Positions 1 to 64,000 of a DNA stretch of 64,000 bases are shown here, in pieces. Source of the DNA: an uncultured Gammaproteobacteria bacterium (lineage in GTDB: Bacteria > Patescibacteriota > Patescibacteriia > Magasanikbacterales > UBA922); NCBI GenBank assembly GCA_964522405.1, contig CAZFTR010000002.1:8032-72031 (forward strand). The letters run 5' to 3'. Within the stretch, counting starts at the first letter, position 1, and the number at the start of each line of letters is the position of its first letter. Both the position numbers and the translations under genes were made by a program. The notes under the pieces are model-generated. The model was not told the origin of the DNA. It did no database searches and was given only the letters and a program-made list of their open reading frames with translations.

Positions 1-444
1 TACTTTGGTGGAATTCAAAATGAAAACAAAATTGATACTGAAAAACTAAAAAAAGAATACCAATATATTATTTTCAAGGAATTAAAATCTTGGAATATTA
101 AGAGGTGGCTTCGTGCATATTTTTCATTTAGTTTGTTTAAGTTTATTACTAGTAAAAAACAAGCACTCGGAAATGATCCTGGAAATAGATTTTTTTATAT
201 TGCTTCAAATGGAATTGTTTTTCCATCAGTAGTTGATAATTTTCCAATGGGTAATATTGAAGATTTTAATTCTTGGGATGAGTTGTGGAGTGGTGGAGCT
301 GCAGAAAAAGCTAGAAAAGATGTAGAAGAAAGAGGTCAGCCAGCTTGGATGATTTGTACAGCGAGAACTGCTATGAAAAAATATCCTCTTAAGGTTGGAT
401 TTTGGATTTTGAAAAATAAGTTTAGAAAGTCAATTAATTTATGA
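1..444 (+). CDS. hypothetical protein, 5' partial
   Basis: Frame 1 is open from position 1 with no stop before 444, so the gene continues upstream of the window. The ORF-track start at 133 is a TTG. The stop overlaps the next start as ATGA. No family recognised. Confidence 0.5.
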   Translation, partial: YFGGIQNENKIDTEKLKKEYQYIIFKELKSWNIKRWLRAYFSFSLFKFITSKKQALGNDPGNRFFYIASNGIVFPSVVDNFPMGNIEDFNSWDELWSGGAAEKARKDVEERGQPAWMICTARTAMKKYPLKVGFWILKNKFRKSINL

Positions 445-1640
445 AGATTTTATTGGTAAATAAATTTTGGTACTTGCATGGCGGATCTGAGCGAGTTGTT
501 TTTGATACAAAAGAAATATTAGAAAAAGCCGGACATGAGGTAGAAGTTTTTGGTATGCAGCATCCTAAAAATATTTTTGAAAATAAATTTTTTACTGACC
601 AAGTTGATTATCACAATATAAAAAGTTATAAAGAAAAAATTAAAGCCGGATTTAAAATTATTTACAACAAACAAGCCAAAGAAAATTTTGAAAAACTAGT
701 TGATGAGTTTAAACCGGATATAATTCATTTTCATAATATTTATCATCAGCTTTCTTTTTCCATTTTTGAAGTTGTAAAAAAGAAAGGTATTCCAAGTGTG
801 ATGACCCTTCATGATTATAAAATGATCAGTCCAAATTACAATTTATTTCATGATGGAAAAATCTGTGAAAAAAGCTTAGGTGGAAGTTTCTATAAAACTA
901 TTTTGCATAATTGTACTGGAGTTTTATTTCAATCAATAGTTCTTGCAGTTGAAGCTAGTTTTAGAAGATTTAAAAATTATCAATCTATTATAAAAAAATA
1001 TGTTTCCCCGTCTAAATTTCTTGAACAAAAACATATTCAAGCTGGGTATGAGGAAAATGAAATTGAAGTAATAAAAAATCCAATTAGTTTTTCTGAAAAA
1101 CTAAAGATCAAAGATGGTAAAAGAGGAGTGGTTTTTGTTGGTAGAATTTCAAAAGAAAAGGGCATTGAAGTTCTAATAGATGCTGCTCAAAACTTAAAAG
1201 AAATTAGTTTTAAAATTATTGGAGATGGATCGCAGAAAAAATTTCTTGAAGAAAAATGCCAAAAAGAAAAAGTTGAAAATGTTAAATTTACTGGTGCTTT
1301 GTACGGAGAAGAATTAAAAAAAGAAATTAGTTCTGCAAGATTGATGGTTGTGCCCTCAATTTGGTATGAAAATGCACCATTAGTAATTGCAGAAGCAATT
1401 CAGGGTGGGACTTTGGCAATAGCTAGTGATATTGGAGGAATTTCTGAGCTCTTGTCTGGCAATCTTCTATTCAAAGCGGGGGATAGTGCTCAACTTGAAA
1501 AAAAGATATCTGAGTGGTATGGTAAGTCTTCTGCAGAGTATATAGCTTTGGTTGAAAAGCTCTTTGTTGAACTTAAAAAAGAGCATAGTCCAGATACTTA
1601 TCTTCAGAATTTAGAAAAAATATATTCAGAGCTGATTTAA
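441..1640 (+). CDS. glycosyltransferase family 4 (GT4, group 1)
   Basis: 399 aa. N-terminus MKILLVNKFWYLHGGSERVV is typical of GT4 and the C-terminus has the E-x7-E region (ENAPLVIAEAIQGG). ATGA translational coupling with the upstream gene. Confidence 0.85.
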   Translation: MKILLVNKFWYLHGGSERVVFDTKEILEKAGHEVEVFGMQHPKNIFENKFFTDQVDYHNIKSYKEKIKAGFKIIYNKQAKENFEKLVDEFKPDIIHFHNIYHQLSFSIFEVVKKKGIPSVMTLHDYKMISPNYNLFHDGKICEKSLGGSFYKTILHNCTGVLFQSIVLAVEASFRRFKNYQSIIKKYVSPSKFLEQKHIQAGYEENEIEVIKNPISFSEKLKIKDGKRGVVFVGRISKEKGIEVLIDAAQNLKEISFKIIGDGSQKKFLEEKCQKEKVENVKFTGALYGEELKKEISSARLMVVPSIWYENAPLVIAEAIQGGTLAIASDIGGISELLSGNLLFKAGDSAQLEKKISEWYGKSSAEYIALVEKLFVELKKEHSPDTYLQNLEKIYSELI

Positions 1641-1641
1641 T

Positions 1642-3642
1642 ATGTTCAAGCATTCTAAAAAGTTTTTCTTAACAAGCTTATTAATTTTGCTTTCTTTTGT
1701 TTTTTTAGCAAAAGATGTTAATACTAGTCATAGCAATTATCCCATGAAAGCAAATTATTACCTTGCCCAATTGAAAGACTCCCCAAGTTTTATTGAGGAA
1801 ATTTCAAAATATGACCTGCTTATTTTGACACCCAGTCAAATATACACTCACCCAATAGTGATAAGTAAAATTAAAAAAGCAAATCCAGATATAATCATCT
1901 TGGCTTATGTTCCGAGTCAAAGTTACAATACCAGATATTGGTATTCAAGTCCGGTTTACAGACATTTAAAACCAAAGAAAACCTGGTGGCTGCGTGATTC
2001 TTCAGGTAATCCTATTTCTTCTTGGAAAAATATCAGAAATACTAATATGAGCGAGGAGTGGTCTGATGATTTTCTGGCATTTGTGAACAAGCAAATCGCG
2101 TCTATAAAATATGTTGATGGGATATTTTTTGATATGGTTTCTCATAATATTTCTTGGATAAATCATGGTGATATTGATATAAATCAAGATGGTAAAAAAG
2201 ACACCCCAGAGTTAGTTGATGCAATTTGGAAAAAGAGAACAGAGTATTTTTTTAAAAAAGCAAAGCAGGATTTGAAAACAGACTTAATTGTTATAAATGG
2301 AACTTCAGAGAGTTTTCTTCAAGAGTTTGTAAATGGAAGAATGTTTGAAAATTTTCCAACTCCTTGGGAAGGTGATGGAACCTGGTCAACTATTATGAAT
2401 CGATTGGTTAAAAACATAGAACTAAATCAAACTCCAAAGACCATGATCATAAATAGTAATACTGCAAATACCGGTAAACAAGACGATTATCAAACCATGC
2501 GTTTTGGTCTAACCAGTGCGCTTTTAGAAGATGCCTATTTTTCATTTGATTTTGGTGATGAGAATCATGGACAGCTTTGGTATTATGATGAATATGATGT
2601 TGACTTAGGAGATCCCCAATCTGAATCTTTTTCTGAAAAACAATTATCAAAATATGTCCCGGATATTTGGCGACGTGATTTTGAAAATGGAATTTCTGTA
2701 ATAAACAGTACTTATCAAAAAAGATTGGTTGATCTTGGTGGTGAATATGAAAAAATCTATGGTACTCAAGATAGGCAGGTAAATGATGGCTCAATTGTTT
2801 CAGAAGTTGAACTTGATTCAAACGATGGGATTATTTTATTAAAAACTTTTTCAAATTTTAAAAACTTACTTTTTAAAAATGGATCTTTTGCTAGATTTTT
2901 TGATGATACCGGAAGAAGATTGAGAAATGGTTTCTTTGTTTTTGAAAAAAAATATCCTGGCGGGCAGTATATTGCTCATCTTGATATGAATGGTGATCAG
3001 AAAGAAGACCTGGTTTTGCTCAGAGGTAATAAATTAGTTGTTTTGCGTCATGATGGTATGAGACTGATGAGTAAGTATCCATATGGCGCCAGCTACAAAG
3101 GTCAGATAAAATTATCTATTGGTGACATTGATAAAAATGGAAAAATGGAAATTGTTGTTGCACCAGGTAAGGGAAGTTCAGCTCCAATAAAAATATACTC
3201 AACTTATGGAACAGTTAAAAAGGATCATTGGTATCCGTTCGGAGAAGGTTACAGAGGTGGGTATAGTATTTCCATCAGTGATTTTGGAGAAGAAAATTCA
3301 GAAATTTCAATTGGTACGGGAGTTGGTTTAGAGCCTCGAGTTTATTCTTATGATGGTGATTATAATTTAAAAAGGCATCTCTTAGTTTTCGAAAGAGATT
3401 TTCGTGGTGGAATAAATTTAGCTTCAGGAGACTTAAATGGTGATGGTATAGATGAGTTAGTTGTTGGTGCTGGTGTTGGTAAAAAACCAATTATAAAAAT
3501 ATTTGATAAATTTGGAACTCAGATTTCTTCGTTTGAGGCATACCAGACTAATTCAAAATCAGGAATAGATGTGGGGGTGATGGATATTAATTTTGATGGC
3601 ATTGAAGATATTGTTTCTTTTTCTTCCGGGCTTGATAGATAG
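1642..3642 (+). CDS. secreted protein: GH114-like TIM-barrel glycoside-hydrolase-like N-domain plus C-terminal FG-GAP/VCBS repeats
   Basis: N-terminal signal/TM. N-domain has LAYVPSQSY...WWLRDSSGNPISSW...VDGIFFDMV spacing resembling endo-alpha-1,4-polygalactosaminidase-like (GH114/TM1410) proteins. C-terminus has four FG-GAP-like motifs (DMNGDQKEDLVLL, DIDKNGKMEIVVAPG, DLNGDGIDELVVGAG, DINFDGIEDIV). Confidence 0.6.
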   Translation: MFKHSKKFFLTSLLILLSFVFLAKDVNTSHSNYPMKANYYLAQLKDSPSFIEEISKYDLLILTPSQIYTHPIVISKIKKANPDIIILAYVPSQSYNTRYWYSSPVYRHLKPKKTWWLRDSSGNPISSWKNIRNTNMSEEWSDDFLAFVNKQIASIKYVDGIFFDMVSHNISWINHGDIDINQDGKKDTPELVDAIWKKRTEYFFKKAKQDLKTDLIVINGTSESFLQEFVNGRMFENFPTPWEGDGTWSTIMNRLVKNIELNQTPKTMIINSNTANTGKQDDYQTMRFGLTSALLEDAYFSFDFGDENHGQLWYYDEYDVDLGDPQSESFSEKQLSKYVPDIWRRDFENGISVINSTYQKRLVDLGGEYEKIYGTQDRQVNDGSIVSEVELDSNDGIILLKTFSNFKNLLFKNGSFARFFDDTGRRLRNGFFVFEKKYPGGQYIAHLDMNGDQKEDLVLLRGNKLVVLRHDGMRLMSKYPYGASYKGQIKLSIGDIDKNGKMEIVVAPGKGSSAPIKIYSTYGTVKKDHWYPFGEGYRGGYSISISDFGEENSEISIGTGVGLEPRVYSYDGDYNLKRHLLVFERDFRGGINLASGDLNGDGIDELVVGAGVGKKPIIKIFDKFGTQISSFEAYQTNSKSGIDVGVMDINFDGIEDIVSFSSGLDR

Positions 3643-3763
3643 TTTCTAAAATTAGAGTTAATATTTATTTAATGTTTTTGATTGACAGGTTTTATCTTTT
3701 TGATACAATGTAATTAAAGGGAACTGCTGATAGTTAAACTATTGGTTATCTATTCTTACTACT

Positions 3764-3791
3764 AAAAAACTGTCCATTTGGGCAGTTTTTT
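3764..3791. terminator. bidirectional rho-independent terminator
   Basis: An A-run, then a hairpin of stem CTGTCC/GGGCAG (one G.T pair) with loop ATTT, then a T-run. Lies between convergent genes. Confidence 0.6.
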
Positions 3792-3833
3792 AGTTTAAGG
3801 ATTATTTAATCGTGTTTTTTGTACAATGATATT

Positions 3834-3978
3834 GGTGGATTTTGGGTCAGTAGTTTAATTGGTAAAATAGTTCCTTTGGTAAGAAAAGATCGGAGTTTCC
3901 CGACTCGATGTCGGGATCCCGATGACCATTCGCTTTTAAAAAACAAGTATCGGGACAATTCTCCGCTGATCCACCATC
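3834..3978 (+). ncRNA. tRNA-like structured RNA candidate (non-canonical; possibly pseudo-tRNA, intron-containing tRNA or tmRNA-like fragment)
   Basis: GGGTCAG (3844-3850) pairs with CTGATCC (3966-3972) as a 7-bp acceptor-like stem with one G.T pair, followed by discriminator A and an encoded CCA (3973-3976). A D-arm-like TA GTTT AATTGGTA AAAT with GG in the loop sits at 3851-3868. CGGAG (3891-3895) pairs with CTCCG (3961-3965). Extra helices include TCCCGAT (3918-3924) with ATCGGGA (3949-3955) and an outer GGTGGAT (3834-3840) with ATCCACC (3969-3975). The anticodon arm cannot be folded canonically and the total length is about 133-145 nt. The element is flanked by two terminators and is more G+C-rich than its surroundings. 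Confidence 0.35.
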
Positions 3979-4007
3979 AAAAAACACCTATTTGCTAGGT
4001 GTTTTTT
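3978..4007. terminator. bidirectional rho-independent terminator
   Basis: A7, then stem CACCTA with loop TTTGC and stem TAGGTG (6 perfect bp), then T6. Sits downstream of both the tRNA-like element (+) and the GT4 gene (-). Confidence 0.7.
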
Positions 4008-4027
4008 AATATTTTTGATTATTCATT

Positions 4028-5206
4028 TTAAATATCTTGATGTCTGGTTTTCAAAGATTTCAATTTAACCGGTTTGATATTTTGGTATAGTTTGATAATT
4101 TTTGGAATTGTACTATCCCAACTGTACTCAACTTGAATTGTTTTTCGATTTTGTTCAATTATAGTTTCCTTTTCTTCTTTTGATATTTGCATGAATTCGT
4201 AAATCGCTCTCACAATATCATTAACATTATTTTCTGTAAATATCATTCTGCTATCTTTGATAAGCTCAAGATGTTCTGCAATATTTGAAACCAGGGCAGG
4301 GGTTCCATAGTTCATAGCATCAAGCACTGTAATAGGTAGTCCTTCATTCATGGATGGGTGAACGAGCGCCATTGCATTTGAATACAATTCTTTCAGTATT
4401 TCTCCGGATTGAAAATCAGTAAAAATTATATCGTTACAAATACCTGCTTGTTTTTGAAGTGATGAAACATATTCATCTGTGTAAACAGATCCGCCAACAA
4501 TTGCAAGTTTAAGATTTTTGATTTCCAAGTCATCTTTGTATTCTCTTTTTAAATTACAAAATGCTTCCACAAGCAAGTGCGCGCCTTTGTGAGGAATTAA
4601 GCGCGATATCATGGTAATGTATTTACCTTTTTTTAATCCAAATTCTTTTATTAGTGTTGACCCGGAATCCAGTTTGCTTGGTTTTACAGCATTTGGTATA
4701 CAGTGGGTTTGTTTATCAAATTCTTTTAAACAATATCTTTCCAGGCTTCTTGATATGGTAATTGTTTCATGAGCAAAAGTACAAGCTGACCATTCACCAA
4801 TATGCAAGACAATTCTAGCAAATAAACCCCATTTTTTGTGGTATCTGTCGATTGAGTGAAAGGTTGTAACTACTTTTGTCTTGGGTGCAAAGATTCTAGG
4901 TATCCAAGAGAGAAGAGATGGTCCAACGCCGTGGTAGTGAATTACATCATATTTTTGGAAAACTGCATGGAGAGAAGAAGCAAGAACATGAGTTATGGTA
5001 TCAAAATGTTTAGTGTGAATACTTGGAATGTTGATTGTTTCTACTCCATCAATATTTCCTTCTCTATTTTTGGTATACCAGCCACGATTATAAACAGCAA
5101 CTTGATGTCCAGCTTTAACAAGGTGCTTTGAAAGCCCTTGTACATGTTGCTCAACACCGCCGAAGCTGGCTGGCATTCCTTTTTGTCCGATCATTGCAAT
5201 CTTCAT
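4028..5206 (-). CDS. glycosyltransferase family 4 (GT4)
   Basis: MKIAMIGQKGMPASFGGVEQHV and GT4 C-terminal motifs. The ORF-track start at 5266 is a 20-aa extension. The internal ATG at 5206 lies just downstream of a near-consensus promoter (TTGACA 5245-5240, 17-nt spacer, TAGAGT 5222-5217 on the minus strand), so 5206 is taken as the start. Confidence 0.85.
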   Translation of the reverse strand: MKIAMIGQKGMPASFGGVEQHVQGLSKHLVKAGHQVAVYNRGWYTKNREGNIDGVETINIPSIHTKHFDTITHVLASSLHAVFQKYDVIHYHGVGPSLLSWIPRIFAPKTKVVTTFHSIDRYHKKWGLFARIVLHIGEWSACTFAHETITISRSLERYCLKEFDKQTHCIPNAVKPSKLDSGSTLIKEFGLKKGKYITMISRLIPHKGAHLLVEAFCNLKREYKDDLEIKNLKLAIVGGSVYTDEYVSSLQKQAGICNDIIFTDFQSGEILKELYSNAMALVHPSMNEGLPITVLDAMNYGTPALVSNIAEHLELIKDSRMIFTENNVNDIVRAIYEFMQISKEEKETIIEQNRKTIQVEYSWDSTIPKIIKLYQNIKPVKLKSLKTRHQDI

Positions 5207-5216
5207 AGGATAGATT

Positions 5217-5245
5217 ACTCTAGCATGAATTATTCTATTTGTCAA
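5217..5245 (-). promoter_or_regulatory. sigma70-like promoter for the GT4 gene (TTGACA-17-TAGAGT)
   Basis: Read directly on the minus strand. The -10 element ends about 10 nt before the ATG at 5206, giving a very short leader. Confidence 0.5.
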
Positions 5246-5332
5246 TGGTTTAAATATAGTTTTCAAATCTGATTCCTTTGCTCAGATTTTCTCCTCTTTT
5301 CACCAATAGTTTTGATGAAAATAGGGGATTGG

Positions 5333-5372
5333 GCCGAGGTTCGCGGTGGATTTGACAGGTGCGAACCTCGGC
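5333..5372 (-). terminator. GC-rich hairpin downstream of the GC-island gene
   Basis: Perfect 12-bp inverted repeat GCCGAGGTTCGC/GCGAACCTCGGC with a 16-nt loop, located 37 nt after the stop at 5409 and followed on the minus strand by a T-rich tract. Confidence 0.55.
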
Positions 5373-5408
5373 ATTCGATCATGGTGGGTGTGACGAAAAG
5401 TGTGACGA

Positions 5409-8400
5409 TTACTGGTGCGTGACCCAGCCGGAGCACTGCGGGGGCGCAGTGCCGCCCGACCAGCACTGGAACTTCAGCGCCGGCTTGGAGTCGTCGCAGT
5501 CGCCGAGCTGCTTGGTCGCTCCGTCGTAGTCGGCGTCCTTGGACGAACCGGTGCACTCGGCGTTCGAGGCTTGCGTGTCGTAGAGGCACGCGAACTCCGG
5601 CGAGAGCGACGGGTCTGCTCCGACCTCGGAGGGGATCACGCAGGGCATGGCGCAGCCGTGCGTGTTGGTGTATCCCTCCGGGGTGCCGGTCGTGAGACCG
5701 ACGAGGAAGCAGTCCTTGAAGCTATCGCAGGCGTTGCCCAGGCCGTCGTTGTCGAGGTCGGTCTGGTCCGGGTTGGCCGTGAGCGGGCAGTTGTCGGAGT
5801 TGTCCAGGACGTTGTCGTTGTCGTCGTCCTGGTCCAGCTCGTCGCACTGCCCGTCCGCGTCTGCGTCCGGTTTGTCTGCGTGCTTGCAGCCCGAGTCCGG
5901 GTCGCAGGAGTCGTCCGTGCAGGGGTTCTCGTCGTCGCAGGAGACCGAAGTCCCAGCGCACGAGCTGTCCTCGCAGAAGTCCTCCGCGGTGCACTCGTTG
6001 CCGTCGTCACACGGCTCGGAGTTGCTCTCGAACACGCAGCCCGAGTCCGGGTCGCAGGAGTCGTCCGTGCAGGGGTTCTCGTCGTCGCAGGAGACCGAAG
6101 TCCCAGCGCACGAGCTGTCCTCGCAGAAGTCCTCCGCGGTGCACTCGTTGCCGTCGTCACACGGCTTGCCAGTCTCCGGGAACTCGGCGCACCAGCCATG
6201 GTCGCCGCCGTTCGGCACGCAGGTCGTGACCACGCAGGGGTTCTCGCTCACCTGGCAGTCGGCGAGCTCGAGGCAGCAGTTGTTGATCTGCTCGGAGGAG
6301 CAGATCCCGCTCTCCATGTCACAGGAGTCCTCGGTGCACGCGTCCCCATCGTCGCAGTCCAGGTCTGCTTCACAGCAGTCCGAAACTTCCTGACCCTTGC
6401 ACTCGCCGCCTGAGCACTTGTCGTTCTCGGTGCACATCACTCCGTCGTCGCAGGTCACGCTGTTCGGCGTGTTCTGGCACTTGCCCGACGAGGTGTTGCA
6501 GAAGTCGTCCGTGCAGGGGTTGGAGTCGTCGCAGGAGACCGAAGCCCCCTTGCACTCGCCACCCTGGCAGAAGTCCTCCGCGGTGCAGGAGTTGCCGTCG
6601 TCACACGGCAGCACATTTGGAACTGACAAGCAGCCCGAGTCCGAGTCGCAGAAGTCGTCCGTGCAGGGGTTGGAGTCGTCGCAGGAGACCGAAGCCCCCT
6701 TGCACTCGCCACCCTGGCAGAAGTCCTCCGCGGTGCACTCGTTGCCGTCGTCACACGGCTCGGAGTTGGGCGTGGACACGCAGCCCGAGTCCTGCTCGCA
6801 GTCGTAGTCGTAGCAGGGCTCACCATCGTCGCAGGTGAGCGGGATGCCGGACTGGCATCCGTCCTCAGCGTGACAGGTCTCAAGACCATTGCACGCATCG
6901 GCGTCATCGCACTCGACCTGGGCCCCGAGCACGCATGAGCCGCTTTGGACGTCGCAGGTCTCCACGCCGTTGCACATGTTCGAGTCGTCGCAGTCTGCGT
7001 TTTCCTCGCAGCAGTTTGGGAGTGGAACTCCCGACTGGCAACCCAGAACCGGGTTGCACTGCTCGACCCCGGTGCACTCGTTGCCGTCGTCGCAGACGAG
7101 CGGGATGCCGGGGAGGCACTTGCCGTTCTCGACGTCACAGCTCTCCGCGCCGTTGCACATGTCCGAGTCGTCGCAGTCCGCGTCCACGTCACAGCACTCG
7201 TCCACCTCGGTGAACTGGCACTGATTGTTGACGCAGCTGTCCTCGCTGCACATGTCCGAGTCGTCGCAGTCCGCGTCCACGTCGCAGCAGTTGGGGCCGG
7301 AGGCGATGAAGGTGCAGGCCATCTCGATGGTGTCACAGACATCGAGCGTGCAGGCCGAACCGTCGTCGCAGTCCGCGTGCTTGACACAGCAGTTCTCGAC
7401 CGGGATGGCGAGGCACTCGCCGCTTTCCGAGTCGCAGGAGTCAGTGGTGCACGGGTCTGCGTCGTCGCAGACGATGTCCATGCCTTCCTGGCAGCCTTTG
7501 GTGCTGTCACAGGTCTCGACTCCGTTGCAGGCGTCTCCGTCGTTGCACTTGAGCAGGATGCCGGTCTGGCACTCGCCCTCGTGGCAGGAGTCGTCCTCGG
7601 TGCACGCGTCCCCGTCGTCGCAGGAGGCCCCATTGACTGGGGTGAATTCCTCCTGGTTGACTTTCGGCTTGCAGGCCAGACAGGGGTTGCCGGGGTGGAT
7701 TTTATCGCCCTCCCAGCAGTTGGCCCCGATCAAGCACCACCCAGGCGTCGACGTGAACTCGCACTCACCGGAGCCTTCGTTGTCGCAGCTCTCGGTGGTG
7801 CAGCCCGAGCCGTCATCGCACCACTCCCGGTACTTGTTCTCGGCCGTGCCGTGGTGGATGCACTCGCCGGTTCCCATGCAGTTGTCAAGCGTGCAGGGGA
7901 TGCCGTCATCGCAGAGCGCCACCGAGTAGTCAAAGTTGTTCGTGCAGCCCGCGTCCGGGTCGCACAGCTCCACCTTGCATCCGGATGAACCGGGGCAGGT
8001 GACTGTGGAACCCAGGCATTTGCCGGCCTGGCAGGCGTCGTTTTCGGTGCAGGCGTTGCCGTCGTTGCACGGCGCCGTGTTCACCTCGTAGCTGCACCCG
8101 ACGTCCGGGTCGCACGAGTCGCTGGTGCACTGGTCACCGTCGTCGCAGTCCACGTCCTCGCCGATGCAGATCCCGTCCTCGCACATGTCGTTGACAGTGC
8201 AGGGATCGTCGTCGTTGCAGGACTTGGAATTGGGCTGGTGCTGGCACTGGCCCTCGACGCACTTGTCATCCGTGCACTCGTTGTCGTCGTTGCAGTCGTT
8301 GTCGCAGTTCGGCATGCCGGTCTCGCCCTGGGCGTCCTTGCTGTCGAACGGCTTGACCGCCACGTGCGGGGAGCACAGGTTGACGCCGGCGACGTCGCCC

Positions 8401-8507
8401 GACACCGCGTCCGCAGGGACACAGTCCTCACTGCCGACTTCACAGCCGATAAAAGTGATGGCGATGGCGATGGCGATGGCGACGATGCTCTTGTTCTCGG
8501 TCTTCAT
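5409..8507 (-). CDS. giant cysteine- and aspartate-rich repeat lipoprotein (Dictyostelium-type CTDC-like 4-Cys repeats plus C-terminal thrombospondin type-3 Ca-binding repeats), encoded by a high-GC island
   Basis: 1032 aa with an ATG start. N-terminus MKTENKSIVAIAIAIAITFIGCEV has a signal peptide and a lipobox-like IGC. About 35 tandem units fit C-x-D-x-N-x-C-T-x-D-x-C-x4-G-C-x3-P (for example SCDDSNPCTDDFCDSDSGCLSVPNV). C-terminal DADADGQCDELDQDDDNDNVLDNSDNCPLTANPDQTDLDNDGLGNACD is a classic TSP3 pattern. G+C is about two-thirds against about one-third in the flanks. Antisense ORFs here are artefacts of the GC richness. Confidence 0.8.
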   Translation of the reverse strand: MKTENKSIVAIAIAIAITFIGCEVGSEDCVPADAVSGDVAGVNLCSPHVAVKPFDSKDAQGETGMPNCDNDCNDDNECTDDKCVEGQCQHQPNSKSCNDDDPCTVNDMCEDGICIGEDVDCDDGDQCTSDSCDPDVGCSYEVNTAPCNDGNACTENDACQAGKCLGSTVTCPGSSGCKVELCDPDAGCTNNFDYSVALCDDGIPCTLDNCMGTGECIHHGTAENKYREWCDDGSGCTTESCDNEGSGECEFTSTPGWCLIGANCWEGDKIHPGNPCLACKPKVNQEEFTPVNGASCDDGDACTEDDSCHEGECQTGILLKCNDGDACNGVETCDSTKGCQEGMDIVCDDADPCTTDSCDSESGECLAIPVENCCVKHADCDDGSACTLDVCDTIEMACTFIASGPNCCDVDADCDDSDMCSEDSCVNNQCQFTEVDECCDVDADCDDSDMCNGAESCDVENGKCLPGIPLVCDDGNECTGVEQCNPVLGCQSGVPLPNCCEENADCDDSNMCNGVETCDVQSGSCVLGAQVECDDADACNGLETCHAEDGCQSGIPLTCDDGEPCYDYDCEQDSGCVSTPNSEPCDDGNECTAEDFCQGGECKGASVSCDDSNPCTDDFCDSDSGCLSVPNVLPCDDGNSCTAEDFCQGGECKGASVSCDDSNPCTDDFCNTSSGKCQNTPNSVTCDDGVMCTENDKCSGGECKGQEVSDCCEADLDCDDGDACTEDSCDMESGICSSEQINNCCLELADCQVSENPCVVTTCVPNGGDHGWCAEFPETGKPCDDGNECTAEDFCEDSSCAGTSVSCDDENPCTDDSCDPDSGCVFESNSEPCDDGNECTAEDFCEDSSCAGTSVSCDDENPCTDDSCDPDSGCKHADKPDADADGQCDELDQDDDNDNVLDNSDNCPLTANPDQTDLDNDGLGNACDSFKDCFLVGLTTGTPEGYTNTHGCAMPCVIPSEVGADPSLSPEFACLYDTQASNAECTGSSKDADYDGATKQLGDCDDSKPALKFQCWSGGTAPPQCSGWVTHQ
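5886..6166. repeat. perfect tandem duplication (131 identical bp, period 150 bp) inside the Cys-rich gene
   Basis: 5886-6016 is identical to 6036-6166 when read directly. This duplicates a 50-aa double CTDC unit (SEPCDDGNECTAEDFCEDSSCAGTSVSCDDENPCTDDSCDPDSGC). Confidence 0.85.
6498..6738. repeat. second perfect tandem duplication (~91 bp identical, period 150 bp) inside the Cys-rich gene
   Basis: About 6498-6588 is identical to 6648-6738. The protein repeats CDDGNSCTAEDFCQGGECKGASVSCDDSNPCTDDFC twice. Confidence 0.8.
8457..8480. repeat. (GATGGC)4 hexanucleotide microsatellite in the signal-peptide coding region
   Basis: gatggcgatggcgatggcgatggc encodes the AIAIAIAI stretch of the signal peptide. 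The in-frame 6-bp unit could vary in copy number. Confidence 0.7.
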
Positions 8508-8848
8508 TTGGTCTTAGTCCTCGGAAATAGGGTAGTCGGCCAGGCCGCGTTTTTGGTAGCGACCAGATTCTTGGAATCAGAAATCGAAATCGGAAACTTG
8601 GTCTTGGGATTTTCGTCAATTAGTTTCAGGCAAATGAATATCTGCCCTCCGTATTAGAGAAACAAGAAATTGCAGATCTAATACGAAGAACAGAAAATTA
8701 CCTAAAATCCACCATGATATTGTAAAGAACTAAGAACTTACCCATAATTATTATGAGTAAATTCTATTAGAACTATACCTCAAAACTTGAGATTTAGAAC
8801 AGGCAAGTATAGCATGTTTTAGTGCTTTTGTCAAGCTAAATATGCAAA

Positions 8849-8878
8849 AAATTCGCTAAAATAAGCGAATTTTTGTCT
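8849..8878. terminator. bidirectional rho-independent terminator
   Basis: A6, then stem ATTCGC with loop TAAAATAA and stem GCGAAT, then T5. Lies downstream of the minus-strand gene 8955-10778. Confidence 0.6.
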
Positions 8879-8954
8879 TTGCTCAGCTAAGCAAAAACTA
8901 CTAGGCTGTCCCTAAAATTTTGCTAAATTAAGCCAATTTTTGGTCTGTGGATAT

Positions 8955-10778
8955 CTACTCTGTAGTTGTACCTTTTTCTTGGGCTTTTTGGTCTGTTTTT
9001 AAGCTGGAATCTACATTTTCAACTGAATCAACCAATAAATATCCAGTAAAGCCGTCCATAGCACTTATAGTCACATTTTCCAGTAAGTCTACAATACTGC
9101 CTTTTTGGTCAATTGTTGGAGTAAATCCAAGTTCCATATATAAGCCAATATTTTGTTCAGGAGTAATTGATTTTATGTTCCATCTGATTTGATTATTTAC
9201 TTGGTCATATATTAGATTGTCTCCATGACTAACACTGGTTTTTCCTGAAAATTGAATGTATTCTGGTAAGTCTGCTTTGAAATTTAAGCTGTTAAGATGA
9301 TTAGTAGTGTTTTTTATATCTATCATCAGCCAATATTTTGTTTGTTTTCCGGTTTGGGGCGGTAATGGGCCTCTGCCTAATTGATCACCTTCGTTGGTGT
9401 AGTATCTAGCTTCAGCTAATATTTGAAGATTTGAAGATATTTTAATTTGATCTGTGGTGGATTTGATTTCTAAAATTTGATCATCAAGAGATTCAAGTTT
9501 GGATGAAATGATTGGATTCAGTACTAATTTGGGATTTACTATGTTTGATATTTTTTCTCTTATTGGAATTATGATGTTTATGGTTTTTGATTCTCCAGGT
9601 TTTAACTGTTGTAATTTGGCATTTTCAGTATTGGTTAATTTTATATTCTGAGTTGAATTGATTATCTCTCGGTTCTCTGCACTCAAGGGAATGTTAATAT
9701 TAAGATTTTCAAATGGTATATTTCCTTGATTTTTTAGAGTAATTTCAAGATTTGCAAATTTACCAGGGTTAGCAACCTGATTTTTCCAGGTAGAAATTAT
9801 CTGAAGTTGAGGGTCTAATACCTCTAAGTTTTTTTGATTTTTTGTCTGCGAAAATCGATGATTGTTTATTGATATGATTGGTATAAATTCTAGTGATATT
9901 GAGTTTTCTGTGTCTTGAAGGTCTGCTGAAAGTTGAGTATTTAAATAAGCTGAATTGCCCGGCTTTAATTCATCTAAAAACCAAGAGTTGTTCAATATAT
10001 ATCCTTGGTTTGGTTTAAGATTAGTGATTTCTATTCCTTTTTGCTGCTTTAGTGGAATTTCTATGTTTTTGAGGATGTGTTTATTGTTATTTTTTATTAC
10101 CAGGTCTAATTTTGTCAGACCACCATTTACTATTTTTTGATTTATATCAATATGTGTTTCCAGTACTGAGTTTCTGGGAATGGTTATCAAGCTGGTGGTT
10201 TTAATCCCACTTGTTTGATTTTGGTTATAGGTGTAGGTTAGTTTTGCTGATGTCTTGTAATGTTTATTTGGTTCTCCATAAAATATTCCAGAGACACTTA
10301 AATCTGCTTTTTCTCCCGGCTTGATAGTGTTGAGATTAAAACTGTTTTTTGTCTGGTCATAACTCTCTTTCGGTATGGCCGAATCAAAAACAAATCCATC
10401 TGGAAATTGTAGAATTAAGTGAGCATTTTCAAGTTCAAAGTTCTCATTGTTAATGTAGCTTATTTGGTATTCTATTTCTTCACCACTTAGAATTTTTGAT
10501 TTGGGCTGGATCTCACTTGAAAATTGAGAGATGTTTAGATCTACTAGGTAGTTGCCTCTTGGTTTGTAGCTGTGCCAATAAATGGTTGAAACAAATAAAA
10601 GAATGGTTAAAAGAAGAAGAAAAATGTCAAAAACAAATAGTTTCTTTGCATGAGCATATTTGAGATCATATTTTTTTTGGTAGTATCTATGGGCAAATTT
10701 TATTGGATCTGATAAAAGCTTAAAAAACCACTTTGGTGGCGCAGTTAAAATTTTATTCTTTTCTTTACAATCTTTCAT
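8955..10778 (-). CDS. membrane-anchored extracellular repeat protein (Ig-like/CARDB-DUF11-like beta-sandwich repeats), hypothetical
   Basis: 607 aa. One N-terminal TM (LFVFDIFLLLLTILLFVSTIYW) followed by a long beta-rich domain with recurring N/T/I-rich ~100-aa segments. No catalytic motif recognised. Confidence 0.55.
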   Translation of the reverse strand: MKDCKEKNKILTAPPKWFFKLLSDPIKFAHRYYQKKYDLKYAHAKKLFVFDIFLLLLTILLFVSTIYWHSYKPRGNYLVDLNISQFSSEIQPKSKILSGEEIEYQISYINNENFELENAHLILQFPDGFVFDSAIPKESYDQTKNSFNLNTIKPGEKADLSVSGIFYGEPNKHYKTSAKLTYTYNQNQTSGIKTTSLITIPRNSVLETHIDINQKIVNGGLTKLDLVIKNNNKHILKNIEIPLKQQKGIEITNLKPNQGYILNNSWFLDELKPGNSAYLNTQLSADLQDTENSISLEFIPIISINNHRFSQTKNQKNLEVLDPQLQIISTWKNQVANPGKFANLEITLKNQGNIPFENLNINIPLSAENREIINSTQNIKLTNTENAKLQQLKPGESKTINIIIPIREKISNIVNPKLVLNPIISSKLESLDDQILEIKSTTDQIKISSNLQILAEARYYTNEGDQLGRGPLPPQTGKQTKYWLMIDIKNTTNHLNSLNFKADLPEYIQFSGKTSVSHGDNLIYDQVNNQIRWNIKSITPEQNIGLYMELGFTPTIDQKGSIVDLLENVTISAMDGFTGYLLVDSVENVDSSLKTDQKAQEKGTTTE

Positions 10779-10818
10779 GTTTTAATTATATTCTTTTTTA
10801 GTTTTTCGAGCAATAAAA

Positions 10819-10838
10819 CTGCCAGCTCTCGCTGGCAG
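10819..10838 (-). terminator. rho-independent terminator of the HTH gene
   Basis: Perfect 8-bp stem CTGCCAGC/GCTGGCAG with loop TCTC, followed on the minus strand by TTTTATT. Confidence 0.65.
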
Positions 10839-10842
10839 TGGT

Positions 10843-11175
10843 CTAGTCAGTATCAGACTCTGATTTTCTTTTTACTCTTTTTGCGCTTGGTGAGTAAAGA
10901 GTATTATTTATTTTCCACCTACCCACAAACTGTCCAATTCCTTTTTCATTACTTTTGTTCTTGACTGTGGTCTTGGATTGTGACCATTTAACTAGGCTTT
11001 CAAAATCTATTTTGTATCTTCCAGCCACTACTACATAATTTATTTCTTGTGCCTTTATGGCTCTTCTAATGGTCTGTGGATTAACTCCAAAAAGCCTTGC
11101 TGCTTCTGAAATTGAAACTCTGACTACCTCCTTTTGCTGTTTTAGAGGATTTTCATCCATATTTCTAGGTATCAA
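10843..11175 (-). CDS. HTH_17 (excisionase/MerR-like) DNA-binding protein
   Basis: 110 aa. SISEAARLFGVNPQTIRRAIK...RYKIDFESLVKW is the excisionase-family helix-turn-helix. Confidence 0.7.
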   Translation of the reverse strand: MIPRNMDENPLKQQKEVVRVSISEAARLFGVNPQTIRRAIKAQEINYVVVAGRYKIDFESLVKWSQSKTTVKNKSNEKGIGQFVGRWKINNTLYSPSAKRVKRKSESDTD

Positions 11176-11525
11176 AGAGATGGTTTAAAATTTTTGTGTA
11201 GAGTAATATTAACAAAATTTAGGTTTTATGTCAAGTTAGCTACTTTCTTTCACTTGTTGGAGTCAGATTGAGACTTCTGATATTTACTATTATAAATTGT
11301 ATAGATTATTATATACAAATAGAATAATTATTTAGACTTATCTATACAAAAAAAGTATAGAGTGGTTTATACAAATACAAAAAATCAAAAAGAGGTTGTT
11401 GGCTGGTTATATGTTGTGTAGAGGGGATGTTTTGCTGAATTTTATTTAAAATCAGACTATTTATGGTATAATTACTTAAATTTAAAAGTTCCCCAGAGAG
11501 ATTTTTAATTTAACCTGGTATAGTT

Positions 11526-13040
11526 ATGAAATTTTTTGCATATAAAAAGCTTGTAAGATCTAGTAATACTGACTTGCTGATTTTATTATTTCTTCTCAGT
11601 GTTTCAGGTTTTTTTCTTTTTTTGGGGTTGGGTAGGGGGGTTCTAATGGATTGGGATGAAGGTCTCTATGCAAATATTGTTGGTGAGATTGTTAGGGGTG
11701 GGGATTGGCTTTCTTTGAAATTACAATCTGTTCCTTGGTTTGATAAAGAACCTCTAGGATTTTGGTTAATGGCTCTATCTGTGAAATTGTTTGGCTTTTC
11801 AGTTTTTGCTTTGAGACTTCCATCAGTACTGATTTCTATATTTTTAGCTCCACTATTCTATATTTTTTTGAGAAAAAGGTATTCTCAGTTGGTTTCTGGA
11901 TTTGTTTCTGTCATTTTATTCTTTTCGCCTTTTCTGTGGTTGCCACACATGTTTAGAACAGGAGATTTAGATGCTCTTGCTGTAGTTCTTTTTTTGGTAA
12001 GTTTTGTTTTTTATATTTATAAGAGGGATTCGAAATATTGGTGGTTGTCTGCTGTTTTTATAGCTCTTTCTGTGCTGGCGAGGGGTGCCTGGGGTTTTTT
12101 ACATTTATTTGTGCTTTTGATTGCTGAAGTTTCCAGACCAGGTTTTGGTTTAGATCGATGGTCTTTTAAAAAATTATTTTTATTTGTTTTTATTTCTATT
12201 TTCCCTTGGTTTTTTTGGCATGTTTTACGCTATTTTGAAGATCCAGGGGCTTATGTTGATATTTATTGGAAAACCCAGTTTTTTAACAGGATTGGCGGGG
12301 CGGTTGATGGTCATTCTGAGCCATTTACTTATTATTTCAAGTATATAAAAGATTTGGTTGGTCTCGGTTGGATTGTGACTGTTTTATTTTCGGTTATTTT
12401 TGCATTGATTAGAATGATAAAGAAGCGAGATTGGTATCTTTTTTTGGTGCTTATTTGGTTGTTAGTAGTTTTAGGAGTGCCGCATATTATGGAAACCAAA
12501 CTTTATTGGTATTTATTTCCAGCTTTACTTCCTATTTATATTATTTTTGCTGAGTTATTTAAGGGTTTAAATGAAAAAATCAATGGTAGGGTTGGTAAAA
12601 TAACTGTGGTTCTTGTTTGCTTGCTTTATTCTCTTTTTCTAGTTAAGCCAGTGGCTGCGCAAATTTTCCAGAATAGAAATGCTCAACCAACAAATATGGA
12701 ACAGTTTGTTGAAAATGCTGCTAGTTTTGTGCCCAGAGGGTCTGAAATTGTGGTTTATGATCTACATGTTTGGAATTTTGGTCGTATTTTGCCGGGATTT
12801 GCCTGGTATCTACATTTTGAAAATGACTGGAAAACTATTCATATTGATCAATTTGTTGCTCCAAATTACATAGAAAAATATCAAGAGTTGCCTTGGTGGA
12901 TGGTAAGTAGAGATAAACTAGAAGAGGTTAAATTGCTCAAGACTGATCTTGATTTTGAAGTTTTATATCAAAGAGGGGATTATATTTTGCTAAAAATAGC
13001 TAAATGTGGAGGTGAAACTGAAAATTGTCAAAAATTGTAG
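11526..13040 (+). CDS. GT-C glycosyltransferase, ArnT/PMT-like (GT83/GT39 family) polytopic membrane protein
   Basis: 504 aa with about 11 TM segments. The first extracytoplasmic loop has MDWDEGLYANIVGEI, a DE motif typical of ArnT/PMT undecaprenyl-/dolichyl-phosphate-sugar transferases. Confidence 0.8.
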   Translation: MKFFAYKKLVRSSNTDLLILLFLLSVSGFFLFLGLGRGVLMDWDEGLYANIVGEIVRGGDWLSLKLQSVPWFDKEPLGFWLMALSVKLFGFSVFALRLPSVLISIFLAPLFYIFLRKRYSQLVSGFVSVILFFSPFLWLPHMFRTGDLDALAVVLFLVSFVFYIYKRDSKYWWLSAVFIALSVLARGAWGFLHLFVLLIAEVSRPGFGLDRWSFKKLFLFVFISIFPWFFWHVLRYFEDPGAYVDIYWKTQFFNRIGGAVDGHSEPFTYYFKYIKDLVGLGWIVTVLFSVIFALIRMIKKRDWYLFLVLIWLLVVLGVPHIMETKLYWYLFPALLPIYIIFAELFKGLNEKINGRVGKITVVLVCLLYSLFLVKPVAAQIFQNRNAQPTNMEQFVENAASFVPRGSEIVVYDLHVWNFGRILPGFAWYLHFENDWKTIHIDQFVAPNYIEKYQELPWWMVSRDKLEEVKLLKTDLDFEVLYQRGDYILLKIAKCGGETENCQKL

Positions 13041-13166
13041 ATTTGAGTTAAAGATATAAATTTATTGTATTTTTGCCTTAATTTAGCAAAAAACCGCCTT
13101 AGCTAGATTTCTTGCATTTTTTGGTAGTTTATGCTATTATATTGGCATTATTTTCAATTATAAATA

Positions 13167-13757
13167 GTGTCCTGTAACACTTTTTTAGTTTCTGCGTCTT
13201 CATATATGAGAGGCAATAAAATTTCTGAAAAATTACTACTGCATAGAATTCGCACCAAGCGCGATCCTCAAGCCTTCGGAGAGTTGTATGATCTTTACAT
13301 CGATAAAATATATAGATTTATCTTCTTTAAGGTTTCCAGTAAGGAAATTGCTGAGGATATTACCAGTGATGTTTTTCTAAAAACCTGGAATTATCTTACT
13401 GATGGTAAAAAAAGAGAAATTAAAAGTTTTAGTGGACTGCTCTATAGAGTGGCTAGAACTAGTCTGGTTGATTTTTACAGAAAACAAGGAAGAGAAATTA
13501 GTAGATCAGAGGATCTATTGCAGAATATTATTATAGATGATGATCAGTATAAATTGATTCATAATAGATATGAGGTTGAACAAGTGCTCAAAGTAGTAAG
13601 TACTATGAAGAGAGATTATCAGGAGATACTAACACTTAGATATATAGATGAGCTATCTGTTTCAGAGATTGCAGATATATTAGAGAAAAAATCTACAAAT
13701 GTGAGAGTGACTATTCATAGAGCTCTGAAAGTTTTGAAAAAATTGATAGATTCATAA
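13167..13757 (+). CDS. ECF-type RNA polymerase sigma-70 factor
   Basis: Region 2 (DKIYRFIFFKVSSKEIAEDITSDVFLKTWNYL) and region 4 HTH (ELSVSEIADILEKKSTNVRVTIHRALKVLKKL). The true start may be the internal M at MRGNK. Confidence 0.85.
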   Translation: MSCNTFLVSASSYMRGNKISEKLLLHRIRTKRDPQAFGELYDLYIDKIYRFIFFKVSSKEIAEDITSDVFLKTWNYLTDGKKREIKSFSGLLYRVARTSLVDFYRKQGREISRSEDLLQNIIIDDDQYKLIHNRYEVEQVLKVVSTMKRDYQEILTLRYIDELSVSEIADILEKKSTNVRVTIHRALKVLKKLIDS

Positions 13758-13777
13758 AATTATTATTCATGTAACAA

Positions 13778-15247
13778 TTGACAATTTTGGAAGAGATTAT
13801 GTCAAAACATGATAAACAAAAAAATACATTAAAAGAAATTGGACATCTGGTTAAGCCAGATTCTTCTTGGGTTTTGGAAAATCGAAGAAATCTTTTGAAT
13901 AAAATTTCCAATACAAAACAAGAATCAAAAAATCATTTTAGTTTTGGAAACGCCAATGCTTTTTTGCAGGTGTTTATTCCTAAACCTATTTTACAAGCAG
14001 CAAGGCCAGTTTTTACAGCCTTGCTTATTTTAATTGTGGCGGTTGCTGGGTCAGCAGCAAGCGTGAGTGCTACCTTTAATTGCCTACCTGGAGATATTTG
14101 TTGGAATGTGAAAGTTCCTCTGGAAAAAGCACATATAGTAATTTCAACAGTTGGCGCTCCAAAGGAAGTAAAAAAAGAAATTCAAATTAAAAAGAAATTA
14201 GAATTTGCAGAGAGAAGAAAAGAAGAAATGCAAAGAGTTTTACAAGAGAGACCAACAGATGATTCAGATAAGAAAGCAAGAAGAGTTAGTGCTGCAAGAG
14301 AAGAATTGGAAGAGTCTATTAAATCTGCTGTGGAAATTGCCCAGGAAGATGTAAAAGAAAAAGTAAAAGATCATCCGGAAAAGGCAATTGAAATTTTAAA
14401 AGAGGTTCAGGTTGAGACTACAGAAATTTCAAATGATCTTAAGAAAATCAGTGCTGAGTTGGCAGAATCAGAAGAGGTAGAAGAATCAGAAGAAGCAAAA
14501 GAAGTTCAAGAGGCGGCTATTGATACTGGAAAAAGTGGCTTGGCTACACTCGAGGCAATTGTAGAGGCTGTTGAAGAAATAGATGCAAATGCAGAAGAGA
14601 CTGAGAATCAAGAAGAAGAGTCAGGTCAGACTGAGAATCAAGAAGAAGCTGATCCGACACAGGTTCAAGAAGTGGAAAAAGAAGATCAAACCAAGCAAGA
14701 GATAATTGAGTTGATTAGTAATGAATTGCAAGATGTCTTAGACGATACTGAAAAAGTTAAAACAGATGTTGAGTTGGTGGAGTCAGAAGAAGCTCAATCA
14801 GAAAACCCTGAGCAGGAAGATTTAACTGTGGAATCCTCTGAAAATCTTAGTACGGATCAAATGCAGACAGAGGAATTATCAGCCTCGTCCACTGAATCGT
14901 TTGTTGAAGTGACAGAGGCTAGTCCTGAGACAATCGAAGACATCAAAGAAAAAACAAAAGAAGTTGAAGATTCTGCAGAGGGTGTTCGTGATTTGTTAGA
15001 AGAAGGAAATTTTAGAGATGCACTGGACAAAGTAAAAGACATGAACAATATAACGGGGAGTGCTGAGCAAATACTTGCTGAAATAAAAGTTCCTGTTGAA
15101 AATCTGGAAGAATTAGAAGGTGGTGACAATTCTGAAGATCAGAATGTGGATCAATCCAGGACAGATATTGAAGAGGTGGGGCTTGAAGATCAAAAAACAT
15201 TAATCAATCCTGAGGTTCAGGATAATTTAGAAGAAGAATTAATTTAA
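13778..15247 (+). CDS. putative membrane-anchored anti-sigma factor with long acidic (E-rich) extracytoplasmic coiled-coil domain
   Basis: Lies immediately downstream of the ECF sigma gene. About 75 aa cytoplasmic N-terminus, one TM (PVFTALLILIVAVAGSAASVSA), then about 390 aa of highly acidic low-complexity sequence. Assignment is by position and topology only. Confidence 0.5.
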   Translation: MTILEEIMSKHDKQKNTLKEIGHLVKPDSSWVLENRRNLLNKISNTKQESKNHFSFGNANAFLQVFIPKPILQAARPVFTALLILIVAVAGSAASVSATFNCLPGDICWNVKVPLEKAHIVISTVGAPKEVKKEIQIKKKLEFAERRKEEMQRVLQERPTDDSDKKARRVSAAREELEESIKSAVEIAQEDVKEKVKDHPEKAIEILKEVQVETTEISNDLKKISAELAESEEVEESEEAKEVQEAAIDTGKSGLATLEAIVEAVEEIDANAEETENQEEESGQTENQEEADPTQVQEVEKEDQTKQEIIELISNELQDVLDDTEKVKTDVELVESEEAQSENPEQEDLTVESSENLSTDQMQTEELSASSTESFVEVTEASPETIEDIKEKTKEVEDSAEGVRDLLEEGNFRDALDKVKDMNNITGSAEQILAEIKVPVENLEELEGGDNSEDQNVDQSRTDIEEVGLEDQKTLINPEVQDNLEEELI

Positions 15248-15321
15248 TAATAAGTCGTTACTGTGCGGCGCAGAGTTTTTGTCCTGTTTACAAAAATTCT
15301 ACGCCATACAGTATAGCGGCT

Positions 15322-15477
15322 CCTGTGCAGGGCACAGGAATAGTTTCTCAGATCATTCTCTGAGAAACATCTTGTACGACCAAAAGGTCGAGTCGGCATG
15401 CCGACGTTGTACAATTCTTTAATAAATACTTGTTTTGATGACTCGGATATATATTGAAGGGCGCTTCAAAACAAGTA
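15322..15477 (+). promoter_or_regulatory. highly structured 5' leader of the surface-protein gene (multiple stable hairpins; regulatory or mRNA-stabilising element, class unassigned)
   Basis: H1 is CCTGTGC-AGG-GCACAGG (15322-15338). H2 is TTTCTCAGA-TCATTC-TCTGAGAAA (15344-15367). There is a multibranch helix TTGTAC...GTACAA (15371-15414) enclosing GACC/GGTC and the palindrome GTCGGCATGCCGAC. H4 is the 12-bp stem TACTTGTTTTGA (15427-15438) paired with TCAAAACAAGTA (15466-15477). AAGGA SD sits at 15479-15483, 7 nt before the ATG. Confidence 0.5.
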
Positions 15478-15490
15478 CAAGGATTAATTT

Positions 15491-18400
15491 ATGAACGATA
15501 TGAAAAAGTTTGGAAAGAAACTTTTTACAGGTGTTGTAACAGGTTTGACTGCTTTTAGCATGTCTTTTGGTGCATTTTTGCCAGCAGTAGTTCATGCTGC
15601 TGAGGAATGTCCTAGCGTGCAAGCAGGCGACTTGATCAAAACAACAGAGAAATCTGATGTTTATTACATCGACGCCAACATGAAAAGAATGCCTTTCCTA
15701 AACTCAGAAGTTTTCCTTTCTCATTATGAGGATTGGACTGGTGTGATGGCAATTCCACCTAGTTGTATTTCTAGTTTCTTGCCATCAACCGGAGTTGTAT
15801 ACAGACCTGGATCTCGTCTTTTTAAGACTGAAGTAGATGCAGCTGTATACGCAGTTCTACCTGGAAACAAAGCTTATCATTTAGCTGATCCAGATGTAGC
15901 TACTGCACTTTACGGTGCTGATTGGGAAAAATCATTACGTACTGTAAGTGACTCATTCACTTTGGCTCTAAATTTTGACGCATCTCAAAAACTTGACATG
16001 TCTGTACCTCACGCAGGTCAGTTGGTTAAGACAGAAGGTGATGATGTTTATTATGTTTCAGCTGAAGGAAAACTACAAAAAGTTGAAGGTGACCTAGCTG
16101 CTGGTTTAGCAGCTGATGTTGAGACTGTTTCACAAACTGTATTTGATGCAGCTGAAATGGATGACGCTGCGAATACTGTGACTGCAAGTTCTCTACTAGG
16201 TAACCCAGATACTGTAACAACTACATCAGGTGATACTGATGCTGGTGATACAGATGGTGATACTGATACTCCAGCAGCAGCTGGTACTCTAACAGTAACA
16301 CTTGCAGGAAACACTCCAGCTCCTGGATACGTAGCAAAGGGTGCATACAATGCAGAATTTGCTAAATTTGTATTCAAGGCAACTGGTGGTGATGTTCGTG
16401 TTGACAAGATTGTTATTAAACGTGATGGTCTTGGTGTTGACGCTGATATTGATGCTGTGCGCCTATATGACGGTGCTATGCAACTTGGTTCAGACCAAGC
16501 ACTTAACACTAACACTCATCTTGCTACTTTCAAGAACCTAAATTGGGATCTTTCAAGTGGTGATGAAAAAACTCTTACTGTAAAAGCTGATACTAACTCA
16601 AGTCCATCAGGTACAAATGATTATTTTGAAATCTCTGAACTTGAATTAGAAGGTGAGGGATCTCTTACAGCAGATCTTCCTCTAGCTGGTAATGCTTTGC
16701 AATACCACAGTGTTACAATGGGTGTACTTGACGTTAATGATCTAACTTCTCCAGGAGCAACTACTGTTATTTCTGGTGCTACTGATGTGCAAGTTCAATG
16801 TTTGAACTTTGATACAAACAGTGCAGAAGGATTTGATGTTAAATCTATTAAGTTGACAAACAATGGTACTATTGGAAACAGTCAAATTAACAAATTTGTA
16901 CTGAAACAAGGTGCTGATGTGTTGGCAACTGTAGATGGCGGATTTGAATCAGATGGTACAGTTACTTTTGACATGAATGATTCTCCTTACTATATTGCTA
17001 AGAGCAAGAGTAAAGATCTATGTGTTTATGTTGATATTGCTGAAGGAATCAGCTTAACTACCAGAACAATTATCATGAATCTTGCTGAGGCAAAAGACGT
17101 GGTAGCTGTTGGTGATAGCTCAAAAGGACAAGTAGTTATTACTATTGATGATGCAACACCTTTCACAGAGCAAACTGGTCAAACAATGACTGTTGACCAG
17201 GGTACTCTAACAGTTGCTTTCAACACTGCTACTGCTCCTGTTGCAGCCGACCTAGTTGATGGTGTGGCTGGAAACAAACTTGGAGCATTCAAATTCACTG
17301 CTGGATCTACTGAAGGTATGAAAGTTACCAGATTTAGACTTACAGCTAGTGGTACTGGTGTTGCTGCTGCTGATCTTTCTAACTTCGAATTATTTGTCTA
17401 CGACCCTGATACATCTGAAGAGACACAAGTTGGAAGTTCTCAAAGTATGAGTGGTTTGAATGTTACATTTGAAGACACAGTAGATGGTCTATTTGACGTA
17501 GCTGCTGGTAAAAATGTAATTGTTCATCTATACGGTGATGTTAACACAGCTGCTACTTGGACAGGAAGTACAACAGTTGCTGGTATGAATTTGTATGTTG
17601 GTGGTACAAATACTAATTTGATTGTAAAGGCTAAAGGTCTTAAATCAGAAAAGTTTGTAGCTGCTGGTGACATTACACTTTCAAGCGTTAACCAGAATGA
17701 TACTGGAGTAGTACAGTTTGGTAATTCAGACAATGGTGCTCTTGTTATCTCTCTAGATAACTCAGCTCCAGGTGCTACATCTATCTCAACTGGTGTTACT
17801 GACTATGATTTTGCTCACTACAGACTTTATGCTACTGGTGAGGATGTCAATGTAACTCAGCTTGTTGTTCGTGCTTATAACACTTCTGGAACAGGAAGTA
17901 CAGCTAGTACAACAGGTGATATCACAAACGTAAAACTTTATGATATTACTGATGCTGATAATCCAGTTCAAGTTGGTACTACAGTTGCTAGTCCAGCTCT
18001 TGGTGTTTCAACATTTAGCTTTACTATGACTGTTCCAAAAGACAGTTACAAAGTTCTAAAAGCTGTTGCTGATATCCCAACTGGAAGTGGATCTGACTTT
18101 ATGCACTTAGACGTTCCTGGTGCTGGAACTGTTGCTGATGATATTTCTTCTACCGGAGCTTATTCTGGTATTGACATCACAGAAACTGGTTCTGCTACTG
18201 GTCGTCTTATGACTGTTGCTACACCAACTATCACAGTAAGTTGGGCATCTGGTGCTACAAATAATGTAGTAACTAACGCCAACGGTGTTACTCTTGGTGC
18301 ACTTCAGTTGACTGCTGGTCAATATGAAAACGTTAAAGTAACAAGTATTAAGATTGAGGCTTCTAGTTCTACTGTTGCTTCTGGCAATTTTGCTGAAGGT

Positions 18401-20002
18401 GCAAGTAGTGCTGACACTGATTTGACAAGCTTTATGCTAGTTGATTCAGAAGATGGTACTCAATATGGTGTTACTAAGAACCTTACAAATGGTACAGCTG
18501 ATTACGCAACATTTAGTGGTATTGATAATCTAACTGTCCCAATGGGTGACACAAAGATTCTATACGTAAAAGCAAATGTTGACGGATCTTCTGGTACTTA
18601 TTATGTAGGTACTGCTGCTATTACAAATATTGTTGCTGCCGGTAAAGTTTCCGGTACTTCAGCAACTATTTCTGGTACAGGTAGTGGTGCTGCTAATGCT
18701 ATTCAATCTGTTGCTACATTGACTTTTGCTACTGACGCTTCTAACCCAAGTGAAAGAGTAATGGCAGTTGGTGCAAGTGGAAATAGTGATCCAGAAACAA
18801 TGCTAGTAATGTCTGTTGACGGTCTTTACGAAGATGTTGATATTACTAAGCTTGTATTCCGCATGAATGCAGCTACTGGTGACTCTGCACAGAACTTCTT
18901 TGCTGATAATGGTCTAAAACTTTATCACAAAGTTGGTACAGGTAGTGAGAAACTAATTGATAGTGCTCCTATTGTATCTTCTACTGCAGCTGTTCTTGGA
19001 GCTTACTATACAGCTACATTCAACATCACTGAGGGTGATCTAAGAGTTGGAGAATCAGATGATAATTTGTTAGTACTTAAAGCTAAATTCAAAGGTACAG
19101 CTGGAAGTGCTCTAACATCTGGTACAAGTCCAAGCTTTATCTTCGGTGACAGCACAAATGCAAATGACAGCTTATTCATTGAAGCTAAAGGTGTAAGTTC
19201 ACAAACAGCACTTGATGACGCACAATACAACACTACAAGTGGTTTGAATGTTGCTGGTAATCAAATTGTTGCTTACAAAGCTTACCCAACATTCACTTAC
19301 GTAAATCCAGGTACTACTCTAGTAAATGGTAGTGAGAACAATGTATACAGATTCAAAGTTAAAGCTAATGGTGGTAATGTTGCTCTTAAACAATTATCAT
19401 TTACTATTGACGTAGTTGATAATGTAGGAACAACAAATGCTGCTGCAACAGCAGACTTTGGTCTTCACACTTGGAAGCTATACCGAATTTCAAAAGACGG
19501 TACAGCTGAAAATACAGATCTTACAGACAATGTTGCTTTGATTACAAATGCAAATGCTAGCATCGAAGGTTCTACAAATGTGCTTGCTACATCATCTGCT
19601 AACACTATCTACTCTGTATGGACAGGTACAAATGAAGAGCAAGTTCCATCAGGAAGTGAATACACTTATGAACTTCGCGCAACTTCAGTTGGATTCTCAA
19701 CTGATGCTGACAACGATTACATTCGTGTACGTCTAGCTAACAGCGACACTACTGAGTTGACACAAAACGATTCTCCATATTATCTAACTGCTAACTCTGA
19801 TTACAGTGATATTATAGAATTGGGTGATTCTAGCCAGGCTAATACAAGTACAGCTACTTTGGTATGGTCTGATAGAAATGCCAATGGACACTCAGCAGCT
19901 ACTGGTACTTATGCCGGTGGTACAGCTACTTCAACAGGTGACTGGTTTAACGGGTACAAGATTAAAGATACTCCAACAAACTACTCACAGTTGGTACGCT
20001 AA
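15491..20002 (+). CDS. large secreted cell-surface protein (S-layer/adhesin-like, T/G/A/V-rich beta-repeat architecture)
   Basis: 1503 aa. Signal peptide MNDMKKFGKKLFTGVVTGLTAFSMSFGAFLPAVVHAAEE. Low-complexity T/S/G/A/V-rich sequence throughout with recurring ~100-aa segments. Strong terminator downstream. Sits after the sigma/anti-sigma pair. Confidence 0.7.
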   Translation: MNDMKKFGKKLFTGVVTGLTAFSMSFGAFLPAVVHAAEECPSVQAGDLIKTTEKSDVYYIDANMKRMPFLNSEVFLSHYEDWTGVMAIPPSCISSFLPSTGVVYRPGSRLFKTEVDAAVYAVLPGNKAYHLADPDVATALYGADWEKSLRTVSDSFTLALNFDASQKLDMSVPHAGQLVKTEGDDVYYVSAEGKLQKVEGDLAAGLAADVETVSQTVFDAAEMDDAANTVTASSLLGNPDTVTTTSGDTDAGDTDGDTDTPAAAGTLTVTLAGNTPAPGYVAKGAYNAEFAKFVFKATGGDVRVDKIVIKRDGLGVDADIDAVRLYDGAMQLGSDQALNTNTHLATFKNLNWDLSSGDEKTLTVKADTNSSPSGTNDYFEISELELEGEGSLTADLPLAGNALQYHSVTMGVLDVNDLTSPGATTVISGATDVQVQCLNFDTNSAEGFDVKSIKLTNNGTIGNSQINKFVLKQGADVLATVDGGFESDGTVTFDMNDSPYYIAKSKSKDLCVYVDIAEGISLTTRTIIMNLAEAKDVVAVGDSSKGQVVITIDDATPFTEQTGQTMTVDQGTLTVAFNTATAPVAADLVDGVAGNKLGAFKFTAGSTEGMKVTRFRLTASGTGVAAADLSNFELFVYDPDTSEETQVGSSQSMSGLNVTFEDTVDGLFDVAAGKNVIVHLYGDVNTAATWTGSTTVAGMNLYVGGTNTNLIVKAKGLKSEKFVAAGDITLSSVNQNDTGVVQFGNSDNGALVISLDNSAPGATSISTGVTDYDFAHYRLYATGEDVNVTQLVVRAYNTSGTGSTASTTGDITNVKLYDITDADNPVQVGTTVASPALGVSTFSFTMTVPKDSYKVLKAVADIPTGSGSDFMHLDVPGAGTVADDISSTGAYSGIDITETGSATGRLMTVATPTITVSWASGATNNVVTNANGVTLGALQLTAGQYENVKVTSIKIEASSSTVASGNFAEGASSADTDLTSFMLVDSEDGTQYGVTKNLTNGTADYATFSGIDNLTVPMGDTKILYVKANVDGSSGTYYVGTAAITNIVAAGKVSGTSATISGTGSGAANAIQSVATLTFATDASNPSERVMAVGASGNSDPETMLVMSVDGLYEDVDITKLVFRMNAATGDSAQNFFADNGLKLYHKVGTGSEKLIDSAPIVSSTAAVLGAYYTATFNITEGDLRVGESDDNLLVLKAKFKGTAGSALTSGTSPSFIFGDSTNANDSLFIEAKGVSSQTALDDAQYNTTSGLNVAGNQIVAYKAYPTFTYVNPGTTLVNGSENNVYRFKVKANGGNVALKQLSFTIDVVDNVGTTNAAATADFGLHTWKLYRISKDGTAENTDLTDNVALITNANASIEGSTNVLATSSANTIYSVWTGTNEEQVPSGSEYTYELRATSVGFSTDADNDYIRVRLANSDTTELTQNDSPYYLTANSDYSDIIELGDSSQANTSTATLVWSDRNANGHSAATGTYAGGTATSTGDWFNGYKIKDTPTNYSQLVR

Positions 20003-20060
20003 TCACTTCGGTGACAGTTCAGTTTGTAAAGAGCGAGTAATTGCTTGATACAAAACAATT

Positions 20061-20094
20061 CACCCCGACTTAGGTCGGGGTGTTTTGTTTTTTT
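20061..20094 (+). terminator. rho-independent terminator
   Basis: Perfect 9-bp stem CACCCCGAC with loop TTAG and GTCGGGGTG, followed by TTTTGTTTTTTT. Confidence 0.8.
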
Positions 20095-20209
20095 GGACTT
20101 TACTTTTTTCAAAGAAAATACTATAATACTTTGGAATAATTTGCTAGAATTAGCCTAAAAAGTCTTTTCTAGCCTTTTTGACTTTAGTTATTAATTTTTT
20201 TAGTAGATT

Positions 20210-22423
20210 ATGACCAGTGATAGATTGAGGAGAGTCGGGCAATATATTGCCTATATTAGTTTTTTGGTACCTTTGGTAATTGTACCTAATAGTTTTATTT
20301 TTCCTTTTATTGTTCCGAAGGCGTTACTATTTAGAAGTGTAGTTTTGATCCTTTTGGCTATGTCTGCTGCGATTTATTTTTCTGAGCGGAAACAAAAGCA
20401 AGTAAAAGTTGGTAGATCTTGGTTATCATGGGCAATTGCTGCCTTTTTTACCAGTATGGTTGTTTCTACTTTTGTGGGTGTAGACTGGTATAGAAGTTTT
20501 TGGGATAATCAAGAGAGGATGTTGGGTCTTTTCACTTTACTTCATTATGGAGCTTTTTTCTTGATCTGTAGCTATCTGTTTCGAACTTATGATGAGTGGA
20601 AAAAAGCTTTTTTGGTTTTTTGTGGTGTGGGAATGGTTGTAATTGGTATTGGTCTGGTTCAAAAGATTTTTCCAAATTTTCTCTATAATAGAGGAGCCGG
20701 ACGTGTCACCTCTACTTTTGGAAATACTATTTATCTGGGTGGTTATGGGCTTTTCTTATTTTTTATTGGCTGGTTTTTTGCCATCAAAGAAAAGATCAAT
20801 TGGAGTAAATGGTTTTTTGCCCTATCTTCAGTTCTAGGTTTGGTTGCTATTTTTATTTCCGGAACCAGGGGAACTTTATTGGGATTATTGGTAGCCGGTA
20901 TTGTCTGCGCTCTGATGTATGGATTTCTTTTTAAAAATCATCAGAAATTAAGAAAAAGCATTTTAATCGCACTTTCAGTTGTTTTGGTTTTGGGTGTTAT
21001 TTCTTTTGCTTTCAAAAATACCGGTTTTGTAAAAAGTATTCCGGTTGTTAACAGATTGGTTTCTATTTCTCCTTTTGAAGGATCAGCTAATACCCGTTTA
21101 ATGGCTTGGGAGATTGCAGTTGAGTCTTGGCAAGAAAAACCGATTTTTGGTTGGGGCCCGAATAATTTTTATTATGCTTTTAATAAGTATTATAATCCGG
21201 AGTTTCTCAAACATGGTTTTCAGGAAACCTGGTTTGACAATGCCCACAATGTGCTGCTCAACACCCTGAATACTCAAGGATTATTTGGTATTGTCTCTTA
21301 TTTATCTATTTTTGTAATAGCTTTTCTATTTCTGTGGAGGATGTTCAAAGAAAATCAGGATGATATTCATCTCTTTATTTTGGGTACGGGATTTTTGGTG
21401 GGTCATACTATCCATAATTTTTTTGTATTTGAAAATATCAGTTCTTATCTCTATTTATTTTTGTTTTTTGCTTTTGTGAAGGTGATGAGAAAGAGACTGA
21501 AAGAAACAGAATACCAAGAGATACAAGGAAGAGTGAATATCATATCTTTGACAGTATTTTTGTTTTTGTCAGTTTTGGGAATATTTTTGACCAATGTTAA
21601 TGTGGCTCGAGCAAATATAAATGGTTACCATGCCAGAGGATTGTTTAGAGTTGGTCAGGTTGATGAAGCATTAGTTCGATATGATAAGATCGCTACTGCA
21701 GGAAGCCCATATGAGGGAGATATTGATTGGGATTTTGCTTCTGATATTTTGAATGTCTTAGGGATTATTTATAATGATCACAGTATAAGTGGAGCAAGAG
21801 AGCTCTATGATATTGCTATCAAAGGTATAGAATCAGTCATAGAGAAACATCCTCAGGATGTGCGAGCCAGATTACTATATATGGATTACTTACGCAGTGG
21901 AGGATTGGTTTTATTTGAATTGCCGGTTGAAGAGACAATAAAAGAAAATTTAAAAATTTCTTATCAACTTTCTCCAGAAAGGCAACAGATCAAATATGCT
22001 GAAATTACTTACCTAGCCGGAATAGGGGAGATGGAAAAAGCAATACAAATGGCTGGAGATTTTTTGGCTGAGGACAATATGATTGCTGAGAGTTATTATA
22101 CTTTGGCTAGACTGTATCTTTTTGATGCTCAGTATTTAGAAATTGTTCCATTGTTGGATAAGGCAATCAGGAAAGGTGTAAGTTTTGGTGATGGGACACA
22201 TATGATATTTATGGCCGAAGCATACGAAAGAGATGGTAGGTTTCTAGATTCAATGTACTGGTTTAGGAGGGCATATTTTTCAACCGGAAATGTAGAATTA
22301 TTAAAAAAAGCTGAACAGCTTTCTCGTGAAACCAAAAAACCTGTTCCAACTGCTGTGGATGAATTCTTTAATTTTGAAGAGCCAAAAGCACTGGACACTG
22401 CCAGTACTGATAATCTAAATTAA
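20210..22423 (+). CDS. O-antigen ligase (Wzy_C/WaaL-PglL-like) domain membrane protein with C-terminal TPR repeats
   Basis: 737 aa, multi-TM. Contains the Wzy_C motif region GTRGTLLGLLVAG...RLMAWEIAVESWQEKPIFGWGPNNFYYAFNKYY. The soluble C-terminal domain has TPR-like helices. Confidence 0.8.
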   Translation: MTSDRLRRVGQYIAYISFLVPLVIVPNSFIFPFIVPKALLFRSVVLILLAMSAAIYFSERKQKQVKVGRSWLSWAIAAFFTSMVVSTFVGVDWYRSFWDNQERMLGLFTLLHYGAFFLICSYLFRTYDEWKKAFLVFCGVGMVVIGIGLVQKIFPNFLYNRGAGRVTSTFGNTIYLGGYGLFLFFIGWFFAIKEKINWSKWFFALSSVLGLVAIFISGTRGTLLGLLVAGIVCALMYGFLFKNHQKLRKSILIALSVVLVLGVISFAFKNTGFVKSIPVVNRLVSISPFEGSANTRLMAWEIAVESWQEKPIFGWGPNNFYYAFNKYYNPEFLKHGFQETWFDNAHNVLLNTLNTQGLFGIVSYLSIFVIAFLFLWRMFKENQDDIHLFILGTGFLVGHTIHNFFVFENISSYLYLFLFFAFVKVMRKRLKETEYQEIQGRVNIISLTVFLFLSVLGIFLTNVNVARANINGYHARGLFRVGQVDEALVRYDKIATAGSPYEGDIDWDFASDILNVLGIIYNDHSISGARELYDIAIKGIESVIEKHPQDVRARLLYMDYLRSGGLVLFELPVEETIKENLKISYQLSPERQQIKYAEITYLAGIGEMEKAIQMAGDFLAEDNMIAESYYTLARLYLFDAQYLEIVPLLDKAIRKGVSFGDGTHMIFMAEAYERDGRFLDSMYWFRRAYFSTGNVELLKKAEQLSRETKKPVPTAVDEFFNFEEPKALDTASTDNLN

Positions 22424-22428
22424 TATTT

Positions 22429-24465
22429 ATGAAGAATAGTACATTTGAAAAATTTGTAAAAGTCCTAATAGGTTTGAGTTTTTTTGTTCCTCTGATAGTT
22501 TTGCCAAATCAGTTTATTTTTCCTTTTATTGTTCCTAAAATCGTTTTGTTTAGAATTATTACCATGTTGATGTTGGCTGGCTATCTAGTGCTTTTACTTG
22601 GGGATTCGGAGAAATATAAATTAAAAGCAACTCCTCTGAATATAGTAATTGGTTTATTTTTCTTAAGTTTTGCTATTTCCACTTTTGTGGGTGTGGATTG
22701 GTATAGAAGTTTTTGGGATAATCATGAGAGGATGCTGGGGCTTTTTACTTTTTTTCATTATATTCTTTATTATTATATCTTGACTACGGTGATTAGAAGC
22801 AAAGAGGAATGGAAAGTTTTTTTGAGATGGTTTTTGTCAGCAGGAATGTTGGTTATGATTATTGCGCTATGGCAGAGATTTGTTGATCCTGAAGCTCTCT
22901 TGAATAGAAACGCAAATCGTGTATCAGCAACTTTAGGAAATCCTATTTATCTAAGTGGTTATGGTTTGTTCATGTTTGCTGTTGGATCGTTGCTTGCTTT
23001 TCAAGAGAAGATAAGAACAACTTGGTGGTATTTTGCTCTGATTGGGTTATTTCTAGGTTTTTTTGGAATCTTTTTGGGTGGAACCAGAGGTACTTTGATA
23101 GGTCTGCTGCTAGGAATTGGAGTTCTTTTCCTTTCTTATTTCTTTTTGGTAAAGAGTGAAAAAATTAAGAGAATTTTTGGTATTTTTATACTTCTTGCTC
23201 TGATCATTGGTGGTTCTTTGTTTGCCTTTAGGCAGACTGATTTTGTAAAAGGCATCCCTACTGTTGGTCGCTTGGTAAATATTTCTTTGACTAGTGGAAC
23301 TGCTGAAACTCGTATAATGGCTTGGGGTATTGCAGTTGAATCTTGGCAAGAAAAACCAATTTTTGGTTGGGGTCCAAATAATTATTATTATGCTTTTAAT
23401 AAGTTTTACCGCCCGGAGTTTCTGGAGCATGGATTTGGTGAAACCTGGTTTGACAATGCACATAATATTGTCATGAATACCTTATCAGTGCAGGGCAGTG
23501 TTGGTTTGCTGCTTTATTTTGGTATTTTTGCAATTGCTTTTTATGCTGTTTTAAGAGGTTATAAGGATGGGAAAATAAGCGAGCATACAACTGCCATAAG
23601 CTTTGCTTTTTTAGTTGCACATTTTATTCATAATGTTTTTGTTTTTGAAAATCCTACGTCTTATCTTTATTTTTTCTTCTTTTTAGCATTTATAAATCAT
23701 CTCTCCTTGTTTCCTGGCAAAGAAAAAGAAACAAATAAAAATGTCTCTACAATTACAAAAACAATGATATTTTTGGTATTTTTATTAGTGATATTTATAA
23801 CGAACATAAATCCAGCCAGAGCAAATATGGCCATGTTGGATACAATTTATGCTATTTATCATGGGCAAAAAGATTCTATTGAGTTATATAGTAAGGCAAC
23901 TTCTATCCCTTCTCCACATGTTGATGATATTCGAAATGATTTTGCCAGATCTGTTTTGCAAGTCATGAATCAGTATATTCAAAAAGGGCTTAATGAACAG
24001 GCTTCAAAACTCTATGATTTAGCTCAGGCTGAATTGCAAAAAAATAGAATTTTACATCCTGATGATATTAGGGCGCATATCCAACAGGCTGAGTTAGCTC
24101 TTGGTGCTGCTCAATATTTGCAAAAAATAGAATTTGTATCTTTTGCTGAAACAGCACTTGATGATGCCCTAGTAAAATCTCCAAAGCGTCAGCAGATTCA
24201 CTATATGTTGGCAGGTGTAAAAGCACAGCTTGGAAAAATAGATCAATCTGTGAAAATATTACAAACCAGTGTAGATCAAGATCCAAAAATTATAGAAGGT
24301 TGGTGGCGTTTGGCACTAATGTATTATAGTGGTGGGAAACCGGAAATTGCCAATCAGATAATTTCTAAGGCTGAAAATGAACATGGAATTGTCTGGGATG
24401 CAAGAGCTGAAGAGGCATTGCAAGTCATTAGAACAGCGGTAAATTCTACAGTAACCTCTTCTTAA
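22429..24465 (+). CDS. O-antigen ligase (Wzy_C)-TPR membrane protein, tandem paralog of the preceding gene
   Basis: 678 aa with the same architecture and near-identical motif RIMAWGIAVESWQEKPIFGWGPNNYYYAFNKFY. The N-terminal IVLPNQFIFPFIVPKIVLFR is shared with the upstream paralog. Confidence 0.8.
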   Translation: MKNSTFEKFVKVLIGLSFFVPLIVLPNQFIFPFIVPKIVLFRIITMLMLAGYLVLLLGDSEKYKLKATPLNIVIGLFFLSFAISTFVGVDWYRSFWDNHERMLGLFTFFHYILYYYILTTVIRSKEEWKVFLRWFLSAGMLVMIIALWQRFVDPEALLNRNANRVSATLGNPIYLSGYGLFMFAVGSLLAFQEKIRTTWWYFALIGLFLGFFGIFLGGTRGTLIGLLLGIGVLFLSYFFLVKSEKIKRIFGIFILLALIIGGSLFAFRQTDFVKGIPTVGRLVNISLTSGTAETRIMAWGIAVESWQEKPIFGWGPNNYYYAFNKFYRPEFLEHGFGETWFDNAHNIVMNTLSVQGSVGLLLYFGIFAIAFYAVLRGYKDGKISEHTTAISFAFLVAHFIHNVFVFENPTSYLYFFFFLAFINHLSLFPGKEKETNKNVSTITKTMIFLVFLLVIFITNINPARANMAMLDTIYAIYHGQKDSIELYSKATSIPSPHVDDIRNDFARSVLQVMNQYIQKGLNEQASKLYDLAQAELQKNRILHPDDIRAHIQQAELALGAAQYLQKIEFVSFAETALDDALVKSPKRQQIHYMLAGVKAQLGKIDQSVKILQTSVDQDPKIIEGWWRLALMYYSGGKPEIANQIISKAENEHGIVWDARAEEALQVIRTAVNSTVTSS

Positions 24466-24467
24466 TT

Positions 24468-25265
24468 TTGTTGATTATGGAAATTAAAGTTTCAGTGATA
24501 ATGTCTGCCTACAATGCTGAGCAGTTCATAGCTCAGGCAGTTGATAGTATTTTGGCTCAAAGCTTTGGAGATTTTGAATTGATTATTATTAATGACGGTT
24601 CAGCGGATCGTACTAAATCCATAATCGAACAATATGTTCAACAGGATTCCAGGATAGTACTTCTTGATCAAGAAAATACTGGCTTAACCAAAGCGCTTAA
24701 TAATGGTATAAAGATTGCTCGAGGGAATTATATTGCTAGGATGGATGCTGATGATATTGCAGAGCCTGATAGGCTTGAGAGGCAATATCAATTTATGGAA
24801 AAAAATTCAGAGTATGCTCTTTGCGGATCTAGAGCTTGGTTTATAGACGAAAATAATAAAAAATTATTTAAGAAAGAACTTCCAATTACAAATGATAGTA
24901 TAAAAAAGAAATTATTGTTTAATAATCAATTTGTTCATAGTAGCTTGTTTATAAGAAAAAGTATTTTGGATGAAATGGGATTCTATAATGAAGATTTTAA
25001 GAAAAGTCAGGATTATGAATTGGTTTTGAGATTTGCCAGTAAATATCAGATTGCAAATCTGGAAGACTGCTTGGTCTTATGGAGAGTTAATAGCAAATCC
25101 ATTTCTTGGTCAAGTAAAAATCAGGAAAAAGATGCAATTCGGGCTCGATGGTTGGCGGTGAGGAAGTATAATTATAGTTTTGTGAAGGGTGTAGCTAATA
25201 TTGTTTTGCGTCTAGCATGGATGATTGTTCCGCAGAGTATTAAAATGAAAAGACATGTTAAGTAG
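24468..25265 (+). CDS. glycosyltransferase family 2 (GT2)
   Basis: VSVIMSAYNAEQFIAQAVDSILAQSFGDFELIIINDGSADRT and a DAD motif (ARMDADD). Confidence 0.85.
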   Translation: MLIMEIKVSVIMSAYNAEQFIAQAVDSILAQSFGDFELIIINDGSADRTKSIIEQYVQQDSRIVLLDQENTGLTKALNNGIKIARGNYIARMDADDIAEPDRLERQYQFMEKNSEYALCGSRAWFIDENNKKLFKKELPITNDSIKKKLLFNNQFVHSSLFIRKSILDEMGFYNEDFKKSQDYELVLRFASKYQIANLEDCLVLWRVNSKSISWSSKNQEKDAIRARWLAVRKYNYSFVKGVANIVLRLAWMIVPQSIKMKRHVK

Positions 25266-25276
25266 TAATAAATAAA

Positions 25277-26200
25277 ATGAAAATATCTGTAATTATTCCA
25301 ACTCTAGATAGGGGAGAAGAGCTTAAAAGACTTTTTGTTTCTTTTGGTTTGCAGACAAAAAAGCCCTTTGAGATTATTGTAGTAGATCAGGGAAGAGAGA
25401 ATCTCTCTCGATTGATTGCTAAATATCAGGAGTTGAAAATAGTTCATAAAAAAGTAGATTTTCAGTCACTTACTAAGGCCAGGAATTTTGGTGTAAAAAT
25501 TGCCCAAGGAGATATAATTTCTTTTCTTGATGATGATATTATTTTGGATAAAAATTATATAAAATCGATTGAAAGTTTTTTTGAAGAGCGTCCCCAAGCT
25601 CTAGGTGTACAAGGGGTGATTACTGATTTTGAAAAAGGTCATAGAAAAAAAGTAGGTGGTGGCAAGTTGGTATATTTTTTATATAATTGGTTTGCTAAGT
25701 TTTTTTTGCTTAACAATTCCAGTAAAAAGAATAAATTGCTTTGGTCAGGTAGAAATCAATATGCTAGTCGAGTAGAAGATGTTTCGTCTTGTGAATGGTT
25801 GAGTGGTATTGGTAATTATAAAAAAGAGGTTTTTACTGAATTTAGTTTTGACGAGAAATTAAAAAAATATGCTCTTGGAGAAGATAAATTATTTTCTTAT
25901 CCAATTTTTGAAAAATATGGAAAAGTATTATTTGTTGATTCTAAAATTTTATGTGAACATAGACATGCTGAAGATGGGCGCCCAAAGGAAAAGGAGTGGG
26001 TTGAAATGAAAATAACTTATACTTATTATCTTTGGAATAAATTATTTAGAAAAAAAGGTTTTCTGGCTTTTCTGGCATTTTACTGGGCTAATTTTGGGGA
26101 TTTACTGTTGGTTTTATTTTCAGCTTTTCTGAGACAAAATAGTTTTAAATTTTGGTGGTGGCATCTCCAAAAATACTTTAGTTCTGATAAGAAAATATGA
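25277..26200 (+). CDS. glycosyltransferase family 2 (GT2)
   Basis: MKISVIIPTLDRGEELKRL...ISFLDDDIILD. Confidence 0.8.
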   Translation: MKISVIIPTLDRGEELKRLFVSFGLQTKKPFEIIVVDQGRENLSRLIAKYQELKIVHKKVDFQSLTKARNFGVKIAQGDIISFLDDDIILDKNYIKSIESFFEERPQALGVQGVITDFEKGHRKKVGGGKLVYFLYNWFAKFFLLNNSSKKNKLLWSGRNQYASRVEDVSSCEWLSGIGNYKKEVFTEFSFDEKLKKYALGEDKLFSYPIFEKYGKVLFVDSKILCEHRHAEDGRPKEKEWVEMKITYTYYLWNKLFRKKGFLAFLAFYWANFGDLLLVLFSAFLRQNSFKFWWWHLQKYFSSDKKI

Positions 26201-27342
26201 CAGAAGATAAAAAATTAAAAGACTTGCATATTGGTTTATTATTTTCCTATGGTTTGTCTCTCAAAAAGTGGAACAAGGCCGGTCTTCTGTTTCGTGATAC
26301 TCAACTTTATACTGAACTGCAAAAACAAGGTGCAAAGGTTTCTTTTATAACTTATGGAGATAAATTGGAAAAAGAATTGGCTAATAAGGTTGGAATTTCT
26401 GTTATCAGCAATACAGAGAAATTATTTCAACCTTTTTATTATATTTTTTTGAATTTATTAAAATTTAGGGAACTGAAAAAAATTGATGTGATTAAATCAC
26501 ATCAATTTATCGGAGTTTGGCCAGCAGTGTTGTTGAAAGTATTTTTTGGAAAAAAATATATAGCTCGTGGAGGCTATATTCCCAGCTTTTTTGCAAAAAA
26601 CAGTGGTAAAAAGGGAGTAAAGTCTTCTCTGAAATATATTTTGGCAGTTATTGATGAGTTTATGGTCTGCAAATTTGCTGACGCAGTGGTTGTACCTAGT
26701 CAGGAAGAAATTGATTACTTGAAAAGTAAATATAATTTGAAGGATAAAAAAGCAAAAATCAATACTAATTGGATTGATACTGATTTGTTTAAGCCAGATC
26801 AGAAGATTGAAAAAAAGTCCAGAAGCATTGTTTTTGTGGGTAGATTTGAAACTCAAAAAAATCCCTTAATGTTTTTGGAAAGTATAAAGAATATTGAAAA
26901 TTTGAAAGCAACCATGATTGGGGCGGGGAGTTTTTTAAGCGAAATGCAAAAATTTATTAAAAAAAATAATATTAATTGTCAGGTCTACACTGATAGGATT
27001 GCCAATAATGATCTTCCGGAAATACTGAATAAACATGAGATTTATGTTTTACCAACCAGGTTTGAAGGTGGTAGCCCCAAGACCATACTTGAGGCCATGT
27101 CTTGTGGATTACCGATAATTTCTACAGATACTTTTGGAACCAAAAATGCTTTTATAGACAAAAAACACGGTATTAAAGTGGAGTTGAAAGTAGAGAGTAT
27201 AGAAAAGGCTGTAAAATACCTATTGGCAAATCCGAATGAGCGAAAAAAGTTTGGTGAGCAGGCTCGTGACCACATAAAAGAAAATTTTTCTCTGGAAAAA
27301 GTTTTGAATCGAGAACTGGAAATTATAAATTTAATAATTTAG
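26197..27342 (+). CDS. glycosyltransferase family 4 (GT4)
   Basis: FEGGSPKTILEAMSCGLPIISTD is the E-x7-E motif. ATGA overlap with the upstream gene. Confidence 0.85.
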   Translation: MTEDKKLKDLHIGLLFSYGLSLKKWNKAGLLFRDTQLYTELQKQGAKVSFITYGDKLEKELANKVGISVISNTEKLFQPFYYIFLNLLKFRELKKIDVIKSHQFIGVWPAVLLKVFFGKKYIARGGYIPSFFAKNSGKKGVKSSLKYILAVIDEFMVCKFADAVVVPSQEEIDYLKSKYNLKDKKAKINTNWIDTDLFKPDQKIEKKSRSIVFVGRFETQKNPLMFLESIKNIENLKATMIGAGSFLSEMQKFIKKNNINCQVYTDRIANNDLPEILNKHEIYVLPTRFEGGSPKTILEAMSCGLPIISTDTFGTKNAFIDKKHGIKVELKVESIEKAVKYLLANPNERKKFGEQARDHIKENFSLEKVLNRELEIINLII

Positions 27343-27345
27343 TTT

Positions 27346-27972
27346 ATGAATAAGTTTTGGCTTAAAATTTTTGTGGCTTTGCATAATGTCAGTTATAAAA
27401 TTATCAGTAAATTGGCAATAAGACTTAATGGTGGAGTTCATCCCAAGCATAAAATCTTAAATTACCATCAATTTTTTGTGGATAATATTAGAGAAACTGA
27501 AAATATTATTGATATTGGCTGTGGAAAGGGAGAAAATGCTTTTGATATCGCCGGCAAAGCCAAGACTGTCTTGGGTGTGGATCTAAAATCAAGCAATATT
27601 GAATATGCTCAAAAACATCATTCAAAATCAAATTTGGAGTATAAAGTAATGGATGTGGTCAAAGAGCCACTTGAGCAAAAATTTGATAAAATTGTGCTTT
27701 CCAATGTGCTTGAGCACATAGAGCAAAGAGTGGAATTTCTGATTAAATTAAGTGAGATTTCAGATTGTATTTTACTTCGTGTGCCTATGATTTCAAGAGA
27801 TTGGCTAAGTGTTTATAAAAAAAACATGGGATTGGAGTACAGACTTGATCCAACACATTTCATTGAATACACTCGGAGTATTCTCGAAGATGAATTGAAA
27901 AGTTCAGGTTGGGAGATTGAAAATTATACTATTGAATTTGGAGAATTTTTAGTGGTTATAAAACGCAAATAA
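27346..27972 (+). CDS. class I SAM-dependent methyltransferase
   Basis: IIDIGCGKGENAFDIAGKAKTVLGVDL is a glycine-rich SAM motif I. Confidence 0.75.
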   Translation: MNKFWLKIFVALHNVSYKIISKLAIRLNGGVHPKHKILNYHQFFVDNIRETENIIDIGCGKGENAFDIAGKAKTVLGVDLKSSNIEYAQKHHSKSNLEYKVMDVVKEPLEQKFDKIVLSNVLEHIEQRVEFLIKLSEISDCILLRVPMISRDWLSVYKKNMGLEYRLDPTHFIEYTRSILEDELKSSGWEIENYTIEFGEFLVVIKRK

Positions 27973-27977
27973 TATTT

Positions 27978-28682
27978 ATGGAACCTTGGAATACCCAGCA
28001 AGCTTCAGAATTTTGGAACAAGGAACTTGATCAATATGGAAGAAGTCCCTATGTGGAGGCTGTGCTTGATATTATTTTAAAAGAAAATCCGGATACGGTT
28101 TTTGAGCTTGCAATTAGCAATGGGCGTTCTTTTGTGGGAGCTTTGCTCACAAATGATGTGGAAGTACATGGCTGTGATATTTCCAAATTCTTAATAGAAG
28201 AATTACAAAAGAATTATCCTGCGGTTGTGGCTTATCAAGCCGGTTATGGTGATTTTCTTGAAAAAGAAAAAAAGGATTTTTATGATTTGGTTTATTGTTT
28301 GCGCTCTTCATGGTATTTTTCAGACATACTTTTGGCTTTGCAAAATATGCTTGAGATTACTAAGCCCGGTGGCAAAGTAATAATAGATGTGATGAATAAA
28401 GATTCAGAAGCTGTTAAATCATCTCTCCTGGCTTGTCGAAAAAAAAGAAGAAAACAAAAGTTTAAAAATGTTATCAAATATATTTTTAATAAATTTTTTG
28501 GGAAAAAATATAAAATAGAAGTTGTTTTTGATCTTGATAAGCCCGAAAGTCCGGCAAAAATAGAAAAATTTTTGGAAAATAAAAATCTTTCTTTTGAAAA
28601 ATTTTCATATGAGCAGATCATTGGCAAGAGTAAAATCACTACAAATGATTCTATGAGATATCTTTATATTATCAGTAAATAG
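27978..28682 (+). CDS. methyltransferase-like protein (degenerate class I fold), hypothetical
   Basis: VFELAISNGRSFVGALLTNDVEVHGCDIS resembles SAM motif I/II with substitutions. Lysine-rich C-terminus. Confidence 0.45.
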   Translation: MEPWNTQQASEFWNKELDQYGRSPYVEAVLDIILKENPDTVFELAISNGRSFVGALLTNDVEVHGCDISKFLIEELQKNYPAVVAYQAGYGDFLEKEKKDFYDLVYCLRSSWYFSDILLALQNMLEITKPGGKVIIDVMNKDSEAVKSSLLACRKKRRKQKFKNVIKYIFNKFFGKKYKIEVVFDLDKPESPAKIEKFLENKNLSFEKFSYEQIIGKSKITTNDSMRYLYIISK

Positions 28683-28865
28683 TATCTTTGGTAATTTAAG
28701 ATAATTGATTTAAGGGATTATTTAATTGTGGATAAATAATCGCTACTCGTTTTTGGTTCTCCCTAGTATAATATTCTTATTGGGTGTATAATTCAAATAT
28801 ACAGATATAGTGATTGTTTGTATATTTACTAATATTTAAAATATTTATGTAGCTGAATTTTTTAT

Positions 28866-31655
28866 ATGAAAAAAACAAAATTTAGTTCTTTGCTAAGAAG
28901 AGTAAGAATGATTGGTTTGTTTGTGATTTTGCTGGCAGCCGGTCTTTTTTTTCAAACAGGCACGGTTAAGGCTGAAGTATGTACTTGGAGTACCTCTACT
29001 CCTGGTGCCAATATCAGTGATGCCAGCAGTTGGGCGGATTGTACTTTGAGTTCAGATGATACTTTGCTGTTTGGTGCCACAACAACAGCCGCAACTTGGG
29101 ATAGCGGTCTAATCCAAATTGCAGGTGTTTCGACTACACCGGAATATACAGGTACTATCACTTTGGGTACCAATGTTTCCAGTACAGGGGATGTGTTCAT
29201 TGGATCAGCTACCACTTTTGATCTTGGTGCTTACAGTCTTGATGTGGCCGGTGATTTTTTGAATTATGGGAATGTTAGTCAATCCGCAGGCTACACCGGG
29301 ATGAGCGGAAATTCCAATTTGGGTGGCTCGGGCAGGACCCAACTTTTCGCTTTTTTAGTTAATAATTCCAATACTGTTACTTTTTCCGGAGATGTTGTTG
29401 CTTCTTCAACCATAACAATCGGTAGTGGATCGACATTGATTTTGGGAGCCAATGGATTGCAATTTGGAGGTGCTCTCTCAAACTCCGGATCGATTACCCA
29501 AACTGCCAGTTCCACTTTCATGACCGGAGACGCTAACATTGGCGGCTCAGGAAGAACCCAACTTTTTGCTTTTACCGTAAGTCATTCAGATGGAGTAGAT
29601 GCTACTTTGGTGGGTGATTTGGTTGTTTCCTCCACCTTAACTATTGGTAGTGATGTTAATTTGGCTCTGGGAGCCAATGGATTGCAATTTGGAGGTGCTC
29701 TTGCCAACTCCGGATCGATTACCCAAACTGCCAGCTCCACTCTTATGACCGGAGACGCCAACATTGGTGGTTCAGGAAGAACCCAACTTTTTGCTTTTAC
29801 TATAAGCGCTTCCAACGGAGTAGACGCCACTTTGGTGGGTGATTTGATTGTTTCTTCAACATTGACTATTGGCAGTGATGTTAATTTGGCAATGGAAGCC
29901 TATGGACTTGAAGCAGGTGGTGCTATTACCAATTCCGGAGCCATAACTCAAACTGCCAGTTCAACAATCATGACCGGCAGTGCCAATTTGGGTGGTTCGG
30001 GAAGAACTCAATTTTTTGCCTTTACAGCTGACAATTCCAATACTGTTACTTTTGCCGGGGATGTTGTGGCTTCCTCAACTATCACAATCGGTAGCGGATC
30101 GGCATTGACTATGGGAGCCTATGGATTGCAATTTGGCGGTGCTCTCTCAAACTCCGGAACAATTACCCAAACTGCCAGTTCAACAATCATGACCGGCAGT
30201 GCCAATTTGGGTGGTTCGGGATCAAGCAGTTTCTTTAATTTAACCCTTAATGAGACCGTGACTTTGACCGGAAGTGTGACTTCCACCAATGCCTTTACTA
30301 ACAGTGGTGCTCTTACTATCTCTGACAGTGTAAATTTAGTTGCTTCAGGAACTTTTAATAACGATGGAACAATTACAGAAACAGGTGCTATTATACATGC
30401 TCTAACTTCTTCTAAGTTTACAGACACTTCCGGGACAGAAGTAACATCTTATAATACAGGTTCTGATACTTTATTTATTACGGTTGAAGATCATGACGGT
30501 AATCTCGATGCAACTGCGCTTGATACCATAACCGGATCAGTATATACAGCCAATGATGGTGTGGTAGATCAAGAAAGTATGACATTAACCGAAACAGGTG
30601 TTGATACAGGTGTTTTCCGTAGTTCAATCGGTTTTACGCCTTCTGCTCAGAAAACCCAGAACAATGGTAAAATTGAAGTTAATGGAGCCGGAAGTTTAGC
30701 TCTAACCTTTACTGATTCAAAGGACAGTACTGATACCGGAACTGATACGGCAAATTATACCGGTAGTTCGGTTGGTTCAGGTGGTAGTCCGGTTAGCAAT
30801 CCTGTCACGGAATCGACCACTGATGACACTGCCACTGAAACAAATACAACAGATACTACTACTGATGACAGTACTGCAGACACAACCACTGATGACACTG
30901 CTACTGATGAGGAGATAGTTGATGATGTTATCACTGATGATGCCACAGAAGAAGTTGTTGATCCTGAAGAAAAAGAAGCCGAGTCTGATCAAGAAGAATC
31001 AGCTCCGGAAGCAATTTCAGAAACATCATCATGCCCTCTTTTGACCGGACAGCCTTATAAAACACTTGATTCAAATACTGTTTATTATATAACTGAAAAT
31101 TGTACAAAATCAGTATTTAGAAGCGCAGAGAAATTTTTCTCTTATTTTACCTCCTGGGATGTGGTTAAAAATGCTTCACATAAAAATCTAAGAGAGATTT
31201 CGACTGATCAGCTTGGTTTTATGCCTTGGGGTCCTTTGTATGATCCTCAATTCGGAGCTTTGGTAAAGATTGCAAAAGATCCAAAAGTGTACTTGCTTTT
31301 AGGTAATGAAAAGTATTGGATTACATCAGAAGAGGTTTTTAATGCTTTGTATGATGGGCGATGGAATTGGATTGAAACAATTGATAAAAGTCTCTTAGAT
31401 AAATACGCAACCGGTTCTGAAATTAATTATCAGGATCATCATCCAAATTATTCTCTTATAAAATATCAAAATTCAAATAAAATATATCGCTTGGAGCCCG
31501 ATCCAAATGATAGTACAAAACAAGTAAAGCGACACATAATTGATGAAAAGACTTTTGTATCTCTTGGATTTAGATGGGATAGAATTGTGGATATTGCTGA
31601 CAGTGAAATATATGCTGATGGAAAAACTATTACTTTGGATGCGGGGGCTGAGTAA
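28866..31655 (+). CDS. secreted surface protein with ~73-aa tandem repeats, T/D-rich linker and C-terminal globular domain
   Basis: 929 aa with a signal peptide. Five copies of ...GANGLQFGGALSNSGSITQTASSTxMTGDANIGGSGRTQLFAFT..., then a Thr/Asp-rich acidic linker (TTDDTATETNTTDTTTDD...), then a ~230-aa C-terminal domain. Confidence 0.65.
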   Translation: MKKTKFSSLLRRVRMIGLFVILLAAGLFFQTGTVKAEVCTWSTSTPGANISDASSWADCTLSSDDTLLFGATTTAATWDSGLIQIAGVSTTPEYTGTITLGTNVSSTGDVFIGSATTFDLGAYSLDVAGDFLNYGNVSQSAGYTGMSGNSNLGGSGRTQLFAFLVNNSNTVTFSGDVVASSTITIGSGSTLILGANGLQFGGALSNSGSITQTASSTFMTGDANIGGSGRTQLFAFTVSHSDGVDATLVGDLVVSSTLTIGSDVNLALGANGLQFGGALANSGSITQTASSTLMTGDANIGGSGRTQLFAFTISASNGVDATLVGDLIVSSTLTIGSDVNLAMEAYGLEAGGAITNSGAITQTASSTIMTGSANLGGSGRTQFFAFTADNSNTVTFAGDVVASSTITIGSGSALTMGAYGLQFGGALSNSGTITQTASSTIMTGSANLGGSGSSSFFNLTLNETVTLTGSVTSTNAFTNSGALTISDSVNLVASGTFNNDGTITETGAIIHALTSSKFTDTSGTEVTSYNTGSDTLFITVEDHDGNLDATALDTITGSVYTANDGVVDQESMTLTETGVDTGVFRSSIGFTPSAQKTQNNGKIEVNGAGSLALTFTDSKDSTDTGTDTANYTGSSVGSGGSPVSNPVTESTTDDTATETNTTDTTTDDSTADTTTDDTATDEEIVDDVITDDATEEVVDPEEKEAESDQEESAPEAISETSSCPLLTGQPYKTLDSNTVYYITENCTKSVFRSAEKFFSYFTSWDVVKNASHKNLREISTDQLGFMPWGPLYDPQFGALVKIAKDPKVYLLLGNEKYWITSEEVFNALYDGRWNWIETIDKSLLDKYATGSEINYQDHHPNYSLIKYQNSNKIYRLEPDPNDSTKQVKRHIIDEKTFVSLGFRWDRIVDIADSEIYADGKTITLDAGAE
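29442..30200. repeat. coding tandem repeats (~219-225 bp period, 4-5 copies, imperfect)
   Basis: gggagccaatggattgcaatttggaggtgctct recurs at about 29442, 29661 and 30113, with a divergent copy near 29890. Not CRISPR: it is in-frame coding sequence with no spacer/repeat architecture. Confidence 0.7.
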
Positions 31656-31727
31656 AAAACCAGAATTGCCTGTATTAATTCGAATCCAAAAGTATTAGTA
31701 GTTTGTAGTTTTGAGACCTTGATTTTA

Positions 31728-31759
31728 ACCGTCCATTGAGAGAAATGGGCGGTTTTTTT
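31728..31759 (+). terminator. rho-independent terminator
   Basis: ACCGTCCAT and ATGGGCGGT form a 9-bp stem with one mismatch, loop TGAGAGAA, followed by T6. Confidence 0.7.
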
Positions 31760-31804
31760 GTCTTATTTTAGCCAAGTAAAAGGACAATTTACCTAAAAAT
31801 CTGC

Positions 31805-31833
31805 TTGACCTTGTCTGATATATTGAGTATACT
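31805..31833 (+). promoter_or_regulatory. sigma70-like promoter (TTGACC-17-TATACT) for gmd operon
   Basis: TTGACC at 31805-31810, a 17-nt spacer, TATACT at 31828-31833, about 48 nt upstream of the gmd ATG. Confidence 0.5.
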
Positions 31834-31881
31834 TTAGCAACACTATAGAAAACTTATCAAACTATTTGTAGTTAGAATACT

Positions 31882-32913
31882 ATGAAAAAAGCACTTATAA
31901 CCGGGATTACCGGACAAGATGGATCATATTTGGCTGAATTTTTACTAGACAAAGGATATGAAGTTCATGGAATTATCAGGAGATCCAGCAGTTTTAATAC
32001 AGAGAGATTAGATCATATTTATCAAGATCCTCATGAAAAGGGCAGACGATTGTTTCTTCATTATGGAGATCTTTCAGATTCCAGTAATATAAGTAGATTT
32101 ATTTCCAAACATCAACCAGATGAGATCTATAATCTCGGAGCTCAGAGTCATGTTCGAGTTAGTTTTGATATGCCTGAATACACCGGAGACGTTGTTGGTT
32201 TGGGAACTTTGAGACTTCTTGACGCTATTCGTGATTCAGGAATTAAAACCAAGTTTTACCAAGCATCTAGTTCTGAGATGTATGGAAAAGTTAAAGAAAC
32301 TCCTCAGAGTGAAACAACTCCTTTTTATCCACGTTCTCCATATGGTTGCGCCAAAGTTTTTGCTTTTTGGACAACTGTAAACTATCGGGAAAGTTATGAC
32401 ATGTTTGCTTGTAATGGAATTTTGTTTAATCATGAGTCGCCAAGAAGAGGTGGAACTTTTGTAACCAAGAAAATTACCAGAGGTTTAGTAAATATCAAAA
32501 ATGGCAAGCAGGAAAAACTTTTTATGGGTAATCTTGATTCAAAAAGAGATTGGGGTTATGCCAAGGAATATGTTGAGGCTATGTGGATGATGTTGCAGCA
32601 AGATAAGCCAGATGATTTTGTGATTGCCACTGGTGAGACTCATAGTCCAAGAGAGTTTATAGAAGAAGCATGTAGATTGCTTGATATTGACTTAGAGTGG
32701 CAGGGAAGTGGTGAAGAAGAAAAAGGAATTGATAAAAATACTGGAAAAGTCATTATTGAGATTGATCCGGTTTATTTCCGTCCAGCTGAAGTTGATTTGC
32801 TGGTTGGTGACATGACCAAGGCTCAAGAAAAACTGGGCTGGGAACCAAAAGTAAAATTCAAAGATCTGGTTAAGATTATGGTGGAGGATGAATTGGAAAA
32901 TTTTAAGAAATAA
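31882..32913 (+). CDS. gmd: GDP-mannose 4,6-dehydratase
   Basis: [47 protein letters not shown] and FNHESPRRG are nearly collinear with E. coli Gmd. Confidence 0.95.
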
Positions 32914-32915
32914 AT

Positions 32916-33848
32916 ATGATGCAAAAAAATTCAAAAATATATGTAGCAGGTCATAGAGGAATGGTTGGTTCTGCTATTGTGCGAAAGCTTGAAGCTGAGG
33001 GTTATACAAATATAATCAAAAAAACCAGTGCAGAATTGGATCTTCGTGATCAAAAAGCCACAGCTGAATTTTTTTCACAAGAAAAACCAGAGTATGTTTT
33101 TCTGGGGGCTGCAAAAGTTGGTGGAATTTTGGCGAATAAAGAAAGAAAAGCTGAATTTTTCTTTGATAATATGATGATTGAGTTAAATGTAATAGATGCT
33201 GCTCAGAAAAATGGTGTAAAAAAATTATGTTTCCTTGGTAGTAGTTGTATTTATCCGAAATTTGCAGAGCAACCAATAAAAGAGGAGTATTTGATGACAG
33301 GTCATCTTGAGCCTACCAATGATGCTTACGCTGTTGCTAAAATTGCCGGTATACAAATGTGCAAGGCATACTATGAGCAGTATGGTTTTGAATCAGTGCA
33401 AATTATGCCCTGCAATCTTTTTGGTCCTGGAGATAATTTTGATCCAAAAACCTCTCATGTTTTACCAGCGCTTCTTCGAAAAGTTGTTGAAGCAAAAGAA
33501 AACGGAGACAAAGAAATTGTCATGTGGGGAACTGGAAAACCAAAACGAGAATTTCTCTTTGTTGATGATGTTGCTGATGCCTGTGTATATCTCATGAACA
33601 GTGATGTTAAAAATGATCTATTTAATGTGGGAATGGGTGAGGATATTGCTATCAAAGATTTGCTTGAATTAATTTGTGAGATTGTTGGTTATGAAGGAGA
33701 GATTAAACATGATCTTGAAAAGCCAGATGGAACTCCTAGAAAATTATTGGATATTTCAAAATTACATTCTCTAGGTTGGAAACATCAAGTTGAACTTAGA
33801 GAAGGAATAGAAAAATTATATCAATGGTATTTAGAAAATAAAAAATAA
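32916..33848 (+). CDS. fcl: GDP-L-fucose synthase (GDP-4-keto-6-deoxy-D-mannose 3,5-epimerase/4-reductase)
   Basis: [30 protein letters not shown] and [20 protein letters not shown] are collinear with E. coli Fcl/WcaG. Confidence 0.95.
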
Positions 33849-33852
33849 TCTT

Positions 33853-34833
33853 ATGGCAAAAAAAGCACTTTTAACTGGAATTTGCGGTCAAGATGCAGCC
33901 TATATGGCAGAGTTGCTTATTAAGAAAGGTTATCAGGTTTTTGGTGTGGGGCGAAGCATAAGAGAAGATAGATTGTGGAGATTGGAAGAGCTGGGAATAA
34001 AGGACAAGGTTGAGTTGATAAATGGAGATATTACTGATTCTCTTTTTGTCTTTAATATATTCAAAGAGATTCAACCTGATGAATGTTATAATTTTGCCGC
34101 TGTTTCATTTGTAGGACTTTCTTGGAAGATCACTCAGACAACAAATTCTATAAATACAAATGGGGTTGTAAATATTTTGGATGCTATTAAGCAAAATTCT
34201 CCACATACCAGACTTTATCAGGCTGGAAGTTCTGAGATGTTTGGCAGACCTGATAATGACATTCAAGACGAAAGTACCAGATTTGATCCATGTAATCCCT
34301 ATGGAGTTTCAAAACTAGCTGCTTATAATTTTACAAAAATTTATCGCGAAGCATATGGGATATATGCTTCAAATGCTTTTTGCTACAATCATGAATCAGA
34401 GCTTCGTGGTATTGAATATGTAACTCGTAAAATAACTGATGGTGTAGCTCGTATTGCACTTGGTATCAGTGATGAAATTCGTCTTGGTAATATTGAGTCA
34501 AGAAGAGATTGGGGCTATGCAAGGGATTATGTAAAAGCTATGTGGCTTATGCTTCAGCAAGATCAACCTGGTGATTATGTTTTATCAACTGGTAAAACTC
34601 ACTCAATAAAAGAATTTCTAGCAGCTGCATTTGATAGAGTAGGAGTCGAAGATTGGCAAAAATATATTGTTGAAGATGAAAGATTTTTCCGTCCTCTTGA
34701 GCCATTTTTATTGCAGGGAAATTCTGCAAAAGCAAAGGAAGTTCTGGGTTGGGAGCCAGAAGTTAGTTTTGAAGAATTAGTTTCTAGGATGGTAGATTTT
34801 GATTTGAAAAATTTAAAATCAAAAAATGTTTAA
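33853..34833 (+). CDS. Gmd-family NDP-sugar 4,6-dehydratase paralog (possibly Rmd-like reductase)
   Basis: MAKKALLTGICGQDAAYMAELLIKKGYQVFGVGRS and CYNHESELRG are Gmd-like catalytic motifs. At 326 aa it is shorter than Gmd. Confidence 0.75.
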   Translation: MAKKALLTGICGQDAAYMAELLIKKGYQVFGVGRSIREDRLWRLEELGIKDKVELINGDITDSLFVFNIFKEIQPDECYNFAAVSFVGLSWKITQTTNSINTNGVVNILDAIKQNSPHTRLYQAGSSEMFGRPDNDIQDESTRFDPCNPYGVSKLAAYNFTKIYREAYGIYASNAFCYNHESELRGIEYVTRKITDGVARIALGISDEIRLGNIESRRDWGYARDYVKAMWLMLQQDQPGDYVLSTGKTHSIKEFLAAAFDRVGVEDWQKYIVEDERFFRPLEPFLLQGNSAKAKEVLGWEPEVSFEELVSRMVDFDLKNLKSKNV

Positions 34834-35896
34834 GAACAAAGCTTTTAAAATTATTAGTATTCTTTCAAAAAATATCCTAAATTCCAATAGGATTATTTTT
34901 GTTTCAGAGCAGGTAAATTGGGTTATAAAAGATATTTGTGAAAATGTAGTTGAGACTCTTCGAAAAACCAAAAAAATTAAAATCGGAATTACTTTTAGTC
35001 AAGTTTTTCTGAAGAATAAGATTTTGCATTTTGCAACTGCCGGAATGATTTTTGATCGAAATGGCAAGATTAGAAATTTTCACCCTTCAAATAAATCAAT
35101 TTTAACTTGGTATCATTTTGAGCCAGATGATAAAAGAGCAAAGTTTATTCCAGAGATTGCCGAGAAGGTTGATATTTTTCATACAGCATCTGAAACAACC
35201 AAGAAAGAATTAATTAAATATGGAGTTACAGAAGAAAAAATCATAATTGTTCCTATTGGAATTGATTTAAAAGTATTTAAGCCGTGCAACAAAGAAGAAA
35301 AAAGTAAATTACGTGAAAATTTAGGAATTGCCAAAGATAAAATCGTTATTGGTTCTTTTCAAAAAGATGGAAGCGGTTGGGGAGAGGGGAATGAGCCAAA
35401 ATTAATCAAGGGCCCGGATATTTTTTGTGATACAGTAGAAGAGCTGGCAAGAGATTATGATATTCATGTTTTATTGACTGGGCCGGCCAGAGGTTACGTA
35501 AAAAAGCGCTTAGATCAAGCTGGAATTTCCTATACTCATAAGTACCTTGATAATTATTTGGATATTGTTGATTATTATCATATGCTTGACCTCTACATTA
35601 TCAGCTCAAGAGTAGAGGGTGGACCAAAAGCTTTTCTAGAATCAATGGCCTGTAAAATTCCTTTTGTCTCGACAAGTGTTGGAATGGTAACGGATATAAT
35701 TGAGAGTGGTATAAATGGCTCTGTTGTTAGTAGTTTTGATGCGCAGGAACTCTATGAAAAATCAAAAGAATTATTGGATAATAAAAATTTAAAAGACAGA
35801 CTTATTGAGCAAGGTTTTGAAGATGTTAGAAAATATGATTGGAGTGTGGTTGCAGATCTTTATCATCAAAAATTATATCTACCATTAATCAAATAG
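34826..35896 (+). CDS. glycosyltransferase family 4 (GT4)
   Basis: SSRVEGGPKAFLESMACKIPFVSTSVG is the E-x7-E motif. Confidence 0.75.
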   Translation: MFKNKAFKIISILSKNILNSNRIIFVSEQVNWVIKDICENVVETLRKTKKIKIGITFSQVFLKNKILHFATAGMIFDRNGKIRNFHPSNKSILTWYHFEPDDKRAKFIPEIAEKVDIFHTASETTKKELIKYGVTEEKIIIVPIGIDLKVFKPCNKEEKSKLRENLGIAKDKIVIGSFQKDGSGWGEGNEPKLIKGPDIFCDTVEELARDYDIHVLLTGPARGYVKKRLDQAGISYTHKYLDNYLDIVDYYHMLDLYIISSRVEGGPKAFLESMACKIPFVSTSVGMVTDIIESGINGSVVSSFDAQELYEKSKELLDNKNLKDRLIEQGFEDVRKYDWSVVADLYHQKLYLPLIK

Positions 35897-35899
35897 TTT

Positions 35900-36889
35900 A
35901 TGAAAATTCATATTTATTATCCTCTTAAAAAAGGCCCATGGGGTGGGGGAAATCAATTTTTGAGAGCACTGCAAAAAGAATTCAAAAAAAGTGGTAATTA
36001 TGCTGAGGCAATAGAAGATGCTGATGCTGTTTTGTTCAATAGTCATCATCAACTCTCAGGAGTTGTTAAGTTAAGAAGAAAGCATCCAAATACATTATTT
36101 GTTCACAGAATTGATGGTCCTTTATCAAAAATTAGAGGTACTTGGCTCAGTAAAATGACAGATAAGGTAATTTTTTATTTCTCTGATGTGCTTTCTCAGA
36201 TTACTATATTACAAAGTGGTTGGAGTAAAAAGGTGAGTGAAGAATTAGGATATAGACAAAAAGAATTTGATACGGTTATTTTCAATGCCAGTGATGAGCT
36301 AATATTTAATCGAGAGGGTAAAAAAGAATTCAAGCCACAAGAAAAAATTAAGATTATTGCTACCAGTTGGTCAGCAAATATGGGCAAGGGTTTTGATGTT
36401 TATGACTACATGGATAAGAATCTTGATTTTGATAAGTATCAATTTACTTTTATTGGAAATACACCTATTAAATTTGAGAACATCAAACATATTGAGCCTG
36501 TACCGAGCGAAGAGCTTGCTAAATATCTAAAAGATTCTGATATTTTTATTACTGCTTCTAAAAATGATCCATGCTCTAACTCTCTTATTGAGGCTCTAAG
36601 TTCTGGATTGCCAGTCATTGTTAGAAATGATGGAGGTCATCCTGAATTGATGAGAGGTGGTGGGGAGAGCTTTGATAAAATTGAAGAAGTTATTGAAAAA
36701 CTTGAAAAAGTAGCAGCAAATTATGAAAATTATCAGTCAAATATTCCGGAGTTTGATATGGAAAAAACTGCAAAATTATATTATGCTGCTATTGAAAAAG
36801 CTTTTGAGAGTTCTCTTAAGCCAAAAAAAGTAGGAACATTTAAGAGTCTGCTTATATTGCTCAGTCTGAAGATGTTGAGACTTGCCTAA
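35900..36889 (+). CDS. glycosyltransferase-like protein (GT4/GT1-related C-terminal domain)
   Basis: ASKNDPCSNSLIEALSSGLPVIVRNDGGHPEL resembles the GT-B C-terminal nucleotide-sugar-binding region. Confidence 0.55.
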   Translation: MKIHIYYPLKKGPWGGGNQFLRALQKEFKKSGNYAEAIEDADAVLFNSHHQLSGVVKLRRKHPNTLFVHRIDGPLSKIRGTWLSKMTDKVIFYFSDVLSQITILQSGWSKKVSEELGYRQKEFDTVIFNASDELIFNREGKKEFKPQEKIKIIATSWSANMGKGFDVYDYMDKNLDFDKYQFTFIGNTPIKFENIKHIEPVPSEELAKYLKDSDIFITASKNDPCSNSLIEALSSGLPVIVRNDGGHPELMRGGGESFDKIEEVIEKLEKVAANYENYQSNIPEFDMEKTAKLYYAAIEKAFESSLKPKKVGTFKSLLILLSLKMLRLA

Positions 36890-38986
36890 CTATATTCCAA
36901 ATTTATAGGGAGGTTGATATTTGAGTTCTATAAGATTTTCACCTTTTAGAAGGGGTAATGCCATGAAGCTGTGATATGCTGGTATTACCTCTTTTTTTTC
37001 TTGGTTTATGTAGGCGCTCCAGAAGGGGTGGTAATTGTTGCTGATAATTAGAATTGTCGGGTTTTCCAGGTTGGCTTTTAAGACTATTTGATCAGGGCTG
37101 TATTTAATCAATTCTGGTTTTAATTTTGTTTCTACCAGCGATTCTATGTTGAGATCTCCAAGATCTTTTTCTTCAAGATAGACCTCCTGTGACAAAGTAT
37201 CAAATGTACTGGTTGAAAGTGTATTTAATAACTCATCTTTATTCTCAAATACCCTTACTTTACCAACCAAAAAGAAACGATCAAGAACATTTTTATTTTC
37301 ATAAATTAAAAGTTTTTTACCAGTAAAATTTTCTTTTATTCTGTTTGAAATTCCCTTTGTTCTAATGTGATCGATAGTAGCGCTAGGTGATTCAATTTTT
37401 GAAAATCCTGGAGCTGAAACTTTCAAATATGAGGCAAGGTATTTTACATTGGCAAGAGACAGTAGATTTTGATTGATAAATTTAGTTGAGTCTTGCATGA
37501 ATTCTTCTTTTTCTTGTTCGCTTGCTTGCCAGAAAAAATAATAACTGTGTTTTGGTTTTTTCTTAAATTTTGCCATTTGGTTGAAATACTCTGCAAATCT
37601 TTTGGAGGTCATATTAATATCTCCATCAATGCTTTCAAATCCATTCATATTTAAGATTGATGTTCTTAGGTCTGACTCCTCATTACTAATCAGCGCGACT
37701 CTAAATGGATTTTTTTCTTCTTGGGTTTTTTGTTTTAGTGTATCGAGATCAGGGCTATAAGTATTTGCATGGTAGCTTCCGGATTTTAGCCAAATTTTTG
37801 CATGTCTTGTTTTTAGGGCTAAATTTGAAAATACTAAAAGCACGATGAAAACTGAAACAAAAATACTGTATAGAAGATATTTTTTTTGAGATTTTTCTGA
37901 TACGAGATATCCTTTTAAACTGTTTATCGCTATTGCCGCGGCTATTGATGCGAAAAAAGGAACTAATAAACTGAAACGATCAAAGCCAAAATCAGCTAGA
38001 GGGCCAAGGTAGTCTCCAAATTTGGATGATAATGGTCTGTAGTATTGCACAACAAAAATTCCCAAGAAAACCAGAATTGATGTTCTTTTGAAATAGCGAT
38101 TTTTGATATCAAAGAATTTTGATCCTAGGATTGCTAAGGCGATTATGAGGAGTGAAAGATAGTTTTGCACTAATAATTCTTTTACAGTTACTAGATAATT
38201 TATTAGATTTGCATTGTAATAGCCACCAACACGATTTGAGAGTGGGGTGTTAGTTATCATGCTCCAAACAGCTGGTAAGTGGGCAATAATAGAAGCAAAG
38301 CTAAATAGAAATAAGATCAAAAGTTTTTTTACTGAATAATCTTTTTTTACAAAAACAAACCAGAGAAAAATAGCCACAAGAGCAAATGGAAGCGTAAAAA
38401 CAACTGATGAGGCAAAACCAAATAAAATTCCAAGCAGAATGGCATACAGATATTTAATTTTCTCTTGAATATTGAAAATTTCCTGAAGATAGAATATTGA
38501 AAAAGGAACAAAGGACAGACCAATCATGAATGGTATTATGTCTATAAGAATTAAGGATTGGGCAAAGATAAAAGAGGCAAGTAGAGATGCAGCTTTTTTG
38601 AGTTCAAGTTGTTTGTGACAAATACGAAATGTAAAATATGATCCAATAAAAATACTCAAAAAAAGCACTGTCCCATAAGCAAGCCAACTCGGAACTAAAT
38701 TAAATATCATACTACTAAGATGTATATTGAGCAGATCATTGGCAATTCTATCAATTCCCCCGGCAAAAAGAGGATCCCAGTAAGTTATCCCATGTGTTGC
38801 TATGTTTGACGCCAGTGACTGAAATCTTGGTATGAATATGTCTAAATTATCTCCAACTCGCACATAAGAAAATGGTCCAAGAAAAATATATTCAAATACT
38901 GTGAATAGAGAAAATAAAAGAAAAAAAGTTTTTTCTCTTTTGGAGAAGAAGCTTTTTATTTTCCGTGCAATATCGGCTCTAGTCAT
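36890..38986 (-). CDS. polytopic membrane protein, YfhO/GT-C-like (candidate extracytoplasmic glycosyltransferase)
   Basis: 698 aa with at least 12 predicted TMs in the N-terminal two-thirds and a soluble C-terminal domain. It is the last gene of the minus-strand ddh operon, which begins with a GtrB/DPM1-like GT2. Family assignment is by architecture only. Confidence 0.5.
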   Translation of the reverse strand: MTRADIARKIKSFFSKREKTFFLLFSLFTVFEYIFLGPFSYVRVGDNLDIFIPRFQSLASNIATHGITYWDPLFAGGIDRIANDLLNIHLSSMIFNLVPSWLAYGTVLFLSIFIGSYFTFRICHKQLELKKAASLLASFIFAQSLILIDIIPFMIGLSFVPFSIFYLQEIFNIQEKIKYLYAILLGILFGFASSVVFTLPFALVAIFLWFVFVKKDYSVKKLLILFLFSFASIIAHLPAVWSMITNTPLSNRVGGYYNANLINYLVTVKELLVQNYLSLLIIALAILGSKFFDIKNRYFKRTSILVFLGIFVVQYYRPLSSKFGDYLGPLADFGFDRFSLLVPFFASIAAAIAINSLKGYLVSEKSQKKYLLYSIFVSVFIVLLVFSNLALKTRHAKIWLKSGSYHANTYSPDLDTLKQKTQEEKNPFRVALISNEESDLRTSILNMNGFESIDGDINMTSKRFAEYFNQMAKFKKKPKHSYYFFWQASEQEKEEFMQDSTKFINQNLLSLANVKYLASYLKVSAPGFSKIESPSATIDHIRTKGISNRIKENFTGKKLLIYENKNVLDRFFLVGKVRVFENKDELLNTLSTSTFDTLSQEVYLEEKDLGDLNIESLVETKLKPELIKYSPDQIVLKANLENPTILIISNNYHPFWSAYINQEKKEVIPAYHSFMALPLLKGENLIELKYQPPYKFGI

Positions 38987-40283
38987 ATTTTTTCATAAAA
39001 TTTTTCATGGTTTCAGAAATAAATTCTATCATCTGATCTGTAATTCCCGGATAGCAACCAATCCAAAAAGTGTCTAGCATAACTTTGTCAGTGTTTTTCA
39101 AATCACTTACAGATCTGTATTCAATATCTCGCTCTACAAAATATGGCTGTTTGGTTATGTTTCCGGCAAACAAGTATCTGGTGGCAATTTTATTTTCATT
39201 TAGATGCGCTACAATATCTTTTCTTTTGAAAGGCGCTGAATCTTTCACTGTTAAAAGAAAACCAAACCAACTTGGTTCTGATTCTTCGAGCCAAGTTGGA
39301 AGATGTAGATAGTTTTGATATTTTTCAAAGACTTGATATATTTTCTTAAAATTTTCTTTTCTTTTTTCTACAAATCCATCCAGTTTTTCAAATTGAGCCA
39401 GTCCCAATGCTGCTTGCATGTCAGTTATTTTAAGATTGTATCCAACTTCTGAATAGATATATTTATGATCATATCCTTCTGGCAGATTTCCAAGCTTCCA
39501 ACAAAATCTTTTATTGCAAGTATTGTCTTGTCCGGTTTTGCACCAGCAGTCACGACCCCAATCTCGAAATGATTTTACGATTTTGTATAATAATGAATTA
39601 TCAGTAAAAACAGCTCCACCTTCTCCCATGGTTATATGATGTGCTGGGTAAAAACTGCAGGTAGCAATATGACCAAATGTTCCAGTTTTTTTTCCATCAT
39701 ATTCTGAACCAAGAGCGTCACAATTATCTTCTATAAACCAAAGATCATTTTGATCACAAATTTCTCTAATTTCCTTGAGGTGATATGGATTACCCAAAGT
39801 GTGTGCCAGAAAAATTGCTTTTGTTTTTGGTGTAATTGCTTTTTTTATTTCATCTATCTTTGCATTGTAGGTTCCAAGATCAATATCAACAAATACTGGA
39901 ATCAAACCATATTGGATTATTGGATTTACAGTTGTGGGAAATCCGGCTGCCACACTTATAACCTCATCACCTGGTTTTAGCTGTTTTTCTTTTAGTTTTG
40001 TGGAGGTAAGAGCTGAAAAGGCAAGTAGATTTGCAGAAGAGCCTGAGTTTGTCAGAGCTGTATATTTTGTTCCAATCCATTTGCTTAATCGCTGCTCAAG
40101 TAGATCTGAAAATCTACCCTCAGTCCACCAACCATCAAGAACTGCCTCTACCATATTGTAGATCTCTTGTTCATCAAATATTTTCCCGGAAATTCTTATC
40201 GGTGATTCACCGGGTTTAAATTCTTGTTTTGGAAATTTTTGATCATGGATTTTTTTAAGTATATCTTTTAGTTCTTGGTTCAT
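38979..40283 (-). CDS. rfbH: CDP-6-deoxy-D-xylo-4-hexulose-3-dehydrase (E1, PMP-dependent, DegT family)
   Basis: Long collinear identity to Salmonella RfbH/DdhC: VISVAAGFPTTVNPIIQYGLIPVFVDID, SFYPAHHITMGEGGAVFT, FRDWGRDCWC...DNTCNKRF and YDHKYIYSEVGYNLKITDMQAA. Confidence 0.95.
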   Translation of the reverse strand: MNQELKDILKKIHDQKFPKQEFKPGESPIRISGKIFDEQEIYNMVEAVLDGWWTEGRFSDLLEQRLSKWIGTKYTALTNSGSSANLLAFSALTSTKLKEKQLKPGDEVISVAAGFPTTVNPIIQYGLIPVFVDIDLGTYNAKIDEIKKAITPKTKAIFLAHTLGNPYHLKEIREICDQNDLWFIEDNCDALGSEYDGKKTGTFGHIATCSFYPAHHITMGEGGAVFTDNSLLYKIVKSFRDWGRDCWCKTGQDNTCNKRFCWKLGNLPEGYDHKYIYSEVGYNLKITDMQAALGLAQFEKLDGFVEKRKENFKKIYQVFEKYQNYLHLPTWLEESEPSWFGFLLTVKDSAPFKRKDIVAHLNENKIATRYLFAGNITKQPYFVERDIEYRSVSDLKNTDKVMLDTFWIGCYPGITDQMIEFISETMKNFMKKYD

Positions 40284-40345
40284 ATTTTTTTATTTAATTA
40301 CTCGCTTATTTTAGCAAAAAAAAACAAGCTCGGCAATGCTTGTTG

Positions 40346-40380
40346 GCCGCCTGCCTGACTGGAATCGTCAGGCAGGCGGC
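40346..40380 (-). terminator. GC-rich terminator hairpin following the GC-rich NUDIX gene
   Basis: Perfect 14-bp stem GCCGCCTGCCTGAC with loop TGGAATC and GTCAGGCAGGCGGC. On the minus strand it is followed by a second small hairpin CAAGC-attgccga-GCTTG and T9. Confidence 0.7.
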
Positions 40381-40411
40381 TCATGCTGCTGCGTTACTTG
40401 CTCTCGACATC

Positions 40412-40897
40412 CTAGTCGATTTGGGCCAGTGCGATCACTTCGTGGTGATGCGAAACCGTGTCCATTGGCAGGTGGCGTGGGTCTACCCACCCTCCCGGCA
40501 TCTTGGGGTTCATGTCGAGTTCACCGAGAGTAACCTTGATGACCTGGCCGTAGAACCAGCCACGCTCCTCCTGATAGAAGAAGCCGGACTTGAGAGATCC
40601 GCGGCCATCGAGATCCAGGCCGAGCTCTGCTTGCCCGAGCCGGATCAAAGCCTTGTGGAAGTCCTCGCCAGATCGAAGAACCGTGCCCGGACAGTGCAGC
40701 TGTCCAGCGTACGAATCCCCACTTCGGCGGCGAGTCATCCAGACTTTTGGGTGATGCTGAACGGTTTTGACGACCACGACCTCAATGCACATTGTTGGTA
40801 CCAGCCGCGCAATGGCATTGAAGAGTTCAGGTCCGAGTGGATCTTTCGGATCGAGTTGCTTAAGGAACGCAGCAGCAGCTTCTCTCGTGTCGATCAT
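40412..40897 (-). CDS. GDP-mannose mannosyl hydrolase-like NUDIX hydrolase (Gmm/WcaH-like), GC-rich xenolog
   Basis: 161 aa from ATG 40897; the ORF-track start at 40954 is a TTG extension into AT-rich DNA. PGTVLRSGEDFHKALIRLGQAELGL closely resembles E. coli Gmm [25 protein letters not shown]. It is homologous to the adjacent native gene (ELFNAIARL, YAGQLHCPGT, ERGWFYGQVI). Roughly 60% G+C against about 30% for its neighbour. Confidence 0.8.
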   Translation of the reverse strand: MIDTREAAAAFLKQLDPKDPLGPELFNAIARLVPTMCIEVVVVKTVQHHPKVWMTRRRSGDSYAGQLHCPGTVLRSGEDFHKALIRLGQAELGLDLDGRGSLKSGFFYQEERGWFYGQVIKVTLGELDMNPKMPGGWVDPRHLPMDTVSHHHEVIALAQID

Positions 40898-40980
40898 TTG
40901 TTGACTCCTTGAGCTGCTGGATTTTAGACTAGCATAATTGTATAAAAAAATCAAGCCTACAGCCTGATTTTGTTTAGATT

Positions 40981-41484
40981 TTATTTGATCTTGTTTTTTA
41001 CTGCTGGCAAGATCCTATCTTTGTGATGTTTTACAAGTGGAACAGGTAATTTATTTATGGGCCACCACTGACCAGCTTTTGTTGGATCAGACTTTATTTC
41101 TATAGTATATATAATTGATTGAAACCAGCCACGTGCTTCATCATGAAAAAAATGCCCCACGTATTTGGGTTGGTTTTTGATAGTTGTACCCATTTCATTT
41201 TTTAAAACCCTTTTGATTGAATCTATTTCAAGTTCACCTTTTCTGATAATTGTTCCTGGGCAGTGCCATTCGCCGGCGTAGCAGTCTGAATTTGATCTTT
41301 TTGAAAGCCAGACATATGTTTGATCTTTTTCTTTTTTTAGAACAACTGCTTCAACTGTGGAGGTAGTGTATAATCTTGCTATCGCTTCAAACAATTCTTT
41401 TCCCAGATTTTCTTTTGGTTTGATTTGGTTGAGAATTTGAGCAGCTTGTTTTTGTAGATTTTCTGACATAAGATTTGTATTCAT
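40981..41484 (-). CDS. GDP-mannose mannosyl hydrolase-like NUDIX hydrolase (Gmm/WcaH-like), native AT-rich copy
   Basis: 167 aa from ATG 41484 (the ORF-track start is TTG). ELFEAIARLYT, YAGEWHCPGTIIRKGELEIDSIKRVLKNEMG, EARGWFQSIIYTIEI. Overlaps the rfbG stop by 1 nt. Confidence 0.75.
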   Translation of the reverse strand: MNTNLMSENLQKQAAQILNQIKPKENLGKELFEAIARLYTTSTVEAVVLKKEKDQTYVWLSKRSNSDCYAGEWHCPGTIIRKGELEIDSIKRVLKNEMGTTIKNQPKYVGHFFHDEARGWFQSIIYTIEIKSDPTKAGQWWPINKLPVPLVKHHKDRILPAVKNKIK

Positions 41485-42557
41485 CAATTATTACTATTAA
41501 AAAATAAATCAATTTGTTTCTTTGTGGTATTTTTTATATTTTCATCTTCATAAAAATCTCTATACCAGTCCATGGTTAGTCGGAGAGTTTCTTCCAAGTT
41601 CAGTTTTGGAGACCAGGCAAGTTTTTCTTTTGCCTTTCCAATATCAAGTCTTAGTATTCCTGCTTCATGTCTTTTTTTATCCGGAATAATTTTGTAAGAG
41701 CCTTTTTGAGAAGTGCTTATTGCTTTTTTTACCAGTTCTTCCACGCTACAACTTTCTTGATCTTCCGGGCCAAAATTCCAAGCTCCTACAATTTCTTTTT
41801 CCCCTTGAAAAAGCTTTTTAGCTAAAATCATGTATCCGTTTAGTGGTTCGAGAACATGTTGCCAGGGGCGAATAGCATTTGGATTTCTTATTATTATTTC
41901 TTGATCATCCTCATAAATAGCTTTGATAATATCAGGAATCAATCTATATTCTCCCCAGTCTCCGCCACCAATCACATTTCCAGATCTGGCTATGGCTATA
42001 AGTGCCTCGTGACCTGCATCAGGTTTTTCAGGGTTGAAAAATGATTGAATATAAGATTGGGTAGTTATGTCTGCCGCTGCCTTGCTGGCACTATAGGGAT
42101 CATAACCTCCAAGAGCATCTTCTTCCTTGTAAGCGATTTCTTGTTCCAGATTTGCATAAACTTTGTCTGTGGTAATGATAACAGCAGATTTTACAGTTTT
42201 TGAATTGCGCAAGGCTTCCAGTAAATTGGCTGTGCCGATTACATTGCTTGAGTAAGTTTCTAGTGGATTTTCATAGCTTGGTCTGACAAGTGCTTGAGCT
42301 GCCAGATGAAAAACTATTTCTGGTTGATGTTCTTGAATTAAGTCATTTAGTTTTTCAAAATTTCGAATATCAACAATAGAGTGTTTAATTTTCTTTTCTA
42401 AATCTAAAGCTTCGAACATGCTATGCTTGCCGGTCATTGGTAGAGAGATGCCAACTACATCTGCACCCCAATTTGTCAAAGTATAACTAAGCCAGGATCC
42501 CTGAAATCCGGTATGGCCGGTAATTAATATTTTTTTATCTTTGAAAAAATCTTTCAT
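41484..42557 (-). CDS. rfbG: CDP-glucose 4,6-dehydratase
   Basis: ILITGHTGFQGSWLS, IVFHLAAQALVRPSYENPLETYSSNV, GGYDPYSASKAAAD, SGNVIGGGDW and IIRNPNAIRPWQHVLEPLNGY are collinear with Salmonella RfbG/DdhB. Confidence 0.95.
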   Translation of the reverse strand: MKDFFKDKKILITGHTGFQGSWLSYTLTNWGADVVGISLPMTGKHSMFEALDLEKKIKHSIVDIRNFEKLNDLIQEHQPEIVFHLAAQALVRPSYENPLETYSSNVIGTANLLEALRNSKTVKSAVIITTDKVYANLEQEIAYKEEDALGGYDPYSASKAAADITTQSYIQSFFNPEKPDAGHEALIAIARSGNVIGGGDWGEYRLIPDIIKAIYEDDQEIIIRNPNAIRPWQHVLEPLNGYMILAKKLFQGEKEIVGAWNFGPEDQESCSVEELVKKAISTSQKGSYKIIPDKKRHEAGILRLDIGKAKEKLAWSPKLNLEETLRLTMDWYRDFYEDENIKNTTKKQIDLFFNSNN

Positions 42558-42560
42558 ATT

Positions 42561-43466
42561 CTATTCTAGGATTTTCTGCAATCCATCATCAAGTGATGTT
42601 TTTGCTTTCCAGTTGGTCTTTGTATTATTTTTTATATCAGCTACTGAATTCATGATTTCATTTTCTCGATAGGGGAGAGCGCCCCAGTTTAAATTTGATT
42701 TACTTTTGATTTCTCTTTTTAAAACCTCAACCACTTTTTTTATTGATTTTGAATGTCCACTTCCAATTTCAAATTGTCCAAAGTTTTCTAGACTGTCAAT
42801 ATTTTTTATGACGCTGGCAAAAGCTTGGGCAACATCATCAACATATATAAAATCTCTTTTTTGCTCACCAGGAGTTAGATCAATTGATTTGCCTGCTCTA
42901 AGTTTTTTAATTATAAATGGAATAAATTTATGATCATGATCATCTGGCCCATACATCTGGAATATGACCAGGTTTATCAGTTTAGTCTTACTGTCCTTGG
43001 TAACTTTTTTGGCATTTTCCAGAAATTCTTTTTTTGATTTTACATATGCAGATTCGTTTCCAGTAAATTTTATTTTTTCATTGAAAAAAGTATCAGCATT
43101 TATAAAGGCTTTTAAACCATTTTTAATTCCAAGTCCAAGTAAGTTTTTTGGTAGATCATAATTTACATGGTAAATGTCTTGGTCTGCTTCCTTGTTTCTG
43201 CCATAGCAAGTTGCTGTATGAATTATAAAATCAATATTTTCTTTTTGAAAAATTTCTGCCAAAGATCCATCTTCTATATCTATAAATTCCGGTTTGTTTT
43301 GCAAAACAAATTTATTTATTTTAGCAAGCTTTGAATTTTTACGCTTTAGGATAATTAATTTATATTGATCATCTTCCAAAAATAATTTTACAATCCTACT
43401 ACCTAAAAAACCAGTACCTCCGGTGATGAGTACTGTTTTTTTGCTATTTACTCCCATATTTTCCAT
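42561..43466 (-). CDS. NAD(P)-dependent SDR epimerase/reductase, CDP-abequose/paratose synthase-like
   Basis: VLITGGTGFLGSRIVKLF Rossmann motif and YVKSKKEF (YxxxK). Similar in size and position to RfbJ/RfbS in ddh clusters. Confidence 0.7.
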   Translation of the reverse strand: MENMGVNSKKTVLITGGTGFLGSRIVKLFLEDDQYKLIILKRKNSKLAKINKFVLQNKPEFIDIEDGSLAEIFQKENIDFIIHTATCYGRNKEADQDIYHVNYDLPKNLLGLGIKNGLKAFINADTFFNEKIKFTGNESAYVKSKKEFLENAKKVTKDSKTKLINLVIFQMYGPDDHDHKFIPFIIKKLRAGKSIDLTPGEQKRDFIYVDDVAQAFASVIKNIDSLENFGQFEIGSGHSKSIKKVVEVLKREIKSKSNLNWGALPYRENEIMNSVADIKNNTKTNWKAKTSLDDGLQKILE

Positions 43467-44218
43467 TTTGGATCTTCTAGCCAGAGTTTTTCAAGATGTT
43501 TTTTGTCACGAAGAGTATCCATTGCTTTCCAAAAGCCCTCATGTTTAAATGCTGACATTTCTCCATCTTTTGCTAGATTTATCAATGGTTCTTGCTCCCA
43601 CATAACATCCTCTTTTGGGATATAGTCAAAAACTTGCGGTTTAAGCACAAAAAAACCACCATTTATCCAAGTGTTCTTATTATCAATTTTTTCAGCGAAT
43701 TTTTCTACTTTTCCATCATCTTCTATGTCCAGTGTTCCAAAACGTCCGTCTGGTTGTACTGCTGTGACAGTTGCCAATTTTTCTTGTTTTTTATGAAATT
43801 CAACAAGTTCCGAAATGTTTATATTTGCTACACCATCCCCGTATGTAAGCATAAAATCTTCTCCGTCTACATATGATTGCACAAGTTCTAATCTTCTGGC
43901 TGTTGATGATTTATTTCCAGTTTCTACAAGAGTAACTTTCCAATCTTCTTGGTGATTTTTATGGACAGTTTTTTGATTTGTTTTCAAATCAATAGTTATG
44001 TCTGAGCTGTGAAGATAGTAATTGGCAAACCATTCTTTGATCATATAACCTTTGTATCCAAGACAGATGACAAAATCATTGAAACCATAGTGTGAATATA
44101 TTTTCATGATATGCCAGAGAATAGGCATTCCACCGATTTCTACCATTGGCTTTGGTTTTGTATATGTTTCTTCTGATAGGCGTGAACCAACACCACCTGC
44201 AAAAATTACAACTTTCAT
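43448..44218 (-). CDS. rfbF: glucose-1-phosphate cytidylyltransferase
   Basis: MKVVIFAGGVGSRLSEETYTKPKPMVEIGGMPILWHIMKIYSHYGFNDFVICLGYKGY...WEQEPL...AFKHEGFWKAMDTLRDK is collinear with Salmonella RfbF/DdhA. 19-nt overlap with the downstream SDR gene. Confidence 0.95.
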   Translation of the reverse strand: MKVVIFAGGVGSRLSEETYTKPKPMVEIGGMPILWHIMKIYSHYGFNDFVICLGYKGYMIKEWFANYYLHSSDITIDLKTNQKTVHKNHQEDWKVTLVETGNKSSTARRLELVQSYVDGEDFMLTYGDGVANINISELVEFHKKQEKLATVTAVQPDGRFGTLDIEDDGKVEKFAEKIDNKNTWINGGFFVLKPQVFDYIPKEDVMWEQEPLINLAKDGEMSAFKHEGFWKAMDTLRDKKHLEKLWLEDPKWKIWE

Positions 44219-44221
44219 ATT

Positions 44222-44923
44222 TTATTTTTTAGAAAATTTTGATTTTAAGAGATTTTTGAAAAATTCAATACAAACATTGAATCTGACATTTGATTTTCCA
44301 TGTTTTCTAGGATGAAAGTCAATGGGTAACTCAATGATTTGTTCAGGCTTAAGATTTTTAACAGCATGAATCATGATTTCTGCATCTATGAACCAATCAT
44401 CTGATTTTAGTGGAAGCATGGCTTTGAGTAGATCTTTTCTAAAGATTTTTGGACCGGAATTAATATCTTTTATTTTGCCGCCATGAATTAATTTAAATAA
44501 TACTTGGTAAATAGAGCTGATAAAGACTCGATATTGTCCATCGTATCGTTTTCTGCGATAAGTTTTTACAAACTTAATATTAGGATTTTCAAATTTATCC
44601 AGCATTTCTCTAACAATGTGAGCATCAAACTGGTTATCTCCCCATATAAATCCACAAATATCACTGTCTAATTGGTTAAGACATTGCTTTACACCATATC
44701 CGTATCCTTGGTTTACTTTAATTTTGATATGGCTGACACCATCATATTTTTCTTCTAGATTTTTTACCACCTCTGCCGTGTCATCTGTTGAGCCATTATC
44801 TATGATTATAATTTTTCCATCTATATTTGTTTTTTGCTTGAAAACATCTGCCAGAGCTTTTACTACTTCTGGCATGTTTTTTGATTCATTGTAAGAGAGA
44901 ACGCCTATTGAACAGCTGGTCAT
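44222..44923 (-). CDS. GT2 polyprenol-phosphate glycosyltransferase (DPM1/GtrB/ArnC-like)
   Basis: 233 aa. IGVLSYNESKNMPEVVKALADV...IIIDNGSTDDTAEVV with a small single-domain GT2 architecture. First gene of the ddh operon. Confidence 0.8.
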   Translation of the reverse strand: MTSCSIGVLSYNESKNMPEVVKALADVFKQKTNIDGKIIIIDNGSTDDTAEVVKNLEEKYDGVSHIKIKVNQGYGYGVKQCLNQLDSDICGFIWGDNQFDAHIVREMLDKFENPNIKFVKTYRRKRYDGQYRVFISSIYQVLFKLIHGGKIKDINSGPKIFRKDLLKAMLPLKSDDWFIDAEIMIHAVKNLKPEQIIELPIDFHPRKHGKSNVRFNVCIEFFKNLLKSKFSKK

Positions 44924-45015
44924 ATTTATTAAATTAAAGGATAATTGCTCTTATTTTAGCAATATATTGATATCTGGTCAATATATTTAAGAGCTAAGTA
45001 AATGCTTCAGGATTT

Positions 45016-45113
45016 ATGCCGTAAAGACAGATGAGACATTCCGCAGCCACCTTGCTGGTGCTGAAAGCAGAGCTGCAAGAGAGGCGAGGACGGCGAAGCT
45101 GTTTTTACGGCAT
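45016..45113. ncRNA. structured RNA candidate in divergent intergenic region (15-bp terminal helix enclosing ~68-nt G+C-enriched core)
   Basis: ATGCCGTAAAGACAG (45016-45030) pairs with CTGTTTTTACGGCAT (45099-45113) with one G.T pair. The interior has local helices CACC-TTGCT-GGTG, CTG-AAAG-CAG and GCAG-AG-CTGC and is more G+C-rich than surrounding DNA. Strand and class undetermined. Confidence 0.3.
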
Positions 45114-45247
45114 AAATCACTTCTATTTTTAATCAATCTCAAAATATAGGAACACTACTAGTAGTGAAGTGGATAAAAATTCTAAATCAAGACTACTTGA
45201 CACCTATTGACACCTTTTGCTATACTTAATTAACTTAAAATAAGCAT

Positions 45248-45493
45248 ATGCCAGAAATTAAACCCAATGAAGTTTATACTACAGAAGAGGTAGAAAAACT
45301 TCTAAAAATCAGCAAAAGTACAGTAAAACGCCTTCTTAAGAAAGGGCTTATTCGTGCCAATAAAGTTGGTGGACAATATCGTATTCTTGGACATGAGCTG
45401 TTGAAAATGCTTTCTCCGGATATAGACAAAAAAGCAACCAGAATTTATCAGAATATCAAGAAAAAAACCATTGAAAAAACTAAGAATTGGTAA
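45248..45493 (+). CDS. HTH_17 (excisionase/MerR-like) DNA-binding protein
   Basis: 81 aa. YTTEEVEKLLKISKSTVKRLLKKGLIRANKVGGQYRI. Confidence 0.7.
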   Translation: MPEIKPNEVYTTEEVEKLLKISKSTVKRLLKKGLIRANKVGGQYRILGHELLKMLSPDIDKKATRIYQNIKKKTIEKTKNW

Positions 45494-46452
45494 TTTTATT
45501 TTTTATGAAAATTTTAGTAACCGGAGGAAGTGGGTATGTTGGTTCAGTTCTTGTGCCAAAATTACTTGAGAATGGGTACCAAGTAAGGGTATTTGATAAT
45601 CTCTTGTTTGATCAGACCTCGATGTTGTCTCATTTTATAAATCCCAACTTTGAATTTATTAGGGGAGATGTACGTGATAAAGATGCTCTCGGATCAGCTG
45701 TAGATGATGTTGATTTGATAATCCATTTGGCTGCTATTGTTGGCGCTCCGGCTTGTAATGCTGATCCTAAATTGGCAGAAGAAGTAAATTATCAAGGGAC
45801 AGTAAATCTTGATTTGGTTCGTTCAGAAAATCAGCCAGTCTTATTTGCTTCAACAGGTAGTAATTACGGCGCAGTTGATGGTATATGTACAGAAGACAAT
45901 GAGCTTGAGCCATTATCTATTTATGGAATAACTAAAACCAAAGCAGAAGAGCATTTGAAAAATTCAGGAAATATGATTGGTTTTAGATTTGCTACGGCCT
46001 TTGGTATATCTCCGAGATTGCGTTTGGATCTTATGCCCAATGATTTTGCTTTTCAAGCGCTTAAATCCGGTAATATTATTGTTTATGAAAAAGATGTTAA
46101 AAGAACCTTTATCCATGTTGCAGATATGGCCAGGGCATTTTTGCATGCTATAGAAAATTATCAGATAATGAAAAATGAAATTTACAATGTCGGAGACGAG
46201 AGCCTTAATGCTACAAAAGAAGATATTGCAAACTTAGTAAAGAAAAAAATAGATTATTATCTGCATTTTGCAGAAATTGATTCTGATCCTGATAAACGAG
46301 ACTATGAGGTTAGTTATGAGAAAATTAGAAACACAGGATATAAAACTACCATTAGCCTAGAAGAGGGTATTGATGAAATGGTAAAAGCATTCAAGCTAGT
46401 TAATTTGAGCGATCCTTATAGAAATTTTAATTTTATTTCCGGAAACCGATAA
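45487..46452 (+). CDS. NAD-dependent epimerase/dehydratase (extended SDR; UDP-hexose 4-epimerase-like)
   Basis: MKILVTGGSGYVGSVLVPKLLENGYQVRVFDN and YGITKTKAEEHL (YxxxK). Confidence 0.8.
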   Translation: MVILFFMKILVTGGSGYVGSVLVPKLLENGYQVRVFDNLLFDQTSMLSHFINPNFEFIRGDVRDKDALGSAVDDVDLIIHLAAIVGAPACNADPKLAEEVNYQGTVNLDLVRSENQPVLFASTGSNYGAVDGICTEDNELEPLSIYGITKTKAEEHLKNSGNMIGFRFATAFGISPRLRLDLMPNDFAFQALKSGNIIVYEKDVKRTFIHVADMARAFLHAIENYQIMKNEIYNVGDESLNATKEDIANLVKKKIDYYLHFAEIDSDPDKRDYEVSYEKIRNTGYKTTISLEEGIDEMVKAFKLVNLSDPYRNFNFISGNR

Positions 46453-46456
46453 ATCT

Positions 46457-48007
46457 ATGGTTGATCATGTTAAAAAAATTGGATTTGGAACAGCTACCAG
46501 TTTTATTTCTACGGGAATAAGTATTCTAGCTTCCATAATTACAGTGCCGCTTTTTATTAAGGCGGTGGGAAGTGATCTCTATGGTTTGTTTGTGGTGGTA
46601 ACTTCTGTTGTTGGTTTTGTAGGTCTTACTGATTTTGGTCTTTCCGGCGCAATCACCAATCAGATTGCTTACTTGTTTGCTGAACAGAAAAAGAAAGAAA
46701 TTTCAGAATTATTCAGTGGGGCAATGATATTTTTTGGTTCACTATTGCTTGGTGTGTTTGTAATTATTGCCGGATTATTTTTTGCAGATATTGTTTCTGC
46801 TTCCTTTATATTTGGTGTTGAAGATGCTCTGGTTGATTTGACCGGTAGCCTTTTCTTTATACTTTTAACTTTTTATACAATTAATTTACTGTTTGGTAGT
46901 TTATTAGTGTCTTTTTTTAAAGGTTTAAATGAAATTCCCAAATACAATATTATTCAGAGTTCTTATATTATTGTCTATTCCATTTCATTTGTAGTTTTTT
47001 TGCTCAACAAGCCTTCAATAATTTCAATTGCTTTTTTTCAAGGGATCTTTTTCATTTTAAGGGTGATTTTGTTATATGTTTCGGCCAAGAAATTATTTAG
47101 CTGGTTTAGATTTTATTTTAAATTATCACTTCTAAAAAGAATTAAGCCCTTACTTAAGCATAGTTTTTATTTTTTTCTTCTCATGCTTCTAAGTTCATTG
47201 ATAACCAAGACAGACATGTTGGTTTTATCCCATGTTGTTGGTGTGGGTATGGCAGCCACCTTTGCTATAGGTGACAGAATTTTTAAATTGCCAACCAGTA
47301 TGGTCACAGTTGCTGCTTCAGCTATGCCAAGTATTGCTCATTATTTTAAATTAAATGATCTATCTGCTTTGAGTAAAATGTATTCTCAAGTATTGCGCAT
47401 GAATATAGTTTTTAAATGTGCGCCTCTACTTTTTATCTTGGTTTATTCAAAAGAAATAATAAGTTTATGGGTTGGTCCTGAATTTTTTGGAGGCTATTAT
47501 CTGGTTTCTTTATTTTTCCTAAGTTACATGATTTATGCTTGGGTTGGTCCTCATTTTGCTTTTATAAATAGCATGTTTAAGCATAGATCAGAAGTTATTC
47601 CCATGACAGTAAATGTGATCATAAATTTGGGAACTTCAATTTTCTTTGCTTATCATATTGGTATAATTGGAATTATACTTGGTACTGTTTTAGGTAACTT
47701 GCTAACAAATGCAATTTATTTGCCAATTTTCTTGTCTAGACAAATTGATATTAAGCCATTTAAGGATCTTTACCGAGTAGTTGTTTCATTTGCGATTCCG
47801 GCAATATTCCTAGTAGCAATGCATTATTTGAATTTTTATATTCTTCAGGGTATTATTCTACAACTGGCATTTGCAACGCTAGTAATGGGTATTTATGGGT
47901 TTGTCTGCTGGATGGTGGTACTTCAGAAAAATGAAAAGCAGTTTTTTATAGATAAATCTATCAACGCTCTTAGAAAATTGGGATTTTCAACTGCTCTTAA
48001 GAGTTAA
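46457..48007 (+). CDS. polysaccharide biosynthesis flippase (Wzx/MOP superfamily)
   Basis: 516 aa with about 12-14 TM helices, N-terminal AVGSDLYGLFVVV and the overall MOP/Wzx hydropathy pattern. Confidence 0.7.
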   Translation: MVDHVKKIGFGTATSFISTGISILASIITVPLFIKAVGSDLYGLFVVVTSVVGFVGLTDFGLSGAITNQIAYLFAEQKKKEISELFSGAMIFFGSLLLGVFVIIAGLFFADIVSASFIFGVEDALVDLTGSLFFILLTFYTINLLFGSLLVSFFKGLNEIPKYNIIQSSYIIVYSISFVVFLLNKPSIISIAFFQGIFFILRVILLYVSAKKLFSWFRFYFKLSLLKRIKPLLKHSFYFFLLMLLSSLITKTDMLVLSHVVGVGMAATFAIGDRIFKLPTSMVTVAASAMPSIAHYFKLNDLSALSKMYSQVLRMNIVFKCAPLLFILVYSKEIISLWVGPEFFGGYYLVSLFFLSYMIYAWVGPHFAFINSMFKHRSEVIPMTVNVIINLGTSIFFAYHIGIIGIILGTVLGNLLTNAIYLPIFLSRQIDIKPFKDLYRVVVSFAIPAIFLVAMHYLNFYILQGIILQLAFATLVMGIYGFVCWMVVLQKNEKQFFIDKSINALRKLGFSTALKS

Positions 48008-48013
48008 TATTCT

Positions 48014-49288
48014 ATGACTGAAAAACGAAAAAAAAGCCTATTGCTCATAGTTGGAATTTTGGCTGGACTTTTTTTATTTATTTCTAAATTTGGCGGATGG
48101 GATGGTTTTAAAACCAGTTTAATAAGTAAGGCTGGACAGACTGCCATATCTCTTTCATCAAATAAGGATTTTCTAAACAATGTCTTGGGTTTTGATCACA
48201 GAAAACAGTATATTTTTGTTTTGCTTGATAATCAGAAATTGACTTCATTTGGCGGTACACCAACTATGTATTCTGTAATCAATGTTGAAAATGGAATTTT
48301 TTCTGTTTCTGAATTTAATCTCATAGATGCAGAAGATGTCGAATTCATAAGTAACCAAAAAGTCGATCTTAATTTTGAAGAAGTATCAAAAAAATTTGCT
48401 GAGTTCTATGGAGATAAATCAGAAAATTCAGAGAATGCCAAAGCAGTAATTGGATTTACTTACTCTTCTCTTGAAGATATTTTGAAATTAGTTGGAGAAT
48501 TTGAATTTAAACATAAACAATTCTCACATCAAAATACAGCAGAATTGGTAGCTGAAATTGCAAATTCACAATCTGACTTTGGAATCAAACAAAACCAACA
48601 AGTTTCAGGTTTTTTGGAATTAGTGATGGGTCAGGCTAAAGAAGGTTTTTTTAAGCATAGGCGTGATTATGTTAAAACTTTAAAAAATATTTTTGTAGAA
48701 GAAAAAGCATTTATATATCATTTTGATTCAGGTATTTACAACAAACTTATCTCTGAGGGTTTGGTCAAGACTACAGAAAATTATCAAAATGACATCATTG
48801 GTTTAGTTGAAAATGAAATTAGTTCTGCAGAGGTTAACAGACTGGTAAATAGAGAATTAAATTATCAGATTTCAAAAGGATCTGATGATCTATCAAAGGG
48901 AAACTTGTCTCTGGTTTATAAATATCAAAAAGTTGAGGATATAAGTCAGTCATACATCTCCAAAATAAATTTATCAGTAAAAATTGATGGCCTGCCAATG
49001 GATAAAGATTTTGATTTGGAGTTGTTGCCCGGAGAAGAGAAAGAATTGAAAATGGAATTTGATCTTTCTAGTAGTATTGAATCAAGCTTAAAGGCAGGTA
49101 AATATCTTGTTTTGCTAAACAAGCAACTCGGAGAAGATGATTTGGATTTTTCCATTGATTTTGATCTGAAAAAAGATCTTGAGTCATGCACTCCTTTTGA
49201 AGAAGTTTATTCATCAAGCAAAACCAGATGTATTTTAAAAACTAAAATTAAATCTGATTCAGAATTTTCTTTTATTTATAACCAATAA
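48014..49288 (+). CDS. DUF4012-like membrane-anchored protein
   Basis: N-terminal TM followed by LGFDHRKQYIFVLLDNQKLTSFGGTPTMYSVINVENGIF, resembling the DUF4012 signature (LG.D.P.RYLILFQN..E.R.TGGFIGS..NG.I). Confidence 0.5.
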   Translation: MTEKRKKSLLLIVGILAGLFLFISKFGGWDGFKTSLISKAGQTAISLSSNKDFLNNVLGFDHRKQYIFVLLDNQKLTSFGGTPTMYSVINVENGIFSVSEFNLIDAEDVEFISNQKVDLNFEEVSKKFAEFYGDKSENSENAKAVIGFTYSSLEDILKLVGEFEFKHKQFSHQNTAELVAEIANSQSDFGIKQNQQVSGFLELVMGQAKEGFFKHRRDYVKTLKNIFVEEKAFIYHFDSGIYNKLISEGLVKTTENYQNDIIGLVENEISSAEVNRLVNRELNYQISKGSDDLSKGNLSLVYKYQKVEDISQSYISKINLSVKIDGLPMDKDFDLELLPGEEKELKMEFDLSSSIESSLKAGKYLVLLNKQLGEDDLDFSIDFDLKKDLESCTPFEEVYSSSKTRCILKTKIKSDSEFSFIYNQ

Positions 49289-49291
49289 AAT

Positions 49292-49900
49292 ATGTTAAAA
49301 ATAATTCACAGAATAAATACCATAAAGGAATTAAGAGAAATTCCTGAGAATTATGGAGTTGAAATTGATATTCGTGGATATGGAGATCAGCTTCTGTTGA
49401 GTCATGATCCAATTGAACAATCAAAACTGGATCAATATGATAACCTGGAAAAATATCTTGAGAATTATTCACATAGTTTGGTGGTCTTTAATCTTAAGGA
49501 GGCTGGATATGAAAGGAGAATTGCTGAGCTGGTAGAAAAACATGGAATCACTGAGTATTTTTTGTTGGATGTGGAATTTCCATACTTGTACAGTGCGACA
49601 CGTTCAGGTAAAAATCGTAAAATTGCCGCTCGCTATAGTGAAGCTGAGCCAATAGAATCTGTAGAAGCTCAGATATTAGATGATAAACCTTTGCTAGATT
49701 GGGTTTGGATTGATACCAATACTGTTTTACCGCTGGATATAGAGAGTGTGAAGAGACTTAAACCTTTTAAAACCTGCCTGGTCAGTCCTGATCGATGGGG
49801 AAGACCAGAAGATATTGAGCCATATATTGCAAAAATGAAAGACTTGTCTTTTGAGCTTGATGCTGTTATGGTGGGGAAAGAGCATGTTAATAAGTGGTAG
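49292..49900 (+). CDS. glycerophosphodiester phosphodiesterase-like (GDPD-fold) small protein
   Basis: IIHRINTIKELREIPENYGVEIDIRGYGDQLLLSHDP matches the GDPD N-terminal catalytic pattern (HR...E.D...HD). Weak. Confidence 0.4.
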   Translation: MLKIIHRINTIKELREIPENYGVEIDIRGYGDQLLLSHDPIEQSKLDQYDNLEKYLENYSHSLVVFNLKEAGYERRIAELVEKHGITEYFLLDVEFPYLYSATRSGKNRKIAARYSEAEPIESVEAQILDDKPLLDWVWIDTNTVLPLDIESVKRLKPFKTCLVSPDRWGRPEDIEPYIAKMKDLSFELDAVMVGKEHVNKW

Positions 49901-49969
49901 TTTATGATTGATATAAGACCTGCTTTTTTGTAATTTAAAAATTAATCTACTAGTTACTAAATAAATTCT

Positions 49970-50617
49970 ATGTCTCAATTTTCGAAAATAGATCTAAATG
50001 GTACAAAAGGAATTTTGCTTGATTTTGATAATGCACTTTATAAATATGATCCATGCCATCAACATGCTCTCGATTCAGTGTATTTTGAAATCAAAAAACA
50101 TCTAGATGTCGAGTCTTTTGAGCAATTTTTGGATTTTTATAAAAAAGCACAAAAAAAGGTTAAGGCAAATATACCTGACAGAGCTGCTTCACATTCAAGG
50201 TTGCTTTATTTTCAAATTTTGTTTGAAGACTATTTTGGACATGTGAAAGTTGGTTTAAACTTACAGTTTGAAAAACTTTATTGGAATTCATTTTTTGAAA
50301 AAATGGTTCTGGCAGATGATGTGTTAGATTTTCTTGAAAAGTGTAAAAAAGAGAGCATTAGAATATGTGTTGTGACTGACCTGACTGCGCAAATTCAGTT
50401 TAAGAAATTTTTACATTTGGGTCTGGAAAAGTATTTTGATTTTGTAGTTAGTTCAGAAGAAGCAGGAATGGAAAAACCTGGTGAGGGAATTTTCTTGCTT
50501 GCATTACAGAAGCTGGGAATGAGCAAAGACGATGTTTTGGTAATAGGGGACAGTAAAAAAAGGGATATAGCAGGCGCAGAAAATCTTGGCATAAGAAGCC
50601 ACTTAATAGAATTATGA
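49970..50617 (+). CDS. HAD-superfamily hydrolase/phosphatase
   Basis: Motif I ILLDFDNALY (DxD), motif II VVTDLT, motif IV GDSKKRDIAGA. Confidence 0.8.
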   Translation: MSQFSKIDLNGTKGILLDFDNALYKYDPCHQHALDSVYFEIKKHLDVESFEQFLDFYKKAQKKVKANIPDRAASHSRLLYFQILFEDYFGHVKVGLNLQFEKLYWNSFFEKMVLADDVLDFLEKCKKESIRICVVTDLTAQIQFKKFLHLGLEKYFDFVVSSEEAGMEKPGEGIFLLALQKLGMSKDDVLVIGDSKKRDIAGAENLGIRSHLIEL

Positions 50618-52761
50618 TAAAGGGTTTTTCAAAAAAATACCTGCATGACAAAACCGGAAAATTTAAACTGGACATTCTGAAATCCCGTATTTTTCTTTCA
50701 GTTCTTGGTTTGAAGATAGTATCTTCTTTTTTATTTGCTTCAAATTACTTAACAGAATTGTTTGCTCGCTTTGTAAACTACTTTGTGGTCAGTGGATTTC
50801 AAAATCCATACCAGTTTTTCTACAATCTGGATATTTTAAATGTTTTTCCATATCCACAAGTAATGCTTTGGATATTAGCCATACCTAGATTTTTATTTAG
50901 TCCATTTCTCAGTGCAAATTATCTTGATGTTAGCTTTTTGGATTTATTTGTTTATAGAATTCCAGTCTTATTAGCTGATACAGTTATTTTGGTGGTCTTG
51001 GCTCGCTGGCTCAAAAACAAGCAAGATAAATTATTAAAATATTATTGGTGTTCACCGATTTTATTTTATATAAGTTATATTCATGGGCAGCTCGACGCTC
51101 TTCCAATAATGTTATTATTTTTATCGCTCTATCTTTTATTCAAAGAGAGGTTTTATTGGTCAGTTGCTTTGCTCGGTTTGGCAATTTCTGCTAAAACAGG
51201 TTTGCTAATTGTATATCCTTTTGTGTTGGTCTATTTCTTGCTACAAAAAATAAGAATTAGAGAAATAATTGCACTAGCTTTAGTGCCAGTTTTGGTTTTT
51301 TTAATCTTTAATATTAATTATCTATTTACTCCTGCTTTTATTGAATTAGTTTTAAATACCAAAGAGCAATTTAAAATTTTTGATTTTAAATATCAAATTG
51401 GCGGAGATTTTGTGATTTATTTTGTACCACTTGCTTATTTTGTATTGTTTGTTAAAAGTTTGACTTATCGGGTATTTAACAAGGATGTTTTTTTGATGTT
51501 TTTAGGATTTAGTTTTGGTATTTTGACTTTGTTTATTCCGCCGATGCAGGGTTGGTATTTTTGGATAATTCCTTTTTTTATTTATTTTTATATAAAAGAA
51601 GAAAATGCTCCAAAGTTTACTTTTATTCTTTTGAATTTATTTTATTTCTTGTATTTTCTAGTTGTCAAAAATTCAGATTATTTGCAGGTTTTTCAGTTGA
51701 TTTTGCCAAGTCTGGCAGCCAAGCAAAATCTCTATCATTATCTAAGTGGATTAGGGATAAATGCTCAAGTTTTGGTGAATACCATTTTTACTCTATTGCA
51801 AGCAACTTTGCTTTTAAATATTCTCTGGATTTATAAAAAAGGAATTGAATCAAATACTAATTACAAAATTAAATACCAGCCATACTTGATCGGCATAGCA
51901 GGGGACTCAGGAAGTGGAAAAAGTATTTTGTCTGATTTGATGATAAATAAATTTGGCCATAAAAATACTTTACTTCTTGAGGGTGATGATATGCATAAGT
52001 GGGAGCGTGGAGATAGAAATTGGCAGGAGTTTACTCATCTTGATCCAAGAGCAAACAAATTGCATGATGATCTGCAAAGCGCTTTGAAGCTAAAAAAAGG
52101 AGATAAAATTAAGAGAAGTATTTATGATCATAGTACTGGAAAATTCAGACTTCCTAAAAAAATTGAATCTAAAAAAATAATTCTTTTCCAGGGTTTGCAT
52201 TCATTGTATTTAGAAAAAATGAGAAATCTTTATGATCTGAAAGTCTTTTTAAAACCAAGTGAAGATCTGCGATTGCATTGGAAAATAGTTAGAGATACCA
52301 AAGATAGAAATTCAGAACGTCAAAAAGTTGAACAACAGATCAAAGATAGAGAATCAGATGCCAAGAGGTATATTCAAAAGCAGCAAGAACATGCAGATAT
52401 TGTAGTTTCTTTTGAAAATAAAAAAGAAATTACTAATCTGGGAGATAAAAAGGAAGATATTAGTTTAGCTTTGAAAGTTAAATTTGAAAATGGCATTGAT
52501 ATAGATCCTTTACTTCATGAGCTCGACAAGTTGGGTTCAATAAAATACCAACATCTACATCAAACAGACAGTCAATATCTGGAATTTCACGGAAAAATTA
52601 GCAAAGAAAAAATAGATAAAATTGCTTATGGTCTGATGCCAGATCTGTGGGATATTTTAAATATTGAGCCAGATTGGAGCAGTGACCTCAATGGAATTTT
52701 GCAGTTATTCATTTCTTATTATATTTTTTATAAAATGAAAATTGATGAGTATGCAGGATGA
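50614..52761 (+). CDS. fusion protein: N-terminal polytopic membrane domain (DUF2029/GT-C-like) plus C-terminal PRK/uridine-kinase-family P-loop kinase domain
   Basis: About 430 aa with at least 10 TMs, then IGIAGDSGSGKSILSDLMINKFGH...LLLEGDDMHKW...IYDHSTGKF...IILFQGLHSLY, a phosphoribulokinase/uridine kinase family (Walker A GxxGSGKS) domain. Confidence 0.65.
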   Translation: MIKGFSKKYLHDKTGKFKLDILKSRIFLSVLGLKIVSSFLFASNYLTELFARFVNYFVVSGFQNPYQFFYNLDILNVFPYPQVMLWILAIPRFLFSPFLSANYLDVSFLDLFVYRIPVLLADTVILVVLARWLKNKQDKLLKYYWCSPILFYISYIHGQLDALPIMLLFLSLYLLFKERFYWSVALLGLAISAKTGLLIVYPFVLVYFLLQKIRIREIIALALVPVLVFLIFNINYLFTPAFIELVLNTKEQFKIFDFKYQIGGDFVIYFVPLAYFVLFVKSLTYRVFNKDVFLMFLGFSFGILTLFIPPMQGWYFWIIPFFIYFYIKEENAPKFTFILLNLFYFLYFLVVKNSDYLQVFQLILPSLAAKQNLYHYLSGLGINAQVLVNTIFTLLQATLLLNILWIYKKGIESNTNYKIKYQPYLIGIAGDSGSGKSILSDLMINKFGHKNTLLLEGDDMHKWERGDRNWQEFTHLDPRANKLHDDLQSALKLKKGDKIKRSIYDHSTGKFRLPKKIESKKIILFQGLHSLYLEKMRNLYDLKVFLKPSEDLRLHWKIVRDTKDRNSERQKVEQQIKDRESDAKRYIQKQQEHADIVVSFENKKEITNLGDKKEDISLALKVKFENGIDIDPLLHELDKLGSIKYQHLHQTDSQYLEFHGKISKEKIDKIAYGLMPDLWDILNIEPDWSSDLNGILQLFISYYIFYKMKIDEYAG

Positions 52762-53782
52762 GTTGTTAAAAGAATTAGTGGAAATTTCTCATATTATTGG
52801 TCAAAAGTCTGATTTTGTTCAAGGTGGTGGGGGAAATACTTCTGTGAAAATCGATGAAAATACCATGGCCATCAAAGCTTCTGGTTTTAATTTGTCTGAC
52901 ATTAGAGAAGATGATGGTGTTGTTTTGGTTGAACATCAGAAAATCAAAAGTTATTATCGAGAAAATTCAAACAGTCTAACTGAAGATCAGGCAATTTCTT
53001 TTAACAGATCAACTGTTTTAAAATCAGATTTATCTGAAGATTTACGACCTTCAATTGAAACAGGTTTTCACGCTTTGCTGGATAAGTTTGTTATTCATTC
53101 TCATTCAGTTTATGTAAATATAGTATCTTGCGCAGAAGGCGGAGAAGGTATTATGCATAAGATTTTCAAAGATTCAGATCTAAATATACTTTGGCTAGAT
53201 TACTTTAGCCCGGGTTTATATCTAACTCTCGGCATGAGTCAACTTTTGGGTAATTATCATAAATCAGAATTTCCAGATGCAGTATTTATGAAAAATCATG
53301 GATTAGTTGTAAATGCAAAAACTTCTCAAAAAGCAGTAGAAATTCATCAAGAGATAAATAGTACAATAAAAAAATATTTTAGCTTAGATAAAAATTATCC
53401 ACAAATTGAAATCAAACAGCTCAATGAAAACCTATATCAAAGTAATTCAGAATATCTACTGAATTTCTTAAGACAAAATCCAGATAAAATTAAAAATTTT
53501 CCAAAACAGATTTTATTTCCTGATCAGGTTGTTTTTGGTGATGATATTAGTTTTCAGGGTTTACAGGAAAATAAGATAAACTTTGACTTAGAAGAAAACC
53601 AGGTTTTTTATAAGGCTAGTAAAAAACAAGCCAAGACAATTGAAGAATTACTAATTGCTTGGATTTTCATAATTGAGAATATTGAAAATCAGGGATTGCA
53701 ATTAGAAATTTTAAATAATGAACAAGTAGAATATATTAGGCAGATGAGTAGTGAAAAATATCGCAAAAAATTAATAAAATAA
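52742..53782 (+). CDS. class II aldolase/adducin-fold protein (extended, 346 aa)
   Basis: HIIGQKSDFVQGGGGNTSVKIDENTMAIKASG resembles the GGNxS substrate-phosphate loop of class II aldolases/epimerases. The C-terminal ~130 aa is unassigned. Confidence 0.5.
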   Translation: MMSMQDELLKELVEISHIIGQKSDFVQGGGGNTSVKIDENTMAIKASGFNLSDIREDDGVVLVEHQKIKSYYRENSNSLTEDQAISFNRSTVLKSDLSEDLRPSIETGFHALLDKFVIHSHSVYVNIVSCAEGGEGIMHKIFKDSDLNILWLDYFSPGLYLTLGMSQLLGNYHKSEFPDAVFMKNHGLVVNAKTSQKAVEIHQEINSTIKKYFSLDKNYPQIEIKQLNENLYQSNSEYLLNFLRQNPDKIKNFPKQILFPDQVVFGDDISFQGLQENKINFDLEENQVFYKASKKQAKTIEELLIAWIFIIENIENQGLQLEILNNEQVEYIRQMSSEKYRKKLIK

Positions 53783-53847
53783 AAATATCTTGAGTAGAGA
53801 TATTTTTTTTAAAATTCATTTAAAATTTAGCACATAGGCAGGGGGTC

Positions 53848-53860
53848 GTGTCACTCTCCT
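53848..53860. repeat. left 13-bp inverted repeat GTGTCACTCTCCT bracketing GC-island 3
   Basis: Perfect reverse complement of 54951-54963 (AGGAGAGTGACAC). An imperfect extension to about 22 bp shares CCCC. Confidence 0.8.
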
Positions 53861-53877
53861 CGATCCCCCTTGGTAGC

Positions 53878-53920
53878 TGCCCGCTATGCGGGCCTTCTGG
53901 TTGTGGCTGGCCGCTGCCAG
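53878..53920 (-). terminator. two GC-rich hairpins downstream of GC-island 3 gene
   Basis: GCCCGC-TAT-GCGGGC (53878-53892) and GGCTGGC-CGCT-GCCAGCC (53903-53920), immediately after the stop at 53922. Confidence 0.5.
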
Positions 53921-53921
53921 C

Positions 53922-54926
53922 CTAGTAGTCCTTGGTGAGGAGCGAGCCGGCGCCGTAGGACTGGTCGAAGGCGTTGGCTGCTCGGGTCAGCATCGTTACC
54001 ATCGAAGTCCGGCGCGCCACCACCCAGCCCTGACGGTGATGCATGTCCTTGAGCTCCGCGTTGGCGGCGTTCCCGACGAGCGGTCGGCCGTAGATGTTGC
54101 GCGGCCTGGTCATGTGGCCGCTCTGGGAGAAGGGGCCGATAGGGTCGGTGTCCCAGGTCTTCCAGTCGGGCTGGCGGTTGAAGATGGCGTTGATCCAGTC
54201 GAGCTCGGCGAAGGCCGGCAGGTCTTCCGGGTTCTCCGGCTCGAAGACGCTGCGCAGGAACTGCAGGATCTGGGTGCCGGCACCTCCCACCGGAACCTGA
54301 ATGACCTCGACGCCCTTCTGAAGCAGGAAGGCAGGGAACTCGATGTCTCCGTAGTTCTGCGGGTAGGAGCGCCGGATGCCGATCCGCGGGACAGAGGTGG
54401 TGTCGACTTCGGTCCGCTTGAGCTTGACCTCGACCCAGTTGCCCGCCTGGTCGGCTTTCCCGATCTTGCACTCGCCGCCCATGATGATGGCGGCGTACTC
54501 GCCGAGCACGTCGAAGATCAGGCCGACCCTGGACATGAAGTTTCGGGAGAGCTCCGTGCGCTCGAGCAGGCTGACCAGAGTGGTCGGGCCAATCAGCGCG
54601 TCGGTGCCCGCGGTCTTCACAGCGTCGCCGGTCCCGTCACAGGGATCGACCTGGAAGGCCTTGAGGGCGAAGGGCCGCAGCCCCGAGTCCGCTTCCTCGG
54701 AGAACGAGGCCGGATGCAGGGCCGAGAGCCCACCGAACTCGCCGTTGCCGTTGAGGATGAAGCTCGAGGCCGAGAGATCCATGTTGGTCACCACTTCGCC
54801 GAGGTCGGCGCCGTGGTCGATGACCTGGATACCCTTCTTGCCGAGAGCCGGCTTGATGGCGGCTCGTGTCGCCGTCACGACCAGGGGAAAGACCACCTGG
54901 GTCATGACATCGAAAAGATTCTTCAA
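53922..54926 (-). CDS. hypothetical enzyme of unidentified family, encoded by high-GC island (possible metal-dependent sugar-phosphate enzyme; DPxDGT-like motif)
   Basis: 334 aa. The ORF-track start is TTG at 54926, preceded by AGAGGA SD, with an alternative ATG at 54905. Roughly two-thirds G+C. Contains FQVDPCDGTGDAV and IIMGGECKIGKA, but no confident family match. The antisense 348-aa ORF (53886-54932 +) is a GC artefact. Confidence 0.6.
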   Translation of the reverse strand: MKNLFDVMTQVVFPLVVTATRAAIKPALGKKGIQVIDHGADLGEVVTNMDLSASSFILNGNGEFGGLSALHPASFSEEADSGLRPFALKAFQVDPCDGTGDAVKTAGTDALIGPTTLVSLLERTELSRNFMSRVGLIFDVLGEYAAIIMGGECKIGKADQAGNWVEVKLKRTEVDTTSVPRIGIRRSYPQNYGDIEFPAFLLQKGVEVIQVPVGGAGTQILQFLRSVFEPENPEDLPAFAELDWINAIFNRQPDWKTWDTDPIGPFSQSGHMTRPRNIYGRPLVGNAANAELKDMHHRQGWVVARRTSMVTMLTRAANAFDQSYGAGSLLTKDY

Positions 54927-54950
54927 TTCTGATCCTCTTTGAGGGGTTTT

Positions 54951-54963
54951 AGGAGAGTGACAC
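54951..54963. repeat. right 13-bp inverted repeat AGGAGAGTGACAC bracketing GC-island 3
   Basis: Reverse complement of 53848-53860. Lies about 25 nt upstream of the TTG start. Confidence 0.8.
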
Positions 54964-55091
54964 TTGAAATGTACTGGCTATATATAAGCATAAATTAGCC
55001 AAATTGTCAAATATATGAAGAGTCTAAAAACTTGCATTTTTAGTGAAAAAATGTATAATGTAGAGACTAATTTAATGGATTTTTTGGCTCT

Positions 55092-56006
55092 ATGAAGGTG
55101 ATAATTCCCATGTCAGGAGAGGGAAGTAGATTTATAAAAGTTGGCTATACTGTACCCAAGCCAATAATCAGGGTTGATGGAGTTCCAATCATTGAACATG
55201 TCATAGATCTCTTCCCTGGAGATAGTGATTTTGTCTTTGTTTGTAGAGAGGAACATCTGAAAAATACCAATGTTAAGCAAATCTTACTCAATAAATGTCC
55301 TAATGCTCAAATAGTTTCAGAAGTGGGTAGAAAACTAGGTCCAGTGGCTAGTGCTCGAAAAGCCTATGATTATATAGATGATGATGAAGAAGTGATAGTA
55401 AATTACTGTGATTTCTTCATGGCTTGGGATTATGAAGACTTTAAGAAGTTTGTCAGAGGATCAGAATGTGATGCCTGCTTACCAGCTTATACCGGTTTTC
55501 ATACTCATTTATTGCATCCTGAAAATCTCTATGCCAGTATGATAACTGGCCCGGATGGATTTATGACGGAAATCAGAGAAAAATATAGCTTTACTGAAGA
55601 TAAAGCTCTATCTCGCCACTCACCTGGAACTCATTATTTCAAAAAAGGAAAATATGTCAAGAAATATTTTGATCAGCAAGTAGAGCAAGATGTAAATCTC
55701 AATGGAGAATACTATGCCAGTATGACTTTTAATCTTTTAAAAGATGATGGATTGAAAATTTCAGTTTATGATAAAATTCCGCATTTCTGCCAGTGGGGAA
55801 CTGCTCGCGATTTAGAAGAATACGAAGCTTGGTCAAGATTATTTGCCAAAGAGTCAGGAAAAGAAAAAGGCCATACTGACATTCCAAGTTCAAGAGAAGA
55901 TAAAATTAAAATTCCATTTGAAGAAAATTCAGAGCAATATCAAAAATCATATAATTATTGGAAAAAGTTTTTTTCAGATTTTAAATATCATCCATTTAAT
56001 AAATAA
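55092..56006 (+). CDS. sugar-phosphate nucleotidyltransferase-like (NTP_transferase/LicC-like fold)
   Basis: MKVIIPMSGEGSRFIKVGYTVPKPIIRVDGVPIIEHV is the glycine-rich NTP-binding loop and activator motif of the nucleotidyltransferase family. Confidence 0.65.
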   Translation: MKVIIPMSGEGSRFIKVGYTVPKPIIRVDGVPIIEHVIDLFPGDSDFVFVCREEHLKNTNVKQILLNKCPNAQIVSEVGRKLGPVASARKAYDYIDDDEEVIVNYCDFFMAWDYEDFKKFVRGSECDACLPAYTGFHTHLLHPENLYASMITGPDGFMTEIREKYSFTEDKALSRHSPGTHYFKKGKYVKKYFDQQVEQDVNLNGEYYASMTFNLLKDDGLKISVYDKIPHFCQWGTARDLEEYEAWSRLFAKESGKEKGHTDIPSSREDKIKIPFEENSEQYQKSYNYWKKFFSDFKYHPFNK

Positions 56007-56015
56007 TACTAGAAT

Positions 56016-56843
56016 ATGGCAAATATAATGCCAATGGCAGGTGAGGGTTCAAGATTTAGTGGAGCTGGTTACAAATTACCAAAAGCTCTAATTCCGGTTT
56101 CAGGAAAACCAATGATTGTAAGAGTTATAGAATCATTACCTGAATCTGATAAAAATATTTTTATAGTTCGACAGGAGCATATTGATGATTACAAAATTGA
56201 TGAACTTATAAAAAGCGCGGTTGAAGGCGCGGTTATTGTGCCAGTTTCAGAAACTACAGAGGGACAAGCTTCAACTTGTATGCTAGCTATGCCTCATCTC
56301 GATCCTGAAGATGATATGTTTATTGCTGCCTGTGACAATAGTTTTGTTTTTGACAAGCAAAAATACCAGGATTTAATAAGTGATTCCAGTGTAGATTCAA
56401 TTATTTGGACTTTTACTCAAAATCAATTGCTAAAAGATAAGCCAGAAGCATGGGGCTGGATAAAACTAGAGGATGATGGTTTAACTATTGATGACATGTC
56501 AGTAAAAATTCCAGTGTCTGAGGATCCTTTCAATGATCATGCTGTTGTGGCCACTTTTTATTTCAAAAAAGCCAGCGAATTTGAAGAAGCTTATAATTTG
56601 ATGGTAAAAGAAGATTATCGAGTAAACGGCGAATTTTATGTTGATTCTATGCCGGTATTTTACAAAAAACTTGGCAAGAGAAGTGTGATATTTGATGTTG
56701 ATCTCTATATTGGTTGGGGTAAGCCTCAAGATCTCTATGATTATCAGGAAAAAGAATATAATTATTTGCATCACAGGGAAAAGTTTAATCAAGACAAAGA
56801 TGCAGATAAATGGTCTGGATTTTTTATTGAGTTACCTAATTAA
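56016..56843 (+). CDS. sugar-phosphate nucleotidyltransferase-like, paralog of preceding gene
   Basis: MANIMPMAGEGSRFSGAGYKLPKALIPVSGKPMIVRVI has the same signature. Confidence 0.65.
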   Translation: MANIMPMAGEGSRFSGAGYKLPKALIPVSGKPMIVRVIESLPESDKNIFIVRQEHIDDYKIDELIKSAVEGAVIVPVSETTEGQASTCMLAMPHLDPEDDMFIAACDNSFVFDKQKYQDLISDSSVDSIIWTFTQNQLLKDKPEAWGWIKLEDDGLTIDDMSVKIPVSEDPFNDHAVVATFYFKKASEFEEAYNLMVKEDYRVNGEFYVDSMPVFYKKLGKRSVIFDVDLYIGWGKPQDLYDYQEKEYNYLHHREKFNQDKDADKWSGFFIELPN

Positions 56844-56851
56844 TTGGTTTT

Positions 56852-57544
56852 ATGTTAAAAATTGCTAAGAAAAGCCATTTCCTTCAAGAATTAGTAGTGA
56901 AAATCATAGCTTCTATTCATCCGTCAATTGAGCATAATATTGATAAGGTTAAAATGCTTAAAAAAGCTTTTTTTCATTGTGAATTGGAAGAAATTGAAGG
57001 AGCTTATTTTGAATTTGGTACTTATGAAGGAACTTCTCTATATGCAGCAGTGCAAAATCATCGAAAAATAAAATCAAAAATTCCTAGAAAATTTTATGGT
57101 TATGATTCATTTGATGATGGATTTAAATATTTCAATGAAAAAGATCAGCATCCTTTTTTCAAAGAAGGAGATTTTGTAAGTTCATATGAGAAAGCAAAAA
57201 AACGTTTTAAAAAATTTAAAAATGTAGAGTTGATAAAAGGATATTTTGAAGAAACAGTTGGCGGAAAAGATATTAGCCAAATGTATCCGGGTGAAAAATG
57301 CGCCATTATTTTTATAGATTGTGATCTCATGGGTCCTGCACTGGTTTCTCTTGAATTTATTAAGCCTATTTTGCAAAGAGGTTCAGTAATTGTATTAGAT
57401 GATTTTTGGGCATATAGGGGAGATAACAAAAGGGGTACTCGTGGCGCATTGGGAACATTTCTCAAAGATAATCCAAATATCAAGCTGAGAGAATATTATA
57501 ATTATGGACATGGTGGAAAATCATTTATTGTTTCCGAGATTTAG
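56852..57544 (+). CDS. TylF/MycF-family (macrocin O-methyltransferase-like) SAM-dependent methyltransferase
   Basis: FEFGTYEGTSL...IIFIDCDLMGPALVSLEFIKPILQRGSVIVLDDF is the typical Methyltransf_24/TylF pattern. Confidence 0.7.
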   Translation: MLKIAKKSHFLQELVVKIIASIHPSIEHNIDKVKMLKKAFFHCELEEIEGAYFEFGTYEGTSLYAAVQNHRKIKSKIPRKFYGYDSFDDGFKYFNEKDQHPFFKEGDFVSSYEKAKKRFKKFKNVELIKGYFEETVGGKDISQMYPGEKCAIIFIDCDLMGPALVSLEFIKPILQRGSVIVLDDFWAYRGDNKRGTRGALGTFLKDNPNIKLREYYNYGHGGKSFIVSEI

Positions 57545-57550
57545 AGATCT

Positions 57551-59203
57551 ATGATAGCCGGTCTAAAAAAACTAGTTTCAAAATTTAGCAAAAAGCAGTT
57601 TTTGCTAGTTTTTTTATTTTTACTTAGTTTTACATTTTTATTTGGCTTGAGAGTTAATTATAATTCTTATCATTATTCAAATTATGATGCTGATCAATAC
57701 CACACCGTTCATCAAGGTTTGAATTTGCTAGTCAACGGAGAAGTAGAGAATTTTCGGGTTCAGGAAGGTGCTCGTTGGATAGCAAGATTGTCTTATCCAT
57801 ATGCATTGATCAAGATGAATACTGTGATGGGTGGTAATGTTTTTCTTGATGATTGGGATTATCCCGGACATCAGTATGTGGTAAAAAATTACGTCAGTAA
57901 CTATGAGAATTTTAACCACAATTTGATTGATATAAATTTGCGAGATCTTTTCCAAAATATGAAATTGATTTATGTTCTTCTAGTATTTTTGAGTTTTTTG
58001 CCTTTGCTCTATTTGTTTTTTAAGAAAGGGTACTATTTTTTTGTTTTTGGATTAGTTGTTTTACTAGGTATAAATACTCAGTTACTATATGAACAGAGTA
58101 TTTTCTATGTTGAGCCAGCTCTACTTGCCTGTATAAATCTTTTGATTTTTACTTTTTTCTATTATCTGGACAAGCAGAAAATGACCTGGAAAAGCCTGGT
58201 TTTTTGTAGTTTTTTATTGGCTTTTTCTATTTCAGTGAAATTCACAGCATTGCCTCTTATAGCTTTATCGGCAATCAACATTTTTTATTTGGATGAAGAG
58301 AGTAAGAAGAGGTTTTTGAAATTTATCTACCTGCTTTTGGGCTTAGTTGGTTTTTATCTATTGATTAATTTCCCGGCTTTTTCAAGTTTGTCAAAATTTA
58401 ATTTGTTTATTCATGATTTTACTTCAAATTTTTGGCAATATGCAGCTGGCAGTAATTATGAGTATACAGTTGCTCCGGGATTGAATTACCTTAGTTTGAT
58501 GATAAGACAATTAGAGGGTTTGCTGGGGTATGCGCTTTATCTTTTGCCCGTAGTATGGTTTTTTGGTTTGTACTATGCCAATAAAAAAGAAAGGATTTTG
58601 TTACTGAGTTTTTCAGCGGTATTATTGTTTGTGATTTTTGCCCTGACTGGCCAAAGAATTTATATGGTTAGAAATTTAATTCCTTTTTATCCACTATTTC
58701 TTTTAGTTTTCCTGATTAGTTTGGATATTATTTATAGGGGTATTTCATACCCAAAGGGTATTCTCTTTCAGAAGAAAAAGAAAATCATGGTGTTTTCCCT
58801 AGTCATAGCGATTTTTTGGTTGTTTGGAATTGTAAATCATGGACAAGGTCTGCAAGCCTACAAAGAGGCTCTGATTCCGTGTTCGAAAATAGGATTTTTA
58901 GAAGAAATAGATCAAATCACCAAAACCCAAAAATATGATAAAATATACTCTGTTGGGTTTGATCTTGATTTCTTTGAAAATACTGATTTTGTAGATGGTA
59001 TTATCCGGGTAAATAATGCACCACAAAATCTCAACAATGTCAATTATGAGGAGTATCAGTCATTGTTTGCTGAATTGTCTGATAATTCTGTTTTAATGGT
59101 CAATCGAATAGGAAATAACAGCCAGCTAACCAATTATATATTGCCAAAGTATTTTAATCATAACCTGCAATATGGCAATTATTATTTATTTTTTAATAAT
59201 TAG
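57551..59203 (+). CDS. polytopic membrane protein, GT-C-like (hypothetical)
   Basis: 550 aa with at least 10 TMs. Sits upstream of a DPM1-like GT2, consistent with the lipid-linked sugar transferase pairs seen elsewhere in the window. Confidence 0.45.
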   Translation: MIAGLKKLVSKFSKKQFLLVFLFLLSFTFLFGLRVNYNSYHYSNYDADQYHTVHQGLNLLVNGEVENFRVQEGARWIARLSYPYALIKMNTVMGGNVFLDDWDYPGHQYVVKNYVSNYENFNHNLIDINLRDLFQNMKLIYVLLVFLSFLPLLYLFFKKGYYFFVFGLVVLLGINTQLLYEQSIFYVEPALLACINLLIFTFFYYLDKQKMTWKSLVFCSFLLAFSISVKFTALPLIALSAINIFYLDEESKKRFLKFIYLLLGLVGFYLLINFPAFSSLSKFNLFIHDFTSNFWQYAAGSNYEYTVAPGLNYLSLMIRQLEGLLGYALYLLPVVWFFGLYYANKKERILLLSFSAVLLFVIFALTGQRIYMVRNLIPFYPLFLLVFLISLDIIYRGISYPKGILFQKKKKIMVFSLVIAIFWLFGIVNHGQGLQAYKEALIPCSKIGFLEEIDQITKTQKYDKIYSVGFDLDFFENTDFVDGIIRVNNAPQNLNNVNYEEYQSLFAELSDNSVLMVNRIGNNSQLTNYILPKYFNHNLQYGNYYLFFNN

Positions 59204-59206
59204 CAT

Positions 59207-59908
59207 ATGAAATTATCTATTATAGTTCCTTGTTACAATGAGGAGCAGAATTTGGAACTTCTACTTGAGAGTATTGATAATTCCATGAAAAGAGACGATA
59301 TAGAAGTTGTGTTAGTTGATAATGGGTCAACTGATGGCAGCAAAGAAGTTTTAGAAAAAATTGCGCCTCAGTATTCTTATGTTAAGATTGAAACAGTTAA
59401 AGAAAATCAAGGATATGGTTTTGGTATTTTATCAGGATTGAGAGCAGCAACAGGGGAATACCTGGGCTGGATGCATGGAGATCTACAAACTCCTTTTGTA
59501 AATGTTATTCTTGCTCTTGAATTAATTGAAAAATTTGATAATCCTCATAATGTTTTTGTAAAAGGTTGGCGAAAAGAAAGGTCGATTTTTGATAAATTTT
59601 TTAGTTTTGGAATGGGAGTTTTTGAGACTATTTTGCTTCGAACCAAAATGCAGGAAATAAATGCCCAACCAAATATATTTCATAAAAGTTTTTTTGAAAA
59701 ATGGCAAAATCCGCCAAATGATTTTTCTTTGGATCTTTATGTTTTTTATTTGGCAAAAAAATTAAAATTAGATATTTTCAGAATTCCGGTTTTTTTCCCA
59801 GAGAGGAAATTTGGAGAATCAAAATGGAATACCAGTTTTGCCATGAAATGGAAATTTATAAAAAGAACATTGTCATATAGTATGGTTCTGCGAAAGAAGC
59901 TTAAATAA
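59207..59908 (+). CDS. GT2 polyprenol-phosphate glycosyltransferase (DPM1/GtrB-like)
   Basis: MKLSIIVPCYNEEQNLELLLESIDNSMKRDDIEVVLVDNGSTDGS. Confidence 0.8.
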   Translation: MKLSIIVPCYNEEQNLELLLESIDNSMKRDDIEVVLVDNGSTDGSKEVLEKIAPQYSYVKIETVKENQGYGFGILSGLRAATGEYLGWMHGDLQTPFVNVILALELIEKFDNPHNVFVKGWRKERSIFDKFFSFGMGVFETILLRTKMQEINAQPNIFHKSFFEKWQNPPNDFSLDLYVFYLAKKLKLDIFRIPVFFPERKFGESKWNTSFAMKWKFIKRTLSYSMVLRKKLK

Positions 59909-59922
59909 TTAAATTATAAAAT

Positions 59923-61020
59923 ATGAATGAGATATTGAAAAAAATAGACCTATCAAAAAAAGCAATTGAAACCTGGAATTCTTTTTCAGAAGAAGAAAAA
60001 GGTATTTGTTCAGAGTATTTTGAGTTGAAGAAAATTCAAAGATCAGATCTTGAAAATTTCTGGCCATTTAAACATGATTATCAGTACTTTTTGAGTGATG
60101 ACGATATTACTAGAGTAGTTTTTTGTGCTGTAGTTGAAATCTTGAGATACAATCAGTCAAATAAAATGAATAGAGCTTTTGTTGGAAATTCCGGTGGTTT
60201 GGACAGTGCCACGACCTGCGCACTTTTATCAAAAGCCATTAAATTAAGCTCTGATCTGGGAGAGGAATTTTCTGTTGTTTCCTATGGAATGCCGCTTTAC
60301 AGTAATCCAGAGCATGATCTTCGCGCAACTGAAACTGCTAATACCTTTGGAATAAGACATATAAAAGTTGATGGATTAGATCAGGTTTTAGATAGTTTCA
60401 AAAAAGCTGTATTGCCTCTAGCAGAAGACTTTGAATTCAATGAAGAAGAAAAAAGAAGAGGGATTGGAAATGTAAAGGCTAGAATCCGTATGATTATAAA
60501 TTTTTTCGGGACTACAAAGGCGGGAAGTTATGTGGTCTCTACTGATAATTTATCTGAGCTGTATATGGCTTTCTGGACTCTTATGGGTGATGTTGGTGCT
60601 TTTGGTCCGATTCAAAACATACTGAAAGGTTTGGAATTACCATCTATTGCCTATGCACTGGCAGTGCCACAGAAAACCATTGCAGCCAAACCAACAGATG
60701 GTCTTGAGGTTCATAAGTCACTGGATGAGCATGAAGGCGGAGATGCTGATGCTTTTAAGGGTGTTCAATATCCTCATCTTGACGCAGTTATTTGTTACGC
60801 TGCAAAAGCAGGTCTTGATTTAGAAAAATCTGAATTTGTTTCAGTTGATGCAGATCAAATTGCTTCAGAATTTGCATCCCAAGAAATAGTTGATGGTTTA
60901 GTCAGGCAAATGACCAGTCCGGGATCAGTATGGAAAAGAACCAGCGGATCAATTGGTATAGCCATTGCTCGAGATGAGTTGGGATTAGAACCGGTTTCAA
61001 ATATTGTAGATAAATTATAA
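59923..61020 (+). CDS. nadE: NH3-dependent NAD+ synthetase-like PP-loop ATP pyrophosphatase
   Basis: PP-loop FVGNSGGLDSATTCALLSKAI (SGGxDS), then STDNLSELYMAFWTLMGDVGAFGPIQNILKGLELPSIAYALAVP...AKPTDGLE, matching NadE motifs (TDNxSE, YGDGA, PI..L.K..V..LA..L.VP, KPPSA.L). The N-terminal ~80-aa extension is unusual. A PP-loop sugar amidotransferase is the alternative. Confidence 0.6.
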   Translation: MNEILKKIDLSKKAIETWNSFSEEEKGICSEYFELKKIQRSDLENFWPFKHDYQYFLSDDDITRVVFCAVVEILRYNQSNKMNRAFVGNSGGLDSATTCALLSKAIKLSSDLGEEFSVVSYGMPLYSNPEHDLRATETANTFGIRHIKVDGLDQVLDSFKKAVLPLAEDFEFNEEEKRRGIGNVKARIRMIINFFGTTKAGSYVVSTDNLSELYMAFWTLMGDVGAFGPIQNILKGLELPSIAYALAVPQKTIAAKPTDGLEVHKSLDEHEGGDADAFKGVQYPHLDAVICYAAKAGLDLEKSEFVSVDADQIASEFASQEIVDGLVRQMTSPGSVWKRTSGSIGIAIARDELGLEPVSNIVDKL

Positions 61021-61023
61021 TTT

Positions 61024-61881
61024 ATGAAAGTAATTTTAGTTGGAAAAATTCATCCAGAAGCTGAAAAACTATTGTCAGAGCATTTTGATTATCAGCATCT
61101 TGATAATGAGCAATTTTATCAAAGAGAAGATTTTTCAGGTATTCAAGCGATAGCACTTCGTACTTTTACAAATCTCAAAAAAGAACATCTGGATAAAATG
61201 CCAGATTTAAAATTTGTGGTAAATTGCAGTGTTGGTTTTGATAATCTCGATTTAGATGAGATAGAAGAGCGAGGAATTAAGTTGGTTTCATGTTCTGGAA
61301 CAAATTCAAATAGTGTGGCTGAACATACAATTTATCTTTTATGGTCATTGCTGCGAGAAGATCCTAGAGAATTCTTTTCTGAACTAAAAGGAAAAACAAT
61401 TGGAATTATTGGATTTGGAAATATTGGTAAATTAGTTGCCAAAAAGCTCTTGGGAAGTCAGGCCAAGGTGATTGCCTATGACGTAGTTGAGCAAGACAGG
61501 GAAGTCTTGGCAGAATTAAAAACAGAAATAGTAAGTTTGGAAAATCTTTGCAAGGACGCAGATATTATTACAGTCCATGTTCCACTTAATAAGCACACTG
61601 CCGGATTAGTTAATAGAGAATGTTTTGAGAATATGAAAGAGGATGTTTTCTTTATTAATACTTCAAGATCAGAACTTTTAGATGAAGAGGCGCTAATTGA
61701 TAAATATCAAAGACAAGGGTTTAGAGGTTTGGCTTTTGATGTTTATTCAGAAAACCTCAAGAAAAACTTGAAAGCAGGTCATGTGATTTTTACTGATCAT
61801 GTTGGGGCACGTGGAGAAGAGTCTTTTCGAAATATGTGCATTGAGCCAATGAAAAAATTTCTTTCAATTTTGGAAAAATAA
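61024..61881 (+). CDS. D-isomer-specific 2-hydroxyacid dehydrogenase family (NAD-binding)
   Basis: GKTIGIIGFGNIGKLVAKKL Rossmann motif. The catalytic H/E/R pattern is consistent with the family (e.g. HVGARGEES). Confidence 0.8.
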   Translation: MKVILVGKIHPEAEKLLSEHFDYQHLDNEQFYQREDFSGIQAIALRTFTNLKKEHLDKMPDLKFVVNCSVGFDNLDLDEIEERGIKLVSCSGTNSNSVAEHTIYLLWSLLREDPREFFSELKGKTIGIIGFGNIGKLVAKKLLGSQAKVIAYDVVEQDREVLAELKTEIVSLENLCKDADIITVHVPLNKHTAGLVNRECFENMKEDVFFINTSRSELLDEEALIDKYQRQGFRGLAFDVYSENLKKNLKAGHVIFTDHVGARGEESFRNMCIEPMKKFLSILEK

Positions 61882-61887
61882 TCAGTT

Positions 61888-63087
61888 ATGATTAATCCCA
61901 AGAATTTTTTGATAATTTATTCTAATAAAATATTGCGAAAATTAGCTCGTCTGTTGTTTAAGATTGAATTGAAATATAATTATCAGCCGATCTATGGTTT
62001 TTACCATACCGGAAACAAACATGATAAGCAAGCTTTGCTCTCATATAGAGTTTTGCAAGTTAGAGAACAGTCTCGAAAAACTTGGAGTTCAGGCGCAGAT
62101 ATACATGATATTCTTCGGGTATTGAGTGATTTGGGATATAAAACAGATATAATTCATTCAGAAGATGATAGTTTTGAGCCAAAAAAATCATATGATCTTT
62201 TGATGGCACATGGTGGCAAAAATCTTAAAAAACTTTTTCAATCAGTTCCAGAAAAAACCATTAAGATTTTTTACCCAAATAGCGCTTATTGGAAATTTCA
62301 AAACAAAGAAGAACAAAAAAGAATTGATGAATTGGAAGAAAGAAAAGGCAAGATAGTTCATCCTGAGAGATTAATAAGTGAAAGTTATGAAGATTATGCT
62401 CTAGAAAATGCTGATGGCGTCATACTTTTGAGTAATGACAGAGGTAGAAAAACTTATCCCAATCCTCAAACAATTTTAAATTTGGAAGGGGCTTCATTTT
62501 CAGAAAAAAAATACTTGGCTGATCTTGAATCAAAGGACTATCAGTCAGCAAAAAATGGTTTTTTGATTTTGAGCGGTTCTGGAAATGTTCACAAAGGTTT
62601 GGATTTACTCTTAGAAGTGTTTGCCAAAAAGCCAGAGAAAGATCTGTACATTTGCTGCAAACTGGAAGAAGATTTTAAAAAAACCTATGATCAAGAATTG
62701 TTTAAAACTGCAAATATTCACTATATTGGACATATAGCGCTCTACCAAAAACAACATTTTGATTTATTGAATAAATGTAATTACCTAATTTTCCCAAGCG
62801 CTAGCGAAGGAAGCCCCGGTTCAGTTGCTGACTCTATGATGCAGGGGTTAATTCCAATTGTTAGTAGGAATTCACATATGGATGTAGATGGGTTTGGAGA
62901 ATATCTGGATCCTTGTTCAATAGAAAATATTTCTAGAGTTGTTGATCAAATTTCAAATCACGATGTGCAATGGTATAAACAAAAAAGTTTAAAATCGCGA
63001 GAAGAAGCAATGAAAAGATTTTCACAGAAATTATTTAGAAATAGATTAAAACAACATATATCAAATATCATTGATCAGAAGAAATAA
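61888..63087 (+). CDS. glycosyltransferase, GT4-like
   Basis: FPSASEGSPGSVADSMMQGLIPIVS is an E-x7-E-like C-terminal motif. Confidence 0.6.
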   Translation: MINPKNFLIIYSNKILRKLARLLFKIELKYNYQPIYGFYHTGNKHDKQALLSYRVLQVREQSRKTWSSGADIHDILRVLSDLGYKTDIIHSEDDSFEPKKSYDLLMAHGGKNLKKLFQSVPEKTIKIFYPNSAYWKFQNKEEQKRIDELEERKGKIVHPERLISESYEDYALENADGVILLSNDRGRKTYPNPQTILNLEGASFSEKKYLADLESKDYQSAKNGFLILSGSGNVHKGLDLLLEVFAKKPEKDLYICCKLEEDFKKTYDQELFKTANIHYIGHIALYQKQHFDLLNKCNYLIFPSASEGSPGSVADSMMQGLIPIVSRNSHMDVDGFGEYLDPCSIENISRVVDQISNHDVQWYKQKSLKSREEAMKRFSQKLFRNRLKQHISNIIDQKK

Positions 63088-63784
63088 TCCTATGGAAGAA
63101 AAACAGTTAAATTCAATGGCAGAGTATTATGAAGAATGGTGGGAAAATCCTCGTGATCCAAGAGGCAGGGTTTTTGCAAAATTAAATCAGTTGGTTGGAA
63201 ATAGAATTCCCAAAACCGAAAATGGAGAGGCTCTAGATCTTGGCTCAGGCTGTGGTGCTATAATTGAAAGATTAGCTACCAAAGGCTATAATGTCACAGG
63301 TGTTGAATATGGAAAAGAGGCTGCCCAGAAGCTAAAAATGCGTTTTCCAAAAGCTGAGATAGTGCAAGCCGACCTCAACAAATGGGAAATAGACAGAAGC
63401 TATGAACTAGTAACGGCTATTGAGTTGGTGCAAAATTTCACAGAAGAGGAGCTTTTAAAATTACTTATCAAAATAAAACCAAAAACAAAAAGACTTATTA
63501 TAACTTGCCCAAATTACAATTCCTTGCAAGGAAGATGGGTCACTTGGAGAAAGTTCAAAGCTCCTTTTGTTCATCTCTATCGTCCCAGAAAATTTGAGGA
63601 AATTGTCGAAAAAGCAGGTTTTAAAATAACTTACAGAGCCGGAGTTGGGTTTCTAATGCCAATTACATTGTTGTCCGGTTTCAAAGTGCAATTGATTCCA
63701 AGTTTTATGGTCAAATATCTAAATAAGATATTGGATCCGATTTTTCCAAAATTATGCGCGCTTTATTATATTGAGGTTGAATAA
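63071..63784 (+). CDS. class I SAM-dependent methyltransferase
   Basis: ALDLGSGCGAIIERLATKGYNVTGVEY is motif I. Confidence 0.8.
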   Translation: MIRRNNPMEEKQLNSMAEYYEEWWENPRDPRGRVFAKLNQLVGNRIPKTENGEALDLGSGCGAIIERLATKGYNVTGVEYGKEAAQKLKMRFPKAEIVQADLNKWEIDRSYELVTAIELVQNFTEEELLKLLIKIKPKTKRLIITCPNYNSLQGRWVTWRKFKAPFVHLYRPRKFEEIVEKAGFKITYRAGVGFLMPITLLSGFKVQLIPSFMVKYLNKILDPIFPKLCALYYIEVE

Positions 63785-63793
63785 TTTAAAATT

Positions 63794-64000
63794 ATGTTAG
63801 AAATTTCAAATTTAATTTGTACAACTGATGAGACTATTGAAGCTGTTTTCCAAAAAATGGATGACAAAGATTCTAATATTCTTTTTGTGGTAGATCAAAA
63901 AGATCGCTTAGTTGGAAGAGTTGAAAAAAGTCTTCTAAGATCAAAAGTATTAAGTGGAATTTCTTCAGGAGATAGTATCAGCGATTTTGTGGAAAAGGAT
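63794..64000 (+). CDS. CBS-domain-like protein, 3' partial
   Basis: ATG at 63794, open to the end of the window. ILFVVDQKDRLVGRV resembles a CBS pair motif. Confidence 0.4.
   Translation, partial: MLEISNLICTTDETIEAVFQKMDDKDSNILFVVDQKDRLVGRVEKSLLRSKVLSGISSGDSISDFVEKD

Follow-up and report, generated by a model that had tools for sequence, protein, structure and literature searches.

A GC-rich Nudix gene, probably acquired horizontally, beside its AT-rich homologue in a CDP-dideoxyhexose operon

The stretch of DNA analysed here, 64,000 nucleotides in length (the window), carries two neighbouring Nudix genes, A and B, the first AT-rich and the second GC-rich, within an operon for CDP-dideoxyhexose synthesis. 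How did two such genes come to lie side by side, and what might their products do? An earlier, sequence-only reading had described them as homologous genes on the minus strand, and this is secure: both ORFs were confirmed, and the proteins share 39% identity across 153 residues (BLASTP, E 1e-37, 114 bits), each being the best match of the other within the set tested. Three of the motifs quoted as common to the pair, ELF[NE]AIARL, YAG[QE][LW]HCPGT and [EA]RGWF, do occur in both proteins, but AELGL is found only in B, the equivalent stretch of A being NEMGT. The operon context is likewise genuine, with ddhA, ddhB and ddhC all scoring above their NCBIfam equivalog cutoffs (Table 1); for ddhD, the E3 reductase with Fer2, FAD and NAD domains, no such domain was found in the scanned ORFs of the window. 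B is located between A and ddhC. The stop codon of ddhB overlaps the ATG of A by one base (TGATG, read from the sequence) and the codon usage of A fits that of the native genes, and A is therefore taken to be the native copy, probably coupled translationally to ddhB, the CDP-glucose 4,6-dehydratase gene. Before the insertion the operon would have run in the order GT2, ddhA, SDR, ddhB, A, ddhC, membrane protein.

Table 1. Features of the A/B locus, in window coordinates.
Feature	Position	Strand	Basis and remarks
ddhA/rfbF, glucose-1-phosphate cytidylyltransferase	43448..44218	-	NCBIfam TIGR02623 equivalog, 390.8 bits (cutoff 300)
ddhB/rfbG, CDP-glucose 4,6-dehydratase	41484..42557	-	TIGR02622, 462.5 bits (cutoff 278)
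Nudix A	40981-41484	-	ATG 41484, stop 40981, 167 aa; AT-rich native family member
AT-rich hairpin and T7, terminator-like, downstream of A	40938..40974	-	Inverted repeat I9, arms 40944-40956/40962-40974
GC-rich island, gene B and its 3' UTR	40328..40920	.	Two-state HMM segmentation; 593 bp, 57.3% G+C
AAGGAG Shine-Dalgarno	40905..40910	-	7 nt upstream of B ATG, read from sequence
Nudix B	40412-40897	-	ATG 40897, stop 40412, 161 aa; probable GC-rich xenologue, intact
16-nt inverted repeat I3, 15/16 complementary	40384..40399 (B 3' UTR)	-	Partner arm 40862-40877, B codons 7-12
Perfect 14-bp GC hairpin, B 3' UTR, probably part of the foreign DNA	40346..40380	-	Inverted repeat I4, arms 40346-40359/40367-40380
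Second, 7-bp hairpin (AACAAGC/GCTTGTT) then T9, island boundary	40314..40344	-	Terminator scan; hairpin 40344-40323
Candidate promoter-like site, TTGCCG, 17 nt, TAAAAT, with TG	40308..40336	-	Consensus scan only, 9/12 consensus matches
ddhC/rfbH, CDP-6-deoxy-D-xylo-4-hexulose 3-dehydrase	38979..40283	-	NF011936 equivalog, 699.8 bits (cutoff 423)

The two copies, said to have about 30% and about 60% G+C, have 34.7% (A) and 57.0% (B; GC1-3 of 0.673, 0.395 and 0.642) in a locus that around the island is 33% G+C. Measured against a native reference of 28 genes of the window (GC3 0.244 +/- 0.027, maximum 0.309), the GC3 of A (0.268) is inside the native range and that of B is about 15 SD from the native mean. 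The comparison of codon usage that had been called for found A to be native-like (RSCU correlation with native genes of +0.64) and B atypical (-0.31). The difference extends to the proteins: GARP amino acids make up a fraction of 0.29 of B against 0.19 of A, an excess which indicates a long stay in a GC-rich genome and goes beyond synonymous change alone. A compositionally foreign homologue beside a native copy is thus borne out in G+C, GC3, codon usage and amino-acid composition. The best overall explanation, which we consider probable, is that B is a horizontally acquired gene that brought its own 3' hairpin and encodes an intact, putatively functional member of its Nudix family; the argument for acquisition is drawn from composition, and not from a phylogeny in which B is nested in a donor clade.

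The island has sharp edges and contains the 3' UTR hairpin, the support intervals of its change-points being 40321-40345 and 40879-40933. A switch in G+C exactly at the ATG of B, as first proposed, is compatible with the second interval, but the best change-point is 40920 and a claim of exactness goes beyond the resolution of the segmentation. Likewise the AAGGAG motif said to serve this ATG is present, but its assignment to the AT-rich native side is doubtful, and it may sit within the island. A TATACAAT-like promoter upstream of B is unsupported, a consensus scan of the minus strand having found no sigma-70-like promoter there. The hairpin downstream of A, which folds with an 11-bp stem in a spacer whose overall z is only -1.7, might stop read-through into B. 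At the opposite end, where a 14-bp GC hairpin followed by T9 had been described, the hairpin is perfect and the T9 is present, but the 7-bp hairpin intervenes and it is this that precedes the T9. In a minimum-free-energy fold the two hairpins form one extended structure (-52.2 kcal/mol, z = -6.8) with the 14-bp hairpin as its core; Rfam gave only sub-threshold chance matches on it. The 7-bp hairpin and the terminator downstream of A share a direct repeat, D3 (GCTTG[A/T]T-run), in their 3' halves, and the candidate promoter-like site straddles the junction upstream of ddhC. The notion of an ORF-plus-terminator unit holds, the inserted piece being an ORF with a GC-rich 3' hairpin of its own. Elsewhere in the window, the same segmentation marked two more GC islands of one gene each.

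An abrupt switch of composition in a metagenome-derived contig might also be produced by an assembly chimera, or by contaminating reads joined into an AT-rich contig. The junctions leave this scarcely credible. In Logan assemblies of the runs SRR8146440 and SRR8146441, contigs match the window at 100% identity over 32876-41473 and 37725-43272, and each of these matches (8.6 kb and 5.5 kb) crosses both island junctions; since two independent assemblies of separate runs match both exactly, the island is not an assembly artefact. Furthermore, the insert is a precise gene unit that is homologous to its neighbour, another island of the window (island 3) is likewise backed by L005 and L006, and comparable islands are present in unrelated public assemblies.

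A phylogeny of B, recommended as a way to its donor, identified none, the tree being star-like; the nearest clade comprises P0031, P0060, P0070 and P0053, proteins of GC-rich type, with weak support. Word-indexed searches, whether with B or with A, found nothing but the query itself, and the family was recovered by exhaustive search of representative proteins. Among 1.84 billion of these there was no donor or close relative of B above about 40-41% full-length identity, and no relatives of the B family were found in the viral contigs searched. The best non-self match of B among the representatives is A itself, at 105.6 bits against 91.3 bits for the next. This ranking, along with the mutual best matches of A and B, favours an origin of the pair by tandem duplication, with B enriched in G+C in place, or with an A-like gene having come back after a stay in a GC-rich lineage. 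Such a history is nevertheless very improbable. The shifts in GC3 (0.40) and in GARP are limited to 590 bp, for which there is no known in-place mechanism, and the GC-rich stretch reaches into the non-coding 3' UTR. Of 200 NJ bootstraps, 10 (5%) group A and B as exclusive sisters. The pair has four rare residues in common, which is no excess over the 3.3 +/- 2.0 that B shares on average with other members of the family; B has most such residues in common with P0085 and P0013_d2, whereas for A the corresponding protein is P0019. Recent duplication of A and B was rejected on the bootstrap value and the lack of an excess of shared rare residues.

If B was acquired horizontally, as we prefer, a segment of about 590 bp would have entered the spacer between A and ddhC from a donor of moderately high G+C (about 55-60%), bringing with it the ORF, a 3' UTR with strong structure and perhaps also the ribosome-binding site of the gene. 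Illegitimate recombination is the probable route, because no recombinase, integrase or transposase domain was found in the scanned ORFs of at least 150 aa in the 64-kb window, and the B island has neither terminal inverted repeats nor a clear target-site duplication. It is also conceivable that B was the passenger of a small mobile cassette, either MITE-like with terminal inverted repeats or of integron type. Island 3 is bounded by 21-nt inverted repeats, and the core of these, GTGTCACTCTC, is found again on the unrelated contig L014, where a 47%-identical homologue has it at either end. B too has an inverted repeat, one arm in the 3' UTR and the other early in the coding sequence, with an end-to-end complementarity score of 13 against a maximum of 11 among 42 native genes, and a 13-nt T-rich direct repeat flanks its island. 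However, the inverted repeat is not at the island ends and has one arm inside the coding sequence, and the other GC-elevated copies of the family show no end complementarity above background; a terminal-inverted-repeat cassette was rejected for B on these two points. The T-rich 13-mer, the only flanking direct repeat, is low-complexity terminator sequence. Nor does B have the marks of an integron gene cassette: there are no attC R''/R' cores, the single hairpin having GTTGGCC only, without GTTRRRY; the GC islands of the window are scattered and form no array; and no integrase was found in the 64 kb. A cassette origin is accordingly improbable. At island 1, an inverted repeat that was considered has a 10-bp core and is within chance expectation.

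Taken singly, then, the event in the window is ordinary horizontal gene transfer, real and clean: one gene has moved into the middle of an operon as a unit that can be delimited as ORF plus 3' UTR hairpin. A scan of a genome collection with a three-sequence alignment returned only two loci with the family, in Staskawiczbacteria and Saccharibacteria genomes; the organism that carries the window is putatively CPR-like. At no fewer than eight independent loci, a member of the family has a gene of NDP-hexose 4,6-dehydratase type one or two genes away, and the loci with this arrangement are the window, L003, L004, L008, L010-L012, L013, L023 and L024. Copies with elevated GC3 in AT-rich contexts are present at L008, L010, L013, L023, L024 and L025, and the single-gene pattern of elevated G+C was seen in seven of about 16 family genes examined at twelve loci. 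The divergence between these copies is deep, with identities of 40% or less, and a GC-rich population from which they could have come is not represented among 15 billion proteins. The family, along with other accessory genes of these glycan loci, appears repeatedly in the form of single-gene GC islands in AT-rich, CPR-like genomes. This could speak for a sustained, directional flow of entire transcription units into the surface-glycan loci of episymbionts, with GC-rich organisms that are as yet unsampled, perhaps the hosts, as the source, or for a mechanism that maintains high G+C, with A and B together perhaps forming a heteromeric NDP-sugar hydrolase of an undescribed Nudix family. We put this forward as a speculation that is more likely wrong than right by some distance. 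Should directional gene flow be true, the conserved 5' and 3' inverted repeats of the island-3 family would be cassette ends. GC-elevated copies beside AT-typical paralogues recur in AT-rich, probably episymbiotic, genomes and may serve to mark gene flow; foreign genes may thus settle preferentially in the surface-glycan loci of these organisms. This would bear on host recognition and provide a way to trace the partners in DNA exchange.

The relatives of B also have a bearing on whether it is a 'redundant' copy, as it had been called. This is not established, as paralogue pairs or triples (L009, L010-L012 and L013) and fused proteins with two family domains (P0004, P0005, P0006, P0013 and P0039, five of the top 150 matches) recur in the family, and for this reason the two copies could work together. 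In the strongest form of this idea, xenologous displacement or an obligate partnership, the family would work as a dimer of unlike subunits, of which B replaced or supplies the second and is not a spare. L010 and L013, each with a GC-elevated copy near an AT-typical paralogue as in the window, are in keeping with such a partnership, as is the fact that Gmm, a Nudix enzyme of E. coli, is a dimer. However, the other pairs and fusions usually combine a canonical with a divergent member (216 and 91 bits in L010, for example), whereas A (187 bits) and B (151 bits) are both canonical and both nearer to the first than to the second domains, and we regard displacement or obligate partnership as rather unlikely.

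Both proteins pass the Pfam NUDIX model narrowly (PF00293; B 24.7 and A 24.8 bits, gathering cutoff 21.1), and against a family HMM built without either of them A scores 186.6 and B 150.7 bits. B has the Nudix alpha/beta/alpha fold, in an AlphaFold model with a pLDDT of 94.3. All near-invariant residues of the family are kept in A and in B alike; B has E39, R57, Y63, H68, P70, G71, R75, E78, R86, E91, R112, G113, W137, L143, P144 and H151; with these residues and a confidently predicted fold, B looks functional. A role in defence or in phage was considered and rejected, PADLOC and PHROGs having returned generic Nudix matches only (PDC-S07 at 19-27 bits, and phrog_1198). The family does not have the canonical Nudix box GX5EX7REUXEEXGU with its three catalytic Glu. 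Its motif is instead GE-x7-R-[LIV]-x-x-[RK/other]-E-[FL]-G, read as RLGQAELGL in B and RVLKNEMGT in A; the positions of the 'RE' Glu and the first 'EE' Glu are never Glu, so that two of the three REUXEE glutamates are missing throughout.

From fold, motif and gene neighbourhood, we infer that the family binds and hydrolyses an NDP-hexose, the one produced by the nucleotidyltransferase and the 4,6-dehydratase encoded next to it. As in Gmm, the metal site would be a reduced one, with no glutamates but those of GX5E and of the final REUXEE position, alongside the conserved residues Arg57, Arg75, Arg86, Arg112, His68 and His151. An enzyme of this kind may trim or proofread the CDP-sugar pool, and B, as a second specificity or a second subunit, need not be redundant. 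The label 'GDP-sugar hydrolase' given in the sequence-only reading has no basis, since the neighbouring genes make CDP-sugars.

The best sequence-profile matches in the PDB are 2fml, 3gz8, 3gz5 and 5bs6 (E 5.6e-11 to 5.5e-5), which are NrtR-type or AraR-type Nudix domains, and the profile favours NrtR-type or MutT-type chains over Gmm (E 5.6e-11 for 2fml against 1e-3 for Gmm). Some proteins of the NrtR group are ligand-binding regulators and not enzymes. One source labels a member of the B family 'ADP-ribose pyrophosphatase YjhB'. With COG1051/NrtR-type ADP-ribose-binding domains the family has in common a similar C-terminal motif, L-x-x-x-x-x-H-x-x-I-I, but it differs in having no winged-helix DNA-binding domain and in its neighbourhood, which is one of NDP-sugar synthesis and not of NAD metabolism. 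These matches, and the family-wide absence of two REUXEE glutamates, would suit a non-catalytic protein, an NrtR-like sensor of NDP-sugars or nucleotides or a regulatory subunit with a degenerate Nudix box. We consider this unlikely: the proteins are single domains of about 165 aa with no DNA-binding or other effector domain, their Arg, Glu and His residues are strongly conserved, and exactly the same degeneracy is compatible with catalysis in Gmm. The tandem double-domain forms, and the position next to NDP-hexose 4,6-dehydratases, also recall the EvaA-type NDP-hexose 2,3-dehydratases, which have a double Nudix fold and act on the 4,6-dehydratase product.

Structurally, the closest neighbour is Gmm/NudD/WcaH of E. 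coli (PDB 1rya, 2i8t), likewise a small Nudix protein of about 160 aa encoded in a nucleotide-sugar operon, with an N-terminal helix ahead of the Nudix fold and the same degeneracy of the Nudix box (R-L-x-x-x-E-[LF]-G), the two positions at which the family lacks Glu being those at which Gmm lacks it too. B aligns with Gmm at 90% probability in hhalign (residues 24-106), which pairs its E39, R57, R86 and E91 with D22, R37, R65 and E70 and sets IRLGQAELGL opposite a 10-residue segment of Gmm. The modified Nudix box RLxxAELGL and the counterparts of Arg37, Arg65 and Glu70 are thus all found in B, and R57, R86 and E91 are each conserved in at least 94% of 147 family domains. Other features differ. 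Sequence identity is 18%, and the Gmm HMM NF011963 (PRK15434), which has a cutoff of 146 bits, gives 17.2 for B and 15.5 for A, far below it. In the global hhalign alignment, Arg52 of Gmm is paired with V73 of B, the conserved R75 following two residues later; catalytic His124 is opposite variable columns with no conserved His, in a C-terminal half that is aligned at low confidence. His68, Arg75, Arg112 and a C-terminal HH(R) motif with His151 are the family's own, as are the paralogue pairs and fused double domains. The genes beside the family make CDP-hexoses or other NDP-hexoses; in the window they are the CDP-glucose pathway genes rfbF, rfbG and rfbH and not the GDP-mannose/GDP-fucose genes gmd, fcl and manC. 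The family, itself uncharacterised, has a consistent link to NDP-hexose 4,6-dehydratases and an active site degenerate in the same unusual way as that of Gmm; were its members to hydrolyse CDP- or other NDP-sugars at carbon, Gmm-type chemistry would extend beyond GDP-mannose.

As to the transfer itself, individually transferred genes and genomic islands have already been reported in Patescibacteria genomes (PMC12455944). B resembles these, and the classical horizontally transferred genes of O-antigen and other surface-glycan loci, in being a single foreign gene of atypical composition in a glycan locus. It differs from them in being far more GC-rich than its recipient and in having landed beside a resident homologue, and the same Nudix family repeats this pattern in other AT-rich contigs.

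The window is a surface-glycan locus over its entire 64 kb: genes for glycosyltransferases are numerous, and there are others for methyltransferases, sugar-nucleotide enzymes, a flippase-type protein and two Wzy_C proteins, each roughly 700 aa long. Within it lies a minus-strand operon with the order GT2, ddhA/rfbF, SDR, ddhB/rfbG, Nudix A, Nudix B, ddhC/rfbH and a DUF6044/YfhO-like membrane protein. The CDP-glucose pathway genes ddhA, ddhB and ddhC each score above the cutoff of the matching NCBIfam equivalog model, and none of the ORFs scanned in the window was recognisable as a ddhD-type E3 reductase (Fer2, FAD and NAD domains). The Wzy_C proteins (O-antigen ligase or polymerase-like) are tandem paralogues of 737 and 678 aa that resemble a 747-aa Wzy_C-TPR protein from a Staskawiczbacteria locus, L003, and this likeness is among the hints of a CPR-like source. 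The glycan locus also contains a gene for an ECF-type sigma factor (Sigma70_r2 and r4_2 domains), and two ORFs, of 929 and 1503 aa, that have no Pfam or NCBIfam match and are mildly elevated in G+C.

As had been read from the sequence alone, the operon carries two adjacent, homologous Nudix genes (40412 to 41484), the products of which share 39% identity across 153 residues (E 1e-37 in pairwise alignment) and narrowly exceed the Pfam NUDIX gathering score (approximately 25 bits against a cutoff of 21.1). Comparison of codon usage with the rest of the window separates a native-like A from a foreign B, with RSCU correlations to the native genes of +0.64 and -0.31, respectively. The 28 native genes of the window have a GC3 (G+C at codon third positions) of 0.244 +/- 0.027 and none exceeds 0.309; B lies about 15 standard deviations from this mean. 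Since the GARP amino-acid fraction also differs (0.29 in B, 0.19 in A), the departure of B from its host covers synonymous sites, codon preference and amino-acid composition. Nudix A, on the other hand, is an original member of the operon, because its codon usage is native and its ATG overlaps the ddhB stop codon (TGATG).

Coordinates of features in the window (paired values are the two arms or two intervals)
Feature	Position	Strand	Size	G+C	GC3	Remark
Nudix A	ATG 41484, stop 40981	minus	167 aa	34.7%	0.268	
Nudix B	ATG 40897, stop 40412	minus	161 aa	57.0%	0.642	
ddhA/ddhB/ddhC operon	36890-44923	minus				
SDR gene	42561-43466	minus				between ddhA and ddhB
B island	40328-40920		593 bp			two-state HMM
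Change-point support intervals, B island	40321-40345; 40879-40933					
Perfect hairpin 3' of B	40346-40359 / 40367-40380		14 bp			inverted-repeat search
Hairpin then T9, 3' of B	40344-40323		7 bp			terminator scan
Inverted repeat, B 3' UTR / B codons 7-12	40384-40399 / 40862-40877		16 nt			15/16 complementary
Promoter-like site	40308-40336	minus				TTGCCG, 17 nt, TAAAAT, upstream TG
Logan contig matches	32876-41473; 37725-43272					100% identical
Island 1	5324-8566			64%	0.89	HMM
Island 1 gene	5409-8507	minus	1032 aa			cysteine-repeat lipoprotein
Island 3	53837-54903			66%	0.89	HMM
Island 3 gene	53922-54926	minus	334 aa			
Inverted repeats of island 3	53848-53868 / 54943-54963		21 nt			
Sigma factor gene	13167-13757					
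Wzy_C paralogues	20210-24465		737, 678 aa			
Unmatched ORF	15491-20002		1503 aa	39-40%		not an HMM-called island
Unmatched ORF	28866-31655		929 aa			
Mildly raised G+C	29001-31000			42-46%		not an HMM-called island

Composition therefore points to a foreign origin for B, which would have resided long in a genome of approximately 55-60% G+C before the complete gene unit was transferred. When 1.84 billion representative proteins were searched exhaustively with phmmer, only 256 relatives of B emerged at E <= 1e-3, none of which had a full-length identity to B above about 41%. The top non-self match was A itself (105.6 bits, with the runner-up at 91 bits). Despite this score, A and B were rejected as sisters: they formed an exclusive pair in 10 of 200 neighbour-joining bootstraps, and they have four rare residues in common against a background of 3.3 +/- 2.0. 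The sequence of B leans weakly toward GC-rich-type proteins with the motif YAGLLHCPGT...RLG (P0031, P0060, P0070 and P0085). No donor was found among the relatives of B, so the case for horizontal transfer is made from composition rather than from a resolved tree.

A possible alternative, that the GC island around B is an assembly artefact, is contradicted by independent data. Logan contigs from SRR8146440 and SRR8146441 encode the exact B protein, match the window without a difference and each span both junctions. The proposal of a GC-rich xenologue inserted beside a native paralogue is thus supported by composition and by independent assembly alike. The island extends beyond the coding sequence, its G+C-rich tract running on from B through a non-coding 3' UTR. 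The B gene is set apart from its neighbours by spacers of 83 nt upstream and 128 nt downstream. The claim that the G+C switch falls exactly at the B ATG fits the upstream change-point interval, but this interval is too wide to fix the exact point, and the island may also take in the AAGGAG ribosome-binding site, which precedes the ATG by 7 nt. Likewise, the 14-bp hairpin described after B is real, but the T9 tract follows a second, 7-bp hairpin instead; together the two form one extended fold (-52.2 kcal/mol, z = -6.8). The upstream spacer holds an AT-rich hairpin plus T7, located after A, and the promoter-like sequence reported upstream of B was not borne out, as a promoter scan detected no sigma-70-type promoter there. 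A promoter-like site does straddle the downstream island junction, before ddhC. Should this candidate prove functional, a promoter that counteracts the polar effect of the inserted terminator may have been generated or kept by the insertion.

With regard to the route of entry, no integrase or transposase domain was found in any scanned ORF of the window, the ends of the B island lack terminal inverted repeats, and direct repeats on its flanks are limited to the T-rich 3' half that the two terminators share. It is therefore most likely that B was brought in by illegitimate recombination, and we regard the event as ordinary horizontal gene transfer into a glycan locus. The 16-nt inverted repeat between the 3' UTR and codons 7-12 of B does not sit at the island ends; the end-complementarity score of B is 13, compared with a maximum of 11 among the 42 native genes tested.

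Two further single-gene GC islands were identified by the HMM. The product of island 1 has Dicty_CTDC repeats (120 bits) and a lipobox-like N-terminus. The gene of island 3 is antisense to its neighbours and its product has no Pfam match, although an IMPase-like DPxDGT motif may be read from its sequence; this island is likewise backed by independent assemblies. Islands 1 and 3 are alike in codon usage (RSCU r = 0.91) and B correlates with them at only 0.52-0.54, a difference that implies two or more donors, or transfers at two or more times. Inverted repeats, GTGTCACTCTC...GAGAGTGAC, enclose island 3. The repeat core GTGTCACTCTC is also found in the 5' UTR of an island-3 homologue (47% identity, positions 4960-6060, G+C 59% against flanks of 39%) in an unrelated metagenome contig, L014, where its complement lies within a G-rich 3' hairpin (G5-6...C5-6), and AT-rich homologues are without the motif. 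Such repeats may mark the ends of a cassette, or may reflect conserved pairing between the 5' and 3' parts of the mRNA.

GC-elevated copies of the family to which A and B belong recur as single genes in other public contigs that are AT-rich.

GC3 of family genes and of their neighbours
Locus	Family gene	Neighbours
Window (B)	0.64	0.24
L008	0.68	~0.38
L010	0.435	0.29
L013 (second copy)	0.54	0.33
L023 (P0003, second-best match to B)	0.65	0.31
L024 (fused P0004)	0.55	0.28
L025	0.71	0.52

As in the window, an AT-typical paralogue lies nearby in L010 and L013. A clade with the motif PYGTELFNALARLTVSVAIEAVCLR has a graded G+C (0.41 in L003, 0.47 in L010 and 0.53 in L013), which fits transfer followed by amelioration. 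Further accessory genes at these loci have a raised G+C too: L008 has a HAD gene of this kind, L013 has genes of the HAD and HpcH types, and L024 has one for a radical-SAM protein. For Patescibacteria, genomic islands and genes transferred one at a time are on record (PMC12455944), and the general phenomenon is therefore known; the repeated GC-rich import of this family beside resident copies is of modest novelty.

An NDP-hexose 4,6-dehydratase-type gene is found no more than two genes away from a family gene in the window, in Candidatus Staskawiczbacteria (L003), in Saccharibacteria (L004) and in the public assemblies L008, L010-L012, L013, L023 and L024, with L007 and L025/L026 as exceptions. 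The overlap of A with its dehydratase gene in the window has a counterpart in L013. The usual further neighbours are a sugar-1-phosphate nucleotidyltransferase and sugar-modifying enzymes. We infer, mainly from the dehydratase linkage, that the substrate of the family is an NDP-sugar. L009, L010-L012 and L013 carry the family as paralogue pairs or triples, and two-domain fusions of approximately 380-410 aa account for five of the best 150 matches of the 256 (P0004, P0005, P0006, P0013 and P0039). Two family copies may for this reason cooperate, and the arrangement suggests that the family could work as a heterodimeric or pseudo-dimeric unit. Most pairs, however, combine a canonical with a divergent member, and in the window A as well as B is canonical.

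Sixty relatives align as a coherent family, for which neither Pfam nor NCBIfam has a dedicated model. Sixteen residues are near-invariant across 147 family domains (E39, R57, Y63, H68, P70, G71, R75, E78, R86, E91, R112, G113, W137, L143, P144 and H151 in B numbering), and A and B keep all of them. The Nudix box reads GE-x7-R-[LIV]-x-x-[RK]-E-[FL]-G, and two of the three canonical catalytic glutamates are never present in these domains. The same degeneracy is seen in E. coli Gmm, the GDP-mannose mannosyl hydrolase. Using a Gmm sequence checked against PDB 1rya, hhalign aligned the family to Gmm with 90% probability over residues 24-106, matching the N-terminal helix and pairing D22, R37, R65 and E70 with E39, R57, R86 and E91 of B, for which the AlphaFold model is confident (pLDDT 94.3). 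However, the score with the NCBIfam Gmm model is 17 bits where 146 is the cutoff, the family profile prefers NrtR-type and MutT-type chains to Gmm, and no conserved histidine lies opposite the catalytic base His124, in a region where the alignment is of low confidence. The description of these proteins as Gmm/WcaH-like therefore holds as a functional analogy and not as family membership, and that of B as a redundant GDP-sugar hydrolase is unsupported. What emerges, as a further modest novelty, is an uncharacterised Nudix family that is tied to 4,6-dehydratases and has a degenerate Nudix box, its active site being reduced in the manner of Gmm, and that stands outside Gmm/WcaH.

Follow-up and report, generated by a model that had tools for sequence, protein, structure and literature searches.

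A high-G+C phosphatase gene framed by inverted repeats in a nucleotide-sugar operon of a low-G+C CPR-type genome: a probable recent replacement in situ

How does a single gene of about two-thirds G+C, framed by an inverted repeat (IR), come to lie in the middle of a nucleotide-sugar gene cluster of a genome with about 32% G+C? A preliminary description of this locus had read the segment as a mobile cassette carrying an enzyme of no nameable family. In this study, we analysed the 64-kb stretch of DNA that contains the gene (hereafter, the window) and compared the locus with those of its relatives. We conclude, with a probability of roughly three in four, that the segment is the outcome of a recent xenologous replacement in situ by an IMPase-fold phosphatase, and not a demonstrable transposon. 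The features on which the argument turns are collected in Table 1.

Table 1. Positions of the island, its gene and signals, and the flanking genes in the window
Feature	Position	Strand	Description	Basis
High-G+C island	53837..54963	.	Horizontally acquired segment	Composition profiles, sequence, two Logan assemblies
Left IR arm	53848..53868	.	GTGTCACTCTCCTCGATCCCC; 3'-UTR arm in the mRNA	Repeat search and shuffles
Right IR arm	54943..54963	.	GGGGTTTTAGGAGAGTGACAC; 5'-UTR arm in the mRNA, about 5 nt upstream of the SD	
Phosphatase CDS	53922..54926	-	334 aa, TTG start; divergent IMPase/FBPase-fold phosphatase	Alignment, AF2, Foldseek, GC3
Shine-Dalgarno (SD)	54933..54938	-	AGAGGA, 6 nt upstream of the TTG start	Read from sequence
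GC hairpin 1	53905..53922	-	GGCTGGC-CGCT-GCCAGCC; overlaps the stop codon by one base	Read from sequence
GC hairpin 2	53879..53893	-	GCCCGC-TAT-GCGGGC; downstream of the stop	Hairpin scan (+ strand; palindromic), sequence
29-nt palindromic hairpin	53841..53869	-	GGGGGTCG-N12-CGATCCCCC; complete, third after the stop, holds the left arm	Sequence
AT-rich host hairpin	53778..53810	.	13-nt arms (92%), A/T runs beside; after the aldolase-like gene	Repeat search
Candidate host-type promoter	54981..55010	-	TTGACA-18-TATATA; AT-rich DNA just outside the island	By eye
PRK-like kinase fusion	50614-52761	+		Pfam; synteny with L003, L016, L024, L027
Class II aldolase-like gene	52742-53782	+		Pfam; synteny with L003, L016, L024, L027
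Nucleotidyltransferase (first)	55092-56006	+		Pfam, synteny
Nucleotidyltransferase (second)	56016-56843	+		Pfam, synteny
TylF-type methyltransferase	56852-57544	+		Pfam, synteny

The segment is a genuine high-G+C island. It extends over ~1.13 kb with a G+C content of 63-65%, against ~32% in the host genome, in good agreement with the ~1.1 kb of about two-thirds G+C first reported. Composition profiles give 63% across 53821-54980 versus ~32% for the whole window, and the coding sequence reaches 64.7%. The GC3 of the phosphatase gene is 0.887 (89%), compared with 0.20-0.25 in the flanking host genes, and its RSCU is anti-correlated with that of host genes (r -0.43 to -0.64). Because of this GC3 difference, and because the encoded protein is nested in a high-G+C clade (see below), the phosphatase island is foreign to this genome. 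The window holds three high-G+C islands in all, the two others (islands A and B, the phosphatase island being island C) likewise carrying a single gene; in the composition profile they stand apart and form no array.

An abrupt shift in composition at both ends of an island from a metagenomic source could also betray an assembly chimera, that is, a high-G+C fragment of another organism mis-joined into a low-G+C contig. This explanation can practically be dismissed, because two read sets, whose assemblies are independent of the window, give both junctions in identical form. A Logan contig from SRR8146440 is 100% identical to window positions 53686-55712, another from SRR8146441 is 100% identical to 53483-55470, and each spans both junctions. 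Island B is likewise reproduced in separately assembled read sets. Moreover, inspection of the junctions revealed no shared repeat able to mis-join the assembly graph, and the gene is the one functionally expected for its slot. Mis-assembly, which the preliminary description had raised as a concern, is thus rejected.

The encoded protein is not the orphan that it seemed to be. Its AF2 model (pLDDT 85, pTM 0.89) shows the alpha-beta-alpha-beta-alpha sugar-phosphatase fold, and the top 50 Foldseek matches in the PDB all belong to the IMPase/SuhB/FBPase/CysQ/HPP group (E 1e-12 to 3e-8; target-normalised TM 0.50-0.76). The metal-binding motifs FSEE (75-78), DPCDGTGD (94-101), which is the DPxDGT-like motif noticed earlier, and WDTDP (258-262) do not vary across the family, and in alignment they match the equivalent motifs of the PAP phosphatase 5djf and the bisphosphate nucleotidase 1jp4. 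The target keeps all 51 invariant alignment columns of the family, whose specific invariant motifs are GGAG, QPDWKTWDTDP, DMHH and a C-terminal K[DN]Y. The protein scores below all Pfam and NCBIfam thresholds, including the gathering threshold of PF00459, a domain that is detected in 5/10 family members (E down to 1.1e-5). By its modelled fold and its motifs, it is a member of the IMPase/FBPase superfamily outside the curated sequence family. We predict an active Mg-dependent sugar-phosphate phosphatase. By analogy with routes that combine a kinase, a phosphatase and a nucleotidyltransferase, such as NDP-heptose synthesis, it would strip a phosphorylated sugar intermediate of one phosphate, after which the sugar would be activated with a nucleotide. 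The single minus-strand gene with its SD before a TTG codon was correctly recognised at the outset, and the homologues support this start, their N-termini likewise lying about 7 residues ahead of a conserved Met. The family is rare, with about 30 full-length representatives in 1.84 billion sequences, and the nearest homologues of the target are only 47-48% identical to it. A Patescibacteria MAG of 54% G+C is among the sources of these homologues.

Pfam and ORF domain searches also substantiate the sugar-modification gene set described around the segment. The operon is conserved in Patescibacteria, DPANN archaea and some other genomes, and comprises genes for a HAD protein, a PRK-like kinase, a class II aldolase-like protein, an IMPase-fold phosphatase, two nucleotidyltransferases and sometimes a TylF-type methyltransferase. 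The order aldolase / phosphatase / NT304 / NT275 is found in L003, L016 (Patescibacteria) and L027, the last with an extra acyltransferase, and in part in L017, L021 and L023. Hence, the phosphatase is a regular operon member with a conserved slot. In most relatives it is co-oriented with the operon, and in this genome it is reversed; the L021 orthologue is divergently oriented too. The closest relative, L027, carries in the same slot a native, low-G+C phosphatase (GC3 0.29) that is co-oriented with the operon. Identity to L027 amounts to 64% for the aldolase, 71% for NT304 and 84% for NT275, but only 43.5% for the phosphatase. In an NJ tree, which carries no bootstrap values, the target falls within a high-G+C clade with P0002-7, P0013 and L016, and the low-G+C syntenic P0008/P0011 lie outside this clade. 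The phylogeny of the phosphatase is, in this sense, discordant. We found no second, low-G+C phosphatase copy in the window, and the AT-rich spacers contain no vestige of a native gene lost by deletion. When the proteins of the flanking genes and of island A were looked up as exact sequences, no match was on record.

The inverted repeat was confirmed as a perfect 13-bp repeat with an imperfect extension. Its arms measure 21 nt and are complementary at 18/21 positions (86%), around a perfect 13-nt core (GTGTCACTCTCCT/AGGAGAGTGACAC) that occurs at only two sites in the window, with no further match at <=2 mismatches. Relative to the ends of the island, the repeat is asymmetric: the right arm stops exactly at the island edge, and the left arm lies inside the island, with 10-11 G+C-rich bases (GGCAGGGGGTC) beyond it. 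The left arm is contained in a complete 29-nt hairpin unit (GGGGGTCGTGTCACTCTCCTCGATCCCCC). Judging from its sequence, the right arm resembles the same unit in inverted orientation, with the outer stem half lost at the island boundary. Using mosaic-preserving shuffles of 2.2 kb (n=2000) as a chance model, we obtained a perfect inverted repeat of at least 13 nt somewhere in the shuffled sequence in 145/2000 cases (7%), which is not rare; an unpositioned 13-mer repeat would be non-significant. On the other hand, only 10/2000 shuffles produced a repeat, even one as short as 10 nt, whose arms lay within 30 nt of the two island ends, and the energy of the end-to-end RNA duplex was reached by 1/1000. 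Chance pairing is rejected because of this terminal anchoring and this duplex energy, and the low likelihood first claimed for the repeat applies to its terminal position. The inverted repeat is therefore non-random. Joining both ends of the phosphatase island recreates a palindrome with a 21-bp stem and a 10-nt loop.

The island has the shape of a transcript, with a short 5' UTR containing the SD, a coding sequence and three hairpins, and without a G+C-rich promoter. The GC hairpins after the stop codon, previously counted as two terminators, are three in number. Transcription of the island gene probably starts in the AT-rich DNA just beyond the right end, where a candidate promoter of host type can be discerned; our promoter scan reported no minus-strand promoter at these positions, its criteria not being passed. 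The AT-rich hairpin on the other side is a candidate bidirectional terminator for two convergent genes. Both the MFE and the centroid fold of the 1146-nt transcript pair the arms in a 13+4-bp closing helix, so that the 5' and 3' UTRs are predicted to pair in the mRNA. A search of Rfam and known RNA motifs gave no match.

These data are best accounted for by displacement of the gene in situ. A high-G+C lineage would have contributed a distant homologue, which took the position of the native phosphatase in the opposite orientation, by insertion between the AT-rich terminator hairpin and the downstream operon genes. That operon genes can give way to transferred homologues whose divergence precludes homologous recombination is documented (PMC1480536) and has been recognised for two decades. 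The terminal repeat may then represent two inverted copies of a palindromic, terminator/REP-like unit of the donor, the complete copy lying downstream of the gene and the upstream copy being cut by the transfer breakpoint. Taken alone, this origin of the repeat is tentative, with the odds somewhat against it; the collections searched contained no repeat family with the sequence of the unit. What the data show directly is the foreign origin of the segment, its authentic junctions, the fold of the protein, its membership of the operon, the conservation of the slot and the phylogenetic discordance; the donor unit, the promoter, the RNA pairing and the substrate are parts of the explanation that we infer. 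Several points weigh against a replacement. The nearest homologues are distant, as noted above. Three relatives (L024-L026) have a GT2 glycosyltransferase in the slot and no phosphatase within about 10 kb, so that the relatives disagree on the ancestral state of the slot, and gain into a vacant slot is an alternative. The landing of a gene too diverged for homologous recombination in exactly this slot still wants a mechanism. Finally, an end-positioned 13/21-nt repeat is also expected of a transposon or an invertible element.

The first of these elements is what the preliminary description had proposed: a non-autonomous, MIC/MITE-like cassette with the phosphatase as passenger. Its 21-nt repeats would serve as transposon ends for an IS transposase acting in trans from another locus. 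We regard this as quite unlikely. The segment is clearly foreign, its repeats have a perfect core in a non-random terminal position, and it encodes no transposase, as observed from the start and as is the case in mobile insertion cassettes (MICs) (PMC4337579). However, MICs are delimited by target-site duplications and share their repeats with a cognate IS (PMC4337579), and no direct repeat of 3-12 nt (offset <=3) was found at either candidate end pair, be it the repeat ends or the G+C boundary; the duplications that the preliminary description proposed to look for just outside the repeats are thus absent. Transposase, integrase and recombinase domains are lacking among all 49 ORFs of the window, as are tRNA genes that could have served as an integration site. 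The only related hit of the recombinase search was a 110-aa HTH_17 protein at 10843-11175. The core is restricted to its two sites in the window, and the repeat pattern gave 7 unpaired, unrelated matches in JGI metagenome contigs and 0 in IMG/VR, so that neither collection contains a second copy bracketed by the repeats; nor is there a bracketing repeat at the homologue loci. A repeated mobile element is rejected on these grounds, the matches in metagenome and viral contigs being unpaired and without further homology. One of these matches, L013, agrees with 23/24 nt of the left unit, at a single site in a contig of 60% G+C. In addition, the left arm sits within a hairpin inside foreign DNA while the right arm sits at the edge, and the supposed passenger occupies its normal operon slot. 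Of the two observations that had been named as speaking against the cassette, one was made, as no other element in the searched sequences lies between these repeats, and the other was not, as the segment is no mis-join. An integron cassette was likewise rejected, since the window has no intI or other integrase, the islands are isolated and their ends, inspected by eye, lack the GTTRRRY core of an attC site.

Two further readings concern the function of the repeat. If the segment were an inverton, the repeats would be acted on by a DNA invertase or would recombine with each other, and phase variation of a surface glycan would follow from the phosphatase running with the operon in one orientation and against it in the other, the one seen here. 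The repeats do bracket the SD, the coding sequence and the hairpins, the gene is reversed relative to most relatives, and invertons are often tied to cell-surface modification genes (PMC11892184). But the window contains no invertase or recombinase, the segment shows one orientation only in 2/2 independent assemblies, both uninterrupted through the two arms, the divergent L021 orthologue lacks such a repeat, and inversion does not explain the foreign composition. We consider this reading improbable. A functional RNA element, in which UTR pairing closes the mRNA and controls its stability or translation, is compatible with replacement in situ; the repeat would have come in with the gene or been selected after transfer. 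The closing helix present in both folds, the duplex energy matched by 1/1000 shuffles and the proximity of the 5' arm to the SD fit such a role, as does a 16-nt (94%) pairing of the 5' coding sequence with the 3' UTR in the MFE fold of island B, which is marginally non-random (33/1000). Against it, island A shows nothing comparable (859/1000), Rfam offers no match, and the 3' arm is contested by the local hairpin at 53841-53869. Homologues in native high-G+C contexts lack such pairing as well: conservation of UTR pairing in the family was rejected, as it is absent from the native high-G+C loci L006-L008 and L016, and also from L017 and L020. An RNA element appears unlikely, although slightly less so than the cassette or the inverton.

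A more radical possibility, which we put forward as very improbable, is that the three islands are products of an undescribed route that brings promoterless, transcript-shaped single-gene units from high-G+C donors to a CPR-type glycan locus, at or beside a resident homologue. Since joining the ends of the phosphatase island recreates a palindrome, each arm of the repeat could be one half of a hairpin-shaped recombination site. A circular (or RNA-derived) intermediate would have carried this site and been opened where loop and stem meet. If true, this route would explain how gene displacement in situ comes about; its mechanism has been termed unclear (PMC1480536), largely because the known cases are old and ameliorated.

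Replacement in situ, our preferred reading, makes this locus an unusually fresh case: the junctions are sharp to the base, the incoming gene has kept its own UTRs, and a close relative of the host still carries the native orthologue. Island B, with a foreign copy beside a native paralogue, appears to be a possible intermediate stage. Moreover, unameliorated high-G+C genes in a 32% G+C genome of episymbiont type could be a clue to the donor, which might be the physical host. Finally, the locus assigns an uncharacterised, rare family of phosphatases to a nucleotide-sugar pathway that CPR bacteria and DPANN archaea share, as one of its integral steps.

Several known systems invite comparison with this locus. 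The protein shares the fold of the IMPase/FBPase/CysQ superfamily (PF00459 and relatives) with the EE...DPxDGT and WD motifs in place, yet it exceeds canonical IMPases in length by about 60-80 residues and belongs to a rare clade with its own invariant motifs, tied to a nucleotide-sugar operon. Like MIC231 and the TnXax1-derived MICs (PMC4337579), the segment presents a passenger between short terminal repeats without a transposase; it differs from them in having no target-site duplication, cognate IS or other copies, and in the asymmetry of its arms relative to the ends of the foreign DNA. With invertons it has in common a repeat-flanked segment in a surface-glycan locus and a gene antisense to the operon, whereas here there is no nearby invertase, one orientation is observed and a whole foreign gene, rather than a promoter, lies between the repeats. 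The locus also resembles cases of xenologous gene displacement in situ (Omelchenko et al. 2003, cited by Price et al. 2006, PMC1480536), in which a distant, horizontally acquired homologue stands at the position of an operon gene and the neighbours keep vertical-looking relationships. Unlike in those cases, the gene described here is unameliorated (GC3 89% vs about 22%) and inverted relative to the operon, which it splits into two transcription units instead of being co-transcribed with it, and it has its own SD, hairpins and terminal repeat. Gios et al. 2025 (PMC12455944) reported transfer of individual genes into Patescibacteria, mostly from other Patescibacteria and, for most detected transfers, not recently. 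Our locus is a similar case of single-gene transfer into a streamlined CPR-type genome, but to judge from its composition the transfer is very recent, and 64 kb contain three islands of this kind.

Both edges of island C, a segment with 63-65% G+C in composition profiles against about 32% for the window, are spanned by Logan contigs from SRR8146440 and SRR8146441. These contigs were assembled independently and are 100% identical to window positions 53686-55712 and 53483-55470, so the junctions of the island are authentic. The segment is bounded by a perfect 13-nt inverted repeat (IR) core, as first described, and a scan of the window that allowed up to two mismatches found no further copy of this core. 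Its only ORF, the target gene, is likewise confirmed, with AGAGGA located 6 nt ahead of a TTG start that agrees with the N-terminal length of all homologues in the family alignment. Three G+C-rich hairpins follow the stop codon rather than the two originally counted.

Features of the window considered in this analysis
Feature	Position	Strand	Remarks
Island A	about 5301-8600; CDS 5409-8507	minus	64% G+C; GC3 0.894
Hairpin after island A gene	5333-5372		perfect 12-bp GC stem
HTH_17 protein	10843-11175	minus	110 aa
ORF	15491-20002	plus	1503 aa
ORF	28866-31655	plus	929 aa
Island B	about 40301-40940; CDS 40412-40897	minus	55-57% G+C; GC3 0.64; NUDIX protein
Inverted repeat of island B	40384-40399 / 40862-40877		16 nt, 94%
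Low-G+C NUDIX paralogue	40981-41487	minus	39% identity to island B product
AT-rich hairpin after aldolase-like gene	53778-53810		flanking A/T runs
Island C	53837-54963
G+C-rich palindromic hairpin after target stop	53841-53869		29 nt, GGGGGTCG-N12-CGATCCCCC
IR of island C	53848-53868 / 54943-54963		21 nt, 18 complementary positions
G+C-rich hairpin after target stop	53879-53893
G+C-rich hairpin after target stop	53905-53922
Target ORF	53922-54926	minus	334 aa, TTG start
Second perfect inverted repeat	54926-54938 / 55455-55467		13 nt
TTGACA-18-TATATA	55010-54981	minus	weak candidate promoter of target
TATAAT ahead of NT304	55054-59	plus	perfect

The target has no match in Pfam or NCBIfam, and a set of 5.8 billion clustered proteins contains only 10 relatives of it. 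When 1.84 billion representatives were searched exhaustively with a profile, about 30 full-length members of the family came up, and below them a tail of ~280-aa proteins. The preliminary description could name no family that the protein fits, but a confident AlphaFold2 model (pLDDT 85, pTM 0.89) indicates otherwise. The best 50 PDB matches of this model are all IMPase, SuhB, FBPase, CysQ or histidinol-phosphate phosphatase (E 1e-12 to 3e-8), and the predicted fold thus places the target, as a divergent member, in the IMPase/FBPase sugar-phosphatase superfamily. The inositol monophosphatase family PF00459 is detectable in 5 of the 10 family members, and the two metal-binding motifs of the family profile align with the PAP phosphatases 5djf and 1jp4. 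The DPxDGT-like motif noticed earlier belongs to an invariant DPxDGTGD, which together with FSEE, GGAG, QPDWKTWDTDP and DMHH is among the 51 invariant columns of the alignment. The target keeps all of them and looks catalytically intact. Family members were also found in Saccharibacteria, Woesearchaeota and Nanoarchaeota MAGs.

The sugar-modification context holds as well. The window codes for surface-glycan biosynthesis (GT1/GT2/GT4 glycosyltransferases, two Wzy_C proteins, GDP-mannose dehydratase-type enzymes, DegT, a flippase and methyltransferases), and the order around the island is HAD, PRK-like kinase fusion, class II aldolase-like gene, island C, the nucleotidyltransferases NT304 and NT275, and a TylF-type methyltransferase. 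Other loci repeat this arrangement, with the slot taken by a phosphatase homologue that is co-oriented with the operon. A JGI metagenome contig with flanks of 26-28% G+C (L003) has the phosphatase in the slot, the Patescibacteria MAG H51-bin222_1 (L016, 54% G+C) shows the full order including the methyltransferase, and L017 (Parcubacteria), L021 and L023 have the arrangement with rearrangements. The closest relatives of the host were located by way of NT304. One of them, L027, carries the aldolase, a 365-aa phosphatase, an acyltransferase, NT304 and NT275; identity to the window is 64% for the aldolase, 71% for NT304 and 84% for NT275, but only 43.5% for the phosphatase, which is co-oriented and has 40% G+C and a GC3 of 0.29. 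In the other three (L024-L026) the slot is occupied by a GT2 glycosyltransferase, and the PRK (82%), methyltransferase (89%) and downstream genes (70-79%) are very close to ours, but the aldolase is only 38% identical. Since the slot and the aldolase differ between these relatives while the other genes stay close, the operon centre is, by sequence comparison, a variable zone whose genes are exchanged from one lineage to another. DNA homology with L024 ends at 52955 and restarts at 55158; within this zone the slot holds a phosphatase (L003, L016, L027), in L027 together with the acyltransferase, or the GT2 gene. We also observed that the phosphatase gene exceeds its flanks in G+C in nearly every genome among L003, L016, L017, L018, L019, L020, L022 and L027 (for instance 0.36/0.27, 0.63/0.54, 0.45/0.36, 0.55/0.40 and 0.40/0.30), which reflects either the amino-acid composition of the family or repeated transfer of the gene. 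The phosphatase of L020 (Saccharibacteria) looks like another island.

The target gene itself is foreign. Its GC3 is 0.887, versus 0.20-0.25 in the PRK, aldolase, NT304 and NT275 genes, and its codon usage is anti-correlated with that of host genes. A neighbour-joining tree built without bootstrap from 37 members of the family clusters it with the high-G+C members P0002-P0007, P0013 and L016 (GARP/FYMINK 1.65-1.9; native contexts of 50-62% G+C) and places P0008 and P0011, syntenic orthologues of low G+C, outside this group. Because the closest known homologues are only 47-48% identical, with a GC3 of about 0.72-0.74, the true donor is unsampled and probably of still higher G+C. Given this foreign origin and the conserved slot in relatives, we favour, with a probability of about three in four, the view that a conserved nucleotide-sugar operon of CPR/DPANN has recently undergone in-situ xenologous displacement by a phosphatase of the IMPase fold.

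From its fold and its conserved linkage to a kinase and a pair of nucleotidyltransferases, we infer that the enzyme would strip phosphate from a phosphorylated sugar intermediate ahead of nucleotide activation. This role resembles the kinase/GmhB/nucleotidyltransferase logic of NDP-heptose synthesis, an established pathway. Since a perfect TATAAT precedes NT304, the former operon seems to have become two units, to which the foreign gene adds a third that is convergent. There is no obvious promoter inside island C; the candidate listed in the table lies in AT-rich DNA ~18 nt beyond it and was found by eye, not by the consensus scan. The AT-rich hairpin after the aldolase-like gene could terminate both convergent transcripts.

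The IR had been judged very unlikely by chance, which is true of its position and not of its core. Shuffling a 2.2-kb stretch with its AT/GC/AT mosaic and dinucleotide content preserved gave a perfect IR of at least 13 nt somewhere in 145 of 2000 cases (about 7%), and the bare 13-mer is therefore unremarkable. For the same reason, the second perfect repeat, which joins the SD/start of the island gene to the interior of NT304, is probably due to chance. On the other hand, an IR of at least 10 nt whose arms lay within 30 nt of the two island ends arose in only 10 of 2000 shuffles, and 1 of 1000 matched the energy of the RNA duplex between the 5' and 3' ends. The positioned IR is real and not due to chance. 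In the predicted transcript its arms pair in both MFE and centroid structures, with the 5' arm ~5 nt from the SD. The arms are asymmetric relative to the island ends: the left one sits within the complete 29-nt palindromic hairpin, with 10-11 foreign bases outside it, and the right one is an inverted copy that ends exactly at the foreign-DNA edge and lacks the outer stem half.

This asymmetry argues against the mobile cassette originally proposed, with the phosphatase gene as passenger. Mobile insertion cassettes consist of passenger genes framed by IS-related IRs; target-site duplications mark their limits, and a cognate transposase mobilises them (PMC4337579). At island C, neither candidate pair of ends has direct repeats, the 64-kb window codes for no transposase, integrase or recombinase, and the homologue loci have no bracketing IR. 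The pattern GTGTCACTCTCCTNNANCCCC has 7 matches in JGI metagenome contigs, about as many as expected by chance, and none in IMG/VR; each of the 7 is a single site that lacks a partner arm and shows no other likeness to island C. With the gene in its conserved operon slot, we regard a cassette as unlikely. One site at 684-705 of L013 (OLQC01000022.1, a 204-kb contig of 60% G+C) agrees with the left palindromic unit (TCGTGTCACTCTCCTgGATCCCCC) at 23 of 24 nt and may be chance among the 7 matches or a vestige of a repeat unit from the donor lineage. An invertible segment would suit a gene antisense to its operon in a surface-glycan locus; yet no invertase lies nearby and both assemblies hold the same orientation, which makes this reading unlikely. 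The simplest reading, a tentative one, is that a palindromic unit of terminator/REP-like character stood on each side of the donor gene, the two copies in inverted orientation, and that the transfer breakpoint fell within the upstream one.

Single-gene islands of high G+C occur at two further places in the window; both genes read from the minus strand and have an SD and hairpins. Island A codes for a 1032-aa Cys-rich Dicty_CTDC-repeat protein with an N-terminal signal-like segment. Its codon usage correlates with that of the target (r = 0.91), which suggests the same or a similar donor. It has no convincing terminal IR and no comparable end pairing (859/1000 shuffles). Island B, whose two junctions are reproduced in SRR8146440 and SRR8146441 contigs, adjoins its low-G+C paralogue and may represent a halfway point of displacement at which the foreign copy and the native one are neighbours. 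Its inverted repeat joins the 5' CDS to the 3' UTR just before the terminator hairpin, in the same geometry as in island C. The MFE fold of the transcript contains this pairing, which is marginally non-random (33/1000 shuffles). The only mobile-element-like domain of the window, an excisionase-type helix-turn-helix (HTH_17), lies 2 kb from island A beside a DUF11/CARDB surface protein, with no recombinase partner seen. The two long plus-strand ORFs have no Pfam match and a mildly raised G+C (39-41%, locally 45-49% at 29.0-30.8 kb).

Single-gene transfer into Patescibacteria is documented, with donors that are mostly other Patescibacteria and events that are mostly not recent (PMC12455944). Xenologous displacement in situ is a known phenomenon whose mechanism is called unclear by Price et al. 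(2006; PMC1480536), who cite Omelchenko et al. (2003). Both the evolutionary process and the fold superfamily proposed for island C are already known, and its value is that of an unusually fresh, sharply bounded case of gene displacement.
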